Origin: a virus
Lineage: Duplodnaviria > Caudoviricetes
Virus record (IMG/VR): IMGVR_UViG_3300028615_000023
Location: 554 to 64,553 of that record
Strand: one strand, 5' to 3'
DNA length: 64,000 nt
This document shows positions 1-64,000 of the stretch, piece after piece (within the stretch, counting starts at the first letter, position 1; every line of letters begins with the position of its first letter). The notes under the pieces are model-generated. The model saw only the letters and a program-made list of their open reading frames with translations, did not search any database and had not been told where the DNA came from. Position numbers and translations under genes: made by a program.

Positions 1-660
1 AAAGTCATCACTCATGAACCTAACCATTTCCTTAAGTTCATCAGCCGGTTTAGTATTATCTTTCACGACTGCCTCAAGGTCCTTAAGTTCCTTTTCCCAC
101 TTCTTATACGGAATAGGAACCCCACTCTTTGCAATGTTAGGTATGTGTTCTGGATAATCACCATGCACAGAAGTTTTGATTCTTATATTACAACCGTTCT
201 TTGGATCAGTGATATCAATACCTACGCTATCTCCATCCTCATCTTCGTCATCATCTGCACCAAAGAGATAAGTTAGTTTCTCTAGCAATTTCTTGCCATA
301 GGAAAGTACCTGAACGCCATCATCAGGCTTACGGCAATCAATAACATTGGATAGAAACTGTTCGGCTCTGTAAAACTTCTTACCTCGACTAACATCCTCT
401 GGATCAGTAGAGTTAAAAAGTTTGTCACCAATTACACAAATAGGGCAACGCTTTCCAAACGTATGTTTAGGGCATACAACCCGCGTCCTATTTATGAAGT
501 GAGCATAAAACTTATAATAAAAAGGTCCATCTTCCTCAGGAGGAAGAAATCGAAGAATTGAAGAACGCTCTTTCGAGAGCGTATACTCATCTTCAAAACG
601 ATTCTTACCTCCACTTTTAAGATCATTCCTAACCGCATTCAAATCAGTTTTTCCAGCCAT
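1..660 (-). CDS. gp32-like single-stranded DNA-binding protein (3' end runs off window)
   Basis: Not in ORF track. Own translation from ATG at 660: MAGKTDLNAVR...SILRFLPPEEDGPFY..AHF..VVCPKHTFGKRCPIC...DITDPKNGCNIRI, typical T4 gp32-like motifs. Lies next to UvsY-like and polymerase genes. Confidence 0.8.
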   Translation of the reverse strand, partial: MAGKTDLNAVRNDLKSGGKNRFEDEYTLSKERSSILRFLPPEEDGPFYYKFYAHFINRTRVVCPKHTFGKRCPICVIGDKLFNSTDPEDVSRGKKFYRAEQFLSNVIDCRKPDDGVQVLSYGKKLLEKLTYLFGADDDEDEDGDSVGIDITDPKNGCNIRIKTSVHGDYPEHIPNIAKSGVPIPYKKWEKELKDLEAVVKDNTKPADELKEMVRFMSDDF

Positions 661-679
661 TATATACTAACTCCTTTAC

Positions 680-1225
680 TTAGTCTTCAGTAATATCAAT
701 ATCCAACTTACTACCTTTGATTCCATGCTTACGTATCACATTGAACAAATGCTCCTTCATTTCTACTCTATAGTTTGCACCCAAACCTATTAATGAATTC
801 ATCTTATGATCAAGAGCTTTATTAACTCCCTTGATTCGATCAACTAAGAACTGCGCATGCCTTATATCCTCCTTAATACTTATTATTGAACGTTGCCTAG
901 CTATCCACGCTGAAACATCCGGTGCTGTGGGCTTGCCCGTATGTCCTGTACGATCACTATACCTCCGTGTATCCCAAAACTTCTTTCTTAATTGTGCCTC
1001 ACGAACCTCAAGTTCATTTTCTTTCTTCTTGAGATATGCCTTAACTGCTGCTTCATGATTAGCAACGAACGCAGTTAATGATGCTTGTCTATTTAACTCG
1101 TCATTAATATCATCTCCAACATCTAGAATCTTATTTAGATCAATAACATTTTCACTAGTCGAAACCTTAGATGAATCGACTGGCACTATTCTAAGTGCTT
1201 TGTTCCGTCGCTCCTTCTCTGCCAT
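680..1225 (-). CDS. UvsY-like recombination mediator
   Basis: Helical protein ending KALDHKMNSLIGLGANYRVE; positioned just upstream of the SSB gene. Confidence 0.5.
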   Translation of the reverse strand: MAEKERRNKALRIVPVDSSKVSTSENVIDLNKILDVGDDINDELNRQASLTAFVANHEAAVKAYLKKKENELEVREAQLRKKFWDTRRYSDRTGHTGKPTAPDVSAWIARQRSIISIKEDIRHAQFLVDRIKGVNKALDHKMNSLIGLGANYRVEMKEHLFNVIRKHGIKGSKLDIDITED

Positions 1226-1448
1226 GATATTCTTTCAAATGATTATTATATGTTCTTATCAATACATCAATCTTCGCATCAAACTTCCCTGTTCCATGAT
1301 CATCCATATGTTCACGCAACCAATTATTAGTTTGCTCAATACCTTCACGCCGACTATTCTGCACTCCCTTAATTACTCGCTCAGCTATCCAATATAATCC
1401 AACTAAAAAAACAAATAGCCATATGTAATCAGATATTATCTCGATCAT
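1191..1448 (-). CDS. small membrane protein
   Basis: N-terminal TM segment YIWLFVFLVGLYWIA; start moved to ATG 1448 after a GAGGAG RBS. Confidence 0.55.
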   Translation of the reverse strand: MIEIISDYIWLFVFLVGLYWIAERVIKGVQNSRREGIEQTNNWLREHMDDHGTGKFDAKIDVLIRTYNNHLKEYHGREGATEQST

Positions 1449-1555
1449 ACGGTTAGCATCTCCTCGATACACCTACGGCAATGAATACGTTCCTTATTTG
1501 TAGTCTTGAATCTCTTTTCACAACGAGGGCATTTCTTATTTACTGGTTTTTGCAT
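1445..1555 (-). CDS. 36-aa zinc-finger microprotein
   Basis: Own translation MQKPVNKKCPRCEKRFKTTNKERIHCRRCIEEMLTV; GGAGG RBS; ATGA overlap with the next gene. Confidence 0.55.
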   Translation of the reverse strand: MQKPVNKKCPRCEKRFKTTNKERIHCRRCIEEMLTV

Positions 1556-1943
1556 TCTTTAAAACCTCCTTACATTCCATATGATGTTCTACAAACTCTT
1601 CCAAAGAATTAAAAACGGGAGCATCCATATCTAACTTAGTATGATCATACAAACCTAATCGTTCAGCTATACGCATCATTTGATTAGGTCGTTCGATCTT
1701 TTCAAGCAGTATCATAGCTCCCGCACAATGTTGTTCCTTACCAGTCTCTTTCAACGGAGGTGTTTCATATTCATCCTCATCATAATCTTCTTCGTACTCT
1801 GTAGTTTCGTGACATAAGAATGTTTTATCGTTCTTAAGTGAATCAGCAATTTCAGCAGAGAAAGTTTTTAACCATCCTTTTAAACAGTCAGTTCTGAACG
1901 GGCATAATTCACACGGTCTTATCAACGTAAACTTAATAGACAT
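1536..1943 (-). CDS. Cys-rich conserved phage protein (DUF6283-like)
   Basis: PCxxCPFR...FLCH...HCAGA pattern. Confidence 0.5.
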   Translation of the reverse strand: MSIKFTLIRPCELCPFRTDCLKGWLKTFSAEIADSLKNDKTFLCHETTEYEEDYDEDEYETPPLKETGKEQHCAGAMILLEKIERPNQMMRIAERLGLYDHTKLDMDAPVFNSLEEFVEHHMECKEVLKNAKTSK

Positions 1944-1957
1944 TTATCTCCTACACT

Positions 1958-1986
1958 ATTCTATAATGCTTTTCGGTTATGTATAA
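1958..1986 (-). promoter_or_regulatory. phage-specific promoter motif, copy 1
   Basis: TTATACATAACCGAAAAGCATTATAGAAT; motif shared with 6185, 16550 and 34776; immediately upstream of an RBS. Confidence 0.6.
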
Positions 1987-1997
1987 ACATTCAATTT

Positions 1998-4808
1998 CTA
2001 AGACGCATCGGCATAATACTCCGGTGGCTGTTCGAAATCCTTAGTTAAGAACTTATATAATGCCTTTGGCCGCTTCATATACTTCTTAACAAAGTCATCA
2101 TCAACTTCTATGTTACTGCCCATATGCCTACCTATCTTTCCTTCAACCTCGAACTTAATAACACGCAAGCTCTTAGTTGTTATAGACTCCATGATATTCT
2201 TTACCTTCACATAGAATTCCATAGCTTGTTCAACCGGCACTTCGTAAGACAATGAGTCATGCACCTCCTGTATTATCTTGACTTGTTTATATTCACTCTT
2301 AATAAGTTCATACGTTCGACGTGCAGCAAGATAAGTAACATCTGAAGCAGTTCCCTGGATAGGAGTATTTCTAGCTTGTCGCAATGCATGAGATTGTATC
2401 TTCCTATCACTAGAGTATACGTCTTCTAAGTAACGCCTACGACCGAAATCAGTTTCAGCGTAACCGTTATCCTCTGCGAACTCCTCAAACGTATCGAACA
2501 TATTTTCGAGTCCAGTGAACTGACTTAGTATTTCATCCATGCATCGGGCCGACTCATCAAAAGGTATCTCAGCTTCCTTTGATATCTTATCAGGACCGCC
2601 ACCGAATAAGATAACCCACCAAACAGTCTTAGCAATCGAACGATACTCTTTATACTTCTTATACAATTTATTAAGCTTCGGGTCCTTATCTCTCTCTTCC
2701 TTACTACTTTTGTAAACATTCATCATCTGATCATAAGGAATGCTGTAAGCTATGCATGCCGCATAACAGTGAATATCCTTACCATCACGAATGATCTCTA
2801 ATAACAATCTATCGCCGGACTTAATTGCAGCTATCCTAACTTCCAGGTTCCTATAGTCAAACATCAAAAGCACATTACCGTCTTCTGCTTTTACCATGCG
2901 CTTAATAATAGGAACACGCGCCCAATTCTGAGGATTAGGGTCGTTACCTGCACGTCTAAATGTTTCAGTTCCATTCAATAAATAAGTTGAATGGATACGA
3001 CCATCCAGCCCGATGTACTTTTGCGCACCTCTAGCATATCGAGATAGATAGGTTGAATCCTTTTTGAAAGATTGCAATCTCTTAACAAAATCCCTCTGCT
3101 TATCTGTTAGTGGAGCATAAGAAACTAAACCACTGAGAAAGTCAGAGTTAGTAGTTAAGTTTCCTTTGTCTGTTGTGAACTCGATTGAAGTTAAAAACGT
3201 CGGCCATTTAAGTCTTCGAGAAACACCATGAACATCAGCATATCTATTGAATGGATATCTCTTACGCTCTCTTGCTGGATCAAAGTCAATAAGCATGCGT
3301 AAAGCGTTACCAGCTTGAGGTGCAGAATTAAAATTAACTACTCCAGTCTTCTTACTAGCTACTGCCTCCTTAATATGTTTAGGTAACAGCTTGCTTAATT
3401 CCTTCGAACCTTCCTCCATTCTCCGTTCATAATACTTAACAAGACTTTTTCTATACTCCTCATCAACCGCATAGCCATTGGATTCCATCTCACAATAGGG
3501 ATAGACACCGGGCATAACGTGTTTACCAAAGAACTTAAATAGCTTTCGCTCCTGAAGTGTAGGCTTAAGTTTAAAGAACGTTCGATATGTACATACAGAA
3601 TCAGCAGCACCATAACGACCCACTACATCAAGATCAATCTTAGTATAATCTCTGTTCTTCGGCTCTATACCTCGCTCATTAAACCACTTCTCTAGCTGAA
3701 GTTCATAACCTCCCATGTTTACGAGCCATGCCAAATGCTTAAGAGAATGAATCCCCTTAGCACTATCAATATTATGAGACATAAGCATCGTATCAGCATA
3801 GGGATTTAATAACTCAACACCTAGAACGCCAACAAACCAGTTACGTTCAAACTGAAAATGATGTGATATCTTCCTAAGCTTAATTTTTGCAAACCATCTT
3901 AAGAAGTCTATAACCTCGGCATACGTGTCTGGATCATCCTCCCATACTTGCGGGTCTTGATGATCTACCGGAAGGTAAACACCATAATCGTTACTCCACG
4001 AAAAAGAAATCCCACCTATTAACGGAGGAACTTCTTTCATCTTCTGAGGTATCTGAGCTTTATCACTGCTAGGGTCGGAGTTAGTTTCAAAGTCGTGAGC
4101 TATATGAGTATCTGAAGGAAGGGATTGAATTGTCTTTTTAAGTTTTAGGAATTGCTTTCGAGTCTTAATAACTTCTAATTCTATGTCTGCAAGCGGATCA
4201 ACATTAGTATTTTCGTTCTTTATGAATTCACCAAAGTTAAGAAACGCTTGCTCTATGCGCTTCATAGCTTCGGGCTGTCTTAGTCCGTAGGCTGGATGGA
4301 TAATAGGCATATAAAACCTGCCATCTCTTTGAATGATGCTACCGTTATCCTTTGTTATGCTAGCACCTCTACCGATAACAGATTTCTCAGCAGGACCACC
4401 AAACAGCACAACATATTTAGGATTAACTGCTTCGATTTCCTCATCTAAATAAGGCTTACACGTCTTAACTTCTGCGTCTGTTATCTTACCATCATACCCC
4501 TTAAAGCATTTTGTCGCATTAGTAATATATACGTCCTTACGTTCTATTCCTATCTTATCTAGAAGCTTCTGAACTACTTTACCGGAAGGCGCATTAGGGT
4601 TGAACAGTATTCCAGTTTGATCTTCAATATCTCCAGGTCCTTCACCTATGATCATTAACCTAGGTTTATACGGACCCCTCCCCCATATTGGCCGTTGCGC
4701 TGTCTTATGTAACGGACATAACGTACAGTTCTTAACAACGTTGATACCTTCCGGCCTTATCCTTTTCTTTCTAAGTGCTTCTCTTGTTTCCCTGAATTGT
4801 GATTTCAT
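1998..4808 (-). CDS. polA: family A DNA polymerase with N-terminal family-4 uracil-DNA glycosylase domain and 3'-5' exonuclease
   Basis: UDG4 motifs CTLCPL, GEGPG..ED, ITNATKC, HPAY; exonuclease DFET and YGAAD; Pol A motifs DYRNLEVR, RSIAK, NTPIQGTASD, VHDS. Confidence 0.93.
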   Translation of the reverse strand: MKSQFRETREALRKKRIRPEGINVVKNCTLCPLHKTAQRPIWGRGPYKPRLMIIGEGPGDIEDQTGILFNPNAPSGKVVQKLLDKIGIERKDVYITNATKCFKGYDGKITDAEVKTCKPYLDEEIEAVNPKYVVLFGGPAEKSVIGRGASITKDNGSIIQRDGRFYMPIIHPAYGLRQPEAMKRIEQAFLNFGEFIKNENTNVDPLADIELEVIKTRKQFLKLKKTIQSLPSDTHIAHDFETNSDPSSDKAQIPQKMKEVPPLIGGISFSWSNDYGVYLPVDHQDPQVWEDDPDTYAEVIDFLRWFAKIKLRKISHHFQFERNWFVGVLGVELLNPYADTMLMSHNIDSAKGIHSLKHLAWLVNMGGYELQLEKWFNERGIEPKNRDYTKIDLDVVGRYGAADSVCTYRTFFKLKPTLQERKLFKFFGKHVMPGVYPYCEMESNGYAVDEEYRKSLVKYYERRMEEGSKELSKLLPKHIKEAVASKKTGVVNFNSAPQAGNALRMLIDFDPARERKRYPFNRYADVHGVSRRLKWPTFLTSIEFTTDKGNLTTNSDFLSGLVSYAPLTDKQRDFVKRLQSFKKDSTYLSRYARGAQKYIGLDGRIHSTYLLNGTETFRRAGNDPNPQNWARVPIIKRMVKAEDGNVLLMFDYRNLEVRIAAIKSGDRLLLEIIRDGKDIHCYAACIAYSIPYDQMMNVYKSSKEERDKDPKLNKLYKKYKEYRSIAKTVWWVILFGGGPDKISKEAEIPFDESARCMDEILSQFTGLENMFDTFEEFAEDNGYAETDFGRRRYLEDVYSSDRKIQSHALRQARNTPIQGTASDVTYLAARRTYELIKSEYKQVKIIQEVHDSLSYEVPVEQAMEFYVKVKNIMESITTKSLRVIKFEVEGKIGRHMGSNIEVDDDFVKKYMKRPKALYKFLTKDFEQPPEYYADAS

Positions 4809-4818
4809 ATGTCAAACC

Positions 4819-5055
4819 TCAATCGCCTTCATCCTCCTCTGGAAAGTAAAAATAACATCTAGAAAAACTGTGAAACACGGACAGTGCTTTATCCGATGTA
4901 CTAAACCTAATTGGTTTATAATCATTATCTTTGTAGTTCATAACAAATGGTTGAACTGGTTTATACTCCTCAGGCACCGGCGATTCATCAGGTTGAGGAG
5001 AAGTATCATACAATACTACATTGCTCCATTGACTTCTAGCTAATAATTTCGCCAT
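4819..5055 (-). CDS. hypothetical protein
   Basis: ORF with GAGGT RBS directly upstream of the polymerase. Confidence 0.55.
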   Translation of the reverse strand: MAKLLARSQWSNVVLYDTSPQPDESPVPEEYKPVQPFVMNYKDNDYKPIRFSTSDKALSVFHSFSRCYFYFPEEDEGD

Positions 5056-5106
5056 TTACATACCTCGCTACATTGATAAACATATTTCATTATTAACTCC
5101 TGAGTC

Positions 5107-5168
5107 TGGTATATATACCAAACGTAAAAAGCCCGAATTTTGCAGGGTTTCGTTGGTATATATACCAA
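5107..5168. promoter_or_regulatory. pair of palindromic operator-like sites TGGTATATATACCA
   Basis: Perfect palindromes at 5107-5120 and 5153-5168 flanking a weak terminator-like hairpin. Confidence 0.55.
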
Positions 5169-5169
5169 A

Positions 5170-5967
5170 TCATAATTTGAACCACTCTGAAAGAATACGA
5201 ATGCAAAGCTCATTAATAGCATCTGTGTTTGGATACTTTGACAAGTTACTATCAAAGGCAGCATCTTCGATTTCTAGAAAAAGCTTATCAGCATGATTCT
5301 TTACTTCCACTAAGGACCATTCCCCATTCTTAATTGCAATCAACTCATCAGCATCATGCTCTCTGAATACGTTTAACTTCTTATCTCTTAGAAACTCAAT
5401 GCCCATACGGAGCAATCGAATCAGGTGAGAAGCGTTCTTAGTATCATAACCAAACTTACGGACTAGTTCCTTGCGCTTCTCCCCCATATAACCTTTGAAC
5501 TCAGTCCGTTCCATCTTCTTAAGTTGATTGTAAGCATAACCCAAGATTGCTTGATAGCCGCTCATGCTAATGAATAGATCACGATTGTTAATAAGCTCCT
5601 GACCTAATGGATGAACAATCAAATAATGTTCATCTCTCAACCACAGCAAGCTCATAACGTTTGGATTGAATCCAATGGCCAACCTTACGAACTTAAGAAA
5701 CTCGTACGTTACTGCGTCCCATTCATCAACGAACTTTTCATATTGATCAAACCTAATGCCTGGAAAGTATCTCGTCGAAAAGTAATTGCCGATATCACCG
5801 ATAGCCACACCTAACAAATCTTTATCATCAATCGAGTTCGGATCATCATTAGGACGGTAAGTCCCATGAGATATAGAACCGCGATATCCTAACAAGATAG
5901 TTTGATCATGAATGATACCACGCTCTTTCAACATATTAATAGTTTCATCCTTATTCATTATCATCAT
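5170..5967 (-). CDS. Pol-beta superfamily nucleotidyltransferase (YcgL/RlaP-like)
   Basis: GYRGSISHG...DDKDLLG catalytic motif; NPNVMSLLW; GYDTKNASHLIRLL. Confidence 0.85.
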   Translation of the reverse strand: MMIMNKDETINMLKERGIIHDQTILLGYRGSISHGTYRPNDDPNSIDDKDLLGVAIGDIGNYFSTRYFPGIRFDQYEKFVDEWDAVTYEFLKFVRLAIGFNPNVMSLLWLRDEHYLIVHPLGQELINNRDLFISMSGYQAILGYAYNQLKKMERTEFKGYMGEKRKELVRKFGYDTKNASHLIRLLRMGIEFLRDKKLNVFREHDADELIAIKNGEWSLVEVKNHADKLFLEIEDAAFDSNLSKYPNTDAINELCIRILSEWFKL

Positions 5968-6166
5968 TCTCCAAAATAGTAACTAAGGCTTTCAAGCCTG
6001 TTATCTGACTTCCCTCAGGCTTGAACCTATCAATAGCAACATCAACAATAACATCAACATTACCATAACACTCATCAGCTTTAAGCTTGTTATTCCTAAG
6101 CGCAGCATCAACCAATGCGTTATGAACTTCCTCCTCAGTAAACTCAACTATTATTTTTCGCTTCAT
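5951..6166 (-). CDS. hypothetical protein
   Basis: ORF downstream of the promoter motif. Confidence 0.55.
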   Translation of the reverse strand: MKRKIIVEFTEEEVHNALVDAALRNNKLKADECYGNVDVIVDVAIDRFKPEGSQITGLKALVTILENDDNE

Positions 6167-6184
6167 AGTTTTCTCACCCTCACA

Positions 6185-6213
6185 ATTCAGTAATGCTTTC
6201 CGGTCAGAGTCAA
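6185..6213 (-). promoter_or_regulatory. phage-specific promoter motif, copy 2
   Basis: TTGACTCTGACCGGAAAGCATTACTGAAT. Confidence 0.55.
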
Positions 6214-6251
6214 ATTTAAAGAAAGAAAGGACACAAAGAAAGAAAGAAGAT

Positions 6252-6422
6252 AGGAACTCCCTACGGGAGTTCCTTAGGGCGAAGCCCTAAAGAAAAGAAA
6301 AACACGATCCCTATATACTACGTATATAGGTATCTGTAAAAAGAAAGTGCTCAGTTATTAACATTCCATTCCTTCGGAAGCAACTACGCTGCGCTCGCCT
6401 ACGGCGAGCTTGCTGCGTTGCT
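6252..6422. other. cluster of five hairpins with C(GNA)G triloops; candidate origin or ssDNA signal
   Basis: Inverted repeats at 6252-6274, 6274-6290, 6310-6330, 6369-6379 and 6393-6409 in a non-coding gap. Confidence 0.6.
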
Positions 6423-6609
6423 AATGCTTTTTTAAGTCTACTGAAAGATTATTAACTAGATCAGCAATAGCTTCTCGATAAGCCATCTTCAGAGCATCAC
6501 GTCTACATTCACGGCAACCTCTACGTTTATATCCACTGCCATGCTCGCATCTTGCTTTATCATCTTCTAACCATGCTTCAGATTGTAGTTGTAGCTTTGG
6601 TATAAACAT
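6421..6609 (-). CDS. small Cys/His-motif protein
   Basis: CEHGSGYKRRGCRECR; AGGAG RBS. Confidence 0.5.
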   Translation of the reverse strand: MFIPKLQLQSEAWLEDDKARCEHGSGYKRRGCRECRRDALKMAYREAIADLVNNLSVDLKKH

Positions 6610-6618
6610 TATTAACTC

Positions 6619-7248
6619 CTATTCAAAATCTGTTTGACGCCATACACCATCAGTCTTGATCAGATAACGACCGTATGAACTCGTTACTGAATACTTAACA
6701 AGATTTTCCTCCATTATTAACAGATATTTTCTTATGGTTGATCGAGGTAGATCCAGAGCTATCTGAATCGTATTTTCCTCGTCAGTAATCTTATTACTAA
6801 TCCACCTATAGGTAGCTGCTTTGATCAGATATATAGCACGTTCAGGACCTACCAACATTACTGCTATGTTGATTATTAAGTCCATAGTTTCGACTGCACG
6901 GTAATCGCTGAAGATAGCTGAGGAAGGCATGCCGATGAGTTCTTCAGCATTGACAGTAGTAGAATTAGCTCCACGCTTCTTATTAGTTAACGCTGAACGA
7001 AGTCGATATATTACAGAATTTTCTCCAGTCCTGTATGCTAACATACATGCTTGATTATAACTCTTGTGACGGTAGCGGTAGAGGGCAATCCACATATTAA
7101 CAGCTACATCATTCTCCAAATCTTCGGTAGGTATATGAAGTATGTACGCTGATCTAGCTATGTACGAATGCAATAGCTTCATACAATAAATTAATATTTC
7201 TTCTCGTTTCTTTCTTACTAATATCTTTGGCCTCTTCTTTTTTACCAT
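6619..7248 (-). CDS. putative phage sigma-factor-like transcription regulator
   Basis: Region-2-like EDLENDVAVNMWIALYRY...YRTGENSVIYRLR and a C-terminal HTH-like IALDLPRSTIRKY. Confidence 0.55.
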   Translation of the reverse strand: MVKKKRPKILVRKKREEILIYCMKLLHSYIARSAYILHIPTEDLENDVAVNMWIALYRYRHKSYNQACMLAYRTGENSVIYRLRSALTNKKRGANSTTVNAEELIGMPSSAIFSDYRAVETMDLIINIAVMLVGPERAIYLIKAATYRWISNKITDEENTIQIALDLPRSTIRKYLLIMEENLVKYSVTSSYGRYLIKTDGVWRQTDFE

Positions 7249-7688
7249 ACAATATCATCTCCGGACCTTGCTCGTTTTCTTCGTTCAGTAATTTTTCGTT
7301 TACTATGAAACGTTCTTGTTAACTTACGCCACTGAGGACATTTACAACCACCGACGTTACACTTAGTTGCTATTGAAGCAGTAGAACCAACATGGTCAGC
7401 ATATACATGACTGCAATCTGAACAAGGGAAATCTCCATAAGGATTTATGTACATATCACAATTGCATGTTACGCAATCGACATATAAATTACCTTCGAAT
7501 ATATGAGTATGTCCACACGTAACACACAATGGTCCGATTTCTCTTCTTAAGTTTCTTACCTTTCTAACTCTTTTTTTCATCCTAGGTGTATCCTTTTTAA
7601 GTTCTCTTATTAACTTAAATTCGTTCTCTAGGCTAAACTCTAGAGGGTAGGAAAGCTTAGCCATATCAGTAACATACACAATTGGCAT
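7242..7688 (-). CDS. Cys-rich zinc-binding protein
   Basis: Two CxxCxH...CxxCxC-like units. Confidence 0.55.
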   Translation of the reverse strand: MPIVYVTDMAKLSYPLEFSLENEFKLIRELKKDTPRMKKRVRKVRNLRREIGPLCVTCGHTHIFEGNLYVDCVTCNCDMYINPYGDFPCSDCSHVYADHVGSTASIATKCNVGGCKCPQWRKLTRTFHSKRKITERRKRARSGDDIVW

Positions 7689-7716
7689 ATCATTTGCAGA
7701 ATCAGTTACTTTTTTC

Positions 7717-8103
7717 TTAGCTATATATGTTACCTTCTGACTTAATGACTTTCTTACATCTTATGCAGTGTCTATGAAGTTCTCGCTTCTTACATAAACA
7801 TTCATTAAGCGAGGGCGCATGGCCCTCGCTTGAACAACCTCGATTACTTCTTATGATACCGTGCCGCATATCGCTCTGCCATATCCATTTATTAACTATC
7901 CGTTTATCTCCCATCTCGTCGATCATAAGAACTGTTTGCTTATCAGTTCTCAATGCCTTGATTTTTCTTTTTGTACTTTCATCCCAATACCATTTATTAA
8001 GAATTACTTTTGGAAGCTTAGTAACTTCATGACCTAACATTTTCATTGAATGCTTCAACTGTATTTCACGGGCATACTCCTCTATCCGTTTTACTATATT
8101 CAT
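7717..8103 (-). CDS. hypothetical protein with C-terminal Cys/His cluster
   Basis: ORF track; CLC...HCIRC. Confidence 0.55.
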   Translation of the reverse strand: MNIVKRIEEYAREIQLKHSMKMLGHEVTKLPKVILNKWYWDESTKRKIKALRTDKQTVLMIDEMGDKRIVNKWIWQSDMRHGIIRSNRGCSSEGHAPSLNECLCKKRELHRHCIRCKKVIKSEGNIYS

Positions 8104-8104
8104 T

Positions 8105-8431
8105 TTAGTACCTTGCTCTTTTGAATATATTCTCTTTTTCTTTTTTCAATGTTTTAAGATATGTATCCGCATCATTCCCAAAACCTAACCAGTCTGCAAC
8201 ACTTAAGAGAGCTTTCCAAGATATAGAAGTACTGCCACTATTATCAAAAGCAACATAACCTCCATGAGTAAAACTAATTTTTGCGCCGCGATCACGCGCG
8301 ACGTTTCCAGCCGGTCATAAATCTATCTCTCCATTCTTCCTACGTCTACCCCAATACTCACCACTTCCGAAATAAGTTGCTGTACGTGCTAGTTCTTTTT
8401 CTTTTTCAGTAAGATGTGTAATACCAACCAT
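8105..8431 (-). CDS. 108-aa protein with in-frame UGA at codon 39 (candidate selenoprotein or readthrough)
   Basis: GGAGG RBS; frame stays open for 69 codons after TGA 8315-8317; hairpin starts after an 11-nt spacer; the ORF exactly fills the intergenic gap. Confidence 0.6.
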
Positions 8432-8443
8432 TTCTTTTACCTC

Positions 8444-8905
8444 CTAAAAATAGTAATTAACTTGACTCCGTGTGATCTTATCTACAGCAAGTGTTCTTAG
8501 TTTTTCAGTAATAGAGTAATCACTCGTTGCTACATTCTTTTCACCTGGAATAAGTTTGAACCCGTAAACGGTTCTTAGCCTTCTCCAAATAAGTTTACGA
8601 TCTTCTCTAGAAATACAATATTCTGGTTTCTTAAAACCAGAATTCTCTAGTTTTCTGAATGCGCCTTTGAGTGCAAGCTTTCTCTGAATGATATGATTAG
8701 GACCGAACATATTGAATGCTTTTACAGTATGCGTTGCTATAGCCAATAGATTTTTAGTTTCTTGCTCCTCAATTCTAACGCTAGCTGTAGTAAATAGACA
8801 AGGTTCATTAACTTTACGGCCCCACGGTGGAACAAACAAACTCTCGCCGGTATCATAGTTGAAGCCAATAACAGCAACTCTCTTGTTATCAATCTTGATT
8901 CTCAT
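8444..8905 (-). CDS. hypothetical protein
   Basis: Start moved to MRIKIDNK after an AAGGAG RBS. Confidence 0.6.
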   Translation of the reverse strand: MRIKIDNKRVAVIGFNYDTGESLFVPPWGRKVNEPCLFTTASVRIEEQETKNLLAIATHTVKAFNMFGPNHIIQRKLALKGAFRKLENSGFKKPEYCISREDRKLIWRRLRTVYGFKLIPGEKNVATSDYSITEKLRTLAVDKITRSQVNYYF

Positions 8906-9035
8906 TATTAGTCTCCTTGACTTTATAAACACCAATCTTATGACTACTACATACGCCACAGAACTTAGGTTTCTTATACCACGTATGTGAGTACCTATTG
9001 TTACATTCAAAACAATAGACTAAATATGTCTTCAT
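8889..9035 (-). CDS. 48-aa zinc-ribbon microprotein
   Basis: Own translation MKTYLVYCFECNNRY...KFCGVCSSHKIGV; GGAGG RBS. Confidence 0.6.
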   Translation of the reverse strand: MKTYLVYCFECNNRYSHTWYKKPKFCGVCSSHKIGVYKVKETNNENQD

Positions 9036-9044
9036 TCAACCTCC

Positions 9045-9320
9045 TCACTTGTAAAGATCAAACTCGCGACACATACATTTACTTTCGTCTCCCATACAGC
9101 ATTCCATCCTTTTCATTCCTGATTCACGTTGATCGAACTCAGTACGACTATCACACATAACAAGTGTCTCCAGATTTATTCCCTTCTTAAGTAACTGTTT
9201 CTTAATTTCCCCGATAGCCGCATCGGCCTCAGCATCGGTTCCATACTTAATATCTACAAACACCTTATCATCTTTAGTGCTTAGTACTACTTTCGGCTTC
9301 GGCCTTGTCTTGTGCATCAT
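9045..9320 (-). CDS. hypothetical protein
   Basis: ORF track; RBS present. Confidence 0.55.
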   Translation of the reverse strand: MMHKTRPKPKVVLSTKDDKVFVDIKYGTDAEADAAIGEIKKQLLKKGINLETLVMCDSRTEFDQRESGMKRMECCMGDESKCMCREFDLYK

Positions 9321-9729
9321 GTACTCCCTTCATAGCTCTGAGTATTTCCTGCCTCTTCTTAAATTCCTCTATACGTTTCTTTGATTCATCAGCCGAAGTA
9401 TATAAGAAATTTGTTATGAGATAGGATGTTGCTCCTCCTATATAAAGATCAAAGAAAGAAATCAATGTTATGCATTGAGCAACTTGTATCAAGGCTAATT
9501 TATGTTTATCAAGAGATCCATTAATAAGTGATATTAATAAACCTATACCTACAAGAACGCTTGCAAGTAAAGTTATTATTGTCCATACAATGTAAAGTCC
9601 CATAACATTAGGCAGTGAGTTTAAAATCTCCATGCTAAATATATATAGGGCATAAGATGTACAGAAGCTTACCTGTACCATAGTTATAAAAAGGTATAAT
9701 AATACCTTAAGCAGAAACAGTATTGTCAT
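9274..9729 (-). CDS. multi-pass membrane protein
   Basis: About three hydrophobic segments followed by a charged tail. Confidence 0.6.
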   Translation of the reverse strand: MTILFLLKVLLYLFITMVQVSFCTSYALYIFSMEILNSLPNVMGLYIVWTIITLLASVLVGIGLLISLINGSLDKHKLALIQVAQCITLISFFDLYIGGATSYLITNFLYTSADESKKRIEEFKKRQEILRAMKGVHDAQDKAEAESSTKH

Positions 9730-9732
9730 TTA

Positions 9733-10323
9733 TTAAATCTCCTCTCTCAACAGTGCTTTAATCTCTGATCTAACAAACATTAACAATGACCCTAACATAT
9801 CTGCTCCAGCGAATCCCCAATACATATCATAAGGACTGTTTTCATGTAGTATTGAATCACCAGTGGCTAACAATCTCTTTTTTAAGTGAGCATTCTGTTC
9901 AAATTTACATGAGAGTCCAACATACATTATAGAAGGCTTAATAGTATTCCATTCTGATCTTATCTTTACCTCCTTACCAACTTTCTTAGCGTCACCTGGA
10001 GTATGACAATTCAATATCAATTCTCTATCCGTTTCATCTTCACACTTCATATACTGATAGTAATGTTCAACAGTACGGAAGGTAATATTATTAAACTCGA
10101 ATGGCGATACCCAAAAGTTAGATAGGAATTGAAAATGAATATTAGTGCTACCCCAAAAGAATATATGCCGCTGGCCTTTGTGATCAACCTCAAATGGTTT
10201 ATGTCTCATCTTATGATACGAATATCTATACCAAACTCGTTTACAGGGACACTTAATATTATATTTAATTACACCGCTAAGCTCATGACCACACAAACAA
10301 TTGAAAGTAATTCTCGTATCCAT
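9733..10323 (-). CDS. NADAR (YbiA-like) family protein with N-terminal zinc ribbon
   Basis: FLSNFW, TVEHYYQ..K, KFEQN..L...LLATGDSILHENSPYDMYWG; N-terminal CLCG...CPC. Confidence 0.9.
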   Translation of the reverse strand: MDTRITFNCLCGHELSGVIKYNIKCPCKRVWYRYSYHKMRHKPFEVDHKGQRHIFFWGSTNIHFQFLSNFWVSPFEFNNITFRTVEHYYQYMKCEDETDRELILNCHTPGDAKKVGKEVKIRSEWNTIKPSIMYVGLSCKFEQNAHLKKRLLATGDSILHENSPYDMYWGFAGADMLGSLLMFVRSEIKALLREEI

Positions 10324-11198
10324 TATTTACCTCGCTTTGAAACTACACTTCTGAATTGACTTCTCAGTTTATTAATCTGTTGAAGTTCTTCAGTGTACTT
10401 TTTACCAGTAACATCTTCGATGGCTTTTACTTTGCGACCCATATGCTCAAAGCTTATATCACTACTGTCAATAGTAGATTGCGATACCGCCCTTTTGCCT
10501 TCAGCAAATCGTTGAAGCTTAGTAGTTCTGAAGCCAACCTCATCCATGAACTCTTCTTTAAACGCTATCTCTATTGCCTTTTTAGCTTCTTCTGTATCAA
10601 TCAAGCCGAAGTAGTGAAGGTAACAGTTATCTCCACACGACTCTGCGAGGCTAGACAAGTTCTTAATAAGGTCAGCATATCTATTTGTTACGTAGTAGAT
10701 ACCTCCACGTTCACGAATAGTAATACCCAAAGCTTCATGCTTAATAACTCTCACTAGATAGCTTCGGATATCTTGAGCTGTAAACACGCCCATATATCTA
10801 TCGAAAGCATCTTTCAGTCTCTCGATACGAGAACCTTTGAACCTTATATACTCATTACGCTTATCATAAATAACTATCGACTCCTTATCATAGTTAACAT
10901 CTGACTCACGTTTGTTTATTTGTTCTTTCACTACAGCATAAACAACACGATCATCATTAGCATCAATTTGTCTAATAAGTCTCTTTGCTGACAAAGCTTT
11001 CAAAGCTTTTCGAAGTGCTGCCTTATGAGTAACGTTTGCCACTTCATCTTCCGGCAAATTGAATTCACATACATTCTCTATGAACTTATTACGAGGCACC
11101 TCAATGTTTGCTATGTTCCAATAAACTGTGTAGCCAATGCAAGGCAATTCCCGCGACTGTTTAGCAAGTTTCGATGCCAATGAGTTACCATATGCCAT
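10323..11198 (-). CDS. conserved protein of AAA-ATPase clusters (DUF6744/DUF3150-like)
   Basis: IGYTVYW, TAQDIR, IRERGGIYYV motifs; adjacent to the AAA ATPase. Confidence 0.5.
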   Translation of the reverse strand: MAYGNSLASKLAKQSRELPCIGYTVYWNIANIEVPRNKFIENVCEFNLPEDEVANVTHKAALRKALKALSAKRLIRQIDANDDRVVYAVVKEQINKRESDVNYDKESIVIYDKRNEYIRFKGSRIERLKDAFDRYMGVFTAQDIRSYLVRVIKHEALGITIRERGGIYYVTNRYADLIKNLSSLAESCGDNCYLHYFGLIDTEEAKKAIEIAFKEEFMDEVGFRTTKLQRFAEGKRAVSQSTIDSSDISFEHMGRKVKAIEDVTGKKYTEELQQINKLRSQFRSVVSKRGK

Positions 11199-11270
11199 TT
11201 TTATACTCCTTCATATTGTAAAAATGTACCAAAATGACGCCTAAATTTGCTTTCTAAGGCCACTTTACAC

Positions 11271-11304
11271 AAAAAAGGCCGGTTACCCTACATAGGACCG
11301 GCCT
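11271..11304 (-). terminator. rho-independent terminator
   Basis: AGGCCGGT...ACCGGCCT stem followed by a T run on the minus strand. Confidence 0.65.
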
Positions 11305-11333
11305 AGATGCGTTCTGAAAGCAATTATAGGCGT

Positions 11334-13196
11334 CTAATCTTGCTCACCACTACGTGCCCTAGGTGCTCGAAAACCCATAGGCTCGCGAGCTTTTCTCTTC
11401 TTAGCTTGCTTAATAAGTGTATCACGATCACCTTGCATGGATTCAGGAAGAGTTGAAAGATCGTTAACCTCCATCATAGCAAGCCCCGTCATGAACTTAA
11501 TATCATCGGGTTGAACAGTCGGCATAATAACATCCTGAGCAAACCGGATATTATCAACAGTCGGTGTCTTATCTCCTGATAGAATTCTAACTTTCCTAAC
11601 AATCTCCTCCATATCAGCCGGGACCCAATTGTCAGTGGAAGCAATTAGTGAATCCAAAGCTTCACGATATTTAACTTTCTTCCACAAAGAATCATCTGCT
11701 ACACCGTGCTTTTTGAAGAGTACCTTAAAAATCTCTTCTCTAGCATCGGGAGCTGGAGGTAGAATAGCGATCTTCTTATCAAACCTACCTGCACGTTTCA
11801 ACGCAGCATCCATAAGATCCGGTCTGTTAGTAGCTCCGAAAACTACAACATCACCTCTATGACTATCATCACCTAAGAATTCAAGAATCCTTCCTGATAC
11901 ACGGCTAGACGTATCTCCTCCACTTCCACCGTCATGAAATCCACCACGCCCAGGCAGAGCTTGATCAATCTCATCAATTAGCAAAATACAACCGATGCTA
12001 ACCGCAAGGTTGAAAAGCTTTTCTAGGTTTCTCTCTGAGCTTCCTAGATACATATTAAAGATGCGGCTCATTGATACGCGCAACATCAACATATTAGCTT
12101 CATATGCCAATGCCTCAGCGATCATACTCTTACCAACCCCCGGAGGGCCAGCCATAAGAATACCCATCGCACACCTAGACTTATCGTTATTAAGAAGCGG
12201 CTCAACTACATTCTCCCAAAAGATGCGCTTCATATAATTCATGCCACCAACACGCTCACCCCAGCCCATAGTAGGCTCAACGATAGACGCTACATCATTA
12301 AAGCTTTCCTTAATAATAACGTCTTTACGCTGCTTGATATACTTCCGTGTTAGTTGATTAGTAGCATGCGCATGCAATAGCAAATCTTCAGTTTGTTTGA
12401 AGTTGAGTCCAGCCGTACTGCGAGCAATATCATTCTCATCCATGTTAGCAACGAAGCTATCATTTTTTGAGTAACCTTGCTCAATCTGAAAATCCCGCCA
12501 CGTCTTAATAAAGATAGCACGGTCTTCAGTGCTAGGATAATGAACCTCCATCTTCTCAATACCGTTTTCAGGTTCTAGAAGTGCAGGATGCAACACGGTC
12601 CTATCTTGAGCAAGGAAGATAATAAGATGTTCATCTCTCCTAATATCACTATCAATTGCCCACCTAAGAATGCGAACGATATTAGCATCAATATCATTCA
12701 ATACTCCCCATCGAGGAGAGCTTAGATAAGCTTCTGAGAAATCGAAAATGAACATGCATTTAACGATTTCTTCTTCTCGTTCTGTACTAGTTTCTGTCAA
12801 CCTACCTTTTAGCAATCGCTCGACAGTGCGTAGAGCCATGCTAGGAGAGGTAGGGATAGGACCACTCGATTGCTGCTGTTGATTAGCAGCCACAGCCATT
12901 AAGTTCTGTTGTGTGTTACGACCTTCCGACGCATTAGAAACTCGAACTAGGTTAGCTGCAAGTTCCTTCATGCCTTCTTTTTGATAAGTCCATTCATGCA
13001 AATCATACTTAGCAATAAGCTTAAATCTCTTTGCATAGTACTCCATCAACATATCAGGAAACCGCATCATACACATACCGCCGCCGGTCATAGGCAACTG
13101 TTGAAAATCCTGAACATTACCAGTGAATAGAAACTCGTGTGCTACTCCAGAGTCCCTATAGATATCATTGATCTTATCAATTACAGCGTTGCTCAT
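11334..13196 (-). CDS. AAA+ ATPase, Ycf46-like (degenerate N-terminal plus active C-terminal AAA domain)
   Basis: Walker A GPPGVGKS, Walker B ILLIDEID, SRH ATNRPDLMDAALKRAGRFD; start moved to MSNAV. Confidence 0.85.
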   Translation of the reverse strand: MSNAVIDKINDIYRDSGVAHEFLFTGNVQDFQQLPMTGGGMCMMRFPDMLMEYYAKRFKLIAKYDLHEWTYQKEGMKELAANLVRVSNASEGRNTQQNLMAVAANQQQQSSGPIPTSPSMALRTVERLLKGRLTETSTEREEEIVKCMFIFDFSEAYLSSPRWGVLNDIDANIVRILRWAIDSDIRRDEHLIIFLAQDRTVLHPALLEPENGIEKMEVHYPSTEDRAIFIKTWRDFQIEQGYSKNDSFVANMDENDIARSTAGLNFKQTEDLLLHAHATNQLTRKYIKQRKDVIIKESFNDVASIVEPTMGWGERVGGMNYMKRIFWENVVEPLLNNDKSRCAMGILMAGPPGVGKSMIAEALAYEANMLMLRVSMSRIFNMYLGSSERNLEKLFNLAVSIGCILLIDEIDQALPGRGGFHDGGSGGDTSSRVSGRILEFLGDDSHRGDVVVFGATNRPDLMDAALKRAGRFDKKIAILPPAPDAREEIFKVLFKKHGVADDSLWKKVKYREALDSLIASTDNWVPADMEEIVRKVRILSGDKTPTVDNIRFAQDVIMPTVQPDDIKFMTGLAMMEVNDLSTLPESMQGDRDTLIKQAKKRKAREPMGFRAPRARSGEQD

Positions 13197-13200
13197 TTTA

Positions 13201-14148
13201 TTAAACTCTCCCTTCATAGGTTTTCTTAACTTCACCTTTTGACTTACTGCCCCTCATATGATGCGGTACAAACACCGTCACATTTGCTAGTCTGCCAAAC
13301 AACTTATTATCTCCTGTATACGTATGGTAGGATGCACGCACAGAATGTAAGTTTCTCTCCGCTCCAGACGCATAACTATCGAGCTTCATAACTCTTTGTT
13401 TCTTACCGCTACCTAGCTTAACTGCTAGTACATGATAAGCATCATCATTCGTAGTACCTAGCCGTTGTAATCTTCTACGTTCTGCTCGATTGCCTTTTAG
13501 TATAGCTTCAGATGTAGTAGTCACATTATGTATCTGACTAAGCATGTACATTGCACCGATAGCTGGCCTTGTTGCATGATTTAAGCATCCAGCCACTTCA
13601 GGAGTTAATGGTACGAAATTAATTTCATCTCCCTTCCTTACACTATTAACAGAAGAGGTTAGTCCAATAACTCCAGTCCTAGAACCTTGATCATCATCAT
13701 ACATATAAACTTTCCCACCATCGAAACTACTCATGAAAGTATTTATGTGATCATGATACGGATCGGTTATATCTCTTGGACCATCCTCCTTAGTTATGAA
13801 TGTAACTTTGTAGAGGATATTAACTACATTCGACACATACTCATTTGTCCAAACAATACAATATACATTCTTCTCCTTTGTCTCTAACTTATATCTTTCA
13901 AAAAGCTTTTCTCTTTCCTCCTCAGTTTTTGCCTTCTTAATAATATCCAATATACTACGTGGCATAATCTTCACAATTATTGGATAACACCATGCCGTTT
14001 CCCTGTATGGCAAGCGCGGATTTCTCCGCGCTTGCTCAGGATTCTCCTTCATCATTTGAATGTAAGCGTAAATGTCTGGTAAGGCTGGCTCCAAATCGAA
14101 GATAGTAAACTCAGGTTCCTTACGTAAAATGTCAACATACTGTAGCAT
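13201..14148 (-). CDS. conserved hypothetical phage protein
   Basis: C-terminal HSVRASYHTY...KLFG...FVPHHMRG motif; NRAERRR. Confidence 0.6.
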   Translation of the reverse strand: MLQYVDILRKEPEFTIFDLEPALPDIYAYIQMMKENPEQARRNPRLPYRETAWCYPIIVKIMPRSILDIIKKAKTEEEREKLFERYKLETKEKNVYCIVWTNEYVSNVVNILYKVTFITKEDGPRDITDPYHDHINTFMSSFDGGKVYMYDDDQGSRTGVIGLTSSVNSVRKGDEINFVPLTPEVAGCLNHATRPAIGAMYMLSQIHNVTTTSEAILKGNRAERRRLQRLGTTNDDAYHVLAVKLGSGKKQRVMKLDSYASGAERNLHSVRASYHTYTGDNKLFGRLANVTVFVPHHMRGSKSKGEVKKTYEGRV

Positions 14149-14158
14149 GCTGAACTCC

Positions 14159-14362
14159 TTATTTAGTAACACGCTCCTTCTCTGTAACCACTTGCTTACC
14201 AGTCCGCTTATCAGTTACTCGCTCGGAATTAGTATTAACTCCAAGAGAGCTAAGCCTATCGAGGATTCGCTGACCTAGTTCATAACAAGACGTGCCTTCG
14301 AATCCCTCGAAGTCTGCCTCTACCTTATTGTCCTTTACTGTGTACTTAACTTGTCTCGACAT
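14159..14362 (-). CDS. DUF2997-like small protein
   Basis: VEADFEGFEGTSC..L...L motif; adjacent to the DUF1257-like gene. Confidence 0.65.
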   Translation of the reverse strand: MSRQVKYTVKDNKVEADFEGFEGTSCYELGQRILDRLSSLGVNTNSERVTDKRTGKQVVTEKERVTK

Positions 14363-14378
14363 ATTATTAACTCCTTTC

Positions 14379-14774
14379 TTAGAAATCGGCTAGAACTTCA
14401 ACGCTATCTTTGAGTGACTGAATACCTCTGATAGAACCACCTTCCTCACTTACTGCCCTAGCAACACAGAGCGCAGTGTAAGTATTCTCAATTCCCTTTT
14501 CTACTCCACTCCATTCAGTATTTTGCATAAACTTATCACCCACATAGGTAGGTGGCTTGCCATTCTGAAAACGAACGCCCATAGGATAACTTAGGTTATT
14601 GCCACTAACGGCAATATCAACTCGCTCTTTGTTGCCGTAGTAGTCTCGAACCTCAGCGTTCTGAGTTACACAAGTGTAACCTTTTTCCTCACAGTAAGCT
14701 TCGACCGCGCTTGTGAAAAGCTGACGATCAACATCACCTACAAGACTCGATTGAAAAATTCCATTGTGTGACAT
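14379..14774 (-). CDS. DUF1257 / Ycf35-like protein
   Basis: MSH start, VRDYYG..ERVDIAV...YPMGV...GD...Y pattern. Confidence 0.6.
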   Translation of the reverse strand: MSHNGIFQSSLVGDVDRQLFTSAVEAYCEEKGYTCVTQNAEVRDYYGNKERVDIAVSGNNLSYPMGVRFQNGKPPTYVGDKFMQNTEWSGVEKGIENTYTALCVARAVSEEGGSIRGIQSLKDSVEVLADF

Positions 14775-14795
14775 TATTAACTTCCTTTCTTTTGG

Positions 14796-15083
14796 TTAAA
14801 CCATGACACTAAAAGAGTCACGGCTGACAATATTACGAGCTTCGCTAAGCTCGACACCTGTCTTACGTTTGAAATCCTGAGTAGTAGGAACAGGATTCAA
14901 ATTCGCTAGCCTTCTATTAAGTTCCTCCTTTGTAATTTCTCCTCTCTTAAGTTGCTGCCTATGAAACTCTACATTCTTGGAATGGTTAGTTACTAGGTTA
15001 TCATGAAACTTAATAGCACGAGTAATAGCGCCTAGCCGACGAACCTTCCTAGCTTCTCTACCTTTTCGCAAATGTCTCGACAT
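14796..15083 (-). CDS. basic hypothetical protein
   Basis: ORF track; AGGAG RBS. Confidence 0.55.
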   Translation of the reverse strand: MSRHLRKGREARKVRRLGAITRAIKFHDNLVTNHSKNVEFHRQQLKRGEITKEELNRRLANLNPVPTTQDFKRKTGVELSEARNIVSRDSFSVMV

Positions 15084-15123
15084 AATATCTCCTTTACTTA
15101 CTATTCAACTAACTCATAATCAG

Positions 15124-15531
15124 TCACGCACTTTTCCTCATCTTAGTTTCTTCCACCGATAGGCGCTCGACCTTAGGTTTAGTTTCTCCCTTTCCAATCT
15201 TAGCAAGTTTGGCCCAAAGCTTTTCACTAAGTAGTGCTTTGCTTTCTCCGATAAGTACTCTTAGCATTTTGGATCTACGCTTAGGCTCCTTCACATATTT
15301 AAGAAGCTCATTAACGTCAACCGTAGTAACGTTGTCTTGCTTCATGGATACTTTGAAGTTCTTAGCTTTGAGAACATCTCCTGTATCAAAACCTTCTTCA
15401 TCGAGTACTGTTCTCAATTCCTCGCATGCTTTCTTGTAATCCTTTTCAATTCTACTCTTAGCTTCCTTAAGAACACCAACCCCGTCGATGAGCTTTATAA
15501 GTTCTTCTCGTTTAGCATTGTTCATTATCAA
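15124..15531 (-). CDS. hypothetical coiled-coil protein
   Basis: ORF track; RBS present. Confidence 0.55.
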   Translation of the reverse strand: MIMNNAKREELIKLIDGVGVLKEAKSRIEKDYKKACEELRTVLDEEGFDTGDVLKAKNFKVSMKQDNVTTVDVNELLKYVKEPKRRSKMLRVLIGESKALLSEKLWAKLAKIGKGETKPKVERLSVEETKMRKSA

Positions 15532-15547
15532 CTCCTATCAATTAACA

Positions 15548-15581
15548 ATGGGGAGATAACCGAAGTTGGCTACCTCCCCAT
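15548..15581 (-). terminator. stem-loop / probable terminator
   Basis: GGGAGGTAGCC-AACTTC-GGTTATCTCCC followed by ATTGTT. Confidence 0.5.
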
Positions 15582-15613
15582 CTAAGTATCAAGCAATGAT
15601 TACCTCACGCTTC

Positions 15614-16534
15614 TTACTTCTTCTGAGTAACTAGGTTCTTCTCTTGCAGCGTAATCAAGGTTCGACGCGCAAGACCAAGACCGTTCCTCCAATACTTATC
15701 AACATAATGTTTAAGCTCTCCGTTTCGAGCATCCTTATTAAGAAGCTCTGCGAACTGATCAATATCAATCCCAGGATTCTTCTTAAGAACGTCAACAGCA
15801 ATGCCAAGCATACCGCGAGGAGTATAGCTCTTAGCTGCCCCCTTACTTAGTGTGAACGTACCAGCCAAGGCAGTTAGCGGCCTACCCATACGAGACGAGC
15901 CTTTAGACTCCTTACTAACTGCCTTCTTTGCAGGAGCTTTCTTAACGGCCTTTTTTGCAGCCTTCTTTTTAGGTGCTGCTGTAACAGTCTTCTTAGCTGC
16001 CTTTTTCTTAGCCGCTTTCTTCACAGTCTTCTTAGCCTTACGTTCCGGAGTTGCAGTCTCCTGCTCTTCGACTGTAGCATCAGTTACCCTTTTAGCTTTC
16101 TTAGTCTTCATCGTTTTAGTTCCTTCCTCTTCTTGTTTATTATTATCTTCTAGTTCTTCTAACAAACTTTTCTTTGTAGGCTGTTTAGCTTCAGCCTTAC
16201 CTTTACTCACTTCAGATATTAACTCGTTCTCATCTCTAGGTCCTTTCTTAAGAAGTTGTTCTCTATGTCTAAGCATCACCTCCTTTTGATCCAGCGATAA
16301 AGCTTCACTCTCAAGCGCAACAGCCCAAGCTACTAACCTATATAGAAAGCCAACATCGTTATGCTTGAGAGGAATCTTCTGACCTTTATAATGAAACCTA
16401 ATTAGGTTTCTCAATCTAATAGGCTCATATGATCGTATCTCCATCAATACTTTATTACGTCCAGCAGCATTGCCGTTTGCAAAAGCTGAGACGAGCCTAT
16501 TAAATCTTTTCTCAATTACGGCTTCGTTAGCCAT
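15614..16534 (-). CDS. protein with histone H1/Hc2-like Lys/Ala-rich segment
   Basis: KKAAKKKAAKKTVTAAPKKKAAKKAVKKAPAKK between two globular regions. Confidence 0.65.
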   Translation of the reverse strand: MANEAVIEKRFNRLVSAFANGNAAGRNKVLMEIRSYEPIRLRNLIRFHYKGQKIPLKHNDVGFLYRLVAWAVALESEALSLDQKEVMLRHREQLLKKGPRDENELISEVSKGKAEAKQPTKKSLLEELEDNNKQEEEGTKTMKTKKAKRVTDATVEEQETATPERKAKKTVKKAAKKKAAKKTVTAAPKKKAAKKAVKKAPAKKAVSKESKGSSRMGRPLTALAGTFTLSKGAAKSYTPRGMLGIAVDVLKKNPGIDIDQFAELLNKDARNGELKHYVDKYWRNGLGLARRTLITLQEKNLVTQKK

Positions 16535-16549
16535 TTACTTACTCCTGTA

Positions 16550-16578
16550 ATTATATAATGCTTTTTAGCACTTCATAA
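16550..16578 (-). promoter_or_regulatory. phage-specific promoter motif, copy 3
   Basis: TTATGAAGTGCTAAAAAGCATTATATAAT, upstream of the histone-like gene. Confidence 0.55.
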
Positions 16579-16764
16579 ATTTTCATTTATTGGGTATTGT
16601 CTAACCCTTCCACCTCTTTTACGTCTATATGCATTCCTCTTTCGTTCACGTTCTTTCAAATTACATTCATCACAAAGCTCCTTATACTTAGTACGTTCTG
16701 AACCGCATTGTCTACACCGTCCTTTAGCTATCATTTTTTTCTGCCATTCGCGCTGTCTACTCAC
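16573..16764 (-). CDS. small zinc-finger protein
   Basis: GRCRQCG...LCDEC; GTG start after GGAGG. Confidence 0.6.
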   Translation of the reverse strand: MSRQREWQKKMIAKGRCRQCGSERTKYKELCDECNLKERERKRNAYRRKRGGRVRQYPINENL

Positions 16765-16883
16765 ATTAATATAACCTCCGTTTCCCAAAGATAGAAAGAA
16801 TAAGTAACATCAACGTTCTCGTTATTAACACTGCTCATCATCTACCTCTAGTTTAATAACACAGACTTACATAAAGTCAACCG

Positions 16884-17147
16884 TTAACTAGCCACCTCGA
16901 ACAAAAGTTTTTCATAATCCTTTGGCCGATATATGTAACCCTTCTTAAGTCCGCGTTTTATAACAACAAACTTACTATTAACCTTCTCAACTTCACCCCG
17001 ATAGGCATAGCCATCTTCCCCTTCATACCAAAGCATATCGCCAGGTTCTAGGTCCTTAACAATGTCAGGACTACCGCGCTCAAATACTATAGTATTAGGT
17101 TCTCCTTTTGGACTATTGCCGTCCATTATTGCAACTAGATCACTCAT
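16884..17147 (-). CDS. hypothetical protein (SH3/KOW-like)
   Basis: LEPGD...YRGEVEKV; RBS present. Confidence 0.5.
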   Translation of the reverse strand: MSDLVAIMDGNSPKGEPNTIVFERGSPDIVKDLEPGDMLWYEGEDGYAYRGEVEKVNSKFVVIKRGLKKGYIYRPKDYEKLLFEVAS

Positions 17148-17163
17148 TATCTATATCCTCCTT

Positions 17164-17640
17164 TTATGAACTTTCTTTCTCCTGCAAATACCTAAGAACC
17201 GTTCCGGCTAAGTCTTCAATAACATCTTGATCCGCCCCAGCAAAAATCTGAGCTACAAGAAGTGCAACAGGTAATTCGAATGTAGCATTCTTAATATGGT
17301 TCGGCATGGTATCTTTCTCCTCCTCATCAACATCCTCACTATCTTCATAGTCTTCAAGTCTAACCTCTGACTTACGTTTTGGGTTGCATGTTAGCTGAAG
17401 AGCTTCCTTAACATCACTATAGATATCATCATGCATTCGCATAACATAAGCCAATGGAGTTGGTTGAGAAGCGTGATCTTCACGTTCATCCAAAACTATT
17501 CCTTGATTAGTTATGTAGTCGCCTATACTATCCATTAGTCTTTCAGACTCTCCTACTACTGCAAAAATAGTGTCAATTAGATCATCCTTAGTAAGTCTTC
17601 TCAAAGAATGAATCATTGCTGTTTTATCACTACCTTTCAT
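17164..17640 (-). CDS. acidic hypothetical protein
   Basis: ORF track; AGGAGG RBS. Confidence 0.6.
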   Translation of the reverse strand: MKGSDKTAMIHSLRRLTKDDLIDTIFAVVGESERLMDSIGDYITNQGIVLDEREDHASQPTPLAYVMRMHDDIYSDVKEALQLTCNPKRKSEVRLEDYEDSEDVDEEEKDTMPNHIKNATFELPVALLVAQIFAGADQDVIEDLAGTVLRYLQEKESS

Positions 17641-17651
17641 TTAATCCTCCT

Positions 17652-18029
17652 TCACTTATTTATATATGATGACACTTGCTGACACCTAAGACACTCAATG
17701 TCTTCTGGATGAAAAGAAGTAGAAGTCATCTCCTTAATTATATGCTCTCCACAATAAGTAACTTTATTTCCAAGCTTATGACCATGAACTACTTTGTTCT
17801 TATCAATTGTAGTACATACTGTAGTAGGTTGTGCATCTTTCAGGAATGGATAAGAAATATAGTCGGATGGTTCTGAACTGTAACGAATGATCAAAGTGCT
17901 AGGCGTACCGTCCTTATTAACATGAAGATAAATATTAGTTAGCTTATCTTCCTCTCCATGCCAACCCATCCATACACAACCACCCGCACCACATTGATGC
18001 TCATAAGGTTCAATTATTTTTTGCGACAT
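17652..18029 (-). CDS. hypothetical protein
   Basis: ORF track; AGGAGG RBS. Confidence 0.6.
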   Translation of the reverse strand: MSQKIIEPYEHQCGAGGCVWMGWHGEEDKLTNIYLHVNKDGTPSTLIIRYSSEPSDYISYPFLKDAQPTTVCTTIDKNKVVHGHKLGNKVTYCGEHIIKEMTSTSFHPEDIECLRCQQVSSYINK

Positions 18030-18052
18030 ATCATTCCTCCTTTAATTTAATA

Positions 18053-18619
18053 TCATTCGATAGGAATTTTGTTAATTTTCTGTTCCTCTTTCATCTCCTT
18101 AACTTGCTTTTCGAATGCATATTCTCTTCTCCATACGCTATGAAGATACTCTAGGACATGCTTAGTAGAGATAATATGTTCACAATCAACAGTAATTTCT
18201 TCTCCTAATTTTATCCGTTCAATAGTGTGCTCATACTCATAATTACACTTCCATTCATCGTAGTTTACAGTTGAATAAACAACATATGACTTCCTATGAT
18301 TATGATTAGAAAGATGACCATAAAAAGCCCGTACCCATTTAGGTTTCTCAACTGGTTCCGTATTAGTAAACCAAAGATAAAATCCATAACAAGTACAGAT
18401 TTTAAGAGAATCATCCTCATCCTTAATAGTCTTTACGTCATAATGGCCGTTACATTTTCCCAAACCTGAATGCTCAGAGATATAGTGACCACAGACACAT
18501 AGGTTCGGATGGATAGTTACCTTTTCCACGGGCCGATTTCTTATCTCCTCTAGAATTCTTTCATTCCTATCCTTAATAACTTTTCGCGCCACCCGAAATT
18601 GACTATTCTTAATATCCAT
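18053..18619 (-). CDS. Cys/His-rich hypothetical protein
   Basis: CVCGH...H...C...CTC and a SWIM-like WKCN...CEHI; start moved to MDIK. Confidence 0.55.
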   Translation of the reverse strand: MDIKNSQFRVARKVIKDRNERILEEIRNRPVEKVTIHPNLCVCGHYISEHSGLGKCNGHYDVKTIKDEDDSLKICTCYGFYLWFTNTEPVEKPKWVRAFYGHLSNHNHRKSYVVYSTVNYDEWKCNYEYEHTIERIKLGEEITVDCEHIISTKHVLEYLHSVWRREYAFEKQVKEMKEEQKINKIPIE

Positions 18620-18693
18620 GATCACTCCTTTTCTATGAACACTAAATGTAACCGAAAAATATGATGGCTCGCATAATATCCTCATTAAGAAGA

Positions 18694-18727
18694 AGCCGGG
18701 ATACCTCAATTAAGAAATACCCCGGCT
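18694..18727 (-). terminator. probable terminator hairpin
   Basis: AGCCGGG...CCCGGCT followed by TCTTCTT. Confidence 0.45.
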
Positions 18728-18740
18728 CATGACTAACCAA

Positions 18741-19007
18741 CTATGCCCATTGCAAATCTTCAGGGAGTCCCTGATAGATTTGTTCACACGCTTCTTCGAA
18801 CCTTACCTGCTCTTTCTTAGCTTTCTTCTTCTTAGCATAGAGAATAACCCCGCGATTAAAACAGTAACGAGCTAGGGTCTTCGCTATCTTAAGATATCCC
18901 GGTCTTGAATCACCTATCACTTCTCGTGCTTTCTTTCTATCACCGCTATCCAAATCGAAACCAAGCTTCATAACTTCACTAAAATTCAACTTATCAATAT
19001 TAACCAT
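18741..19007 (-). CDS. conserved hypothetical phage protein
   Basis: C-terminal EEACEQIYQGLPEDLQW. Confidence 0.6.
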   Translation of the reverse strand: MVNIDKLNFSEVMKLGFDLDSGDRKKAREVIGDSRPGYLKIAKTLARYCFNRGVILYAKKKKAKKEQVRFEEACEQIYQGLPEDLQWA

Positions 19008-19115
19008 GCTTGTATCATCTCCTAAGATGCATCAAATAATTCAATCTCATTCATAAGTTTTTAAGAGTTAAGAAGCCCGATAGGTGGTGCACGTGGTTTA
19101 TTAGTCATAAGTGAA

Positions 19116-19316
19116 TCATCTCCTAGCTACTCTTTTCTTCCGTCTCTTCTTTTTAACTATGCGTGTACGCTTAGGTTTCATGCCTTTACGTTCTGCCCAT
19201 TGCTCAAGAGTTAGATTCTCTGAATCCTTCCAACATGGAGAACAGACGCCACTTCGATTAGTAGTTTTACGTCCGCACTTCCACCTACATAGGTCGGTCT
19301 TCTCTCCTCTAGGCAT
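19116..19316 (-). CDS. small basic zinc-finger protein
   Basis: CRWKCG...GVCSPC plus an Arg/Lys tail. Confidence 0.55.
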   Translation of the reverse strand: MPRGEKTDLCRWKCGRKTTNRSGVCSPCWKDSENLTLEQWAERKGMKPKRTRIVKKKRRKKRVARR

Positions 19317-19322
19317 ACGCAG

Positions 19323-19778
19323 TTATCCTCCTAGCTTCTTACCAGTAATGAAAAATCCGTTTCGTTCTATACCACCGTCTGGATAGATAATAACAAGTGG
19401 ATTTCCTGTTTTCCTAGCCATTCTAATAGTGGACCACGTACCGGACCTTACTTCTTCCGTCATAGTATTAGGTGTGCCAATGTATGCATGACACTCCTTA
19501 ACTATGACTTTATTACGTTCATGATATGGACGACGTGGATAGATAACATCCGATTTAGTATCAGCAGCAAACGCAAGATTCTGAGGACGATGAGCAAACG
19601 TTGTATAGTTTCCTAGTGAGGTAGCTATACGGAAACCTTGTTCATCTGCCCCTATACAATCGCCGTGGTGAAACTCAATATCCTCACGCCATATTGAAAT
19701 ACCAACTAGCAACATACGAAGAGCCGCTTGCTGTTTACTAGTCATACCTCTTCTCGAACCAGTGAATCCTACTTTCAT
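19323..19778 (-). CDS. SLOG-family (DprA/YspA-like) nucleotide-binding protein
   Basis: VGFTGSR, HHGDCIGAD, ERNKVIV, RSGTWSTIRMA. Confidence 0.8.
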   Translation of the reverse strand: MKVGFTGSRRGMTSKQQAALRMLLVGISIWREDIEFHHGDCIGADEQGFRIATSLGNYTTFAHRPQNLAFAADTKSDVIYPRRPYHERNKVIVKECHAYIGTPNTMTEEVRSGTWSTIRMARKTGNPLVIIYPDGGIERNGFFITGKKLGG

Positions 19779-19796
19779 ATGCTTCCTCCTCAGTAT

Positions 19797-20174
19797 TCAA
19801 TTACAAACGAACAACACCGCTACGTTAATAAGCGATCCGTCCTTACGTTCGAATATTCGGTTAGAAGTAAAGGCTCTAACCTTCTTACCATCTATAGAAA
19901 CTTTACCTTCCAATTGATAGCCAGACTCACGAACGTTCTGAAGAGTGCGCATACCATAAATTGTTAAAGGCATGCGCGTAGTATCACAATGGTCCTTAGG
20001 AAATGGATGGGAAATTGCAAGCGCACTGTACTTAGTAATAACTTGCCATTGTCCAGTGGTTTCTATTTTACCTCGAAGCTCATCAGTAACACCATTAAGC
20101 TCCGGTATATCTTCGGCTGGATAAGTACAGCTAGGCCACTCGTTAGCATAAACAATCAATTTGTTAGTCTTCAT
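19797..20174 (-). CDS. hypothetical protein
   Basis: Start moved to MKTNK after a GAGG RBS. Confidence 0.55.
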   Translation of the reverse strand: MKTNKLIVYANEWPSCTYPAEDIPELNGVTDELRGKIETTGQWQVITKYSALAISHPFPKDHCDTTRMPLTIYGMRTLQNVRESGYQLEGKVSIDGKKVRAFTSNRIFERKDGSLINVAVLFVCN

Positions 20175-20175
20175 A

Positions 20176-20685
20176 TTAACCTCTTTTCTTGGAAGCATAA
20201 TCGTCGCCTAGCTTCCTGAAAGCCGATGCTAGTTCACGTGTATATTCATCATCCTTCTTAAGCTCTTCCTCTGCCTCCTCGACGAGCTTATCAATAAGCT
20301 TTCTATCTCTCTCCCGTCCATCAATAGCATCGGGAACTAGATCATCAATAGTTCGGTAAACAGTAGCCAATGCATACGCATACCCCATATAGTATCTAGC
20401 TCCTCGATCATCTCCTGAACGAGTAGCTACTATTGCATCACGAAGGTACTTCTTAATATCATCAAGTATACGCTCTTGACGCATAACTCTAGCTGCTATG
20501 AACTTGACTACTTCAGTTCCAAGTTCAATTTTAGTATTGGACTTATCATGAAGAGTAACTGTAATACTTGCACCGTGATACTTAATGATAGGTATATCCG
20601 TTTTGATATCCACAAAAATCTCTCTGGTTCTTCGACGAAAGGTCCCGGTAATCAACTTCGCCTTGCTCACAAGTCTATTTAGCAT
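20176..20685 (-). CDS. hypothetical protein
   Basis: ORF track; AAGGAG RBS. Confidence 0.6.
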   Translation of the reverse strand: MLNRLVSKAKLITGTFRRRTREIFVDIKTDIPIIKYHGASITVTLHDKSNTKIELGTEVVKFIAARVMRQERILDDIKKYLRDAIVATRSGDDRGARYYMGYAYALATVYRTIDDLVPDAIDGRERDRKLIDKLVEEAEEELKKDDEYTRELASAFRKLGDDYASKKRG

Positions 20686-20702
20686 AATAGTCTCCTTCTT
20701 AT

Positions 20703-20909
20703 TTATTCGAAAACAGCATTGAGATTCGTATCATCTAAGTAATCATAACCATCAAGCTTACAGTCACAAGATTTCATTGGATTGTTATCAATTAAAACAT
20801 AACAACCGTAAGCAAGATGATATTTAATAGGATGCTTGCAGTTAGGGCATGGTTCCTCTGCCCTTACAAACTCAAACAAATTATCTTGCTGTTCTTTGTT
20901 CATAAACAT
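20703..20909 (-). CDS. small Cys/His protein
   Basis: CPNCKH...H...C...CDC. Confidence 0.55.
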   Translation of the reverse strand: MFMNKEQQDNLFEFVRAEEPCPNCKHPIKYHLAYGCYVLIDNNPMKSCDCKLDGYDYLDDTNLNAVFE

Positions 20910-20926
20910 TTTTTCCCCGATAGCAG

Positions 20927-21151
20927 TTAATAACCTTCGTGACGCCTAGCTAATGCTTTACGCTTACGTTTTGGAGGAGTAGCTTTATGCGCTACTTTGT
21001 TTGCACGTCTCTCCCTGTAGTCTACTTCAGATTGCAGTCTAGAAAGCTCAGCATAATCCTCAGGTGAGTTCACTGGCTTAGTTTCCATCCATGCAATATG
21101 ATCATTCAGTTTCTTCTTTGCTGCGACCACTTGGTTAAGAAGTGTCTTCAT
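20927..21151 (-). CDS. hypothetical protein
   Basis: ORF track; its stop codon lies inside a repeat copy. Confidence 0.55.
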   Translation of the reverse strand: MKTLLNQVVAAKKKLNDHIAWMETKPVNSPEDYAELSRLQSEVDYRERRANKVAHKATPPKRKRKALARRHEGY

Positions 21152-21155
21152 AAAG

Positions 21156-21302
21156 CTACTCCCCTTCCAGTTCCTTAACTAGCTTGTCCGCATAGGTCCT
21201 GATCTTCTTAAGACCATGAACTGTTTCCTCATATGGTATCATGCCATCGCCAAAGAAGTTATAAATAGCTTTGCATATCTCTTCAGGACTCATTGAACTC
21301 AT
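21156..21302 (-). CDS. 48-aa hypothetical protein
   Basis: Own translation MSSMSPEEICKAII...ELEGE; GAGGAG RBS. Confidence 0.5.
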   Translation of the reverse strand: MSSMSPEEICKAIYNFFGDGMIPYEETVHGLKKIRTYADKLVKELEGE

Positions 21303-21320
21303 AACAATTCTCCTCTTAGG

Positions 21321-21599
21321 TTAAACCTCCAATGCCTGTTCGAACAATCGTTGAACATTAGCAAAGTCTTCATGCATACCTTCGATAACTGCAACTTCCT
21401 CATCCTGAAATAGAACAGTAGCATGCATGCCATCGAGAGCGTCGAGCATCATAGTGAACTCGTTATCAGAGTTAGGAGTTAGTTCACTGTAAGGAACACC
21501 TCGAAACTCAACAACGAAACCGCGACCATCCCTAACTAGCAAGACGCCATCTTCCCCCTGATTAGGTGCGCTAAGGTGAAAAGCTCTGGTCCTTCTCAT
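21321..21599 (-). CDS. hypothetical protein
   Basis: ORF track. Confidence 0.55.
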   Translation of the reverse strand: MRRTRAFHLSAPNQGEDGVLLVRDGRGFVVEFRGVPYSELTPNSDNEFTMMLDALDGMHATVLFQDEEVAVIEGMHEDFANVQRLFEQALEV

Positions 21600-21822
21600 T
21601 ATTATCTACCACCTTCCTAAGTGTCCCATTGGGCAGAAGAACTATACTAAGTTCCTCATAGTCATCAGGACTGTTCTTAAATTGTCTCTTAAGATAATCT
21701 TGCCCACCATCAACAGCTACTCCACAACTGCACTGACGGAAATCATGGCGGTGCAGTGAAAGCAGTACCACTTTACAGGTATTACACTTGATCATATTTA
21801 TTATTATCTTTTCCTCTGGCAT
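21571..21822 (-). CDS. conserved phage zinc-binding protein
   Basis: IKCNTC...S.HRHDFRQCSCGVAVDGG..YLKR; start moved to MPEE. Confidence 0.7.
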   Translation of the reverse strand: MPEEKIIINMIKCNTCKVVLLSLHRHDFRQCSCGVAVDGGQDYLKRQFKNSPDDYEELSIVLLPNGTLRKVVDNNEKDQSFSP

Positions 21823-21823
21823 G

Positions 21824-22228
21824 TTAGCTCTCCTTTGTAGCTTTGACTCTTGCGTAGTCTCCTGAACCTGAGAAGTACCAGCCGTAATATATACGACCAT
21901 TGATAGCTTTGAACCTAATGGACCTACGCTCAGCATTGAATACATGAAACGGAGAACCTAGCACACAATGATGAGCTAAGATATCGCCGGTCCAAGTAGT
22001 TACTTTCCGTTCCTTTTCATTTACATAACAGAAGTAGCGGTCAGGTTTATCATGTATGAATTCATAAACTTCAATAGCTGACCACTCATCGTTAGTAATT
22101 CTTGCATTGGCTGGCACTTCATCAGCATAGTAAGGACCACTATTCAGCGTATGCCAGTCTTGAAACCGCTGCCAACGATCACATAATTCAATGTACCGTG
22201 CCTTTGATATCTTATGAATTGCTAACAT
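21824..22228 (-). CDS. conserved hypothetical phage protein
   Basis: VTTWTG..L...INGRIYYG motif. Confidence 0.6.
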   Translation of the reverse strand: MLAIHKISKARYIELCDRWQRFQDWHTLNSGPYYADEVPANARITNDEWSAIEVYEFIHDKPDRYFCYVNEKERKVTTWTGDILAHHCVLGSPFHVFNAERRSIRFKAINGRIYYGWYFSGSGDYARVKATKES

Positions 22229-22245
22229 GATTCCCCCGATAGCAG

Positions 22246-22407
22246 TTAATAACCTGCTTTCTCAAGTTCCTTTTGAACTTCGTAGTTTTGAAACTCACGA
22301 ACGTCTTTCATCTTCTGCCTATAGTAATAGGCATTGTATAGGAATCGCTCGTAAGAATGATTGAAGTACCGGAAGTTAGGTGTGAACTCTCGCCTTCTTG
22401 TTACCAT
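22246..22407 (-). CDS. hypothetical protein
   Basis: Start moved to MVTRRR after AAAGGAG. Confidence 0.45.
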   Translation of the reverse strand: MVTRRREFTPNFRYFNHSYERFLYNAYYYRQKMKDVREFQNYEVQKELEKAGY

Positions 22408-22532
22408 CTTTCTTGCTCCTTTCTTTCTTAATATGATCACACGGCTGGAGGGCATACGTTAGATTCGAAACTGTTCGAGAAGAAAGAAAGCGATAGTAAT
22501 AATCGCCAACATAATAAACAATACTACATCAA

Positions 22533-22736
22533 TCATGGACACCACCTACATTTATGCTCGTGAGGTTTACAATCTCTACCAAGATAAGGACCGGACTTAT
22601 GAAGTTGAACAGCCCATCCAAGTTCATATCGAACCACGCGCTTAGTATGATCGAAACGTGACTCAGTAATTCTATTCATAATATTCCTGGCTTCCACGTA
22701 AGTAGGATAATAGAAGATTCCATTCTTAACTTTCAT
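22533..22736 (-). CDS. hypothetical protein
   Basis: ATGA overlap with the upstream gene; GWAVQ...SGPY. Confidence 0.55.
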   Translation of the reverse strand: MKVKNGIFYYPTYVEARNIMNRITESRFDHTKRVVRYELGWAVQLHKSGPYLGRDCKPHEHKCRWCP

Positions 22737-23965
22737 GCGGCCACCTCCGCTATTACTTTTGCTTTAGTAGGACGTGATGCAAACGCGAACGTCTCATCAC
22801 GGTCAGAACGTTTTAGTAAAGCTTCAAACTCTACTGTGTCGCCTTCGTTAAGTGTATGATGATTTATGTTACTAGGAATGGTGGACCATACGCGGAAGCC
22901 GCGCGGATCTTCAACCGTCATTTTCCAAACGTCACCATACATGGATGAGTTACATTTAATCTTAAGAACCTTGCCACTAACCTTGACTCTTTCACCGATA
23001 GGCGCGGGCATTGACGGTTTACCTTTGCGTTCTTCTTCTTTCCTCTTCTTAGTTTCCTCCTTTTCCATGGCGCGATCATAAGCGCGAGGTGCGCTTACTA
23101 TTAAACCCCAATGCTTAAGACTAGTAACTTCATCTCTTACAAACAGAACCTTAAGATTATGGAGGTAATCATTGCCTCTGGTATCGAGATTACGTACCCA
23201 CTCGATAACATCGGCGGCTTTCTTATTAAGCTTCTCTCGATACTCCTTATCAACCGGAGCATTGATCTTCTCTCGAAGCTCCTTACCATATTTGTCAGAA
23301 CAGAAAAGGTAGTCCTGACAAACATACTTAGTAGGCTGATCAAAGTCGTTTGTTGTAGGTACGAAGCCAAGGCGTTCGATAATAAGCACAGCAACCTCAA
23401 CAACCACTTGCAGTGGCATTATGGGATCACCATGACGGCCACCATTATATTCATCATCACCCATGGCCCCGATAGCAGTTAACAAACCGTAAAACTTAAA
23501 TTTGTTAATAACAGATTCAGGCGAATCTGTACCTAGGAAATCTCGCAAGCAAGTACGTCCAACCTGCTTGAAGGTTCTACCCTTCTTAACTATGAACACG
23601 TCTTTACGCTGTCGGTTGTGTCCACAGTGGTCACACTTATCAGTAGTGTTACGATACTTACTAGGTAGAGCATCCTCCTGACCGGGAACATGATGCAACA
23701 AACAGTCTTTATTAACAAACTCGATACGTGCTAGAAACTCCCATCCTTCCAACATAACAGGAGCATCGGAAACCTCAACGTCGATTAGCACACGTTCGAT
23801 TTTAACTGTCTCCCCGGTAACTGGAGAATACTTCTCAAGAAAAACACTATAAGGCTCTCCGAACGAATACGTTATCTCACACCCAAGCTTCGAGCCTTTG
23901 GCAGCTAGCTTAGCAAGCGCAATCTCAGCAGCGGACTTGAACATCTCTTTAATAGTAACTTTCAT
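22733..23965 (-). CDS. conserved phage protein with zinc-binding motif and C-terminal OB-fold-like domain
   Basis: GWEFLARIE, CDHCGHNRQR, QVGRTCLRDFLG; C-terminal GERVKVSGKV...GD.VEF.A. Confidence 0.7.
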   Translation of the reverse strand: MKVTIKEMFKSAAEIALAKLAAKGSKLGCEITYSFGEPYSVFLEKYSPVTGETVKIERVLIDVEVSDAPVMLEGWEFLARIEFVNKDCLLHHVPGQEDALPSKYRNTTDKCDHCGHNRQRKDVFIVKKGRTFKQVGRTCLRDFLGTDSPESVINKFKFYGLLTAIGAMGDDEYNGGRHGDPIMPLQVVVEVAVLIIERLGFVPTTNDFDQPTKYVCQDYLFCSDKYGKELREKINAPVDKEYREKLNKKAADVIEWVRNLDTRGNDYLHNLKVLFVRDEVTSLKHWGLIVSAPRAYDRAMEKEETKKRKEEERKGKPSMPAPIGERVKVSGKVLKIKCNSSMYGDVWKMTVEDPRGFRVWSTIPSNINHHTLNEGDTVEFEALLKRSDRDETFAFASRPTKAKVIAEVAA

Positions 23966-23995
23966 TCGCTTCCCCCCTCCGATAAGGTAGTTAAG

Positions 23996-24325
23996 TTACA
24001 GTCTGCCCTCAGTGTTAAGAATTATTTCTGCATCGAACACGTCTTCAGATGTTCCATTTATGAATTCATGATTACCTAACAACTTCAGAACAAAGTGCTC
24101 GGCTGGATAGTAGCTCTTGAGTCCTGAGTAACGGGACCCAGGATTTTCAGAGTAACCTTTACGAGTTACTAGCAAGGTATTGCGCCGCTCATCATAAGCT
24201 CGCAATCTTACCTCCCCCACTTCGCCACTAAACTCAACGTGACTTGTGGACTTGTTAAAGTTAAGAAGTTTCATATTAGGTTTGATTGAACCATCCTCAA
24301 ATCTACAGTGCTTACATAGTGCCAT
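23996..24325 (-). CDS. hypothetical protein
   Basis: ORF flanked by degenerate repeat copies. Confidence 0.55.
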   Translation of the reverse strand: MALCKHCRFEDGSIKPNMKLLNFNKSTSHVEFSGEVGEVRLRAYDERRNTLLVTRKGYSENPGSRYSGLKSYYPAEHFVLKLLGNHEFINGTSEDVFDAEIILNTEGRL

Positions 24326-24349
24326 GAGCTTTTCCTCCCCGATAGAAAA

Positions 24350-24802
24350 TTAGTTTCTACCTGCGAACTCTGGATAGTGACAAACGTGAGTGTGACCATC
24401 TTCCTTAGTTGGGACGGCTAGCGTATCCCAAGACGGCTCAAGTTCAGGATGCTTTTTACAGTAGTCACAATTACAACCTCCGCACGGCCTACGCAGTTCA
24501 GAAGGCAGTGATACGAAAATTACATCTGAGTTTTTTCTAACTTGTGTATGCCTACCATTCATGTTCCCGTGCTTAGGACTCGACTTCTTAATAGCTTCAG
24601 TAACAGCAGGAGGTTTAATAGGTCTCGGCTCCATAACGGCTTGCAAGATTTTATCATTCCACTCTGCCATTTGTTGCGCCATGCTAAGAAGTAGCTGCTC
24701 GATTTCGTTTGGACTGGAAGAGTAATACTCTGCAATGCGCTCGATGCTCTCGCCTTCCATAACCATGTTCACAATGTCACTACGCTCTACTTTTGTAAAC
24801 AT
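24350..24802 (-). CDS. hypothetical protein (N-terminal HTH-like, C-terminal Cys motif)
   Basis: GESIERIAEYY; GGCNCDYC...WDTLAV...CHYP. Confidence 0.55.
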   Translation of the reverse strand: MFTKVERSDIVNMVMEGESIERIAEYYSSSPNEIEQLLLSMAQQMAEWNDKILQAVMEPRPIKPPAVTEAIKKSSPKHGNMNGRHTQVRKNSDVIFVSLPSELRRPCGGCNCDYCKKHPELEPSWDTLAVPTKEDGHTHVCHYPEFAGRN

Positions 24803-24811
24803 AAGAACCTC

Positions 24812-25207
24812 CTAATTATCTATGTCGCTATAAGTATACTGTTTAGTAAGCCACTCATAGAAACAGTTATCTATGTAGCTTTTTATGCCTTCGTAATTAC
24901 TACCAGTGACTTTTACAACAAAGTCTTCTGAAAGACTCGCTGTTATAATAACATCGTGATAGGTCCACTTAACATACATACCTTCTTCATTCATATGATG
25001 GAAGGCAGTATGAAAGACTAGTTTCTTGTGGTTGCTATTCACCTCATCAAGTTGAGTTCCATTGTCAAAGCCTGAACCGGAAGGAGCTTCTGACATTAGC
25101 TTCTTAATTCTCTTATCGAAGTTCTCAACCCATGTTCCATTGCCTTCCTTAATTGCGTTCTTCTTATCATCAACGTTCTGAGCAAGTCCAGTATAAATGT
25201 ATGGCAT
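24812..25207 (-). CDS. conserved hypothetical phage protein
   Basis: PSGSGFDNG...FHHMNEEGMY motif. Confidence 0.65.
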   Translation of the reverse strand: MPYIYTGLAQNVDDKKNAIKEGNGTWVENFDKRIKKLMSEAPSGSGFDNGTQLDEVNSNHKKLVFHTAFHHMNEEGMYVKWTYHDVIITASLSEDFVVKVTGSNYEGIKSYIDNCFYEWLTKQYTYSDIDN

Positions 25208-25241
25208 GCGCGTTTCCTCCCCGATAGCAGTTAATAATCTT

Positions 25242-25691
25242 TTACTTAGTTAGTTTCGCGTTCATCTCTTCAACACGAGAAAGCTTATCAATAAGAGACT
25301 CAATCCTTTCCCTAGTTGATCTAGTTGAGCATGCGAACATATTATGTTTAGTATGCTCAAGTGCTGTCCTCATTAGGTGAACTTCCAATGGAGAGAACCG
25401 ATGCTCCTCAGTTGGTTTCCTAGTTTGGTAACAGTGGTACACACCTTCGTCTCGCAAAACTATAAAGCACTCCTCAATACCTCCTGCTGTTATTTGGTGT
25501 GCGTATCGAATCACAGTGCTCCGTCTCTTTGCCGTCCAGTCACACGCCTTTCCATTGTTAGGGTTTATGCTTCTAGGAGTTCCATCTTTGTTAAGAATGA
25601 AACCGGCATAACCATACTGCCACATACCATCAATTGACTTATGAGGTTCACAACCGACAGCCAAGTCCATATGAAATTCATAACGTGCCAT
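25242..25691 (-). CDS. hypothetical protein
   Basis: Start MARYEF lies within a repeat/RBS unit. Confidence 0.6.
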   Translation of the reverse strand: MARYEFHMDLAVGCEPHKSIDGMWQYGYAGFILNKDGTPRSINPNNGKACDWTAKRRSTVIRYAHQITAGGIEECFIVLRDEGVYHCYQTRKPTEEHRFSPLEVHLMRTALEHTKHNMFACSTRSTRERIESLIDKLSRVEEMNAKLTK

Positions 25692-25724
25692 GCGCTTTAC
25701 CTCCCCGATAGCAGTTAACAACCT

Positions 25725-26087
25725 TCAAACACTTTTTCTACTTTTCACTTCTCCGTTAATGCAAATACGGCTATGATAATCCTTCAATAAAGCCACTTCA
25801 CTAGGTGTTAGTATACGACATTCACTAGGATGCCATGCTACTTCATGATGAAGCTTCTTATCTTTTAGACCATACGTTCCTACTCCCCGTACCATACATA
25901 AACAATGCAACTTAACCGGCAAACCATAATCTTCTATCTCACCATGGTCCAAGAATTCTACCTTACTAATCGGAATAACTATTCCGAAAGAGTGAGCCAT
26001 TCAAGCAAATCCATCTTTAAACTCACTCTTTCTACGTAATACATAACGGCCAACGTATTTCTTAAATGTGCTCTCACGTATTGCCAT
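25725..26087 (-). CDS. 120-aa protein with in-frame UGA at codon 29 (candidate selenoprotein or readthrough)
   Basis: ATG 26087 in a repeat/RBS unit; TGA 26001-26003 is in frame with ORF 25725-26000; hairpin at 25970-25987. Confidence 0.5.
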
Positions 26088-26118
26088 GCGCTTTACCCCC
26101 CGATAGCAGTTAACAAAC

Positions 26119-26334
26119 TTACAAACTAAGTTTGTCTAGGTCGGCTTCAGTTACATAATCGTAACTGTATAAACCACGCTTAACCGGAACTCTCACACGT
26201 TCAGGACTACGTTTCCATACCTTAGGCTGGCCATTTACTCTCCATCGTCGCGGAGTACCGTCTGCGTTCTGAGCATCGACTTGATGGAGAATATCTCCGG
26301 GCTTCAGGTTCTTAGCTTGTTCCAATGTTATCAT
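26119..26334 (-). CDS. conserved small phage protein
   Basis: RWRVNG..KVWKRSP..VRVPVK.GLY. Confidence 0.65.
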   Translation of the reverse strand: MITLEQAKNLKPGDILHQVDAQNADGTPRRWRVNGQPKVWKRSPERVRVPVKRGLYSYDYVTEADLDKLSL

Positions 26335-26346
26335 TAGTATTTCCTC

Positions 26347-26604
26347 CTAAACTTTTGCATAACGACCGTCTGAACCTTTGCTAACTTCAAACCGAAGTTT
26401 AACAGCCGACTTGATAGTAACTTCCCGTTTAGTAATCATATTGACGCCAGCCATGCGCGTCGTTTCCCGATAGGTTATACGACCGGCAAACTGATCATAA
26501 CTAGGAATCGACTTCTTAGCTATGCGAACTATCTTTACTGGAACCAGACGACCGGAAATCTTAGCTGCGTAAATCTTACCTTCAACTACTTCGTTAAGCT
26601 TCAT
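26347..26604 (-). CDS. conserved small phage protein
   Basis: GKIYAAKISGRLVPV...N..T.REV.IKSA.KLR. Confidence 0.65.
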   Translation of the reverse strand: MKLNEVVEGKIYAAKISGRLVPVKIVRIAKKSIPSYDQFAGRITYRETTRMAGVNMITKREVTIKSAVKLRFEVSKGSDGRYAKV

Positions 26605-26627
26605 AACTTTTCCCTCCCAATAGGTAA

Positions 26628-26810
26628 CTAACCTGCTTTATGTAGTTCCTTCCATTGCTCCATAGCTAGCATGCCTTCAATGAATGATTCAGCATCTCTG
26701 AGAGAAGAAAGAAACTTGCTTTTTTCATCTCCATAACTAACGCACCAACCCTTAAGGCCACCGTTTACAAATACTGGTTTAATCGTTAGTGTATCCTTAA
26801 TGTTAATCAT
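26628..26810 (-). CDS. hypothetical protein
   Basis: Start moved to MINIK after GAGGAG. Confidence 0.5.
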   Translation of the reverse strand: MINIKDTLTIKPVFVNGGLKGWCVSYGDEKSKFLSSLRDAESFIEGMLAMEQWKELHKAG

Positions 26811-26866
26811 GATTTTTGTCTCCTCGGCTATTGCTTGTTTGAGATACAGCACACATTTTCTTAGGT

Positions 26867-27076
26867 TTAGTCATCTATGCATTCCTCCTTTTCGAAAACC
26901 GCCTCATAGAAGCGCTCTGCACTGAATTGCGGGTTGTCTTCGGACAGCGCGTCCACGACAGCATGATAAGCGCAAAGAAATCCATTGTCCGATTTGAGAT
27001 CAAAATCTGTATGATGTAAACGAATGTAGGCGTCGTGGAGCTTACTTGCTATTAACTGGTAATCCTTTTTATGCAT
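26867..27076 (-). CDS. conserved small phage protein
   Basis: MHKKDYQLIA...DNPQFSAERFYEA. Confidence 0.65.
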   Translation of the reverse strand: MHKKDYQLIASKLHDAYIRLHHTDFDLKSDNGFLCAYHAVVDALSEDNPQFSAERFYEAVFEKEECIDD

Positions 27077-27131
27077 TCTTTTTTTTCTCCCGATAGGAAA
27101 TAACAAACTCCCCGATAGGAAATAACAAACT

Positions 27132-27299
27132 TTAGAACACCTCAACTATAGGTTCAAGGCAGTTCTCACAAGTATGGTCGTCGCGACAGTACTCGAAAAA
27201 GATAGGAGTGACGGACTCACTATTACGATTGCCATCGAAGCAATCTAAACAGTAGATAGCATCGTCTTCTGCATAACCTACAACTTCAGATATGTTCAT
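27132..27299 (-). CDS. small zinc-binding protein
   Basis: VGYA..DAIYCLDC...PIF...TCENC. Confidence 0.6.
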   Translation of the reverse strand: MNISEVVGYAEDDAIYCLDCFDGNRNSESVTPIFFEYCRDDHTCENCLEPIVEVF

Positions 27300-27371
27300 A
27301 CCCATTCCCTTCTTATTTGTTAGGGGGAGGCGTCGAGCCTCCCCGATAGGAAATAACAAACGCTTACTTAA

Positions 27372-27551
27372 CTATGCCCACGACCTCCACTTGATCCCAT
27401 ACTTATCCGCGAGTTCATCAACATCATCCCTAGACAAACACTCATTCACTACTGCCTGAGATAGGATTACTCCTAACTCTTCTTCAGTAACATTGTCTGC
27501 AATGATATCGAAGAACTCAACTGGTACTATAATCTTTTGTTCCATGTTCAT
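27372..27551 (-). CDS. 59-aa acidic hypothetical protein
   Basis: Own translation MNMEQKIIVPVEFF...WRSWA; AAAGGAG RBS. Confidence 0.5.
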   Translation of the reverse strand: MNMEQKIIVPVEFFDIIADNVTEEELGVILSQAVVNECLSRDDVDELADKYGIKWRSWA

Positions 27552-27565
27552 AACTCCTTTCTTAG

Positions 27566-27751
27566 TTAAAGACAGAACTCCTCATGACATAGCGGACACT
27601 GCCAATCGTATCCGCCTCCACTTAATAAGAACGCTGCGCCATGATGCTGTAACGGATCACTAGCAAGCGGGCAATCCTCCGGCGAGTACTGTCCCACTTG
27701 AGCTTCCGCTTCCTGTAGAAGCTCACTTAACATATGTTGTAAGTCTGCCAT
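27566..27751 (-). CDS. small hypothetical protein
   Basis: Start MADL lies in a repeat/RBS unit; CP...H...CPLC. Confidence 0.55.
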   Translation of the reverse strand: MADLQHMLSELLQEAEAQVGQYSPEDCPLASDPLQHHGAAFLLSGGGYDWQCPLCHEEFCL

Positions 27752-27783
27752 GCGCGTTTCCCTCCCGATAGCAGTTAAGAAAC

Positions 27784-28107
27784 TCACAGACTAGTATACA
27801 GTCCAGTGAGTCTTGTGAAACTCTCCTGAAGTGTATCGCAGTACACTTCAGTTTCCCGTCCTACCATCTCTACGTATGGTGCTTTCTTAGTAATACGCCA
27901 CACGCTAACTGTGTATGTGTCGGAAGGTTCAAGATCAATCTGAACCTTGCTAACTTTCTTGCCGTTGCATCTAGCATTAGGAACATGAAACAGAACACCT
28001 TTTTCTGTTACGGTAACACCCCTTACGCCCGTCATAGCTGCGAACCTTCCGGCTCCAAGCTGTTTCATGATCGTTTCCGCGACTTCATAAGCTATGCTTG
28101 CCTTCAT
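27784..28107 (-). CDS. conserved hypothetical phage protein
   Basis: AETIMKQLGAGRFAAMTG...DTY.V...VYCD.L...F...TGLYTSL. Confidence 0.7.
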   Translation of the reverse strand: MKASIAYEVAETIMKQLGAGRFAAMTGVRGVTVTEKGVLFHVPNARCNGKKVSKVQIDLEPSDTYTVSVWRITKKAPYVEMVGRETEVYCDTLQESFTRLTGLYTSL

Positions 28108-28122
28108 AACGTACCTCCTCAA

Positions 28123-28338
28123 TTAGTAATTATAACGAATTGTGTCGATGTTTTGTACCCAATCATCCTGACAGATGTTAAGAAGCTTTTCCTTAACTTC
28201 CTTGACCTTCATATCTTTGTATTTAGTTAGCAACCCTTCAAGCACTCGGTACAAAGCTTGCCTAACTTTACAGTCATCTTCATAGACCATGCCGTTACCT
28301 ATTTCGATTGCCATATCCATTGCTCTATTCTTTTTCAT
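28123..28338 (-). CDS. hypothetical protein
   Basis: ORF behind a repeat copy and RBS. Confidence 0.55.
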   Translation of the reverse strand: MKKNRAMDMAIEIGNGMVYEDDCKVRQALYRVLEGLLTKYKDMKVKEVKEKLLNICQDDWVQNIDTIRYNY

Positions 28339-28376
28339 AGATTTTTCCTCCCGATAGGAAATAACAAACGAGAAAC

Positions 28377-28583
28377 TTAGTTTCGGTTCCGCTTCCTAAC
28401 TATTACCTTGCCAGTGTATACCGGCTTCACGCTAGGATTGAAATCAGCTACGCACCATTCCCGGCCTGACTCATAATCTCGTTCCCTAGCAACAGCACGA
28501 GCGCCAGACTGATTAGTAGCACCATTCAAACGGGCATTGTTTCTCCACGATTTCATAATCTGATCAACACGTCGCATGCTCAT
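28377..28583 (-). CDS. hypothetical protein
   Basis: AAGGAG RBS. Confidence 0.5.
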   Translation of the reverse strand: MSMRRVDQIMKSWRNNARLNGATNQSGARAVARERDYESGREWCVADFNPSVKPVYTGKVIVRKRNRN

Positions 28584-28641
28584 TCTCCTTATCAGTTAAC
28601 AAGGGGCCGCCACGGCGGCCCCGATAGGAAATAACAAACTC

Positions 28642-28758
28642 CTACTTAACTAGTTTCAACCGTCCCTTGCATCGGCATACGATACGAGACAGAAGCACGT
28701 TCTTAGGAATACGCTTCTGTTTATTACACCTCACACACTCAACGAGCTTGGTCTTCAT
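28642..28758 (-). CDS. 38-aa zinc-ribbon microprotein
   Basis: Own translation MKTKLVECVRCNKQ...IVCRCKGRLK; AGGAGG RBS. Confidence 0.55.
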   Translation of the reverse strand: MKTKLVECVRCNKQKRIPKNVLLSRIVCRCKGRLKLVK

Positions 28759-28781
28759 ATGTCTTCCTCCTTATCGGTTTG

Positions 28782-29099
28782 TTACCTTGTGTAGATACCG
28801 TGGCGTCTCCGATAATCGTAAAGCCGAAAAGTGTATTCAGCATCACACACACTCGAATGATTCTTAGTTCTGCATCTACAATTCCTAGGAAGCTCCGGAT
28901 CAGGTCTCTCCTTAGCAAGGTTATACCTTGCAGAATTCGTACTTGCCGGAAGCTTAGTATAGGTCCTGTTTCCGCATTCCCTATACCTATGGCTTCGACC
29001 ATTCTTCACTTCAAGCACGTGATCACACCTAAACTTGCGTCCCGCTTCAATCACTGTAGCATGATCACACTTATTACAAACTACGTTCAACAGTTTCAT
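28782..29099 (-). CDS. Cys-rich protein, first gene after the long leader
   Basis: Several CxxC/CxC motifs; start MKLL after GGAGG. Confidence 0.6.
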   Translation of the reverse strand: MKLLNVVCNKCDHATVIEAGRKFRCDHVLEVKNGRSHRYRECGNRTYTKLPASTNSARYNLAKERPDPELPRNCRCRTKNHSSVCDAEYTFRLYDYRRRHGIYTR

Positions 29100-29135
29100 A
29101 GTAACCTCCACTTTATTAGTTAACATTCCACACAC

Positions 29136-30010
29136 TGAGACTAACTAGGTTGTCTCAATTAGGAGCACTAGCGTCCGCCCATTAGGGTTTGCCTAACTAG
29201 TGCTCCACGTTCAAACAACCTTGCCGTTGTTATGATTTTTTACACTTCATAATCGCTCGACTATTTTCGCTGGTCTAAGATCGCTGCACCTAGTTAATAA
29301 TGCTGTCACCTATTACTAACTAGGCGTCGATGCGCCATGGTTACTTATGAACTCTCGAACTCATGCAAGAGTCTGAGTCTAACAACATGAGTTTTACTGA
29401 TTACTGTTTGCGCCGTTCGTCTGGATAGCTAAGTCCAACCAACGGCTAGTTAACTATTAGACTCCCTGGGGTCCGCGTGTTAACTTGCTTACGTCCATCG
29501 CCTAACAGCATCATTAGAGAGTAACTCACGTTCACCATGTTTTATCGTTTGAATATCCAGCCCATCTTAATTCTGCGTTCGCAGAACGCCCGATAGAATT
29601 TTTTGTTAACTAATAAATAGGCTATCAACTCTATGCTTATTAGTTAACGCGACTCCCTAGGTTCGCATGAAAAACGCTATCAAGGTTTGGCTAGTGGATT
29701 GATTATGAAGTAGCCCGTTTTGTTGATGGTGGCAAATCCATCGAAGCTCCGGACAGTCTTCTTAGTAGCGCGATTCGCACGGCTACAATTTGCGTCGGTC
29801 GGCTTTCCTTCCACGTACTAGCCTTTATACCTGCGCCTTTTTTCGTTCGAGGTGGCTCGGTTCCGTTTCCTCGCACTGGCCACAGACAGTTCGCTTTCCA
29901 TTGAAGATGGCCATCTTCAACCCGTCTCGCGCCAGTGATTCAATTTTGAAAGAGCAATCGGCTATGGGCTCCCTGGGTCCCTGTGCCGCGACAGTCAAAC
30001 TGTCAATGTT
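29136..30010 (-). ncRNA. candidate large structured non-coding RNA / 5' leader
   Basis: About 870 nt without a credible ORF between a promoter and the first gene; at least ten inverted repeats, one with a G-U pair favouring the minus strand. Confidence 0.55.
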
Positions 30011-30015
30011 CCTGT

Positions 30016-30044
30016 AGTATGCCAGTATCAGGACTATGTGTCAA
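30016..30044 (-). promoter_or_regulatory. sigma70-type early promoter
   Basis: TTGACA-17 nt-CATACT with extended TGn and an upstream T-rich tract. Confidence 0.75.
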
Positions 30045-30143
30045 CGGAGAAAAAGAAAAAATCGACCAATAGCCAACTTTATAAGTACTTGAATTTATTG
30101 ACTTTTTTCGGTTGACGTGAAAAAAACGACTGTTGAAAGCGTT

Positions 30144-30323
30144 TTGTATATGCAATTGCATATACAATCGAATACGAATCGAGATGGCTCTAGAGAGCAG
30201 GGACAGACATTTGTATGGTATGGAGATAGCAGTACATTGCATATGCAATGTATATGGAATGTACTTAATATGTAAGTGGAAGGTTTAAACAGACGTTTGT
30301 ATGGTTAGATGTTGCATATGCAA
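30144..30323. repeat. three related palindromes (TTGCATAT-type); candidate origin or operator array
   Basis: 30144-30167 TTGTATATGCAATTGCATATACAA; 30233-30252 TACATTGCATATGCAATGTA; 30312-30323 TTGCATATGCAA. Confidence 0.7.
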
Positions 30324-30329
30324 TGCATA

Positions 30330-31349
30330 TTACATGTAGTGTATATGTAGGTCAGACAATTTCCCGTTACGGATTGTAAAGTAATCGGCTGGATCGGTCT
30401 TAATAGGTAACTGTAAAACTCGAACACGTCTTACGGTCCATAGTTTTGATTTAATAATAGAGGCTAGCTTCTTTGCATCCTTAATAGCATCATAGTCTAG
30501 CAACACGTCAATGTATCTTACATTCTTCTCTGCAAGTTTAGCAATCTGTTCATCTGATATAGTCTTACCTAACAACGCTATACCATTAAGCTTAGAACAT
30601 AGAACATCGAAGACGCCTTCCATAATAACTAATGGTGTATCCTTTCGCTCACATATATTATCATAGTTGAATATTACGTTTCGCATATCTGTCCCACACT
30701 CTTCTTCAGTAGGATTTATATACTTATTATCTTCCTCACTAGCAAACAAAACTCTCCTGCCTTGCCAAGCAACACATTGACCATTCATGAATATCGGAAA
30801 GATAGCGCATCCTTCATACTTACCTTTAGTTGCAAAACCTATTCTATACTTTCTAATTTGTTTAGGATGCACAAGTCTAGTAAGTACTATATAACGTCTG
30901 ATAGCTATACCTATACGTGAATTGCTAAAATCAATACGATACCCCTCAATTCTATCTAATTGTTCCTCAAGATCCATAAATCTAGGAATGGACGGAGGAG
31001 TTTTGTTAATTCTAAGAAGCTTGTTCTTCATATCTGATAGTGAAGGAGCTACAGTATACTGATCAATCAACGTCTCATTAGTAAACTGTGGAACAAGGTC
31101 AGGTATTTCCAATTGAGTTAGTAACTTCTCTATGGGATTACGTTTCTCTTTCTTTGATCCAGCTATATTACATCTAAAACATTTCCAACTATCCTTAGAT
31201 GGCCGAAAGTACAGTGTCTCTCTTACTTTCTTATGTATGCGCGTACACTTCGGACAAACAAAGCTAACTTCTCCATTATGTTGTTCTGTAAACTTGATGC
31301 CACGGTGCCTAGCTACGTTCAGTAGATTATTAACTAAGTATGTATTCAC
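30330..31349 (-). CDS. DNA primase (zinc finger plus TOPRIM)
   Basis: CPKC...WKCFRC; IMEGVFD; LLGK; LLDYDA; TDPAD. Confidence 0.88.
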   Translation of the reverse strand: MNTYLVNNLLNVARHRGIKFTEQHNGEVSFVCPKCTRIHKKVRETLYFRPSKDSWKCFRCNIAGSKKEKRNPIEKLLTQLEIPDLVPQFTNETLIDQYTVAPSLSDMKNKLLRINKTPPSIPRFMDLEEQLDRIEGYRIDFSNSRIGIAIRRYIVLTRLVHPKQIRKYRIGFATKGKYEGCAIFPIFMNGQCVAWQGRRVLFASEEDNKYINPTEEECGTDMRNVIFNYDNICERKDTPLVIMEGVFDVLCSKLNGIALLGKTISDEQIAKLAEKNVRYIDVLLDYDAIKDAKKLASIIKSKLWTVRRVRVLQLPIKTDPADYFTIRNGKLSDLHIHYM

Positions 31350-32786
31350 CTAATCTCCTCCATAATGCGCATCAAGGTCGCTATCGGGCCGAACTATCCC
31401 CTTACGTTTACGTGTACCTCTAGGTGATCCATCTTTATTAACTCTAAATCCCGCGTTCCGCATTATCTCTACATACTTATTAACTTCTATCTCAACCATA
31501 CGAAGGTAGTCCCAATTAGTTCTACAGAACACCATAGTCCCACGCTTCTCACCCCTAGTCTTATCACAATATAGACGGCACACACCGGCTGTATATTCAT
31601 CTTCAGTCTGACAAACTACTATTGCATTATCTACAGTCGCGGCCTTAACAATTCTTGCATCATAAGAATCAGTCGCATGATACAGCCATTTATCTACAGT
31701 CTCTTGGCCACTTTGTGAAGCAGTAAATAAATGAATACCAAACTCACTTGCCATGGCTCGTTCGTCTTCATACATCTCTGATAGCTGCTGTTGACGGTTT
31801 GTTAACTGTCCTTCATACCTAACAAGGTCAGAGTAATCTAAGAATGCTGCATCTATATCTTCTTGACTTTTAGACATTGATATATGTGACCTAATAGTAT
31901 CATGCGTTATAGCTCTACCCGGAAAGAACTTAACCCATAGTTCACCGCCACTTCTTAACCTAAATAATCTAAGAGCTTCATCAACTTTCTTAATATTATC
32001 TATCATTCCAGCCGTCTTAACTCTTGCTAGATTTGCATAGAACCTCATCATTAACCGCCAGTCTTTAATCTCTAGTGTATAGTAAATAACTTTATGCCCG
32101 CGTAGTGCCGCGCCTAGAGCCATATTACCCATAGTTGCCGTCTTACCCCTATTAGGTGGAGCAACTACTAAACTCATCTCACCGGGATAGAAACCTCCTA
32201 CTGCGTGTTGAAGATGGGGAAAGTTAATATTCAACTGTTCCATCTCATCGGAGTACCTAAGAAGTACATTCTTAGGCGATTCTCTAAGTCTTAAACCCAT
32301 ATCTCCTGCACCGAAACCTTCACTATATGCATTGTCGATTGTTCTTTTCATACCTGAAAAGTCACCACGATCTAGCATATCAATACTTTTAGATAAGGCC
32401 ACTTTCATAGTTTGATATCTCGCGGCCTTTATTACTTGGTCCTTTATGAAATCGCCATCGGAAATATCAACCTTATATATTTGAGTTATTAATGTATCGT
32501 ATCCTTTGTAAAGATTATTATCTTCATCAATCTTATCTTTCAGTATCTTCCTCATACTAGACCGTTGAGGAAGCTTACCGTAGCTACTCCAGAATTCACG
32601 AAGCCATAAGCACACGTCTTTATGGTATTGAGAATCGAATAAGGAAGGTTTAATAATATCGCCGTACAAGCTCATAAAATAAGGTTCTCGTACAGCGATT
32701 GCTAATACACGAGTTTGGAAGCCGGTTTCGAAACGCTCAGATAATGAAACAGATTTAGGTGTCCTGAAAGTATTCTTAATTGTCAA
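31350..32786 (-). CDS. replicative DnaB-like helicase
   Basis: APPNRGKT, YYTLE, FLDYSDL, TASQ. Confidence 0.88.
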   Translation of the reverse strand: MTIKNTFRTPKSVSLSERFETGFQTRVLAIAVREPYFMSLYGDIIKPSLFDSQYHKDVCLWLREFWSSYGKLPQRSSMRKILKDKIDEDNNLYKGYDTLITQIYKVDISDGDFIKDQVIKAARYQTMKVALSKSIDMLDRGDFSGMKRTIDNAYSEGFGAGDMGLRLRESPKNVLLRYSDEMEQLNINFPHLQHAVGGFYPGEMSLVVAPPNRGKTATMGNMALGAALRGHKVIYYTLEIKDWRLMMRFYANLARVKTAGMIDNIKKVDEALRLFRLRSGGELWVKFFPGRAITHDTIRSHISMSKSQEDIDAAFLDYSDLVRYEGQLTNRQQQLSEMYEDERAMASEFGIHLFTASQSGQETVDKWLYHATDSYDARIVKAATVDNAIVVCQTEDEYTAGVCRLYCDKTRGEKRGTMVFCRTNWDYLRMVEIEVNKYVEIMRNAGFRVNKDGSPRGTRKRKGIVRPDSDLDAHYGGD

Positions 32787-33217
32787 ACCGGAATCCCCCT
32801 CTCTTTACAGTACTTAACAAAGTTATCTTCATATTCTCTAAGCCTCTTAGTTGATACTCTCGTACTAGGTTGAATAGTAGATAATGAAATAGGTTTATTA
32901 GACTTAAGTGCTCGCCTACATCTAGGCAATTGCAATACACTCCTTACCCACGGATCAAATGGATAGCCGCTGTATTTTATCCATATCGCTAGTTCAGCAA
33001 TGTAAAACCATGCTCTAGTATATTTCTTTTTACCATCTTCTACAGAGTAGATTCTATAAAACGGAACAAATAATGATGATTGAAACGTTGCTTTACTTCG
33101 CTCTTCAGCTACTATCCTTGCTAATGCCATTGCTACACATACTAAGTATTCATCTGTTATCTTATGCTTCTTAAGTTTCTTTTTAAGCCATTGCTTATAT
33201 TGCTTAACATCAGTCAC
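32783..33217 (-). CDS. basic hypothetical protein between the helicases
   Basis: GTG start after AGGAG; overlaps both neighbours. Confidence 0.55.
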   Translation of the reverse strand: MTDVKQYKQWLKKKLKKHKITDEYLVCVAMALARIVAEERSKATFQSSLFVPFYRIYSVEDGKKKYTRAWFYIAELAIWIKYSGYPFDPWVRSVLQLPRCRRALKSNKPISLSTIQPSTRVSTKRLREYEDNFVKYCKERGIPV

Positions 33218-34772
33218 TACTCTTCTCCTGATTAGCAAGAGCTTTGAAGTATTCTGAGGAAGGTAGTTTATTAACTTGCTCTACATCAGGAAACAGTTTT
33301 TCTATGTTGACAGAATCATTATTAACAACTTTTATATCGAATTCACTTTCCTCCTGATACTGAGAAAGTCTATCCATTGAGTGATTACGTAGGTGTTTAT
33401 TGTTCATCACCATAACATCTATGATAATAGCTCTGTTTGTTCCACTGCTTTTTCTACGTATTCCTCTACCTAATCTCTGCTCAATCTTAATACTGCTTTT
33501 TCCCCCAGCCGCGATCACTAGTTGTCTAATGTTAGGAATATCAACTCCTTCATCATAGATAGTCGTAGCTATAATCGCATCTATCTTTCCTTTATTAAGT
33601 CTCTTTCTAGTACGCTCTCTTACTGCACTATCAATTTTACCTGTAAGATTCTCTGCTTTGATTTTATTAGCTTTCAATAGCTTGTGTAAATCTTTACCTA
33701 AGTCTATGGAATTACCCACTACTATAAGCGTTGTTTCACCGGCTTCAGTGGCCGCTTTGGTAGCATCTAAAACTACTCTATGTACCTTTGGATTTTTTAT
33801 TAATAGTTGCTTTCTAGCTTCATGCCATTTTTCAGACTCCCATTTTCTATCCCCGCCAACCGGAGCACAAAATACGACTGGCCTAGCGAGTCTTCCTCTC
33901 TTAATAAGTTTAGACATACCACATTTTGCTACTATAGGACCCATACTTGATAACACTGAAACATCTCCAGCATTCATCTTAGTTATATTATTATTCCACT
34001 TTTGAAATGGCCTAGCTGATATACCTAATCGAGCCATAGGGTGCAGTGCGGCGATCATTCTTTTACTTTGTTCAGAACGTTGATGATGTACCTCATCATA
34101 CACGACCATATTAATTCCTAGATCACACAATTTTTTGAATAACTTAATATCCTTTCCTTGAGAAGCGTTACGTATTATCGTATCAACTGTCTGTATCGTA
34201 CCAACTAATATGCGTCTATTGCCATAATGAATACCTGATTGAACTCTTCCAACGTTAACACCTAATCGTAATTTTATTCTATTAGTAGCTTGTGTTAATA
34301 AGTCTTTTGTATTTACAAGAAACAATATCTTAGTATTTGAAGTATGCTTGAGCACTTGCTTCATTATGGCGCATGCTATCTCAGTCTTACCTGATCCAGT
34401 TGCATACCATATCAACCCCATTGATCCAGACTTGAACCATCTATTTATTGCATACAATTGGTCCTTCTCTAACGTAATACCTTTTAAGAAATCTTTTTCT
34501 ACTGTAGGAGGAGCAATCCTACGTACCTTAAACGATCTTTTATACGGTATCTTATTATCTTCGAAATGTTTCTTTACGTGCGGCCAAAGCCCACGAGAGA
34601 AAGCCTGATTCTTTTTATCAAAAAATCTTATCTTTCCGTCCCATTTCTTCTTCCTCATCCAAAAAGAATTAGGAACTTTAGAACTTAATAACCGTGATAG
34701 ATAGTTAGACATATCTCTACCACATACTACTTTTACGATAGTATTCTTCACTATAAAATGTGTTGTACTCAT
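33210..34772 (-). CDS. SF2 helicase, UvsW-like
   Basis: ATGSGKT, DEVH, SARP, EGVDIP, QRLGRGIR. Confidence 0.9.
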   Translation of the reverse strand: MSTTHFIVKNTIVKVVCGRDMSNYLSRLLSSKVPNSFWMRKKKWDGKIRFFDKKNQAFSRGLWPHVKKHFEDNKIPYKRSFKVRRIAPPTVEKDFLKGITLEKDQLYAINRWFKSGSMGLIWYATGSGKTEIACAIMKQVLKHTSNTKILFLVNTKDLLTQATNRIKLRLGVNVGRVQSGIHYGNRRILVGTIQTVDTIIRNASQGKDIKLFKKLCDLGINMVVYDEVHHQRSEQSKRMIAALHPMARLGISARPFQKWNNNITKMNAGDVSVLSSMGPIVAKCGMSKLIKRGRLARPVVFCAPVGGDRKWESEKWHEARKQLLIKNPKVHRVVLDATKAATEAGETTLIVVGNSIDLGKDLHKLLKANKIKAENLTGKIDSAVRERTRKRLNKGKIDAIIATTIYDEGVDIPNIRQLVIAAGGKSSIKIEQRLGRGIRRKSSGTNRAIIIDVMVMNNKHLRNHSMDRLSQYQEESEFDIKVVNNDSVNIEKLFPDVEQVNKLPSSEYFKALANQEKSSD

Positions 34773-34775
34773 AGT

Positions 34776-34804
34776 ATTCTATAATGCTTTTCGGTCTTGT
34801 ATAA
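34776..34804 (-). promoter_or_regulatory. phage-specific promoter motif, copy 4 (probably leaderless mRNA)
   Basis: TTATACAAGACCGAAAAGCATTATAGAAT, 3 nt before the helicase ATG; no SD. Confidence 0.6.
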
Positions 34805-34812
34805 ACTCGAAT

Positions 34813-34845
34813 AAAAAAGGCGCGAACTTATGCTCGCGCCTTCTT
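34813..34845 (-). terminator. terminator ending the structural operon
   Basis: GGCGCGA...TCGCGCC followed by TTTTTT. Confidence 0.8.
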
Positions 34846-34863
34846 ATCATACACGTTATTGTT

Positions 34864-35124
34864 TTAGTTTTCAGAAGGAGGTGCCGAAGGAGTAGGTACT
34901 ATAAAATCCGTATCCTTATTATCTTCCTTCTCTTGTGTTGATTTAATAAGTTGCTTCTTTAAATTAGCAGATACTTCTTTTTCCGCACCCAATTGAATAA
35001 CACAAGCACTATGCAAATTAGCCATATGATTATATGCATTTGTCAATGCAGATTTACTAATATTAACTTCCTGCGCTGCTACGGTCGTTGCAATCGACAT
35101 AATAATAAAAACTATTAAGGACAC
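34864..35124 (-). CDS. small protein with signal peptide/TM and coiled coil
   Basis: GTG start after GGAGGT; SLIVFIIMSIATTVAA-QE. Confidence 0.55.
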   Translation of the reverse strand: MSLIVFIIMSIATTVAAQEVNISKSALTNAYNHMANLHSACVIQLGAEKEVSANLKKQLIKSTQEKEDNKDTDFIVPTPSAPPSEN

Positions 35125-35504
35125 GCTGTACCTCCTTCTTGTCTTTGAGCCCAAGCTGAATACTTGGCTTTTACACCTTTAGATTCAAACACAGTACATT
35201 TAATATTATGCGGAACATCACTATCTTTTGCAAATGGGATCATCCATTCATCAATGTCTATCTCTTCTTCTTGAGCCTCAAATTGTTTCTTAGCTTCAAC
35301 CCAATCATCAAAAACACTAAGAAGTTTTGATGTTACAAAATCTCGTGTTTGTACAGAATCGCATGATGCTCCTGCTTCCTGTGTACATGCAAATATAGCT
35401 CCAGCATCTTGTTCTGCTGTAGTAGTAAAATGATTCCAGTCCGCAGCATTAATCGTAAAAGTTACAGCCACAAAACTAATAAAAATTAATATTAACTTTT
35501 TCAT
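35115..35504 (-). CDS. putative secreted protein
   Basis: MKKLILIFISFVAVTFTINA-AD signal peptide. Confidence 0.6.
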   Translation of the reverse strand: MKKLILIFISFVAVTFTINAADWNHFTTTAEQDAGAIFACTQEAGASCDSVQTRDFVTSKLLSVFDDWVEAKKQFEAQEEEIDIDEWMIPFAKDSDVPHNIKCTVFESKGVKAKYSAWAQRQEGGTACP

Positions 35505-35514
35505 AATAATCTCC

Positions 35515-36834
35515 TTATGGTTCAATTGCAATCTGTTGTGCCGCCCCGGTCTGGAAAATCACCATGAGACGTGTCTTACCCGCACCATTGTCTTCTGCAT
35601 AAATTCGAGCAACATCTGTAGTACCGGATGGTGCGGACCCTTCCTCCGGCAATTGGATGGGACCACTGTTAACAACAAAGCCAGTACCTTCCGGTTCTAA
35701 TACTAAGTTATCATTACCTGCTGCTGTACCGCCTCCAACGACACGCACTGTTCCCGCACTGGCAGTACGTACCATCTCGATGCGTTCATAATTTGTTAAA
35801 TCATCATCGTCCCTAGTTACCGAAACAATACCGGTCCCCAATGTCGTCGGACCAACGCTCAAATGACCGCTTGCTGCTTGATACAATGCTGTATCAGTCG
35901 TGCCTCCAATAGTAGTTTTAAACTGAATGGAACGCATGACTTTTATTAGTACATTGTTGATATCAGTTATAAGAGCATACCCGCCACTCGTTTCGTCAAG
36001 CACACCAAAGAAACCTGAGCTATTATCAATAGCGGCGATAACATCACCCGAACCAGTAGGTTCCAACCGGATATTGACGTTATCACCACCAGTCCCCGCT
36101 GTTTGCGCTTGAAATAAGATGTTATTAAGAGCCGTGTCGATGCCAATGCGAACGCCCTCATAATCCGTCCCACTATCATCATCCCTTATCTGAATGAACA
36201 TATTACTAGGACCAGATGTTGTAGTAACGTTAAGCTTCTCGCTACCCGTCTTACAGCCAATGCATACATTACCTCCACCATAATTGATGGACGTGTTATA
36301 TGCGTTCTCACCATTAATAGTAAATGGTCTTGATGAAGCTCCTTCATAATTAACAACTACTGTACCACCCAAGGAATATCTACGTATACCTCCTAAATTA
36401 GTTGCTCCAGTTTCAAATGTTATGCCTTCGCCATTATTCTGAATTTCAAACTCTAATGCTGAAGGGGAACCCTGTGTAATACAAAAGAATGGACCATTAT
36501 GTCTAACACATTGTAGTATAGAACCGGATTCAGGTTTCCAGTCAACGCCCTCTGGATGAAATAATTGAGTTCCAGTAAAATCAATAGTTGTATTATTATC
36601 ATTTATTAATATCCATACTTGTTGACCCTCTACAGCATCATCTAAATAAGTAATAGTAGTTGGACTACTGTTATTAGTTATGAACCACGTACCTCCAGAA
36701 ACACTTGGAGTAGTATCACCATCGGAAAATACTTGAGCCGGTCCAAACTGAAACTCTGGACGTATAGCATCTTGAGCAAATGCCCAAGGAACAAACATTA
36801 GTAAATAAAACAAAAGTATGTAAAATAATTTCAT
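35515..36834 (-). CDS. tail-fibre-like protein with N-terminal signal peptide
   Basis: MKLFYILLFYLLMFVPWAFA-QD; Gly/Thr-rich beta repeats; C-terminal ARIYAEDNGAGKTRLMVIFQTGAAQQIAIEP. Confidence 0.65.
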   Translation of the reverse strand: MKLFYILLFYLLMFVPWAFAQDAIRPEFQFGPAQVFSDGDTTPSVSGGTWFITNNSSPTTITYLDDAVEGQQVWILINDNNTTIDFTGTQLFHPEGVDWKPESGSILQCVRHNGPFFCITQGSPSALEFEIQNNGEGITFETGATNLGGIRRYSLGGTVVVNYEGASSRPFTINGENAYNTSINYGGGNVCIGCKTGSEKLNVTTTSGPSNMFIQIRDDDSGTDYEGVRIGIDTALNNILFQAQTAGTGGDNVNIRLEPTGSGDVIAAIDNSSGFFGVLDETSGGYALITDINNVLIKVMRSIQFKTTIGGTTDTALYQAASGHLSVGPTTLGTGIVSVTRDDDDLTNYERIEMVRTASAGTVRVVGGGTAAGNDNLVLEPEGTGFVVNSGPIQLPEEGSAPSGTTDVARIYAEDNGAGKTRLMVIFQTGAAQQIAIEP

Positions 36835-36844
36835 AACTATTCTC

Positions 36845-37078
36845 CTAAACACCATATCTCGCCCACAAGTTATCACCACTTAAAGGAGCTGTACCTAAGG
36901 TTATAGTTGTGCCACTTATACTATATTCACCGACACCAGGACTTCCACTTCTTATTAAGGCTTGAACGCCATGAACTACTAATAAAGTCTCAATTATAGG
37001 CGCGCTACTGATAGTAAACGTTTTATTAGATCCATCTTTAGTACCAGCTAAATCCTCTATTGTATAAGTAATCGCCAT
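36845..37078 (-). CDS. small virion structural domain protein
   Basis: GTKDGSNKTFT...EYSISGTTITLGTAP..GDNL; paralogous to the C-terminus of 37078-37848. Confidence 0.6.
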   Translation of the reverse strand: MAITYTIEDLAGTKDGSNKTFTISSAPIIETLLVVHGVQALIRSGSPGVGEYSISGTTITLGTAPLSGDNLWARYGV

Positions 37079-37848
37079 TATACATTCCTATATTGAACAA
37101 TTAAGTCCTCATATGTTTGCACTTCATCACCCGTAGTTATAGTAGTTCCACTGATAGAGTACTCCGCAACACCTGGAGCCGACGCTACACGATATAAATA
37201 CATTCCCGGTCCCGATGGGGTACTACGGCGAAGAAGAACTGTTAACGTATTAAGATCGGGACTATTAGTAATTGTAAACGTATTTCCAGGCTTTGCTCCA
37301 GCGGCTTGTTCTATATTCCATACTCCAGTATCCGCACTAGGAGTACTAACAACCGGAGGGTCAGTATCAGTAAACACGTTTCCTACTATCTGAATTTCTG
37401 AAGTGGCAAGTGTTCTATTAAACTTAGTTAATTTCTTAATATCAGCATTATTACCAACCCAATTACCACTCGCATCTATAGGATTCGAATCAGTAGGAGT
37501 ATGTTTATAAACATTATCCTCGAACCATACTAGTGTACTTAGATCGTCAAGATTATTAGATGGTGCAAAACTTAGAGATTCAGACTTAGCACTATCAAAC
37601 CCTATACCTAAAGGAATAGCAGCGGATTGCCAGTTGAATCTAGGTTCATCAACAGCTACAGAATGACTTTGTAAATCTCTATAAGTGGCACTATCAGTAG
37701 AAGCTCTAGTAAACGTTATGTCACCCCTACCTATAGGTAATTTAAGATTACCAATTAACGGTGCATAAAAGACAATACTTCTAAAGATAGTTCGAGGCAA
37801 TCTATTAAGATCAGAGTCAGCTAATAAGTATCCTACAATCGACGGCAT
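37078..37848 (-). CDS. tail fibre/accessory structural protein
   Basis: ITFTRAST...VAVDEPRF motif; C-terminal EYSISGTTIT. Confidence 0.6.
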   Translation of the reverse strand: MPSIVGYLLADSDLNRLPRTIFRSIVFYAPLIGNLKLPIGRGDITFTRASTDSATYRDLQSHSVAVDEPRFNWQSAAIPLGIGFDSAKSESLSFAPSNNLDDLSTLVWFEDNVYKHTPTDSNPIDASGNWVGNNADIKKLTKFNRTLATSEIQIVGNVFTDTDPPVVSTPSADTGVWNIEQAAGAKPGNTFTITNSPDLNTLTVLLRRSTPSGPGMYLYRVASAPGVAEYSISGTTITTGDEVQTYEDLIVQYRNV

Positions 37849-37857
37849 AGTTAACTC

Positions 37858-38727
37858 CTATACAGAAATAATATCTACTCTATGTTTCGCTTTTGCTTTA
37901 CTAATATTAACACCTTCACAAGATATAAACTCTACCATTTTCAATACAGCATTCGTCCAGTCTACTCCTGTAAAATCGCATGCTATGAATTTACATCTAT
38001 GAAGTATAGCATCTTTTAAATTTACTCCTCTAAAGGAACAATTAACACACTTACGAAGGAACGCTATATTAGCTTCTTCCATATTAACAAAAGAGAAATT
38101 AACATCTTTGAACGAAGTAGTAGCTGCACCGAATTTTAATCGTTTACAATCTGCTCTACTAAAATCGGACTTATTAAAATCGCTTGCTACAAACAAAGCA
38201 TCTCGAAGTATAGCTTCTCTGAAATCAGTTCCATGAAACGTAGAACTAATAAACTTTACATCAGATAAATCAGCAAGCTGAAAATTAACATTAGATGCAT
38301 CAATCTTTCTTAGGACTATTCCGCATGCTCGAACTGCTTTCATTATGGAGCCTTTTAATGAAACAGACTCCATACTAAGTCCTGAAAGACTAGACTCTAG
38401 AAAATTAGTTTTCTCTAGATTAGCATCATTCAGAATTGTATCTTGTATAGAAGATAGTTTGATAGTTGACCCGCTTAAATCAACGCCTTCCATATCACAG
38501 TGGGCAAACCTCGCCTTATCTAATATCATATTTTGCATCTGAAGTTTAGCAAGAGATACGCGCCTTAACTTCAAACCTATGCAACTTAATCCATTGAACG
38601 GATCAGTGAACTTAACATCTTCAAACAGTAACTCTTTTGGAGACAACTCATTGAGCGAAGAAATGAGATCATTAGCTTTCTCACTTAACACTCTTTTGTT
38701 GCCATCACTATCAAATATATAATACAT
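37858..38727 (-). CDS. pentapeptide repeat protein
   Basis: Continuous A(D/N)L/F-xx pentapeptide repeats. Confidence 0.9.
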   Translation of the reverse strand: MYYIFDSDGNKRVLSEKANDLISSLNELSPKELLFEDVKFTDPFNGLSCIGLKLRRVSLAKLQMQNMILDKARFAHCDMEGVDLSGSTIKLSSIQDTILNDANLEKTNFLESSLSGLSMESVSLKGSIMKAVRACGIVLRKIDASNVNFQLADLSDVKFISSTFHGTDFREAILRDALFVASDFNKSDFSRADCKRLKFGAATTSFKDVNFSFVNMEEANIAFLRKCVNCSFRGVNLKDAILHRCKFIACDFTGVDWTNAVLKMVEFISCEGVNISKAKAKHRVDIISV

Positions 38728-38947
38728 TATTGATTTTCTTTCTTTAAAAGTTTCTTTCTTCTAACATCGACTCTATCAATAATTCGTCGCTCCTGAATAT
38801 CCTTCCAGTCCTCTTCATCAATATCTTGACCAACTAACAAAAAGGCTCGTTTATCGTCTTGGATGGATCTTGATCACCTGACATAACAACAGTTCCCTTT
38901 AACATTCCAGTAATATGATCGTATAGTACAATTTTCTTTTCTCTCAT
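38727..38947 (-). pseudogene. small gene after the tail tip interrupted by a frameshift
   Basis: MREKKIVLYDHITG...GDQDP, then a -1 frame QDDKRAFLLVG...KKENQ*; total length 221 nt. Confidence 0.55.
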
Positions 38948-38958
38948 TGATCTGTCCT

Positions 38959-41900
38959 TTACTTCTTCAATTCGATGGCCTGTAACCGTACATTGTTCGC
39001 ACTCGTGCCAGATGCACCACCGGTAAACAACTTTGAATACATTCTATAAGTATGCGATGCAGCCGTGGGTGTATCAATATGCTGACATAGAACCTGAACC
39101 TCTTCACTATCGGCTGGGCTATAGTGCATCGCGGTATCCATCAAAGTCCCCTGACCAGTATCAGCAGTTCCACCCCGTCTCAATTCAAAACCTAACTCCG
39201 CATCACCGTTTGCAGGCCACATAACAGCTTTTGCAATAATTAAAACAGGTTCGCCAGTGGTTGTTATTGTTACTTCCCCAATATCCGTTCCGTCCGAGCC
39301 TTCTTGTAACGTATCATTCGTATAAGACTGGAAAGCTGTGGTCGCATCATCAGCAATCTTACCTGTTGTAACTTGAAGGTCATCAATCTTAGCTGTTTTA
39401 ATTGACGCATTGTTAATATGTATAGTATCAACAAGAGCATTCTCAATCTGCGCAGCTACAGTAATAACTGCAATATCTGTTCTTAACTCACTACCAGTAA
39501 TAGTATTTGCTTCGATCTCTGTAGCTGAGACAGCGCCCGTATCAATCTTACCTGCTACAACTTGTGCTGTTCCTATTGTTCTAGCTATGATTTCACTTGT
39601 AGCAATATCTTCTTCACGAATTGTTCTGAATGAGATTTTAGATGTAGTTACTGCGCTACCATCTAACTTAAGATTCTCTACAGCAAAATCAGCAATCTCA
39701 GATGTATCAACTGCTTCTGCAAAAATCTTAAGTTGAGTAATAGAATCATCGACTAATTCAGCAGTATCAACACCCGCTGTAGTTGCGCTTACTCCAGTAG
39801 TATATGAACCTGTTACTCCATTTACTTTAACAGCACGTATACGATACCACTTAGTAACTCCTCTACCAACCTGCTCATCAACATAACTAAGTCCATCAAT
39901 AAAAGCTAAAGTTACTACTCCAATTGAAAAACCGGAATCATCTGCACGCTGCACTTCATAACCTGCAAGTTCAAAATAAGCTTCAGGATTCAAGTTCCAT
40001 GAAAGACCAATTGCAGTTATAAAACCTGTAGCTGATAAACCTGTAGGTGTAGCCGGAGGGTCAGCACTGGTTACGTCACTATCCTCAACTCCTGTTAATG
40101 TTGCTCCGGTTCCTGAATCAATCCATGCGCTTTGGTTTCCAGTATAGTCAACACTTCTAGCTCTTGCCCATATTTCCGTATCAATAGATTCTAATGGTAA
40201 TAAATATGATTTCCTAACTACAAGTGTTCCACTAGGAGATTGATCAGAAACAGCAGAAACTCTATCTGATTTAACTAATGTTCCGCCTATAGAACCTCTT
40301 CTTAACTCAATATCAACTCCACCGAAATCAGCAGCTAAAGGTGCGGTTAAATCAATCTGAACTTCCACAGATTTAAACTCAGCTTCAATCGAAACAGTAG
40401 TAGGAGCAGCCGGAGCACTAGTATCTCCAACAGTAGTTATACTTTTTTCCCATCTGCCAACAGTTCTAAATTGTCCGGATCTAGATACAGGAGTAAATCT
40501 ATAATTAAAAGTCTCTCCTGAATTAGTACTAAGAATATCGTGAGTAGTCCCTCCAGCAGTGAATAAGTGAATCCATGCACCATCATTATCTTCCTCAGAT
40601 ACTTCTACCCTAAAACCACCATATTCCCCAACATCCTCCCACTCCACTTCATATTCACTTGTATTATCAGGATTAACATTCCATGCTTCAGTAACAGTTG
40701 CTATCTTAGTGCTTTCTACATAATCTCCAATACTTCTCTCTTGTCCAACTCCGGTACCAGCTACTATCCTAATAGTCGAACCATTATAATAATCATCAAC
40801 TCCAGCAGCATCACTATCTAATGTAATAGTATTTGAAGCTCCAGCCTGAGCAGTACCAGCTTCAATAAGTGGACCAGGAGTTACTGAAAAAAGTAGATTA
40901 GTTCTAGTTGATCCATCAACATTAATAACAACTTCCTCTGTAACAGCAACATCTCGTAAAGGAGTCGGTAATTCAGGAATAAGAGAAAATGATCTACGTT
41001 GAGATTTTGAAGGAAGTATTTCCTGAGTATAAACATTAGGAACATATTCACTAACTAATAATTTGAACTGACCTTGTTCATCAGGTCCTTCTATTTCCTT
41101 AACTCTTACGTCAACAACATGATTATTTTGTTCACCTAATACCCATATCGCACCACCCTTAGGGGTTTTAGTAAATGAAGAAATATTAACTTCCGTCCAC
41201 GTTCCTGAACCGGTTAGTACCGTATGAGACTCAACGCTAGTATCATTCTCTTCTTGATGATATATAGTTAATATATAAGTTTTAGCAGGATCAAGTGTAA
41301 CTGTAATCCCAAGACTTAACTTATTAGATGTTGCCGCTCCGTTCTGGACAAAACCATTCCATCCACGTTTATTATTCGTCGTCGGATAAGTAAGTTGATG
41401 AATATCAAACGGTTCAGAAATAGCAGCATTCATTGGAGTCTTAAACGTCCAATGTCTCCTTACTAGAGCAGACTTCTTAACTTCATACATCAACTCTCTA
41501 TACACATTAGATGGTCGAGTTAATGTTCTATATGTTCTTCTCCCTGGATTTAAAGGTTCAAGTAAAGCACTAGTCTGATCACCTGGATCGGTTAATATTC
41601 CAGTATCAATAAAGTCCCGAACAGAAGTTAAGTAATCATCATCTTCATTTTTAAAATCACCTGCAAATGCATTATAGGTTTCTTCTCTTCCTATTTCAGT
41701 TTCCAAGCTAGAGGCAATCATATTAGTTCCTCCAGCATACGGAAACCCCGGTGTTCCGGCCTTATCTACAACTAATTTCCATTGGCCACCGGACGGAAAT
41801 ATTACACCTCTACCTTCAGCAGCAACGGTTTTAATAATATCCCAACCGTTACCATTTTCATTTAGTAGGAAATCACACCTATCTCGTTTCTCTTGTGGAT

Positions 41901-43203
41901 CACCTGGGAATCCATCAGTCAATTCATCCCAATAATTAGCTGCGTCAAGGAATGATTGTTTATGTATCTCATCGGCTTCTATTCTATGACCTAACCCAAC
42001 TTCATCATGAGTTAATAGATCCCTAATAATCCATGATCTATTATCTGTAAATTGCAGCGTTTCACTGGCACCATTCCAAACATTAGCATGTTTACCTTGG
42101 GATAAAGCACTAACACGTAGGTTTTGTAAGCTTCTAACTTGATCACCTGGAATGTTCTTAACTGCCAAAAGTGCAAAGTTATCATAAGTTTCTGTACGAA
42201 ACTGTATTTCAATAACATTATAAAGAACAGCATCTCCTACAGCAGTGGAACGATCATTAAGAGCAGTGATTCTAATATCCCATTTATCAGTATTAGGAAG
42301 ATCAAGTTCATAAGTAAAATAAAACGCAGCTTGGCTTTTCTTTTTAATAGTTAAGTTAGCTTCAGCAGTTACCCAACTACCTCCACCGTTAGGCTTATGC
42401 TCAATCTTATATTCATATTTCGCAGCGGCGCGGCCACCATCACCCTTATTTCTAAAGATACCTGTAGGCCAACCAAATACTAACCTAACTCTATCAACAG
42501 AACTACTTTGCGTAGTATAGATTATTGGAGTACCTTCAGTAGCAGGGTCCTCAGGTTCAGGTATGGAACGATTATCATGAAAAGCATTCTTAACTTCATC
42601 GAACCCAGGGATTAAGGTATTTGCTCCCGCACCTAATCTTACTTCAGTAGTAACTCCTTCAAAGTTACTTAAGTCTTTATTGTTAATCTGAATGTCAGTA
42701 ATAGATTCGTAACCATCACCTCCTGTATTCCCCATAAAATACAGCATATCAGCGACCATACCATCGCCTTCAGGTTTAGTCTTAATATCTGAACCTATTA
42801 CTAATCCAAAAATTCTTCGTGTACCCCAATGTGTAAATAAAGGAGTGCCTTCTTGAGTAGTGTTCTCAAGTCCGGCAATACCATGAACTTCTTTTCTATT
42901 ATTAAGATTTGGTGTATTAGGAGTAGGTTGCATTGTCAGGCTAATAATAGCCATAACAAGAGACAACACCACAGAAATAATAGCAAAGATAACCTTAGCT
43001 TCTACAAATAAATCAATCTTATCATTCTTAGTAGGAACAAAAGGTTTCCAATCATCTAACGGATCACCATTTACAAGTACCTTAATAATACCATTGGCTT
43101 GCTCACCGAACATATCACCTAAGGACTTGCCGTTATTATTAAATGAGTGGCGTTCAACGTCGCCATCGGGTGTATGAACTCTTAATAACATTCTTCTATC
43201 CAC
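38959..43203 (-). CDS. tail tip / host-specificity protein (lambda J-like) with N-terminal gpI-like region and FN3 domains
   Basis: 1414 aa; EVRLG, WIIRDLLT...GLG, FN3-like PATPTGLSA; C-terminal fibre repeats. Confidence 0.85.
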   Translation of the reverse strand: MDRRMLLRVHTPDGDVERHSFNNNGKSLGDMFGEQANGIIKVLVNGDPLDDWKPFVPTKNDKIDLFVEAKVIFAIISVVLSLVMAIISLTMQPTPNTPNLNNRKEVHGIAGLENTTQEGTPLFTHWGTRRIFGLVIGSDIKTKPEGDGMVADMLYFMGNTGGDGYESITDIQINNKDLSNFEGVTTEVRLGAGANTLIPGFDEVKNAFHDNRSIPEPEDPATEGTPIIYTTQSSSVDRVRLVFGWPTGIFRNKGDGGRAAAKYEYKIEHKPNGGGSWVTAEANLTIKKKSQAAFYFTYELDLPNTDKWDIRITALNDRSTAVGDAVLYNVIEIQFRTETYDNFALLAVKNIPGDQVRSLQNLRVSALSQGKHANVWNGASETLQFTDNRSWIIRDLLTHDEVGLGHRIEADEIHKQSFLDAANYWDELTDGFPGDPQEKRDRCDFLLNENGNGWDIIKTVAAEGRGVIFPSGGQWKLVVDKAGTPGFPYAGGTNMIASSLETEIGREETYNAFAGDFKNEDDDYLTSVRDFIDTGILTDPGDQTSALLEPLNPGRRTYRTLTRPSNVYRELMYEVKKSALVRRHWTFKTPMNAAISEPFDIHQLTYPTTNNKRGWNGFVQNGAATSNKLSLGITVTLDPAKTYILTIYHQEENDTSVESHTVLTGSGTWTEVNISSFTKTPKGGAIWVLGEQNNHVVDVRVKEIEGPDEQGQFKLLVSEYVPNVYTQEILPSKSQRRSFSLIPELPTPLRDVAVTEEVVINVDGSTRTNLLFSVTPGPLIEAGTAQAGASNTITLDSDAAGVDDYYNGSTIRIVAGTGVGQERSIGDYVESTKIATVTEAWNVNPDNTSEYEVEWEDVGEYGGFRVEVSEEDNDGAWIHLFTAGGTTHDILSTNSGETFNYRFTPVSRSGQFRTVGRWEKSITTVGDTSAPAAPTTVSIEAEFKSVEVQIDLTAPLAADFGGVDIELRRGSIGGTLVKSDRVSAVSDQSPSGTLVVRKSYLLPLESIDTEIWARARSVDYTGNQSAWIDSGTGATLTGVEDSDVTSADPPATPTGLSATGFITAIGLSWNLNPEAYFELAGYEVQRADDSGFSIGVVTLAFIDGLSYVDEQVGRGVTKWYRIRAVKVNGVTGSYTTGVSATTAGVDTAELVDDSITQLKIFAEAVDTSEIADFAVENLKLDGSAVTTSKISFRTIREEDIATSEIIARTIGTAQVVAGKIDTGAVSATEIEANTITGSELRTDIAVITVAAQIENALVDTIHINNASIKTAKIDDLQVTTGKIADDATTAFQSYTNDTLQEGSDGTDIGEVTITTTGEPVLIIAKAVMWPANGDAELGFELRRGGTADTGQGTLMDTAMHYSPADSEEVQVLCQHIDTPTAASHTYRMYSKLFTGGASGTSANNVRLQAIELKK

Positions 43204-43583
43204 CTATGTCTGAACACACGAATCTTAAATTGCTCGATTAGCGCATCGTCGCCAATAGCAATACCTGTATGCAAATCACTTTGATAAATCTTAGTTCCTT
43301 GAATAACAATTGCAAGATGAAACTTAGGTCCATAACCATACCTATATCTATACATATTAACATCTAAGAATCTAGGATGATCACGACCCGCATCTATATC
43401 AGGTTTTACATTCTTGACATACCGTCTTTTAATGTTACCAAAAGACGACTTAGCAGACGGAAAGCCAAACCGCACAAATAAATCACGTACAGCACCATAG
43501 CAGTCAAACTCACTATGAGGTTTACCACGCATTGACTCCATGTATGCAATGATTTCTTTCTTAAGTTCATCAGTTATAACCAT
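43182..43583 (-). CDS. NlpC/P60-like tail assembly protein (gpK-like)
   Basis: GKP...FDCYG and FHLAI; position in the tail module. Confidence 0.65.
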   Translation of the reverse strand: MVITDELKKEIIAYMESMRGKPHSEFDCYGAVRDLFVRFGFPSAKSSFGNIKRRYVKNVKPDIDAGRDHPRFLDVNMYRYRYGYGPKFHLAIVIQGTKIYQSDLHTGIAIGDDALIEQFKIRVFRHRWIEECY

Positions 43584-44089
43584 TAGAATATCCTTATACC
43601 GGATTTTACTATTCCAGGTAAATTCTTAACAAGTGCTACCTGCTTAGGTAACTTATCTCGTACTCCAATGTCTTTAGTGACTGTTACAGAAGCTACTTGT
43701 CTATTAGCTCTTATTCCTTTGATCTTATATTTCATAGACCAAAAGTTAGTAAGTGTAGCTAATAAATCCTTATGCAATAATTGAAGAAGTATTTCATTCT
43801 CAGTAATATCTAGTTCCTCAATATAATCTTCTGCAACACCTCCAATATTAGATATTGTGACTGTCGCGCTAGGAAGTGACATTGTATTTGTTAACTTAAC
43901 TTTTCCCCATGCCATACGAACTGGATCATATGTATTTCCATTAAATGAAAAGGAATCCTCAACATCAGCCCAATATTCATAAGTCGGAATATCGGGATCA
44001 ATTGTTATTCTAACAGTCTTAATAAAGACACCTCCAGCCCATGTTCTATTAAGTTTATCAATATAGTCAGCATCTAAAGTACGTGCCAT
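43583..44089 (-). CDS. minor tail protein (gpL/DUF1833-like)
   Basis: FNGNTYDP...ATVTISNI; synteny. Confidence 0.6.
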   Translation of the reverse strand: MARTLDADYIDKLNRTWAGGVFIKTVRITIDPDIPTYEYWADVEDSFSFNGNTYDPVRMAWGKVKLTNTMSLPSATVTISNIGGVAEDYIEELDITENEILLQLLHKDLLATLTNFWSMKYKIKGIRANRQVASVTVTKDIGVRDKLPKQVALVKNLPGIVKSGIRIF

Positions 44090-44090
44090 G

Positions 44091-44645
44091 TTACACCTGA
44101 GGAGTTTCTTCTAAAATAATACCACTTTCACTGTAGCTTTTAAATTGATCAGCTATTTCAAACATAGCTTCTCCTTCATGAGCAATAACTACAGGAAACT
44201 CCATCCAATATTCAGCTTCTAAAACTACATCCGCGCCTGGAGCCGCATCAAAAGTTAATGATCCAGTCGATTCTACTAAAGTCCATCCACCTTGTATATT
44301 CCCATCTTCATAAACAATAAGTGTAGGCTTTATTATGTTTCGGTTTGGTAATAACCACTGTGTTCTAGTTCCATCCCCTATACCAAATGGTTGTTTGCTA
44401 GACATACGACCAAACTGGCCGCCATCAAACCAAAATACTGTATCCCCTTGATGCAATCGAAAGAAATATAAAGCATCTTCCATCTCTTCCTTATTATCTC
44501 TTTCGAAATCAAACAAGAACCTAGCAACGTCTCTTTCCCTAACTCGTCTATGCTTTTTAAAAGCTCCTCCCATATCATCTCTTAAAGTTAATGATTGAGG
44601 AATTAAACGAGGAGGAATTGTAATAGTAGGAACCCAACCTATCAT
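44091..44645 (-). CDS. distal tail protein (DUF2460-like)
   Basis: FGIGDGTRTQW.L...TGSLTFDAAP...EFPV; follows the tape measure gene. Confidence 0.7.
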   Translation of the reverse strand: MIGWVPTITIPPRLIPQSLTLRDDMGGAFKKHRRVRERDVARFLFDFERDNKEEMEDALYFFRLHQGDTVFWFDGGQFGRMSSKQPFGIGDGTRTQWLLPNRNIIKPTLIVYEDGNIQGGWTLVESTGSLTFDAAPGADVVLEAEYWMEFPVVIAHEGEAMFEIADQFKSYSESGIILEETPQV

Positions 44646-47600
44646 GATTCCATCTCCCTTCTAACTTCTCTTCTTATGATAGTATCATCACGGAAACCCT
44701 TAGCTACAATCCGCGTCATACGATCATCCTCATCCTCGAATAATGTCTGCCTATCAATTCTATTGATAACTGTTAGTTCAATTACAGTAGGCTGACTTCT
44801 ATCTCTAAACATATTAGGATTAGTAAATGTAACTGGAATGCTCCTGTTATCAGGCAAAGGAACAGCCGCTTCAGTTTGGAAATTTTCACTTATTAATGTT
44901 GGTCTAGTACTAACACCTCCCTTAGCAGCTTTCGGCTTTTTTAATAAAGAACCTGCTATAGCAGCAGAACTTGAAGCACTTTGCGCAGCTCCTAATACTC
45001 CCTGTATCTTATTAAAGTTAGCTTGCTGCTTTTGAAAGTCTAACTGAGCTAGTCCTAAACTAGTTAAGTTTTGAATTCCCTGAACAACACTATTAATACC
45101 ACGACCTAATATTTGAGTTTGATTTTGAAAGAATCCAGAGATAGCACTTACCGCACTATCCCACGCACTTTTGATATTAGTAAATAAGTCACTAAACCAA
45201 CCTCCAATAGAATCAGTTATTCGGTCCCATATAGAACCTTGCTGCGCTGTTTGTTGTCCTATAGTTTGCTGAATTACTTGTTGAGTTTGTTGACAACACT
45301 GAACAGCAGCAGAACCGGCTCCTGCACCGGCACCTCCAGGAATGTTAGGAATACCAGGAGTAGTAGGAGCTAATACAGTTCCTTGTCCAACAGTAGGTTG
45401 TTGTGTTTGCTGTTGTGTTGCACTAGGAGTTACGTTTCCTAGTACTAAATCAATAAACCTATCGAAGAAATCTCCTATAGAAGTTGACTGTCGAATAATA
45501 GTTTTTAAATGTTCAAAGAAAGTTTCGATACCTATTAACTCAATAAGAAGTCTTGCAGCCATATCAGAGATGATTCTGACAACGCTATGGCCCCAACCCC
45601 TTATGAAATCTTCAAAGCTAGTAAATTGTCCAGTTAACGTATTAAATAGAACATCAGCAACAGTGTTTTGAATATTACGAGCCATCTGTTCGCCAACTTC
45701 CTGAATGAACTTGGACATATCACTAAACTTATTTTTAACCTGCTGTACTTGATGATCCCTAATAAACTCAATATTAGCGATTGCTTTCTTAACTTTTTCA
45801 GTCATTGCCGGTGCGGCTGCGCCAGTACGTTCTAGAGTTAAGTTAAGCTCCGCAATTTCCTCTCTAGCTTCTTCATTTATTTTCTTAATTTGTAGAGCTT
45901 GATCTATTTCATCTTCAGTAGCTCCTTTTTGCAGCATGCTTCTTCTTATTAATATATTCTCAATTTCTTTTTGTAAGTCCTTCTGCTTTTCATTAATATC
46001 TGCTACAGCTTCAGCCGCTTTTATAGCAGCCTCATCACGAGCTTCCTGAGCCGCAGTGGCTTTCTCAAGTAATTCAGCACTCCGCTCTAGTTCTCTATTC
46101 CTTTTTTCAAGAGCATCGAACGCAGCTATTACAGCGTCACGTTCCTTATTAAGTGAAATAGTAAAAGCATCAATTCTACCTTGCGCGAATTCTGTTATCT
46201 CACCTTGTTCTGCGAATGCTTCAGTTAACTCCTCAGTTAATTTAGCAATATCCTGATTTAGTTTAAATATAAGTGCTGCTCTACTTCCTTCAGTTGCCTC
46301 TAACAATTGAGCTTGAAAATTCGTAGCTTGACTTCTTAAGTTATCAATAAGAGCTTCAACCTGATCATTAATATCTTCTAAATTCTGTACTCCAGATAAA
46401 CCTAATTTTTCTATAGCCTCTTCATTTTTCTTAACAAGTTCTTCGGTTTCCTTTGCTGCCCTATTAAGTTTCTCTTGCTGTTCTCTTAAAGCACGTATTC
46501 TCTTAACTTCAGGATTATTAGCAAGCTCTTGTTCTAATTCACGTCTTCTCTGTCTAATAACTTGAAGTTGTCTTCTTAAATCTCTAAGTCTCTTATCAGG
46601 AAGAGTCGAACCTCCACCTGCAAAATCAAATGAAGCAGCTTCTTCTTCTAATTCCCTAAATCTCTGATTTATCTCATCCGCAACTCTACTAGCTTCATTA
46701 TTAAGTTCATTTAAGCTCTCCAATTGTCCTTCAACGGAATTTCTCTGAATAAGTTCTAATGCTATCCAACCTGCCCCAACAGTAGCTAGAATAGGAACAA
46801 TACCAGCAAGCACCGTTCCCATAATACTAAGAGCAGGAGCCACAAGCTTAATTCCAATTACTAATTGAGATACACCTATCAATACAGGACCAAGCGCAGC
46901 GGCTAATGATCCGGTAATTCCTATAGTCTGCAATGCCGTTTCATTGAAGTTACCGATCATTCTTATTACCTTAGTTAAGGTCACAGATATCTTATTTAGA
47001 CCCTCCTCATTAGCTTCGACAATACGTCTATTTAATTCAGTCCAAGCAGACTGTAACTCAACTAGTCTACCTTGTAGACCTTCCATCTGAATTGATTCAA
47101 TCTTCTGAGCAACTTCTCCTATTTCGAGAAGTTTGTCTGTCATCTCCTGAATACTATCAGCACCTTGTAATGCCAATGCCTGAATAGCTGATACTTGCCG
47201 TGTACCAAATAAGTTAGCAAGTGCGCTAATAGCAGCGGTAGAACCTAAGTCGAATTGTTCAATCTGTCTTATAACATCAGCTAAACTACTAATCCTCCCC
47301 TCAGCTACTACACTCTCCAAACCGAACTGCTGTAAAGATTTAGTAGCGTCATTAGACTTATTACCTAAATCACCAGCCGCACGAGCTAGCCTTAATAATA
47401 CTTGTCTTAGAATTCTACCGGCCTGACCTCCCTGAATACCAGCGTTACCTAATGCACCTAAAACTGAAACGACTTCTTCGAAATCAATACCAGCCGAACG
47501 TGCTTGTGGACCAACAAACTTAAATGATTGTCCCAAGTCAGTCAGACTAATATTAGCTCCAGTAAAACCAGCGACCATAACATCAATAGAATCGTTAAGC

Positions 47601-48130
47601 TCGTCGCCTTCTTTACCGAAACCAGCCATAACATTAGTTACAATATCAGCCGAACTAGCTAAGTCTAACTGAGCAGCCGTAGCTAATCTTAATGTTCCGG
47701 GCAGAGCTTCAACAATTTCTAATGCCTGATTACCAGCAATAGCTAAGAACTTAGCACCTTGTGAAACTTCTCTAGCAGTAAATCGAGTTGTTAAACCTAA
47801 TTCAGCAATAGTGTCTTTAAGTTCTGCTACATGCCCTTCCGTTACAGCAATATCGTCTGCTGTAGCTAACAATACACCTCGAACGAAGTTAAGTTCTCTT
47901 TGAAAGTTAGTAAACGTTCTAATTGCTAGCCCACCTAAGATAGTAAGAGGAGCAGTTACCTTCAACGATAAGCTTTTACCTATCGAATCAAGCGACTTAC
48001 TCATCCTATCAAGAGCTCGCATAGCACGCTTAGTTGCTTCCTTTACTACTGTTGGAATAACCGACATAGCTCTACGAAACGCAGAGATATCAGCACCAAC
48101 ATCAGCAAATAGTGATAACTGCTCTCCCAT
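44642..48130 (-). CDS. tape measure protein (TP901-like)
   Basis: LSLKVTAPL, TTRFTAREV, LGNAGIQGGQAG; long coiled coils. Confidence 0.92.
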   Translation of the reverse strand: MGEQLSLFADVGADISAFRRAMSVIPTVVKEATKRAMRALDRMSKSLDSIGKSLSLKVTAPLTILGGLAIRTFTNFQRELNFVRGVLLATADDIAVTEGHVAELKDTIAELGLTTRFTAREVSQGAKFLAIAGNQALEIVEALPGTLRLATAAQLDLASSADIVTNVMAGFGKEGDELNDSIDVMVAGFTGANISLTDLGQSFKFVGPQARSAGIDFEEVVSVLGALGNAGIQGGQAGRILRQVLLRLARAAGDLGNKSNDATKSLQQFGLESVVAEGRISSLADVIRQIEQFDLGSTAAISALANLFGTRQVSAIQALALQGADSIQEMTDKLLEIGEVAQKIESIQMEGLQGRLVELQSAWTELNRRIVEANEEGLNKISVTLTKVIRMIGNFNETALQTIGITGSLAAALGPVLIGVSQLVIGIKLVAPALSIMGTVLAGIVPILATVGAGWIALELIQRNSVEGQLESLNELNNEASRVADEINQRFRELEEEAASFDFAGGGSTLPDKRLRDLRRQLQVIRQRRRELEQELANNPEVKRIRALREQQEKLNRAAKETEELVKKNEEAIEKLGLSGVQNLEDINDQVEALIDNLRSQATNFQAQLLEATEGSRAALIFKLNQDIAKLTEELTEAFAEQGEITEFAQGRIDAFTISLNKERDAVIAAFDALEKRNRELERSAELLEKATAAQEARDEAAIKAAEAVADINEKQKDLQKEIENILIRRSMLQKGATEDEIDQALQIKKINEEAREEIAELNLTLERTGAAAPAMTEKVKKAIANIEFIRDHQVQQVKNKFSDMSKFIQEVGEQMARNIQNTVADVLFNTLTGQFTSFEDFIRGWGHSVVRIISDMAARLLIELIGIETFFEHLKTIIRQSTSIGDFFDRFIDLVLGNVTPSATQQQTQQPTVGQGTVLAPTTPGIPNIPGGAGAGAGSAAVQCCQQTQQVIQQTIGQQTAQQGSIWDRITDSIGGWFSDLFTNIKSAWDSAVSAISGFFQNQTQILGRGINSVVQGIQNLTSLGLAQLDFQKQQANFNKIQGVLGAAQSASSSAAIAGSLLKKPKAAKGGVSTRPTLISENFQTEAAVPLPDNRSIPVTFTNPNMFRDRSQPTVIELTVINRIDRQTLFEDEDDRMTRIVAKGFRDDTIIRREVRREMES

Positions 48131-48134
48131 ATTA

Positions 48135-48455
48135 CTATCCCCTTAGACGCCTAGGTGCAGCGTGTTTAACAGTCTGTTGAGGCTGTTTATTAGCTGCCTC
48201 CATAGCCGCTTTTTTCTTAGCTTCTTCTTCTGCTCTCTTTTGTTTTTCGTTTTCAAGAATGAACCATAGACGCCATGCGCGTTGTTCAAGTCTTGGTAAA
48301 CTATGAAAGTAATCCAGCGATAGTCCTATATCCTTACACAGACTCATATCATAAGATAATGGAGTCATTACTTTATAAGGATCAGGATTTACGCTTGCCC
48401 TAGGGTCATTAAAGACCTTTTCATAGAGTTCATCGGGGAACCCTAGGGCGATCAT
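48135..48455 (-). CDS. tail assembly chaperone (second part)
   Basis: Directly upstream of the tape measure gene; TAATG overlap. Confidence 0.55.
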   Translation of the reverse strand: MIALGFPDELYEKVFNDPRASVNPDPYKVMTPLSYDMSLCKDIGLSLDYFHSLPRLEQRAWRLWFILENEKQKRAEEEAKKKAAMEAANKQPQQTVKHAAPRRLRG

Positions 48456-49087
48456 TATTCCGAATCTTCATTTTCCTTCTGAAGTTTCGTCAAATTAGTA
48501 ATAGCTTTATTCAATTCCTTAAGATGATCAGGAGACATACCCGACTGCTTAAGAACTTCGATAGCACGAGCAGCATTATAAACCTGAGTAGGTTCATTAA
48601 TGCCATTGCTCTTAACAAGCAAAGTACCATCAGTATCTTCTAGATTCATATTAAGTCCATGAAGGATAATCTTCCAGCCAGCTTGCTGGTTCTGCTGTTC
48701 ACGCATCTTAAGATATCCTTCATCGGCTTCGTCAATATATCTAACTACAACATCATGCTTATATCCCAAAGCCTGACCTTCAGGACTATTCTTCTTAATA
48801 GTACGAAGAGTAGTTGGAGGATTAACAACCGCTTCATTGCTGATAGTTTCCATAAGCTCTGTGATACCAGTGCTCTTAATAGGTACACGAACTATATACT
48901 CTTCCATCTCATCATTTTCGATAGTCGAAACTTTAAGATCACAGTAACCCCACGCGGCGAACGGTTGTTCACCAGCTTTCAAACTAGTAAGAGTTCTTAC
49001 CTTTTCATGCTTACCTGCTCCTGTTTCCCGAACTACCTTTGCCAACTCCATAGTATCATCATTGCGGTTTTCTACCGTATCAGACAT
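48455..49087 (-). CDS. tail assembly chaperone
   Basis: Synteny. Confidence 0.55.
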   Translation of the reverse strand: MSDTVENRNDDTMELAKVVRETGAGKHEKVRTLTSLKAGEQPFAAWGYCDLKVSTIENDEMEEYIVRVPIKSTGITELMETISNEAVVNPPTTLRTIKKNSPEGQALGYKHDVVVRYIDEADEGYLKMREQQNQQAGWKIILHGLNMNLEDTDGTLLVKSNGINEPTQVYNAARAIEVLKQSGMSPDHLKELNKAITNLTKLQKENEDSE

Positions 49088-49174
49088 TGTTAAACTCCTT
49101 TTAGCTAAAGTTAATATTTAGTAACCAACATCAAAATACCATTTATTATTTTCTATGGCATCACACCTCCTTTC

Positions 49175-49498
49175 TTAACTAGGGTCAATAACCTTAACAG
49201 CTAACCATCCATCGGTAGGATACTTTTCAATTTTACTATTTAAGGTTATCTCAAACCAACCATAATAATCACCCACGGTATCTACATCATCAGCGGCCCA
49301 ACTATATTGAATACCTCCATCAGTTCCATCGGTAATAAACGCAGCCGCTTTCTGACTAACTTTAATAGTACCATCTTTGACAGACACCATAGTAAAAACT
49401 TTAGATGTAGCAGAGCTAATATCTTTCGATACTTGTATTTTAAGAGCAGGTCCACGAGACCCCTTAATAATACGAAAGACTTGATTAACAGTAGTCAT
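49175..49498 (-). CDS. BppU N-terminal-like Ig domain protein
   Basis: DGGIQYSWAADDVDTVGDYYGWFEI...YP. Confidence 0.6.
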   Translation of the reverse strand: MTTVNQVFRIIKGSRGPALKIQVSKDISSATSKVFTMVSVKDGTIKVSQKAAAFITDGTDGGIQYSWAADDVDTVGDYYGWFEITLNSKIEKYPTDGWLAVKVIDPS

Positions 49499-49509
49499 AT
49501 CAATTTTCC

Positions 49510-52120
49510 TTAGTCTATGAGTTTCGTAAACTTATCACGAATTATCTTCGTAGTTACTCCACCCTGCTTAATACTATCACTATCTCTTATTAACTTAATT
49601 GATGCTCTATCACCAACTAATATAAAATCGTTAGGATTAACCGGAACAATCTGAAAAGCTGCTGTTATAGGGAGCGCAGAATCAGTTTCAAAAGCTATCC
49701 CAACACTAAGTATTCCAGAGATAACAGTAACAGATAACGCTGCGTCTGTCTCTGAAACAATACTAACTAATCTACTAATAGGATTATCAATATCCTGAGC
49801 CGTGTCAATTTCTATAGCATTATTGACAAGCCTACTAATAGGATTAGAAATATCCTGAGCCAAGTTTGATTCTATAACCTTGACTAAATCTTTTTGTTTT
49901 GATCTTTCAATTAGTCTAGCAAGATCAGATTCAGACGCAATCTGTATACTTTTACTATGACTAGAAGTTAATGTTCTCGAAACATCTATTTCAGTAGACA
50001 ATCCAAGAACAGAAGCTTTCAACTTATTAATAGTTCTAGCTAAGTCAGTTTCCGATGCCAACCCTAATGCATATAAGCGTTCTGGAGTTATTAATATTGA
50101 TTGATCAGTTTCCGTAGCTGTACTTACTAACCTACTAATAGGACTTTCTTTAATTAACTGAGCTAGATCAGTCTCTAGAACCTGAGCAACAGTTAATTCA
50201 GCAGGTATATTAATATCTCTAGATAAATCAGTTTCCGAAGCTATAGTTAATTGTTCAGTCTTTTCTCCACTAATAGAAATAGATGTATCAGTTTCCAAAG
50301 ATTTAAGTAAAGAAGAAACCTTTGATTTGCTAATAACTCTTGATGAATCTGTTTCTAATATCTGATTTAGTAGTCTAGTCTTTATAGCATTTATAGCTCT
50401 TGAATTATTAACTTCAATTGCTATACCAGTGGTGCGACTTTTTAGATTTCCGATTACTTGTGATACTTCACTCTCGTTAGCTTGTGATACATCCTTATTT
50501 TTTAACTTACCTAATGATTGAGAAATATCAGTTTCAGTTACTTGAAAGACTGTCTCAGTAATTGTATCAGGCAATGATATAATCCTAGCTAAATCAGTCT
50601 CCGTAGCTATATTTACTAATCTACTAATAGGATTCTCAGATACATTCTGAGCAAGGTCAGTTTCCAAAGCTTGCACCAATTCCTTAACTTTCAAACTGCT
50701 TAAAGGTTGAGATGTATCTAATTCATTAGCTCTAGTAATCAATCTATGAATTGGATTAACAGTTAATATCTGTGCAATGTTAGTTTCTAAAGCTTGTGAA
50801 ATATTCTTCGTCTTCACATTGTTAAGAGCCTGAGATAAATCTGTTTCCGATGCACTAGATAATATCTTAGTTTTAAAGAATACTACTGTCTGTGAAATAT
50901 CAGTTTCATTAACTTGAGTTAATAACTTAAACTTAGTAGAAACTAATGCTTGAGCTAAATCAGTTTCCGTAACAGTATTTACTAACTTATGAATTGGATT
51001 GATAACTATTGCTTGAGACGTGTCAGTTTCCGTAGTTAGTTTCAGTAGAAATAACTAAAGCCTTCTGCTTTAACCTATTTATAACTTGCGCAAGACTAGT
51101 CGTACCAGTCTGAACAACAGTTATAACTTTTGGATTACTAATAGCTTGAGAAATATCAGTTTCATTAACTTGAGTTAATAACTTAAACTTAGTAGAAACT
51201 AATGCTTGAGCTAAATCAGTTTCCGTAACAGTATTTACTAACTTATGAATTGGATTGATAACTATTGCTTGAGACGTGTCAGTTTCCGCAGTTATAACTT
51301 TTGGATTACTAATAGCTTGAGAAATATCAGTTTCCGTAGTTTGATTTATAGACTTCTGTTTTAGCTTATTTATAACCTGAGCAAGATCAGTTTCTGACAC
51401 AAGAGCAACGGACTTATTAATAGCCGTTGATCCAGGTATAGTAGTTTTACTTGATCCAGGTTTATATATAGGTGGATGATCAACTTGACCTACAGTACCA
51501 GTAAGAGTCCATAATCCACCGTCAATAAAATCGCGTTCGTTCCCAGACCCACTTAAACCTGGAAGATAAGAAATCAAACTTTCTGGACGTACAAGCAACG
51601 GGCTGAACCCGTTTGCCAACATCGCAATTTCTTCATCCGTTAATGCTACATCCCAAAGCCCGAACTCCGCAAACCGACCCGTATCGTTTGTGTAGGTCGT
51701 ACCGGCCCATCGCGTAGTCGCGATGCTAAGCTCATCGCAATTGCCAACAGAGATATTTCCAGTATTTGTACCTTTGTTTCCCCCATCAAGAAGCACTGCT
51801 CGATCATTACTCGCAATGAACTTGCCGCATACATGGTGCCAAGTGTTAGCGCTGTAGCCCGAAGAGGACGAAGCGATGCCGTTACCAAAAACGTTTACGG
51901 AGGTAAATGCCCGACACGGATCGCCGCCTAGGTCACCGGACAAGTCAACCGTATGAGACTTATTATTATTTCCACTGACCGTTAAGGACATGCATGGATG
52001 ATAACTCGTGATATCATCCACGTATGCCCACATCGCCATCGTAAACGGCTCCGACCCGTCAAAGCTGCCCGGCGGAGTGCGACGAAGATATTCACCACTT
52101 CCAAAATCACCACGTGCCAT
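49510..52120 (-). CDS. LamG/ConA-like domain plus long ETD-repeat fibre, split by a frameshift near 51035
   Basis: LamG motifs FTMAMW, WHHVCG, AEFGLWDVALT..EI; ~22-aa ETD repeats in both ORFs; the downstream frame is open up to ~51035. Confidence 0.7.
50894..51288. repeat. exact 139-bp direct repeat (50894-51032 = 51150-51288)
   Basis: Identical copies 256 bp apart; a further ~46-bp repeat at 51118 and 51289. Confidence 0.85.
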
Positions 52121-52139
52121 TTCAACAGCCTTTTACGGT

Positions 52140-52640
52140 TTAAGTCTCTTCGATCTTCACGAAACGAATTTGGGCATCTCCAGTCAAATCATCATCGGCA
52201 TGGCTTGGATCTCTACTAATCTTTATACGGAAGGCATCTCCTGCAACAATGGAATCCATATCCACTCCATCAGTAAAGGTTATGTCTGCATAACTTAATT
52301 CACCAGAAGCACTAGCTTCAGTATCAGTAACAGAATTCGCCGCAGCAAAACCATCTGAATCCATATCCTGAGCATCATCAGCTAAACGTTCAAACGCTAC
52401 ATCCCATCTAACATCATTAGGACCGACAGTAGTATCAGCAGCAGACCACCCAATAGTAACTGTTAAGCCTCCACCTCCATAGTTATCAGGCATAACATCG
52501 AAGAAAACAATATGTTCCTGAGTGGTATCATCAAACTCCAATACCGGATGCTGATTCCTTAGCGCAAATGCGGCGGTATTAGCTGATAAAGGTTCCAGTT
52601 CCTTAGGTGTAAATAAAGCTAATCTATCTCCAGACGCCAT
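52140..52640 (-). CDS. virion structural protein
   Basis: Beta-rich; RDPSHADDDLTGDA motif of fibre-associated proteins. Confidence 0.55.
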   Translation of the reverse strand: MASGDRLALFTPKELEPLSANTAAFALRNQHPVLEFDDTTQEHIVFFDVMPDNYGGGGLTVTIGWSAADTTVGPNDVRWDVAFERLADDAQDMDSDGFAAANSVTDTEASASGELSYADITFTDGVDMDSIVAGDAFRIKISRDPSHADDDLTGDAQIRFVKIEET

Positions 52641-52655
52641 TATTATGTTTCCTTA

Positions 52656-52925
52656 CTATTCTAAAGCCTTATTTCTATGGCTTTCGACAACACCATTTAT
52701 TAACGTATCCCAAACTCCCGACAACGACTCAGTATCTAAAGAGTTTAACGAACTATTAAGCGTAGATACATTGCCTTCTAAAACAGTACCAGTTACATCT
52801 GGATTATGAGTCTGGAATGCTGTTCTAACTGTTTTTAACGTATTAATAGCTGAACGTATGATTTGGATTTGTTCAGCAGCCACATTAACCATAGTTTGTA
52901 CTTTTTTCTTATCATTCAAAGCCAT
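52656..52925 (-). CDS. hypothetical structural-region protein
   Basis: ORF track. Confidence 0.55.
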   Translation of the reverse strand: MALNDKKKVQTMVNVAAEQIQIIRSAINTLKTVRTAFQTHNPDVTGTVLEGNVSTLNSSLNSLDTESLSGVWDTLINGVVESHRNKALE

Positions 52926-52943
52926 AATAAGTTCCTAAAAATA

Positions 52944-52984
52944 GAAAAGGCTAGCTCGTAAATAAGAAACACTTCGAGCTAGCC
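52944..52984 (-). terminator. terminator hairpin
   Basis: GGCTAGCTCG...CGAGCTAGCC followed by TTTTCTATTTTT. Confidence 0.7.
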
Positions 52985-53016
52985 CTCTCAAGTTGAACAA
53001 GAAAGTATTTTTCTTA

Positions 53017-53487
53017 TTAACTAGCTCTAAAGAATCCCGCTGCATCAATTTGCGCTGTAATATCAGAGCCATCGGGTGTCACCGAAAAATCATGTTGCGT
53101 TAACGGTACAATATTAGCGTCCGTTCCCGCGCCAGAATCATTATCATAAGCAATAACTAAATCAGTCCAGTTATCACCAGCCGAAACAGAAGTCCAAGTT
53201 TGATCAGGAATATCAAGATCAACTCGATCATTAGCATCATCTGGAGAGAACGCAACAATATCAGAATCAGTTAATGATTTAAATGAATATCCAGTGTTAG
53301 TAGCTTCAGCCGTATTAGCATCACCAAAAACAGCACCAATATCATCTAAGTCAATTAAGGTCGCGTCTCCCGCCGTTGTTACGATTGCATAAACAATAAG
53401 AATTGAATTTGCAGGGTCATTCGTATCAACCCTATTATAAAGTTCGGCTGCTCTACCTTTTGCAATATTATAAACAAAGTTACCCAT
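53017..53487 (-). CDS. virion structural protein (fibre-base type)
   Basis: FVYNIAKG...D..W...TPDGSDIT.Q...GFF. Confidence 0.6.
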   Translation of the reverse strand: MGNFVYNIAKGRAAELYNRVDTNDPANSILIVYAIVTTAGDATLIDLDDIGAVFGDANTAEATNTGYSFKSLTDSDIVAFSPDDANDRVDLDIPDQTWTSVSAGDNWTDLVIAYDNDSGAGTDANIVPLTQHDFSVTPDGSDITAQIDAAGFFRAS

Positions 53488-54101
53488 TAGTCTGCCCCTC
53501 CTTCCTTAACATTAGTCCAGTCCTGAGGAGCTACGTTAGCAAGCTTTCTCCGTCTCAGTTCAAAAGCATAGGATTTTGCTTCTTCCTTAGTTGCGGGTTC
53601 ACCAAATGCTTCCCCCTGATTAACAAGAGTATACGAATTAATCTTCGTATATCCATGCGGATTAGTTATATCAGGAGAACCTTCTCCAGAGTGATTCTCT
53701 TCAACATGAATCATACCTACTGTCTTATCTCCCTGAACACGTGTCCCACCATCAACAATTTCAACTCCGCAATAGCAGCAATAATAACCAGGAGTGCGAG
53801 CAATAATAAACTCAATATCTCCTTTATTAAGTGTCTTAAGAATTACCTTACCATCTGCCATGGAAAGCCAACCCTCAGCTACACCTCTATGAATATATTT
53901 TGGACTAAGCTCTTGAACTTCAGGAACACGTTTTGCTTCAACCCCCTTAACCATCTCAGGAGTATGCGGCATGATATCTAATACATAATCATGAGCTTCC
54001 TTAGGATTCTTTCCTTTATTAACTAAGTCTTGCTCTTTCTTAGCTCTAGCTTCTTTTAGAGGAGCAAGCTTCTCACCATAATATTGTCTCTTTAGCAACA
54101 T
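53487..54101 (-). CDS. hypothetical protein
   Basis: PGYYCCYCG motif. Confidence 0.6.
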   Translation of the reverse strand: MLLKRQYYGEKLAPLKEARAKKEQDLVNKGKNPKEAHDYVLDIMPHTPEMVKGVEAKRVPEVQELSPKYIHRGVAEGWLSMADGKVILKTLNKGDIEFIIARTPGYYCCYCGVEIVDGGTRVQGDKTVGMIHVEENHSGEGSPDITNPHGYTKINSYTLVNQGEAFGEPATKEEAKSYAFELRRRKLANVAPQDWTNVKEGGAD

Positions 54102-54104
54102 TTT

Positions 54105-54356
54105 TTAATTTTCCTCCTCCTTACAATTAATAACCATGCTGCCATAGTCTGTCATAAATGTTTCATCCCATACCTGACGCTCATGCGATTGAGCCTGACA
54201 ATACGCTTTAACAAGTGGCACAACAGCTTTTTTAGTAACTTCTTCTTGAGCCTCAGGCATAAAGTTAAAAAGTACAACCACCAACGAAACAATAACCCCA
54301 CCTATCGCAGCACCTTTTGATTGTTCTTTAGCTTTCTTCTTAGTTTCTTCTTTCAT
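54105..54356 (-). CDS. small single-TM protein
   Basis: GAAIGGVIVSLVVVLF. Confidence 0.55.
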   Translation of the reverse strand: MKEETKKKAKEQSKGAAIGGVIVSLVVVLFNFMPEAQEEVTKKAVVPLVKAYCQAQSHERQVWDETFMTDYGSMVINCKEEEN

Positions 54357-54365
54357 AAAATCACC

Positions 54366-54995
54366 TTAAGAAGCCGTCAATTCTGTACCAGGCGTGGTGA
54401 ATGATGTAATTGCCGTAACGTTTCCATAAACCTGACCAGATAAGTTAATAGTAACACTATCCGCAGCTTCAACTACAGATTGATCACCTGGAGGAAAATA
54501 GACTTCAGTAATCTTACGTCCATCAGCTTGTCCACCCCCGAAAATAGACCATAGTACCTCAACATCAACACAAACCTTAACCGGATCGGTAAACGTTGGA
54601 AGAGTTACTAAGTTACCAGACAAACCAGCCTTACGTCCGGTACTAGTTCCTTTAGTAGTAGTCAACGCAGTAGGAACGCTACCAGCCTCCCACGTAGCTT
54701 GCTGACCGGCTGCAAACCTAATACCAATGAACTCATGAATTAAATCCTTAACTCCACTGTCGAGCATAAAGCTCATAGTAAGAGTAGTAGGCTCCAAAAT
54801 AGGATCATCAAGACCTTGAATGTAACTTAAATTATCATCCAATTGTCCACGGTTCATTCGCGGAATTTCCTCCGGTCTCCCAGAGCCTTCCGGAACATTA
54901 ATATCCATATTTGAGAACAGAACAACTACATAATTAGGAGTACCCGTTCCATCATACAAGCGTAGTTCTCCATTTTTACCATAATAAATAGCCAC
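54366..54995 (-). CDS. tail tube-like protein, paralogue 1
   Basis: IYYGKNG.LRL; follows the terminator-like gene; paralogous to 55014-56069. Confidence 0.6.
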   Translation of the reverse strand: MAIYYGKNGELRLYDGTGTPNYVVVLFSNMDINVPEGSGRPEEIPRMNRGQLDDNLSYIQGLDDPILEPTTLTMSFMLDSGVKDLIHEFIGIRFAAGQQATWEAGSVPTALTTTKGTSTGRKAGLSGNLVTLPTFTDPVKVCVDVEVLWSIFGGGQADGRKITEVYFPPGDQSVVEAADSVTINLSGQVYGNVTAITSFTTPGTELTAS

Positions 54996-55013
54996 TTATT
55001 AACTCCTCCTTCC

Positions 55014-56069
55014 TTATAACCTATATCCAAACCTAGTTAAATCTGTTCTAACTGAACCATAAATCTGTCCTGTAATATTCATAGTTATTCCATCCGCAGC
55101 CTCTACTAATTGTAGATCAGACTCCAGAAATAGTACTTCGTTATATTCTCTAAACACCCTATTTGCAGGAGTATCAGGGAATATATCCCACCTCATTTGC
55201 ACTGCGATTGTTTTCTTATCTGGGTCAGTAAATGCAGGAGCACTTACTAAGTTACCAGACAAACCGGCTTTCATTTGAGAATCAGTTTTAGTACTAATTC
55301 CTGTTTTTACCCACGTTCCATCTGTTGCAGCATTGTTAGGATTACCACATAACAATGCTTCTCTAAGAGCACTTCGATTAGTTACTGAATCAATTAAACA
55401 TGACCACGTTATAGCGGATGGTTCCAAAATAGGATCATCAAGACCTTGAATGTAACTTAAATTATCATCTAAGGAACCTCTATTCATCCTAGGAAGTTCT
55501 TCAGGACGACCTCTACCTTCCGGCGCATTAAGGTCCATTTGACAAAAGATAACTTCAAAATATTGACCGCTACTAGGTTCTATCAATTCAGCAACTGGAT
55601 CGGTAGCTACAGTATTTGTAGTTCTAAATCTAACATAATAAAGCGTAGTACCTGTAGTCGGTGGATCATTCTTTGCCCAATTGCTAGGAACATCGAATTC
55701 GATAGTTCCATCTTGTTGCATAGTATTTCCACCAGATGCGGTTCCATCTAATAAATTACTAACAGCAACCCAAGAACTTCCATTCCAGTACTCACAAATT
55801 AATGCCCCACCATCAGCACTAGCAAATGAATCTAGATCAATAGTAATTTTTGAAAACTTAAAAATCTGACCAACATAAACATAATCATTAACATCTTCGA
55901 GTACAGCTTGAGTACTCCCACTAGCACTTAACATAGCTGCTGTTATGTCAGAGTGAGACACATTAAATTCAGAAATATGAACTTCCTTAGGTCCACTCTG
56001 ACTAAGATCACGTCCCTTCGTACTATCGAAGAGTCTTAATATTCCATTTTTTCCGTAGTAAATAGACAT
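55014..56069 (-). CDS. tail tube-like protein, paralogue 2, with inserted beta domain
   Basis: Same N- and C-terminal motifs plus a ~140-aa insert (EYWNGSSW...LYYVRF). Confidence 0.6.
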   Translation of the reverse strand: MSIYYGKNGILRLFDSTKGRDLSQSGPKEVHISEFNVSHSDITAAMLSASGSTQAVLEDVNDYVYVGQIFKFSKITIDLDSFASADGGALICEYWNGSSWVAVSNLLDGTASGGNTMQQDGTIEFDVPSNWAKNDPPTTGTTLYYVRFRTTNTVATDPVAELIEPSSGQYFEVIFCQMDLNAPEGRGRPEELPRMNRGSLDDNLSYIQGLDDPILEPSAITWSCLIDSVTNRSALREALLCGNPNNAATDGTWVKTGISTKTDSQMKAGLSGNLVSAPAFTDPDKKTIAVQMRWDIFPDTPANRVFREYNEVLFLESDLQLVEAADGITMNITGQIYGSVRTDLTRFGYRL

Positions 56070-56269
56070 TACAATCCTCTGGATGCAATGACCTTAGTTA
56101 AGTCAAACGATTGTTCTTCAGTAAATCCTTCCTCCACAAGAGCTTCATAAAGTTGTCTTAGCTGAACAGCCGCCGGTAAAATACTTTCGGCGTACTTATC
56201 ATTCAACGTTACTCTTATACGCTCTATCTGTTCATGTTCTCTAGGAGTTAAGTCTTCACGTTCTTCCAT
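56069..56269 (-). CDS. small hypothetical protein
   Basis: YEALVEEGFTEEQSFDL motif common in phages. Confidence 0.55.
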   Translation of the reverse strand: MEEREDLTPREHEQIERIRVTLNDKYAESILPAAVQLRQLYEALVEEGFTEEQSFDLTKVIASRGL

Positions 56270-56294
56270 TTCAAATCTTTCCTTAAGATAATTA

Positions 56295-56480
56295 TTAAGT
56301 ATCTATCTCCTCTAGTTTCTTTAGGAGAACCTCAACAGCTAATCTTTTTTGAGTACTTAGTTTTTTAATAACAATCTCTTGCTCAGAAATCACCCTTTTA
56401 AGGTGTGCATTTTCAGCACATAAATCATCGTGCTGACAGTGCTTAAAACAAGTATTACTATGTTTTTTCTTTGCAGCCAT
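56295..56480 (-). CDS. small coiled-coil protein
   Basis: ORF track. Confidence 0.45.
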   Translation of the reverse strand: MAAKKKHSNTCFKHCQHDDLCAENAHLKRVISEQEIVIKKLSTQKRLAVEVLLKKLEEIDT

Positions 56481-56485
56481 GTTGT

Positions 56486-56995
56486 TTAACTAGGAAGTGA
56501 TACAGTTCCAGGTGGCTCAAATTTTTCCTCATAGAATCCATCAACAGTGAAGTTATAAAGATATAAACTCTTATTTTCATCTTCACCTAAGTTACGTTCA
56601 TCTAAATCAAAGCAAACAAATTTACCTATTTGATTCCCTCCACCCCCAGCCGTAGTATCTACAATAGGTATCTCTGTAGTCTCTTTAAACAATTCATGTA
56701 ATACATCTCTAATTTCAGTTATTATGTATGGATTGCTTCCTTCAGCAGCTACTTTCTTAGCATTAATATTAATGTTCAACCAATACGAAACTATCGCACC
56801 TATTCTATTAGGTCCCATTTGTCTAGCAAACTGTCTATTACGAACTAATAAAGTTGGTGTTATCCACGCATCATTATTCTTCTCTTCAAATGGTATACGG
56901 GTCCACTGAATTGCAGTTAATGAATAGTTATTATTCAAGTATGCAAACAATGAACCTCGAACGTTCTCCATTCTCTGTTCATGCTGAATAGCCAC
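56486..56995 (-). CDS. putative tail terminator protein
   Basis: Synteny between the gp10-like and tube genes. Confidence 0.5.
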   Translation of the reverse strand: MAIQHEQRMENVRGSLFAYLNNNYSLTAIQWTRIPFEEKNNDAWITPTLLVRNRQFARQMGPNRIGAIVSYWLNININAKKVAAEGSNPYIITEIRDVLHELFKETTEIPIVDTTAGGGGNQIGKFVCFDLDERNLGEDENKSLYLYNFTVDGFYEEKFEPPGTVSLPS

Positions 56996-56996
56996 T

Positions 56997-57494
56997 TTAT
57001 AGTACCTTCCTCAACGCTTCTCTTTGTCTTCTAAACCTAGTTTGCTGACTGGCCTTTTTCCATCCTTTAGTTAATGACTTTCTTAATGAAGCAGTTAATG
57101 CCTTATTCTGTCGTATCTCTGCCATGCTAATTCGCACCATACCTAAAGGCGATCTTGCACTGCTACCAAACTCTAGAAACCTTACATATTCAACATTATT
57201 TTGCATTCTGACAATATACTTATCTAAATTAGTAATAATATGATGTTCAGAATCTTCTCTTTTACTTTCCTGTGTTATCGGAATACTTAAACCTAATTCC
57301 TTACCACTAGCTTTCCATCCTGCTCTTGCTCTTCCAGTCTTAACGGGCATACGTCGAACAATTCGACGCAATAAGTCCAATGCTATCTTATTAATTGCCG
57401 TAGGAACATCCGCTCTCGTAGCAACTATGAATACATTAACAGCCCTATTGAACTGCGTTGTATTCCATAACATTGATACTTTATCAGTTGCCAT
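56997..57494 (-). CDS. HK97 gp10-like neck/tail completion protein
   Basis: PVKTGRARAGW...NNVEYVRFLEFGSS...P.GMVR. Confidence 0.8.
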   Translation of the reverse strand: MATDKVSMLWNTTQFNRAVNVFIVATRADVPTAINKIALDLLRRIVRRMPVKTGRARAGWKASGKELGLSIPITQESKREDSEHHIITNLDKYIVRMQNNVEYVRFLEFGSSARSPLGMVRISMAEIRQNKALTASLRKSLTKGWKKASQQTRFRRQREALRKVL

Positions 57495-57912
57495 GATGCG
57501 TATCTATTTCCTCGCTAAGAATATCTATTTCACGTTCAAACCTAACCGCAACATTTTGTATATCTTTAGACAATGTTGAAGTATACCCATCTAATAATAA
57601 TTGTATCTGCTCAGCGGTTAATGTTAATTCTCTAATCCTAGCATCACAAATTTCATTTATTTCAGCTCTATTAAATTGACTGCTTTTTAGATCAGCAATA
57701 TTAACTCGAATTGAACTTACATCCCTTCCAATAACAGCTACCGCATCAGCCATCATATTAAGATAAAAAGTCAATCCTATTGAAAGTACTAAACCGAAGC
57801 CACCTATGGCCCACGTAAGAAACTTATTATTTCTTCTTAAGGTTTCAACTTCTGCAACACTCTTTAGTAATTCTTCCTTTCTCTTCTGTTCTATTTGTTC
57901 CATCTTAGACAC
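57484..57912 (-). CDS. single-TM coiled-coil protein
   Basis: FLTWAIGGFGLVLSIGLTFYL. Confidence 0.55.
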   Translation of the reverse strand: MSKMEQIEQKRKEELLKSVAEVETLRRNNKFLTWAIGGFGLVLSIGLTFYLNMMADAVAVIGRDVSSIRVNIADLKSSQFNRAEINEICDARIRELTLTAEQIQLLLDGYTSTLSKDIQNVAVRFEREIDILSEEIDTHHGN

Positions 57913-58543
57913 CTGCTCTCCTTATGCTAATTCGAGCCGACGCTTCGATAGGATCTACAAGGCGATCAACTATTTCATATTCCCTATAGATCACAAAACT
58001 CTTAGCATCTATGTTGCTGGCTACATTAGTTGTTAGCACTAGGGCAGCATTGCCATTGTCGGCTGACACAGTTTTAATAGAGTAATCGGTAGAGTCAATT
58101 CTTAATATATCTCCACCTAAGACACCATCCTCAATGAATTGTGTTGCTAAGCCTAAAACATTAGCACTGCCTGAACTTATAGTAATAGTGCCATGCGATG
58201 TTATTTCCTCTAGGACTCTATCATTAGGATTAAGTTGAAAGTTTAATCTCTTCGGATCAAACATCAACCAATAATCACCGACCGCTAATTTAGCACCTAC
58301 TCTTGTGGTTTGAGTTTCCTGACCTACTAACTTTTCTTCCGCAGTGAACGTTCCTCGAACAGCATCAATAGGAATCTCAACCCACGTATTAGAAGCAGTG
58401 CCCGCCAATGGATCAAACGAATTACTAACATACCTCCTGTAAATGTAGTTATAAAGTCTCAAGCTATCATGCTCCATAAGAAGACGAGATTTCTCTCGTA
58501 TCCTACCTAAGCGTTCAGGAGATAATATTCGATCAAAGTTCAT
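57905..58543 (-). CDS. putative head closure protein with inserted fibre-like domain
   Basis: FDPLAGT...GD...D; insert GTITISSGSANVLG..TQF...GD. Confidence 0.5.
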   Translation of the reverse strand: MNFDRILSPERLGRIREKSRLLMEHDSLRLYNYIYRRYVSNSFDPLAGTASNTWVEIPIDAVRGTFTAEEKLVGQETQTTRVGAKLAVGDYWLMFDPKRLNFQLNPNDRVLEEITSHGTITISSGSANVLGLATQFIEDGVLGGDILRIDSTDYSIKTVSADNGNAALVLTTNVASNIDAKSFVIYREYEIVDRLVDPIEASARISIRRAGV

Positions 58544-58845
58544 TACTCGTTCTCTTCGCCAATATCGTCTGCTTCAGTATCACCAGTATTAAAAATATCT
58601 CTATATAATTGATTACAGTATCCGCTAATATCATACCACGTAGGCACTGTAGCATGAACAAACTCTTTTTCACCACTAACATCACAATTAAGTTTTACTA
58701 GTTTATAAATAGGGCCAGAAGCTTCTACAACAGACTCAGTAATAGCTTGAAGCTCATCGACCTCCTTCTTCAATTCTTTTAAAGAAGTACCACTAACAAA
58801 TGAAAAACTAATAAACACAAAAATAGTAATTAACAAACTTTTCAT
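58543..58845 (-). CDS. putative secreted protein
   Basis: MKSLLITIFVFISFSFVSG signal peptide. Confidence 0.5.
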   Translation of the reverse strand: MKSLLITIFVFISFSFVSGTSLKELKKEVDELQAITESVVEASGPIYKLVKLNCDVSGEKEFVHATVPTWYDISGYCNQLYRDIFNTGDTEADDIGEENE

Positions 58846-58862
58846 TTTTCTTCTCCTTCTTC

Positions 58863-59264
58863 TTAGCAATCTAAATCATCCCAATAATGAGAATCATCAT
58901 GAGCATTATGAAGTATATCATACTCCATATAGTCAATAGACTCGAACGGACCTTCATCAATCTTATCTGCCTGTTCCCTGAGCATACTTGCACGATTCTT
59001 AAAATACTCAGGAACTTTTTGAGCATCAATTGATAATTCAGTTGCTAATCTAAATCTTATTGCATCCGGTGCTTCACGAGTGCCGATAATATCACAAGCT
59101 TCAGCAGCGGCCCTCATAACAGAACCAAACATATTAACAAGACCGACTAATTCTTCATCTTGAAAAATAGCAGGAGGATTATATTGATTATCAGGACGGT
59201 CAGGAATTAAGAGCCGTACCTTATCCTTATCGGATGATACCGCTTCATTATAGGTATAAGACAT
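58863..59264 (-). CDS. head-tail adaptor
   Basis: DKVRLLIPD...FQDEEL...RAAAEAC; follows the major capsid gene. Confidence 0.7.
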   Translation of the reverse strand: MSYTYNEAVSSDKDKVRLLIPDRPDNQYNPPAIFQDEELVGLVNMFGSVMRAAAEACDIIGTREAPDAIRFRLATELSIDAQKVPEYFKNRASMLREQADKIDEGPFESIDYMEYDILHNAHDDSHYWDDLDC

Positions 59265-59281
59265 TATTAGCTCCTTATCTT

Positions 59282-59313
59282 AAAGTAAGGGGAGCACGAT
59301 GGCTCCCCTTACT
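59282..59313 (-). terminator. terminator after the major capsid gene
   Basis: AGTAAGGGGAGC...GCTCCCCTTACT then TT. Confidence 0.7.
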
Positions 59314-59334
59314 AATTAATAAGATCAAGTGAGC

Positions 59335-60522
59335 TTAGGAGCCTTTGACCTTCATAACGAGCCTATGGTCAGCAGAGAAGATGCCGCCAAGGTAGCGCAC
59401 CTTAAACCTAGCAACTAGGTCAGCAGCGAACGCAGACTCGGAATTAGCATCCTGCCTGAAAACCTGAATAGGCCAAATTTCCTGCCAGAAGAATTGACGG
59501 CTAAATTCTCCAAGATACCAGTCCGCATCCGCTCCAGTAATACCAGAGCGCGGAATGTAAGGAGAACTAAGAACCGTAAATCTACGAGCCATCGGGTTAT
59601 TAAATACAGTCCTCTGATTAGTCGCAGTAGACTCAACAGTGGTAGCATTAACAATCCGCATACCAGTACCTTCCAATGCCGGAGGCACTAGTAAGATATT
59701 AGGATTCCACAAAATAGGTTCATTGTCTCCAATTTGCCTATCAGTGCTAACTTCCTCAGCATGATACTGAAGAACTTCCTGAAGGTCAGTCCAGTCTTCA
59801 AGTGCAATAGCAGTGGTCCATCCAGCCGGACTAGTACCATCTCCAATTAAGTTCTTATGTCCAGTATCGCCGGAGTAAAGAGCCGTAGGAACACCGCTAG
59901 GACGGTACACATTAGAGTTAAGATCAATTACCCCGTGGATAATAGTTTTTTCTCGCTCTTGTGCTGCTGCTTCACCAATACGCTGAGCGCGAACAAGTAA
60001 CTGGCCGGTCTGATCTTCCATGATAGCTTCTTCAGAGATGCTAATGATACGTCCCTTTTTGATAGCTTCGGTCGTTACGTACTTGTCCTCAATTCCGCTA
60101 TCGAGATAAGCTTCCGATTCCTTAACTTCCAGCAAACCAGCTACGCTAGTAAAACCGGCTACATTCTCTAACCTGCGAGTACTATTCATAGTACTAACAA
60201 GTTGATCACCAATACCGCGTTGCATGTTGTAGCCTTCAATTACTCGATTAGCGAGGAGTAACTTAGTAACTGCAACAAACGAGCTAGTATTAACTTCCTC
60301 ACGCATATCTACATAAAGCGCACTTGCTCGCTTACTAGGAAGTGTTTCCTCAACTGGTCCGACAAGGCCCTCCCACAATGCACGGAGACTAAACTCAGAA
60401 TCTTTCATCTTAAGTTCAGTTCCGTTAGGGAGTTTGTCACCTTCAAGTACATCACAAACTAGTTGCACGAACTGGCGCGGTCCATACTCTTCCTGTAGTC
60501 TTCGAATATCGTCACGTCTCAT
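59335..60522 (-). CDS. major capsid protein (Mu gpT-like HK97 fold)
   Basis: KKGRIISISEEAIMEDQTG, P.ILLVPPALE, FKVRY.GG...DHR. Confidence 0.85.
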   Translation of the reverse strand: MRRDDIRRLQEEYGPRQFVQLVCDVLEGDKLPNGTELKMKDSEFSLRALWEGLVGPVEETLPSKRASALYVDMREEVNTSSFVAVTKLLLANRVIEGYNMQRGIGDQLVSTMNSTRRLENVAGFTSVAGLLEVKESEAYLDSGIEDKYVTTEAIKKGRIISISEEAIMEDQTGQLLVRAQRIGEAAAQEREKTIIHGVIDLNSNVYRPSGVPTALYSGDTGHKNLIGDGTSPAGWTTAIALEDWTDLQEVLQYHAEEVSTDRQIGDNEPILWNPNILLVPPALEGTGMRIVNATTVESTATNQRTVFNNPMARRFTVLSSPYIPRSGITGADADWYLGEFSRQFFWQEIWPIQVFRQDANSESAFAADLVARFKVRYLGGIFSADHRLVMKVKGS

Positions 60523-60555
60523 TTTATTAACTTAACCTCCTTCCTTAAAAATTAA

Positions 60556-61056
60556 TTAGTCAGCCGTAGGAGCCGAAGCATTATAACGGCCAACAAAATG
60601 CACGAGCATATTAGTTGCGCCCGTAACGGCCCTTCGTGCAACGGTGCCAATTGGATTAGTAGATCCAGGAATAACCTTCTGATCATCCGCAGTAGCAGTG
60701 CTTCCGTTATCAGTTGCATTAACTTCAACCTGAGAACCAACCTCAGCCGCAGAACCTAATGCATCACAATCCATCTGTGCAATACAATCCGTAGCAACTA
60801 AGATTTCTTGATCAACGGGATCGGTAGACCTACGACCGGTAATAGCAACACCAGCAAAAATATCTGCTACCTGATCTTGAACGTTAGTAATACGATCATT
60901 AGCTGTAGCACCTGCAGCATCAGTCTCAACACCGGCTGGAGACATACGTTCAGATTTAAGAACTAACAAATCACCGGGATCAATATCTAATGCATCGGTA
61001 GCTAGCCAACGTCTTTCGCGAACTTTTTCAACTACAACTCTTCCAGTTCTCGCCAC
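60556..61056 (-). CDS. capsid decoration/cement protein
   Basis: IDPGDLL...FAGVA...PIGTV; lies between the protease and capsid genes. Confidence 0.65.
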   Translation of the reverse strand: MARTGRVVVEKVRERRWLATDALDIDPGDLLVLKSERMSPAGVETDAAGATANDRITNVQDQVADIFAGVAITGRRSTDPVDQEILVATDCIAQMDCDALGSAAEVGSQVEVNATDNGSTATADDQKVIPGSTNPIGTVARRAVTGATNMLVHFVGRYNASAPTAD

Positions 61057-61086
61057 TTTTAGTTTCCTCCTTTCTTAATAACTCGA

Positions 61087-62985
61087 TTAGCTACGAAGAG
61101 AACGAATCGCATTAGCCTTAGCTTCAGCCGTCATTTCCTTATGTCCGTTTCCATCTCTCTGGCCTTCACTAAGATCACCACGAAGCGTACTAGCGGGCTT
61201 GTCACCATCACTCTTAGCAGCGTCAGCAGATGCTTGAGCCGCTTCTTCGAACTTCTTAATAACAGCCTTTTTCTCTTCCGTAGTTTTACCCTTTAGCATC
61301 GACTTAATGTCTTCGTCATTCTTAAAGCTATCAGGCAATTTCGATTCATTAAGAAGTGTGGCGATTTCACCTTCCTCCTTACGTGCCTGTTCAGCAATAT
61401 CACGCTCCTTAACAGTCTGCTTCAGAGTCTCATTCTCTTCCTTAAGAGTCTTGACCTGATTTTGCATATCTGCCCATTCCTGATTCTTCTTGAATTCCTC
61501 AGTGAACTCATCACGGAGAGACTTCATAAGTTCAGAATCTTTCTTAACTTCCGAAAGCTGAATTCTATCCATTACTTTATTACCTCCTTTATTATTATCT
61601 TTCTTATCGTTCTTATTGTTATCGTCGATGGTTTTATGTTCATTATCCCAAATCTTATGCTCAAACAGTCCATGCGTAGTAGCTGGCTCTGAAACAATAT
61701 CGACGCTTCGAACCGCTACTATCTCTTCGACTACATCAATACCTCCTTCTTTCTTAATACGACCACTAGCAACGATGCTGTTACCAATGATCGACGGATT
61801 AGACCTTATAGTAGGTAAGATATGCTCCTCTACAATAGATTTACCTTTTATTAAATGGAGATTCGAATAGGTCATATTTTCTTTAACATAAACATCAGAA
61901 TGATAACCTATTAACTCCTGAACAGTCCTAGGGTCTCCCGACTCAGCTTCTTTAGCATGATTAGCATAAGCACGAACGCCCTCGATCTTAGTAACAGCAG
62001 CCTCTTGAACCTGTACCGGATATTGTCTCCCATTAAGAGAAACGGGACCTAACACTGCTACATTCTCAACAATATACTCAGTAGGCTGTTCGTTAATAAC
62101 AGCCTCCTTCATAGCAGAGTCGAATCCTTCATAAAGAGGCTTAATAGGAATCGCCGGTTTAATGCCCTTCAATGAATTATTATTTCCCTCAGTAACCATA
62201 TCGTCATCATCTAAATTATCTTGATCTTCATCAGCCGCTTCAAAAGTATCTTGATCTAAAATAGTTCCCTCTGCTGAAATAATATTATCATTACTAGGGT
62301 CCTCACCAACCGGAACAAATACAGGCCGTACAGTAACGGGAGTTCCTAATGTAGCTTTGAAAACGTTATCAGACACTTCAAGCATGAATGGAACAAAAAG
62401 ATACATTGGATCATTTTCGTTATGATTAAAACTTCGTCGTAGTATTGCCCGATCTAACCATAACTTATGAATAACGTACCTAGGAAAATCATCATTTGGA
62501 TCATCAGAAGGGAAGGCTTCCTTAACAGCAGCCCATACAGTATCGTGTATCTCTTCAAAAGTATAATCACTTACAGATGTAACTTCCTCGATCTTAATAT
62601 CTTCAGCTACATCGAAAGTAATTTCGGACTCTGTTTGGTCGCCTTCCTTAACGGGGAATCCATGCTGTTTCAGATACTCTTGAGCCTCTTCAGTATTAAA
62701 ACGATCACGATCAAACGTAATAGACTTAATAAGAGTATCCTCGCCGGATTTAACAAGATTAACACGTATACCGGCACTAATCTTAGTACCTTGTCTACGT
62801 GAATAATGCTTAGCTCCCTTCATGCTCTTAAACATCTGAACACGTTTTTCGTCTTTCTTAATAACGTCTGCCTTACTCTTTCGCACTGGCCCCAATGGTT
62901 TGTTCTTGCTTTTAGAAAAGAGCCGAAAACCTCCAGGCACTTTCCTTACTATCTCATTGATGCCAACTACCGTTATACCATCCAT
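61087..62985 (-). CDS. prohead protease-scaffold fusion with extra N-terminal domains
   Basis: VAVLGPVSLNGRQYP, ANH, IGNSIVASG, RSVDIVSEPATT.GLFE; C-terminal coiled coil. Confidence 0.8.
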   Translation of the reverse strand: MDGITVVGINEIVRKVPGGFRLFSKSKNKPLGPVRKSKADVIKKDEKRVQMFKSMKGAKHYSRRQGTKISAGIRVNLVKSGEDTLIKSITFDRDRFNTEEAQEYLKQHGFPVKEGDQTESEITFDVAEDIKIEEVTSVSDYTFEEIHDTVWAAVKEAFPSDDPNDDFPRYVIHKLWLDRAILRRSFNHNENDPMYLFVPFMLEVSDNVFKATLGTPVTVRPVFVPVGEDPSNDNIISAEGTILDQDTFEAADEDQDNLDDDDMVTEGNNNSLKGIKPAIPIKPLYEGFDSAMKEAVINEQPTEYIVENVAVLGPVSLNGRQYPVQVQEAAVTKIEGVRAYANHAKEAESGDPRTVQELIGYHSDVYVKENMTYSNLHLIKGKSIVEEHILPTIRSNPSIIGNSIVASGRIKKEGGIDVVEEIVAVRSVDIVSEPATTHGLFEHKIWDNEHKTIDDNNKNDKKDNNKGGNKVMDRIQLSEVKKDSELMKSLRDEFTEEFKKNQEWADMQNQVKTLKEENETLKQTVKERDIAEQARKEEGEIATLLNESKLPDSFKNDEDIKSMLKGKTTEEKKAVIKKFEEAAQASADAAKSDGDKPASTLRGDLSEGQRDGNGHKEMTAEAKANAIRSLRS

Positions 62986-63113
62986 TTATTAACCCCTTCA
63001 TTTATTAAGTAGGGACTTCAACCTAATAAGTCAAAGTCCCTACCGTAACACGTTGCTGGCGAGGCAACGGACCAAGTAAAGGAGAGATAATGAACTGCTT
63101 GCCATCGAAGTTT

Positions 63114-63141
63114 ATTATATATGTAAAACTAATATTATCAA
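63114..63141 (-). promoter_or_regulatory. sigma70-like promoter for head genes
   Basis: TTGATA-16 nt-TATAAT just after a terminator. Confidence 0.5.
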
Positions 63142-63156
63142 CCTTAAATTAGGTAC

Positions 63157-63190
63157 AAAAAAAGGAGCTTACGAAAGTGTAAGCTCCTTC
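63157..63190 (-). terminator. terminator
   Basis: AAGGAGCTTAC...GTAAGCTCCTT followed by a T run. Confidence 0.8.
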
Positions 63191-63221
63191 TGTCACTTCT
63201 CAATTTAACTAAATAGTCTAG

Positions 63222-63482
63222 TTAAGTAGTTTCTTCTATTCTAGACCTAAAAACAGCATCTAATAGCCTTTTTTCGGGGTTTCTACACCTATTATTCCTA
63301 TTGATTGAAGACATAGTATCTCTAACCATTCTAGCTATATTAACATCATCCATTAATATCGAGACTGCATTAAGCGGGGTCTGACCGATAGCTTCTTTTC
63401 CATTGTAGATATTATTTCTAGTACATTTAAACTTAGCTTTCCAATTGCCATCACTCTGTTCTACAATTTCAAATCGTCTCAT
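63222..63482 (-). CDS. hypothetical protein
   Basis: ORF track; RBS present. Confidence 0.55.
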   Translation of the reverse strand: MRRFEIVEQSDGNWKAKFKCTRNNIYNGKEAIGQTPLNAVSILMDDVNIARMVRDTMSSINRNNRCRNPEKRLLDAVFRSRIEETT

Positions 63483-63485
63483 TTA

Positions 63486-63903
63486 TTAACTTTCTCCTCC
63501 TCCGGTTGCTGATACAAGATAGGTTAATCTAGCTCTGACAATACCTTCCATATTTTGTGCCACCTGATTCCGCTCACCTACGTTCTCTATTCTAGCTAAT
63601 GTCAAACTGCCAACGTGAAAAGAACTCATCCAGTAATCTACTAAGAGCCCCCATAAGTGTAGAAATAACTTCTTCGTTACGATCTTCCTGATCAAGTGCA
63701 GCTTCCAACAAAGTATATAGTTCATTGTACAAATCAATTAAGACGTTCTTAGCTTCATCCTCATCATCAGTAAATAGATCAGAATCTAATACCCTATCTG
63801 CTAGGATAGGTGTATCATTTTCAAAGTCTACTGTTTTTATAGTTTTCAGCACCGCTACTAAATCGGATGCCGTCATCACTTCAAAACCTTCAACATTAAT
63901 CAT
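63486..63903 (-). CDS. acidic hypothetical protein, apparently split by a +1 frameshift near 63620
   Basis: ORFs 63592-63903 and 63486-63737 join if one T is removed from TTCTTTTCAC. Confidence 0.45.
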
Positions 63904-64000
63904 TATTATCTCTCCACTAACAAGTGAGCAAACTTTCTACCATTGATCGTTGTTCTGTATGTAAAGTTACTTAATGCTAAGTTACCAAGACGACCGTCCT

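What the first reader, a model, noticed from the sequence alone, without database searches (positions are those of the whole stretch)
8105..8431. Hidden gene with in-frame UGA and a SECIS-like hairpin at E. coli fdhF spacing: candidate phage selenoprotein
Seen: the gap left by the ORF track holds GGAGG-N8-ATG and MVGITHLTEKEKELARTATYFGSGEYWGRRRKNGEIDL-[TGA]-PAGNVARDRGAKISFTHGGYVAFDNSGSTSISWKALLSVADWLGFGNDADTYLKTLKKEKENIFKRARY-TAA. It ends 1 nt before the next ATG and keeps the genome's T-ending codon bias after the TGA. After an 11-nt spacer comes a 7-bp stem CGUCGCG/CGCGGCG with loop CGUGAU, so G and U fall at +20/+21 after the UGA. This stretch is conspicuously GC-rich for an AT-rich genome, and the U-G pair works only on the coding strand. 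Established: the fdhF SECIS starts 11 nt after UGA with the SelB-contacted GU at +20/+21. Inference: Sec replaces Cys in a DL-C-PxG motif using host SelB/tRNA-Sec. That would make expression depend on host selenium status. I do not know of a characterised phage example.
Basis: partly seen in the sequence, partly recalled or inferred. Interest (0 to 1): 0.88.

Follow-up and report, generated by a model that had tools for sequence, protein, structure and literature searches.

The report
Phage gene encoding selenocysteine via SECIS
A small gene of this uncultured tailed phage runs through an internal UGA "stop" that six other, very different phage sequences keep at the same codon where other relatives have cysteine, and an RNA hairpin of the bacterial selenocysteine-insertion type follows it, so it most likely encodes a selenoprotein made by a virus of bacteria.

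Summary
The 69 codons after the TGA score as coding, with no in-frame start before codon 56. A second assembly at depth ~30 gives the same letters.

The gene belongs to an unnamed ~100-aa family. Among 18 full-length relatives, the TGA column holds Cys 9, Ser 3, Gly 3, Trp 1, Met 1 and Thr 1. Six further viral or metagenome loci, 27-44% identical and 50-68% G+C, have TGA at exactly this column. Five of those six genes also end in TGA.

The window and four of these loci meet the published bacterial SECIS model; two do not. Only 0.16% of synonymous re-codings of the window gene give as strong a hairpin.

No suppressor tRNA, tRNA-Sec or selB is on the phage records, and the host is unknown.

Verdict: selenocysteine recoding by host machinery, about 0.72. 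The protein's function is unknown and its fold unmatched. I found no phage selenoprotein in print. This scan noted the same kind on other DNA in other gene families.

The parts
8440..8445 (-). Shine-Dalgarno AGGAGG, 8 nt before the ATG; it overlaps the stop codon of the upstream gene (8444..9010)
   Evidence: read directly; ORF list
8105..8431 (-). whole gene: 108 sense codons (one of them UGA) plus TAA; member of an unnamed ~100-aa phage protein family
   Evidence: coding score
8318..8431 (-). N-terminal 38 codons, the only part gene callers report (P0002)
8315..8317 (-). in-frame UGA, proposed selenocysteine codon (residue 39); followed by C (UGAC) and the family-invariant Pro
   Evidence: second assembly identical; same column in 6 other loci
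8284..8303 (-). SECIS-like hairpin CGUCGCG-CGUGAU-CGCGGCG, +12 to +31 after the UGA; its arms lie on the Val-Ala and Arg-Gly codons
8108..8314 (-). C-terminal 69 codons; translatable only by reading the UGA, as the first in-frame start is at codon 56
8105..8107 (-). true stop TAA, 1 nt before the ATG (8103) of the next gene

Best explanation
The gene 8431..8105(-) is a phage-encoded selenoprotein gene of the bacterial type. Ribosomes of a host that has the selenocysteine machinery (SelA, SelB, SelD, tRNA-Sec) read UGA 8317-8315 as selenocysteine. This happens because the hairpin 8303-8284, 11 nt downstream, acts as an in-ORF SECIS that brings SelB-GTP-Sec-tRNA(Sec) to the A site. Where this fails, release factor 2 ends translation and a 38-residue peptide results.

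Shown here: the UGA is real; both halves are coding and conserved; the UGA is kept at one column in seven diverged phage or metagenome genes; relatives have Cys there; a hairpin at fixed distance is held by synonymous-site choice; TGA is otherwise a normal stop in these phages; and the phages carry no suppressor tRNA, tRNA-Sec or selB.

Inferred: that the residue inserted is Sec, that host SelB binds the hairpin, and that output depends on host selenium supply.

The product is a ~100-aa alpha/beta protein of unknown function. It has a single Sec (and no Cys in the window's protein) at the junction between strand 36-38 and the N-terminus of helix 40-47. I read this as a lone nucleophilic, redox or metal/thiol-binding site. 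That last step is a guess from position only.
For: (1) Real letters. A separate assembly (12.3-kb contig, word depth 30.6) is identical over 7700-9100.

(2) Coding on both sides. The downstream 69 codons score 0.33, against 0.375 +/- 0.13 for genuine pieces and an off-frame maximum of -0.06. There is no in-frame ATG/GTG/TTG until codon 56 after the UGA.

(3) Family. There were 26 hits at E <= 0.001. 18 full-length relatives align across the UGA, and the Pro right after it is invariant.

(4) Sec/Cys pair. The column holds Cys in 9 of 18.

(5) Conserved UGA. Both homologous loci found by peptide patterns (2 of 2: L003, L004) have TGA at this column. A DNA pattern fixed on TGA gave L014, L031 and L034, plus L015 as a weak match, among 47 stretches. 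A pattern left open at the third base (TGN) gave 15 stretches; the only 3 family members among them all had TGA. Identities to the window protein are 27-44% and locus G+C is 0.50-0.68.

(6) Not a code change. The genes in L003, L004, L031, L034 and L015 end in TGA. In the window, 16 of 82 minus-strand ORFs of at least 80 aa end in TGA, and ORFs cover 55.9 of 64 kb under table 11. ARAGORN found no tRNA with anticodon UCA in the window, the four other viral records or locus L015.

(7) SECIS. The window, L003, L014, L031 and L034 (5 of 7) meet the model quoted in PMC13188914: loop of 3-9 nt, stem of at least 4 bp, G in the first two loop positions, 16-37 nt from UGA to loop, and energy <= -7.5.

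(8) Synonymous selection. The share of re-codings with a hairpin as strong as observed is 0.0016 for the window, 0.0002 for L003, 0.0044 for L014 and 0.017 for L031. The window uses GTC, GCG, CGC and GGC, which are 5.6%, 13.2%, 5.5% and 12.9% of their synonymous sets.
Against: The host is unknown, so the presence of selA/B/C/D cannot be checked; two scans of genome contigs found no copy. No selenium measurement exists.

The column is not strictly Cys: Ser 3, Gly 3, Trp 1, Met 1 and Thr 1 of 18. The residue is therefore dispensable in half of the family.

Two of the seven UGA genes fail the strict SECIS model: L004 (best hairpin -6.5) and L015 (none). Their resampling values are unremarkable at 0.078 and 0.44, and L034 gives 0.075.

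The stem is conserved rather than co-varying, and two of its pairs are fixed by the Val and Gly codons. In the high-G+C phages much of it follows from preferred codons; 16-34% of re-codings in L014 and L034 meet the model.

I could not obtain DNA of any Cys-form relative, so the control 'no hairpin where there is no UGA' is missing. No Rfam SECIS family matched. The hairpin lacks the bulged U of E. coli fdhF (recalled feature).
Confidence: 0.72

Rival explanations
1. Programmed UGA read-through by a standard tRNA. A near-cognate tRNA (Trp or Cys) reads the leaky UGA-C, helped by the downstream hairpin, which slows or blocks release factor 2. The result is a 38-aa peptide plus a fraction of full-length protein, with no selenium involved.
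For: All seven genes have UGA followed by C. I recall UGAC as the weakest bacterial termination signal, but did not look it up. One relative has Trp and nine have Cys at the column, so either residue is tolerated. Two UGA genes lack a model-conforming SECIS. The host Sec machinery is unverified.
Against: It does not explain why a stop is kept for so long at a column where Cys works, instead of drifting to TGY or TGG. A hairpin with a G in the first loop positions at 18-19 nt from the UGA is the specific signature of SelB-dependent recoding. I recall no downstream hairpin that acts as a read-through stimulator in bacteria. The Sec/Cys pairing is the standard selenoprotein criterion.
Confidence: 0.14
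2. The UGA is a genuine stop used for regulation. Only the 38-aa peptide is the product, and the downstream part is untranslated RNA whose hairpin has another role, such as mRNA stability or a protein-binding site.
For: Gene callers report only the 38-aa ORF. No expression data exist.
Against: The downstream 69 codons have full coding signal. They are conserved as protein in all relatives, including the invariant Pro40 and Arg48 and the WLGF and IF.RA.Y motifs. The frame stays open to a conserved C-terminus in all seven UGA genes.
Confidence: 0.04
3. A broken gene or an error: a recent nonsense mutation of a TGY Cys codon, or a sequencing or assembly mistake.
For: TGA is one change from TGT or TGC. 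Only one run holds the sequence, and it is probably the source.
Against: A second assembler gives the same base at word depth 30.6. Six loci, only 27-44% identical to the window protein, have TGA at the same column with open frames after it. Independent identical nonsense mutations are not credible.
Confidence: 0.02
4. Genome-wide reassignment of UGA (code 4 Trp or code 25 Gly) in the phage or its host.
For: Gly (3) and Trp (1) occur at the column in relatives.
Against: In the window, 16 of 82 minus-strand ORFs of at least 80 aa end in TGA and the window is densely open under table 11. Among 12 TGAs that separate two open stretches, only this one has a model-conforming hairpin. Five of the six other UGA genes use TGA as their own terminator. 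No UCA-anticodon tRNA was found.
Confidence: 0.02

Closest known systems
Bacterial selenoprotein genes with an in-ORF SECIS read by SelB (prototype E. coli fdhF; consensus bSECIS model as given in the review PMC13188914, Fig. 2 legend, seen as passages)
   Same: An in-frame UGA inside a conserved ORF, with Cys in relatives at that column. A hairpin lies directly downstream within the coding sequence. The loop has G (mostly GU) in its first two positions and sits 18-19 nt after the UGA, with energy below -7.5 kcal/mol. TGA remains a normal stop elsewhere.
   Different: The gene sits on virus genomes that carry no sel genes. The protein family has no name or known function. The stem is short (7-8 bp), perfect and without the bulged U that I recall for fdhF. 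It is conserved in sequence across phages of 39-68% G+C rather than co-varying. No Rfam SECIS family matches.
Poxvirus selenoproteins (molluscum contagiosum GPx1-like, fowlpox GPx4-like), the only viral selenoprotein genes named in the recoding review PMC8310308 (passages seen)
   Same: A virus genome encodes a Sec protein and relies on the host's insertion machinery. In fowlpox the SECIS also lies in the coding region.
   Different: Those are eukaryotic viruses with eukaryotic SECIS elements and captured cellular glutathione peroxidases. Here the SECIS is of the bacterial type and the protein has no cellular counterpart that I could find.
Stop-codon reassignment in phages (TAG or TGA recoded genome-wide, e.g. 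code 15 in crAss-like phages; PMC9523058, search listing and abstract only)
   Same: A phage gene continues through a stop codon.
   Different: That recoding affects many genes and usually comes with suppressor tRNAs. Here a single codon is recoded in a single gene, TGA still terminates the same gene in five relatives, and no suppressor tRNA is present.

Membership tests
Bacterial-type selenoprotein gene (UGA + in-ORF SECIS) | In-frame UGA inside an ORF that is coding on both sides | tested here: met
Bacterial-type selenoprotein gene (UGA + in-ORF SECIS) | Sec/Cys pair: relatives carry Cys at the UGA column | tested here: met
   Cys in 9 of 18 full-length relatives; the rest are Ser 3, Gly 3, Trp 1, Met 1, Thr 1
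Bacterial-type selenoprotein gene (UGA + in-ORF SECIS) | UGA conserved at the same codon in diverged orthologues | tested here: met
   6 further loci at 27-44% identity; 3 of 3 family members found with the pattern left open at the third base had TGA
Bacterial-type selenoprotein gene (UGA + in-ORF SECIS) | Hairpin meeting the bSECIS model (loop 3-9 nt, upper stem 4-16 bp, G in the first two loop positions, 16-37 nt from UGA to loop, MFE <= -7.5; PMC13188914) | tested here: met
   The window meets it (-9.7 kcal/mol, spacing 18, loop CGUGAU). 5 of 7 UGA genes meet my strict version with perfect stems; L004 and L015 do not. Background is 21 of 1588 TGA triplets.
Bacterial-type selenoprotein gene (UGA + in-ORF SECIS) | Host possesses selA, selB, selC (tRNA-Sec) and selD | not testable with these tools
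   Host unknown; no copy in genome contigs. The phage records themselves have no selB and no tRNA-Sec over the cut-off.
Bacterial-type selenoprotein gene (UGA + in-ORF SECIS) | Selenium incorporated at the UGA position | not testable with these tools
   needs 75Se labelling or mass spectrometry
   The spacing of 11 nt and GU at +20/+21 are present. The stem has no bulge.
Rfam SECIS families | Match to a curated covariance model | tested here: inconclusive
   No SECIS hit up to E = 10 in 7000-9500. Bacterial SECIS elements are too diverse for this blank to decide (PMC13188914).
Genome-wide UGA reassignment (codes 4, 25) | UGA in frame in many genes, not used as a terminator, with a cognate suppressor tRNA | tested here: not met
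Any named protein family (Pfam, PHROGs, PDB) | Significant profile or fold match | tested here: inconclusive
   0 of 25 members match a Pfam family below E = 0.045. 1 of 25 touches phrog_23520 at E = 0.0095. The PDB profile search found none. Foldseek found nothing at E <= 0.001 and the best VIA Z was 4.1.

The most novel reading that the evidence does not exclude
This is a genuine family of phage-encoded selenoproteins: small single-Sec proteins with an unmatched fold, spread over unrelated tailed phages of 39-68% G+C. Their own in-ORF SECIS hijacks host SelB, so the full-length product of a gene in the phage's replication-gene region is made only in hosts with an active selenocysteine system and selenium supply. 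Elsewhere a 38-residue peptide results, which would make the UGA a built-in sensor of host type and state. No such case is in the papers I could search.
Probability: 0.6. Interest if true: 0.85.

Novelty: new variant of a known kind. Interest (0 to 1): 0.8.

Why it matters
Selenocysteine insertion is treated as a property of cellular genomes plus two poxviruses. The 2026 review of the prokaryotic selenoproteome that I searched has no occurrence of 'phage', 'virus' or 'viral'.

A phage gene family that keeps a Sec codon and a SECIS would have several consequences:
- Phages would be shown to exploit the host's recoding machinery.
- Standard phage gene callers would be shown to truncate such genes systematically; here only a 38-aa stub is on record.
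- A natural, compact 20-nt SECIS that seems to work across hosts of very different G+C would become available.
- Phage fitness would be tied to selenium availability in sediments.

It also defines a new small fold with one reactive residue whose target is unknown and can be tested directly.

Tried and rejected
Similar DNA or protein in isolated phages: blastn of 7700-9100 and tblastn of the read-through protein found nothing. The polymerase is only 27% identical to SPO1-like Bacillus phages, too far for host inference.

Peptide-pattern scans:
- P0001 alone, P0008 alone and the Cys-form alignment A5 found nothing in viral contigs.
- A7 found only L003 again.
- Two scans of genome contigs found nothing.

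None was a clear family member; the best was 18.7 bits in two pieces. The control is therefore missing, not negative.

The search for homologous proteins with the profile A1 returned only 5 proteins.

Rows dropped. Of the 26 hits, one is the window's own stub (P0002). I left three out of the alignment: P0006, P0015 and P0023. They proved to be repeat proteins (PPC domains and the like) that hit through repeated short motifs. L042 (12 bits, no N-terminal motif) was not counted as a member.

Fold and function. No convincing match came from PDB Foldseek, BFVD or the wide VIA search; the best Z was 4.1, to tRNA-synthetase anticodon-binding domains. The ESM Atlas gave only unnamed viral clusters under 0.9 for the Cys-form relative P0003. 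The gene next to the L003 homologue is unrelated.

Expression. No RNA holder was listed. Only one DNA run holds the stretch, and it is kept as contigs, so raw-read variants could not be seen.

The second UGA candidate in the window has no relatives to test it with. The whole-stretch folding z-score is not significant.

Papers. PMC8310308, PMC12386605, PMC13188914, 10.1101/2022.07.06.499078 and 10.64898/2026.03.03.709296 were seen as found passages only. All others were seen as search listings and abstracts. Supplements were not opened. The 11-nt rule of fdhF and the weakness of UGAC are recalled.

Full report
THE OBSERVATION

All genes in the window lie on the minus strand. AGGAGG (8445-8440) is followed after 8 nt by ATG 8431. 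The frame runs 38 codons to TGA 8317-8315, continues open for 69 codons, and ends at TAA 8107-8105, one base before the ATG of the next gene.

After the TGA come 11 nt, then CGUCGCG / CGUGAU / CGCGGCG (8303-8284). That is seven pairs with one U-G, and G and U fall at +20/+21.

The window is all but the first 553 bases of a 64.5-kb IMG/VR virus record estimated 64% complete. It has about 39% G+C. It carries a tape measure, a J-like tail fibre, helicases and a family A polymerase, so it is a tailed phage.

IS THE DOWNSTREAM PART A GENE?

On a codon-usage log-odds scale built from 43 long ORFs of the window, the 69 codons after the TGA score 0.33. Genuine 69-codon pieces give 0.375 +/- 0.13, and the best off-frame piece gives -0.06.

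There is no in-frame ATG, GTG or TTG after the TGA until codon 56. This coding sequence can therefore be translated only by reading the TGA.

The TGA is not an assembly slip. A separate assembly of the one public run that holds the stretch gives a 12.3-kb contig at word depth 30.6 with no difference over 7700-9100. That run is probably the source, so this excludes an assembler error but not a minority variant.

THE FAMILY

A full HMMER scan of 1.84 billion representatives with the read-through protein gave 26 hits at E <= 0.001.
- One is the window's own 38-aa stub.
- Three are repeat proteins that hit through repeated short motifs, and I dropped them.
- 18 are proteins of 92-150 aa that align from residue 7 to about 108, straight across the TGA.
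- Four are short (51-77 aa) and begin just after the TGA column.

At the TGA column the 18 have Cys 9, Ser 3, Gly 3, Trp 1, Met 1 and Thr 1. In the 25-row alignment A8 the next residue, Pro40, is invariant along with Leu7, Glu11 and Arg48.

No Pfam or PHROG family covers these proteins. No member reached a Pfam family below E = 0.045, and 1 of 25 touches phrog_23520 at E = 0.0095.

THE DECISIVE RESULT: THE UGA IS CONSERVED

Peptide-pattern scans for relatives returned one viral locus (L003) and one metagenome locus (L004). Both have an in-frame TGA at exactly this column...HL-TGA-PAGIVAQLRG... and ...SQ-TGA-PAMRVAVSRG....

A DNA pattern for TGA-Pro-Ala-x2-Val-Ala-x2-Arg-Gly gave 47 stretches in IMG/VR. 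A family profile recognised four contigs clearly: L003's own contig (83 or more bits), L014 (83 bits), L031 (58) and L034 (33). L015 matched weakly (11 bits), but it shares the N-terminal MLTEEEIQ motif with L004 and the C-terminal ALGY...AC.D.P.EVL motif with L034.

That search was fixed on TGA, so I repeated it with the third base free (TGN) and an extra Phe. Of 15 stretches, the only 3 family members all carried TGA, none TGY or TGG.

The seven UGA genes are 27-44% identical to the window protein and sit in contigs of 39-68% G+C. Each frame stays open after the UGA to the conserved C-terminus. Independent nonsense mutations at one codon, or a pseudogene, cannot account for this. The UGA is decoded, and it is kept by selection.

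NOT A CHANGED GENETIC CODE

Five of the six other UGA genes end in TGA themselves. In the window, 16 of 82 minus-strand ORFs of at least 80 aa end in TGA, and such ORFs cover 55.9 of 64 kb under table 11. Of 12 minus-strand TGAs that separate two open stretches, only this one is followed by a model-conforming hairpin.

ARAGORN finds no tRNA in the window. In four whole viral records plus L015 it finds none with anticodon UCA. There is no tRNA-Sec above the Rfam cut-off and no selB in the five records, one of which is rated 100% complete.

The recoding is therefore local to this codon and must use host factors.

THE HAIRPIN

The 2026 review of the prokaryotic selenoproteome gives the bacterial SECIS model: an apical loop of 3-9 nt, an upper stem of 4-16 bp, a G in the first two loop positions (mostly G followed by G or U), 16-37 nt between UGA and loop, and MFE <= -7.5 kcal/mol (PMC13188914, passages). 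I coded a stricter form with perfect stems only.

Results for the seven UGA genes:
- Window: -9.7 kcal/mol, spacing 18, loop CGUGAU. Meets the model.
- L003: -13.9, loop AGUU. Meets the model.
- L014: -11.5, loop GGUU. Meets the model.
- L031: -11.5, loop AGUU. Meets the model.
- L034: -11.5, loop GGGC. Meets the model.
- L004: best hairpin only -6.5. Fails.
- L015: none. Fails.

All seven can be written in one register, pairs 12-31 to 19-24 after the UGA. The window has 7 of 8 pairs, L003 has 8, L014, L031 and L034 have 7 each, L004 has 6 and L015 has 5. In the window only 21 of 1588 other TGA triplets on this strand, and 7 of 950 on the other, meet the model.

The arms fall on the conserved Val-Ala and Arg-Gly codons. 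Two of the pairs are fixed by the protein, and the rest need particular synonymous choices. The window genome has 30% G+C at third positions, yet it uses GTC, GCG, CGC and GGC. These make up 5.6%, 13.2%, 5.5% and 12.9% of their synonymous sets.

I re-drew the 23 codons after the UGA 5000 times from each locus's own codon usage. The share giving a hairpin as strong as observed was:
- Window: 0.0016
- L003: 0.0002
- L014: 0.0044
- L031: 0.017
- L034: 0.075
- L004: 0.078
- L015: 0.44

So an RNA-level constraint is clear in the window and three relatives, and weak or absent in three others.

The limits of this evidence are as follows:
- The stem is conserved, not co-varying.
- In high-G+C phages much of it comes free with preferred codons.
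- The 71-nt region as a whole is no more stable than shuffles.
- I could not get DNA of any Cys-form relative to show that the hairpin is absent there.
- Rfam has no matching SECIS family.

WHAT IT MOST LIKELY IS

The standard computational signature of a bacterial selenoprotein gene is a Sec/Cys pair, a UGA conserved among orthologues, and a SECIS-type hairpin at the right distance (criteria as described in PMC13188914). All three are present.

I therefore read UGA 8317-8315 as selenocysteine, inserted by host SelB and tRNA-Sec recruited by hairpin 8303-8284. Termination to a 38-aa peptide would be the competing outcome. I put this at about 0.72.

The main rival is hairpin-assisted read-through of the leaky UGA-C by an ordinary tRNA, at about 0.14. 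It fits the tolerance for Trp or Cys at the column and the two members with poor hairpins. It does not explain why a stop is preserved where Cys would serve.

THE PROTEIN

AlphaFold2 with the 25-row alignment gives a confident model (pLDDT 93.7, pTM 0.87). Its elements are helix 9-16, strands 28-30 and 36-38, helix 40-47, strand 59-61, and helices 65-81 and 88-105. Residue 39 lies between a strand and the N-terminus of a helix.

The window protein has no Cys at all, and the L003, L004 and L014 proteins also have none. The Sec would thus be a lone reactive residue.

No solved or predicted viral structure matches. Foldseek gave nothing at E <= 0.001, and the best VIA Z was 4.1. Function is open. 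A single nucleophilic, redox or metal/thiol-binding site is my guess from the position alone. Half of the family does without Cys or Sec, so the residue tunes the protein rather than defining it.

NOVELTY

The recoding review PMC8310308 names only two poxviruses as viruses with selenoprotein genes. The 2026 selenoproteome review has no occurrence of phage, virus or viral. Six phrases such as 'phage selenoprotein' and 'phage-encoded selenoprotein' had no occurrence concerning phages in the 8.4 million papers held; only 'viral selenoprotein' occurred, for eukaryotic viruses. Three broader searches listed nothing relevant. Subscription journals and supplements were not covered.

Within this scan, other agents have reported the same kind of thing in other phage gene families on other DNA. 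By sequence, nothing like this family was on record. I did not test those reports, and they are not independent evidence.

The mechanism is a known kind. Its home (phage genomes), the protein family and the compact conserved SECIS are new, hence 'new variant of a known kind'.

Noticed in passing
window 25725-26087 (-): A second in-frame TGA (26003-26001) joins a 28-codon ORF to a 91-codon ORF. The TGA is followed directly by ATG, which looks like an ordinary stop-start junction. However, a 7-bp hairpin UCGGAAU-AGUU-AUUCCGA (-6.7 kcal/mol, just under the SECIS threshold) sits 13 nt after it, with the same AGUU loop as the SECIS of L003 and L031. No relatives were found to test it with.
   Followed up: partly
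proteins P0008, P0021, P0022, P0026 (database hits, no DNA available): Four short relatives (51-77 aa) start just after the UGA column, for example at the Leu/TTG position inside the hairpin loop. They are probably the called C-terminal halves of further UGA-split genes, which would raise the number of Sec-form members. Their contigs could not be opened.
   Followed up: partly
alignment column of residue 39: Four of the six residues seen at the Sec column in relatives (Cys, Trp, Gly, Ser; not Met or Thr) can be reached from UGA by one base change. This would fit repeated escape from a Sec codon in hosts without the machinery. The codons themselves could not be seen.
   Followed up: no
window 8203-8295 (-), frame +1 relative to the gene: A 30-codon ORF starts at the GTG inside the hairpin loop and encodes a very hydrophobic peptide (MIAAQKLVLLMEVMLLLIIVAVLLYLGKLS). 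It is probably an off-frame artefact of T-rich codons.
   Followed up: no
window 7242-8103 (-): The two genes downstream (128 and 148 aa) are rich in paired Cys motifs (CxxC and CxC runs), have no Pfam family and only weak PHROG touches (E >= 0.23) for the 148-aa one. They are small zinc-ribbon-like proteins next to a possible sigma-factor-like gene at 6619-7248, which matches phrog_1740 at E = 0.12 only.
   Followed up: no
L183 17841-17915 and L179 16098-16190: ARAGORN reports two odd tRNA-like genes with 2-nt and 4-nt 'anticodons' in the viral records that hold L034 and L014. They are either false calls or unusual tRNAs. Neither reads UGA in the normal way.
   Followed up: no

What the first reader, a model, noticed from the sequence alone, without database searches (positions are those of the whole stretch)
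29136..30010. Large, densely structured RNA between a consensus early promoter and the first early gene
Seen: about 900 nt with no credible ORF, in an otherwise tightly packed genome, starting just below TTGACA-17-CATACT. Stems visible by eye include GACAG/CTGTC at the 5' end (29990-30004); CACTGGC/GCCAGTG enclosing a 20-bp palindrome (29901-29920); a 12-bp GTTAACTAATAA stem (29605-29648); TTCTGCG/CGCAGAA (29571-29586); GCCGTT/AACGGC; AACTCATG/CATGAGTT; CCTAGTTA/TAACTAGG; and a 10-bp GGAGCACTAG stem (29162-29206) extended by GGUUGUUUGAA/UUGAGACAACC, whose U-G pair favours the minus strand. It also carries one CTATCGGG core (29590). Established: phages encode large ncRNAs (GOLLD, ROOL) and cis antiterminator RNAs (HK022 put). 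Inference: a possibly new large ncRNA or processive-antitermination leader working with the downstream repeats.
Basis: partly seen in the sequence, partly recalled or inferred. Interest (0 to 1): 0.8.

Follow-up and report, generated by a model that had tools for sequence, protein, structure and literature searches.

The report
Repeat-rich non-coding phage control region
A 1.2-kb gene-free stretch at the head of an uncultured marine-sediment phage's early genes is real and full of inverted repeats, but the repeats look more like double-stranded DNA binding sites inside a transcribed control region than like a new large folded RNA.

Summary
Window 29,100-30,010 has no credible ORF. The 900 nt fold about 33-40 kcal/mol better than shuffles, which four control segments of the same genome do not.

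The signal is not RNA-specific. Both strands gain equally. With G-U pairs forbidden the excess is 48 kcal/mol on each strand. Local 150-nt windows are no more structured than the neighbouring genes. The stems are built from a few short words reused in both orientations (YTAGTTA x9, GTTAAC x5, one 12-mer x3) and a perfect 20-bp palindrome. An adjacent AT-rich block carries four 12-bp palindromes.

Rfam gives nothing. No relative of the phage could be fetched and no RNA data exist, so covariation and expression are untestable.

Best reading (about 0.4): a composite control region, transcribed as an untranslated leader, whose repeats act as DNA sites (replication origin or regulator array). Main rival (about 0.25): a Nus/boxA-type antitermination leader, hinted by one boxA-like word at +54. 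A new large ncRNA is about 0.07. This is ordinary-to-moderate interest.

The parts
30050..30329 (.). AT-rich block (30-40% GC, reversed GC skew) with four 12-bp palindromes of the TTGCATATGCAA type (30,144; 30,156; 30,237; 30,312) and two copies of ACAGACRTTTGTATGGT. It lies between the primase stop (30,330) and the promoter.
30016..30044 (-). Host-type promoter: TTGACA, 17-nt spacer, TG-n-CATACT. A T-rich tract lies just upstream (30,045-30,065). Inferred start near 30,009.
   Evidence: sequence read; for the rest of the window
29990..30004 (-). 5'-proximal hairpin GACAG-UUUGA-CUGUC, 5-6 nt from the inferred start.
29944..29981 (-). Small hairpin GGG-[ACCCAGGGAG]-CCC followed after 9 nt by the boxA-like word TGCTCTTTCAAAA (29,956-29,944).
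29874..29937 (.). CACTGGC...GCCAGTG arms around the perfect 20-bp palindrome TTGAAGATGGCCATCTTCAA (29,901-29,920). Part of a 52-55% GC block, 29,750-30,050.
29460..29980 (-). Three same-orientation copies of GACYCCCTRGGKTC (plus-strand coordinates 29,460-29,473; 29,651-29,664; 29,967-29,980). On the minus strand they read CCYAGGGAG.
29112..29648 (.). Word-repeat block: nine YTAGTTA words (4 in one orientation, 5 in the other), five GTTAAC, and the 12-mer TTATTAGTTAAC three times (29,113; 29,637; inverted at 29,605). These words make up most of the stems at 29,289-29,324, 29,448-29,485 and 29,605-29,648, and a 14-nt long-range complement 29,112-29,125 / 29,604-29,617.
29571..29596 (-). Partial copy of the early-gene leader motif (CTATCGGG, 29,589-29,596), followed by the hairpin UUCUGCGAACGCAGAA (29,571-29,586).
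29147..29221 (.). Longest hairpin: a 10-bp perfect stem (29,162-29,171 / 29,197-29,206) extended to 25-nt arms at 80% complementarity. It ends 38 nt before the Shine-Dalgarno word of the first ORF.
28782..29109 (-). First ORF below the region: GGAGG at 29,105-29,109, ATG at 29,099, 105 aa, basic and Cys-rich. It is an orphan with weak coding statistics (0.07 per codon).
28603..28627 (-). CTATC + GGGGCCGCC-GUG-GCGGCCCC hairpin + UUGUU. A terminator-like or 5'-hairpin unit after the first ORF.

Best explanation
Window 29,100-30,329 is a composite, protein-free control region. It lies between the end of the helicase-primase genes and the first early ORF of an uncultured siphovirus-like phage whose visible genes all lie on the minus strand.

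Shown:
- It has three blocks: an AT-rich block with four 12-bp palindromes; a GC-rich block that starts with a host-type promoter and holds a perfect 20-bp palindrome; and a 530-bp block in which a few short words (YTAGTTA, GTTAAC, one 12-mer, CTCCCTRGG) recur many times.
- The inverted repeats stabilise both strands equally and need no G-U pairs.

Inferred:
- The promoter at 30,044-30,016 fires towards the early genes, so the 0.9 kb is transcribed as an untranslated leader.
- The repeats and palindromes work mainly as double-stranded DNA sites for phage or host DNA-binding proteins.
- The most likely roles are a replication origin and/or a regulator (operator) array. The site sits next to the helicase and primase genes and under the early promoter, whose transcription could open or activate it.
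- RNA-level roles are probably limited to local elements: the 5' hairpin (stability), the boxA-like word (protection from Rho), and the long hairpin before the first ORF (possible processing site).
For: - Non-coding.
- Promoter. Of the 11 sites with 10 or more of 12 matches in 1-60,000, 5 are on the minus strand, and only this one has a perfect TTGACA plus TG.
- Strand-symmetric, Watson-Crick-only excess: with G-U allowed, -39.1 (minus) and -32.8 (plus) kcal/mol against shuffles; with G-U forbidden, -48.1 and -48.2.
- Word reuse: TAGTTA/TAACTA 9 in 911 nt against 82 in the other 63 kb, and 9 in that kb against 0-4 in every other kb. GTTAAC: 5 of 23.
- GACYCCCTRGGKTC: 3 of the 4 matches in the window, against 0.65 expected.
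- Perfect palindromes without a loop: 20 bp at 29,901-29,920, and the 12-bp palindromes at 30,144-30,323, which hold 4 of the window's 6 matches.
- Arms are often 20-25 nt apart, and the same word forms the 5' arm in one hairpin and the 3' arm in another.
- AT-rich block with reversed skew next door.
- DnaB-type helicase and primase lie immediately upstream.
- Known analogue: repeat families in a large non-coding region serve as origin sites bound by an initiator in the PLE satellite (PMC7145576, passages read).
Against: - No initiator or regulator has been tied to these words, and most neighbouring proteins are orphans.
- No DnaA-box-like 9-mer lies in the region.
- The cumulative GC skew shows no turning point, but that is uninformative when all genes share one strand.
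- The three CTCCCTRGG copies all point the same way, which would also suit an RNA motif.
- A promoter reads through the region, so an RNA role cannot be excluded.
- The AT-rich block lies upstream of the promoter, not downstream.
- Everything rests on one sequence. There is no conservation, binding or replication data.
Confidence: 0.4

Rival explanations
1. RNA-level leader. The 0.9-kb transcript is a cis-acting antitermination and stability leader. A boxA-type word near the 5' end loads host Nus factors, so RNA polymerase crosses the long untranslated stretch and the hairpins between early genes without Rho-dependent or intrinsic termination. The hairpins protect and process the RNA.
For: - Promoter with a T-rich upstream tract and a 5' hairpin 5-6 nt from the inferred start.
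- TGCTCTTTCAAAA at +54 to +66, flanked by hairpins. It is the only exact match to my degenerate pattern in the window and the only TGCTCTTT on the minus strand.
- It differs at one of the 10 specified positions from the gamma-proteobacterial consensus GYTCTTTAANA (PMC5725501, passages read).
- A terminator-like GC hairpin follows the first ORF.
- By established knowledge, an untranslated 900-nt RNA is exposed to Rho.
- The GC skew of the leader has the same sign as in the genes and flips only upstream of the promoter.
Against: - The literature consensus with one mismatch or fewer hits 21 places in the window, against 17.9 by chance.
- My stricter pattern was defined after seeing the site.
- The host and its boxA are unknown.
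- No strand-specific folding signal exists, and local windows are no more structured than the genes.
- The role does not explain perfect loop-less palindromes or the reuse of words in both polarities.
- An antitermination site needs under 100 nt, not 900.
Confidence: 0.25
2. A new, discrete large structured non-coding RNA (GOLLD/ROOL-like in scale) made from the early promoter.
For: About 900 nt without an ORF. Whole-region z of -4.4 to -6.6 on the minus strand, while the controls lie between -2.98 and +0.14. The highest GC bin of the window, 0.454.
Against: - No Rfam match at the gathering score in the window, nor at E<=10 in 28,500-30,500 within the finding.
- The plus strand folds as well as the minus strand, and G-U pairs add nothing.
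- Stems share the same words, which would favour misfolding.
- Many loops are 20-25 nt.
- No terminator-like site on the minus strand in 27-31 kb.
- No homologue in any collection, so there is no covariation.
Confidence: 0.07
3. A genome-end or DNA-transfer element: a concatemer junction or terminal repeat, a packaging site, or a T5-like injection-stop region at the boundary between the last and first genes of a one-strand genome.
For: All ORFs of 150 aa or more lie on one strand, and the region separates the replication/structural block from the small early ORFs. [quoted passage not shown]
Against: - No direct repeat longer than 41 nt involves the region.
- No DnaA-box-like 9-mer lies in the region, whereas the T5-like regions carry eight.
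- One assembled contig of 11,462 nt from the source run crosses 26,942-38,000 without a break or variant. Contigs cannot show ends.
- The terminase genes are not nearby.
Confidence: 0.08
4. No dedicated function: decayed early genes or junction debris, whose stop-rich linker words (TAGTTAAG-type) were duplicated and inverted.
For: - GC content and skew resemble the adjacent early-gene block.
- The same kind of stop-rich word ends the early genes.
- Stop triplets are enriched on both strands, z 2.3 and 2.8.
- The first ORF itself has weak coding statistics.
Against: - No translated or nucleotide similarity to the rest of the window (best tblastx E 0.077, best blastn E 0.23).
- Four separate motif families and perfect palindromes are confined to this 1.2 kb.
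- The rest of the genome is tightly packed.
Confidence: 0.15

Closest known systems
Iteron-bearing non-coding origin regions of phages, satellites and plasmids (example read: the 2.7-kb non-coding region of the Vibrio PLE satellite, PMC7145576)
   Same: A large gene-free region with several families of short direct and inverted repeats. An AT-rich stretch is adjacent, and the region lies next to replication genes.
   Different: No initiator protein is identified here and no binding or replication data exist. The words (YTAGTTA, GTTAAC) are shorter than typical 17-22-bp iterons, and a promoter reads through the whole block.
boxA-dependent antitermination sites (rrn leaders, lambda nut, suhB leader; PMC5725501, PMC3177189)
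   Same: A TGCTCTTT-type word within the first 70 nt of a transcript, flanked by hairpins, ahead of a long untranslated stretch.
   Different: One mismatch to the published gamma-proteobacterial consensus at position 8. The consensus is not enriched above chance in this genome. The host is unknown, and no N-like protein was looked for successfully.
T5 injection-stop (iss) untranslated repeat region (10.1101/866236, abstract only)
   Same: A large untranslated stretch with repeats, inverted repeats and palindromes at the head of the first genes expressed.
   Different: No DnaA boxes were found, a terminal repeat cannot be shown, and the phage is not T5-like by protein similarity.
T7 left end and early leader with its RNase III site (recalled, not checked with a tool)
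   Same: All genes lie on one strand. Several hundred non-coding bases with host promoters precede the first early gene, and a long irregular hairpin lies just before that gene.
   Different: There is a single promoter here and no terminal repeat is seen. The resemblance is from memory only.
Large phage-associated ncRNAs GOLLD and ROOL (Rfam families)
   Same: Size class (0.6-0.9 kb) and phage context.
   Different: No covariance-model match even at E<=10. There is no strand-specific structure signal and no homologues.

Membership tests
Any Rfam family (including GOLLD, ROOL, group I/II introns, riboswitches) | Score to the family covariance model at or above the gathering threshold | tested here: not met
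   0 matches in the whole window at gathering. At E<=10 in 28,500-30,500 there were 4 weak hits, none inside 29,136-30,010.
Structured functional RNA (generic) | Folding energy lower than shuffled sequence | tested here: met
   z -6.55 and -4.35 on the minus strand; controls -2.98 to +0.14. The plus strand is equally low.
Structured functional RNA (generic) | Strand-specific signal (G-U pairs help the transcribed strand only) | tested here: not met
   With G-U forbidden, the excess is -48.1 (minus) and -48.2 (plus) kcal/mol, larger than with G-U allowed. Wobble positions in the imperfect stems favour either strand about equally (read).
Structured functional RNA (generic) | Covariation across homologues | not testable with these tools
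   No homologous sequence. nhmmer and blastn against 168 fetched loci found none.
boxA / Nus antitermination site | Match to the boxA consensus GYTCTTTAANA (PMC5725501) | tested here: inconclusive
   GCTCTTTCAAA at 29,955-29,945 has 1 mismatch (position 8). 21 such matches occur in the window against 17.9 by chance. TGCTCTTT is unique on the minus strand.
boxA / Nus antitermination site | Position in the 5' part of a transcript, next to a hairpin | tested here: met
   +54 to +66 from the inferred start, with hairpins on both sides. The start is inferred, not measured.
HK022 put-type RNA | Two adjacent stem-loops just below the promoter that act on RNA polymerase without protein factors | not tested
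   No model was at hand, and no Rfam family of any kind matched. The feature list is recalled.
T5-like injection-stop region | Ordered series of DnaA boxes in the untranslated repeat region (abstract of 10.1101/866236) | tested here: not met
   12 matches to the 9-mer with 1 mismatch or fewer in the window, against 18.5 by chance. None lies in 29,100-30,330.
T5-like injection-stop region | Location inside a long terminal repeat | not testable with these tools
   The record is a fragment, about 64% complete. Only contigs, not reads, could be laid.
Iteron-type replication origin | Cluster of repeated short words | tested here: met
   9 YTAGTTA words in 530 bp, at about 7.5 times the density in the rest of the window. 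Further motif families.
Iteron-type replication origin | Adjacent AT-rich unwinding region | tested here: met
   30,050-30,350 is 30-40% GC, against 52-55% just below it.
Iteron-type replication origin | Cognate initiator binds the repeats, and replication starts there | not testable with these tools
   No initiator family was recognised among the proteins scanned.

The most novel reading that the evidence does not exclude
The 0.9 kb is a new kind of phage leader RNA. It would combine a boxA-type site at the 5' end with repeated hairpin modules: three loops reading ACCYAGGGAG and stems made of UAGUUA words. These would bind or titrate a host or phage RNA-binding factor. The leader would act together with the 18 CTATCGGG(G) motifs that sit directly before the early-gene ribosome sites, so that one RNA element sets read-through, processing or translation of the whole early block.
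Probability: 0.1. Interest if true: 0.7.

Novelty: new member of a known kind. Interest (0 to 1): 0.3.

Why it matters
A real large regulatory RNA at the head of a phage early operon would be a rare find. The checks here show that the visible "structure" is what a cluster of palindromic DNA sites also produces. Equal gain on both strands, and a gain that persists with G-U pairs forbidden, make a cheap test that separates the two readings for other scan hits of this kind. For this phage, the region is the best candidate for the early promoter, its control sites and the replication origin. Its nearest recoverable relatives share only about 38% identity in the primase.

Tried and rejected
Relatives:
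- blastn of 29,000-30,400 against 50,697 phage records found nothing.
- The primase and DnaB proteins in IMG/VR and JGI metagenomes found no relative.
- The word-indexed 5.8-billion protein search found only the query itself, both for the primase and for the first ORF.
- A full HMMER search of the primase gave a best relative at 38-39% identity.
- Primase alignments fetched 80 + 80 loci at 36% identity or less.
- Single-protein fetches of P0002, P0005, P0003 and P0004 found nothing.
- nhmmer and blastn of the region against all 168 foreign loci found none, and no locus has 3 or more CTATCGGG.
- Of 113 distant loci that could be evaluated, 2 (L032 and L113, the same gap) have more than 500 nt free of ORFs after the primase. 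That gap has no tRNA, no Rfam hit and no dense repeats.
- The 16-mer of the early-gene motif gave 7 single, unrelated hits.
- The hairpin pattern of 29,605-29,648 hit one contig (L170) that shares no protein with the window. By my rough estimate (arithmetic, not a call) such a hit is plausible by chance for so AT-rich a pattern.
- The 20-bp palindrome gave no hit.

Expression:
- No RNA holder was listed. Only the probable source run holds the stretch.
- Laying contigs showed one 11,462-nt contig across the region, with no variants. This says nothing on transcription or on genome ends.

Other ideas dropped:
- Small ORFs.
- Decayed paralogues.
- tRNA or tmRNA genes.
- Tandem arrays: only 2-copy micro-repeats were found.
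- DnaA boxes.
- A phage RNA polymerase or sigma factor that could read the CTATCGGGG motifs as promoters. Neither PF00940 nor PF04542 is found in the 64.5-kb record. The PF00940 control rang nowhere, so that blank is void.
- Placement by polymerase and helicase: only 25-28% identity to SPO1-like and SSU5-like phages.

Literature:
- A full-text search for the recalled boxA words did not retrieve a Gram-positive consensus, so that comparison is left out.
- Supplementary tables of PMC5725501, which hold the boxA position data, were not opened.
Full report
Context. The window is 64,000 of the 64,553 bases of a linear IMG/VR virus record, estimated 64% complete. The only public run that holds the stretch is labelled marine sediment metagenome. 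All ORFs of 150 aa or more lie on the minus strand.

Reading along that strand, the order is as follows. First come tail and head genes: tape measure, a J-like central fibre and a head protease/capsid. Then come a superfamily-2 helicase, a DnaB-type helicase (31,350-32,786) and a DnaG-type primase (30,330-31,349). The gene-free zone follows. After it come some 25 small orphan ORFs, then an AAA+ protein and a family-A DNA polymerase with a UDG-like N-terminus. The closest cultured phages share only 25-28% identity in helicase and polymerase.

The observation.
- No ORF longer than 57 aa lies on the gene strand between 29,100 and 30,010.
- A codon log-odds score trained on this genome's long genes is negative in all six frames over 29,075-29,749 and never above -0.01 up to 30,049. 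The primase scores +0.2 to +0.3 and the small early genes mostly +0.1 to +0.3.
- No start codon with a Shine-Dalgarno word opens an ORF of 25 aa or more, apart from a 57-aa TTG frame with a weak AGGA at -15.
- The first credible start is ATG 29,099 behind GGAGG.
- The non-coding zone extends beyond the finding, up to the primase stop at 30,330, and is 1.23 kb long.
- The promoter TTGACA-17-CATACT is confirmed at 30,044-30,016, with TG before the -10 element and a T-rich tract just upstream.
- Consensus matches as a class are at or below shuffle expectation everywhere: 51 against 59, 56 against 54, and 40 against 60 in the three 20-kb scans. Among the 11 sites with 10 or more of 12 matches in 1-60,000, 5 are on the minus strand, and only this one has a perfect -35 plus TG and lies in an intergenic gap.
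- Window 60,001-64,000 was not scanned.

Is the pairing more than chance? At the 900-nt scale, yes.
- The tool gives MFE -287 kcal/mol, z -6.55 for the minus strand, and -264.3, z -4.18 for the plus strand, with 20 shuffles each.
- My own 22 dinucleotide shuffles give z -4.35 and -4.74.
- Four 900-nt control segments of the same strand give -2.98, +0.05, -0.91 and +0.14.

At the local scale, the signal is hardly above chance.
- Five non-overlapping 150-nt windows average z -0.77 +/- 0.61. Sixty early-gene windows average -0.31 +/- 0.18, and 38 helicase-primase windows average -0.38 +/- 0.21.
- Twelve overlapping windows average about -1.4 on the minus strand and -1.5 on the plus strand (averaged by hand).
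- Perfect inverted repeats of 7 bp or more number 7 in the finding, against 3.5 +/- 1.9 per 900 nt. The window maximum of 10 is reached by windows starting at 28,601-28,701 and, equally, at 4,901-5,601.

RNA or DNA? The decisive control was to forbid G-U pairs.
- The excess over shuffles is then -48.1 kcal/mol on the minus strand and -48.2 on the plus strand. That is larger than with G-U allowed (-39.1 and -32.8).
- So the signal consists of Watson-Crick inverted repeats and carries no information on which strand, if any, folds.
- In the imperfect stems, wobble-compatible mismatches favour the minus strand in two places (29,289-29,324 and position 8 of the 29,147-29,221 arms). They favour the plus strand in two others (position 13 of the same arms and the long-range pair 29,244/29,692), as read.

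The stems are made of reused words.
- TAGTTA/TAACTA occurs 9 times in the 911 nt, against 82 times in the other 63 kb. That is 9 in that kilobase against 0-4 in every other. Four copies lie in one orientation and five in the other.
- GTTAAC occurs 5 times there, out of 23 in the window.
- The 12-mer TTATTAGTTAAC occurs three times: twice direct and once inverted. One copy abuts the ribosome site of the first ORF.
- The same word is the 5' arm in one hairpin and the 3' arm in the next.
- Arms are often 20-25 nt apart.
- A perfect 20-bp palindrome without a loop lies at 29,901-29,920.
- Four TTGCATATGCAA-type 12-bp palindromes fill the AT-rich block at 30,144-30,323. They are 4 of the 6 window matches at 2 mismatches or fewer, and the other two both have 2 mismatches.
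- GACYCCCTRGGKTC occurs three times in the region, out of 4 matches in the window, against 0.65 expected. All three copies lie in the same orientation.
- Reused, loop-less and polarity-indifferent repeats are what arrays of protein-binding DNA sites look like. In a single large RNA they would promote misfolding.

Composition splits the zone into three blocks:
- 30,050-30,330: 30-40% GC, with reversed GC skew.
- 29,750-30,050: 52-55% GC.
- 29,100-29,750: 36-49% GC. This is the word block.

Known RNA families. No Rfam family reaches its gathering score anywhere in the window. At E<=10 in 28,500-30,500 there are four weak hits, none inside the finding. No tRNA or tmRNA gene is present. No terminator-like site lies on the minus strand between 27 and 31 kb, so a transcript from the promoter would run on into the first ORF.

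A lead for the antitermination idea. TGCTCTTTCAAAA at 29,956-29,944, about +54 to +66, resembles boxA. It follows a small hairpin, GGG-[ACCCAGGGAG]-CCC.
- It is the only exact match in the window to the degenerate pattern I wrote after seeing it.
- It is the only TGCTCTTT on the minus strand, while the plus strand has 3.
- Against the published gamma-proteobacterial consensus GYTCTTTAANA (PMC5725501, passages) it has one mismatch.
- Such one-mismatch matches are as common as chance predicts: 21 against 17.9.
- The structural paper states that NusB-NusE reads 8 nt and that positions 1, 6 and 9 differ between two species (PMC3177189, abstract and passages). A variant base there is therefore not disqualifying.
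- The host is unknown. I count this as a weak point in favour of an RNA-level role at the 5' end only.

Comparative and expression evidence could not be obtained. The searches are listed under Tried and rejected. In short, nothing closer than about 38% primase identity exists in 1.84 billion representative proteins. None of the 168 foreign loci fetched resembles the region.

Interpretation. I read 29,100-30,329 as the early control region of the phage.
- Shown: it is non-coding. It has a strong host-type promoter match pointing at the early genes. It carries at least four locally confined motif families and two kinds of perfect palindrome. Its pairing potential is strand-symmetric.
- Inferred: the 0.9 kb is transcribed as a leader. 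The repeats are double-stranded DNA sites for a replication initiator and/or regulators, placed beside the helicase-primase genes and an AT-rich stretch. RNA-level elements are local: the 5' hairpin, the boxA-like word and the long hairpin 38 nt before the first ribosome site.
- A read analogue is the 2.7-kb non-coding region of the PLE satellite. Its repeat families include the origin bound by RepA (PMC7145576, passages).
- The resemblances to the T7 left end and to transcription-activated phage origins are recalled, not checked.
- Confidence is 0.4. The RNA antitermination leader (0.25), decay without function (0.15), a terminus or transfer element (0.08) and a new large ncRNA (0.07) remain open.

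Novelty and score. The sequence is an orphan, but the kind is known: a repeat-rich non-coding control or origin region at the head of early genes. The bold reading, a new large leader RNA acting with the 18 CTATCGGG motifs, is not excluded, but nothing specific supports it. Interest is 0.3.

Noticed in passing
window 9,210-29,596 (minus strand), densest at 20,900-28,630: CTATCGGG occurs 18 times on the minus strand and once on the plus strand, against 0.83 expected. In about 13 of the 18 minus-strand copies it lies inside a roughly 21-nt conserved block (GTTTGTTAACTGCTATCGGGG or GTTTGTTATTTCCTATCGGGG). In most copies that block runs straight into the ribosome site and ATG of a small early gene. 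In 3 copies it runs into a hairpin instead. The layout, about 17 conserved nt followed by a G run, recalls single-subunit RNA-polymerase promoters (from memory). No such polymerase and no sigma region 2 is found in the 64.5-kb record, and the polymerase search had no working control. It could equally be a processing or translational-control site.
   Followed up: partly
window 30,140-30,352: Three units of about 80 bp, each with a TTGCATATGCAA-type palindrome. Two of them also carry ACAGACRTTTGTATGGT. The last unit overlaps the primase stop codon. It looks like an operator or origin array.
   Followed up: partly
window 26,885-26,971: In the probable source run, two alternative contigs join 26,914 to 26,942: one of 87 nt that matches the window, and one of 401 nt with about 340 extra letters. 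This is an insertion/deletion polymorphism in the early-gene block.
   Followed up: no
window 49,700-51,420: Two adjacent structural ORFs (49,510-50,817 and 51,023-52,120) carry dispersed 60-67-nt repeats and a 148-nt duplication at 99% identity (50,891 / 51,147). This is a repeat-built, fibre-like protein pair.
   Followed up: no
window 28,782-29,099: The first ORF after the region encodes a 105-aa, very basic, Cys/His-rich orphan. It has no family, and only itself was found in the 5.8-billion protein search. Its codon score (0.07) lies between the real genes and spurious frames, and a 114-aa frame overlaps it on the other strand. If it is not a gene, the non-coding zone is 1.75 kb.
   Followed up: partly
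window 28,575-28,645 (minus strand): A weak sub-threshold Rfam hit to osmY RNA (24.5 bits against a gathering score of 46.9, E 0.007). It coincides with the GC hairpin after the first ORF and is probably the hairpin alone.
   Followed up: no
window 1,998-4,808: A family-A DNA polymerase with a UDG-superfamily domain at its N-terminus. Its nearest cultured relatives are SPO1-like Bacillus phages, at 27% identity.
   Followed up: no
L170:53-102: An unrelated IMG/VR contig carries the same GTTAACTAATAA ... TTATTAGTTAAC hairpin arms and the same first 16 nt, near its end. No protein is shared with the window, so this is likely chance in AT-rich DNA.
   Followed up: yes
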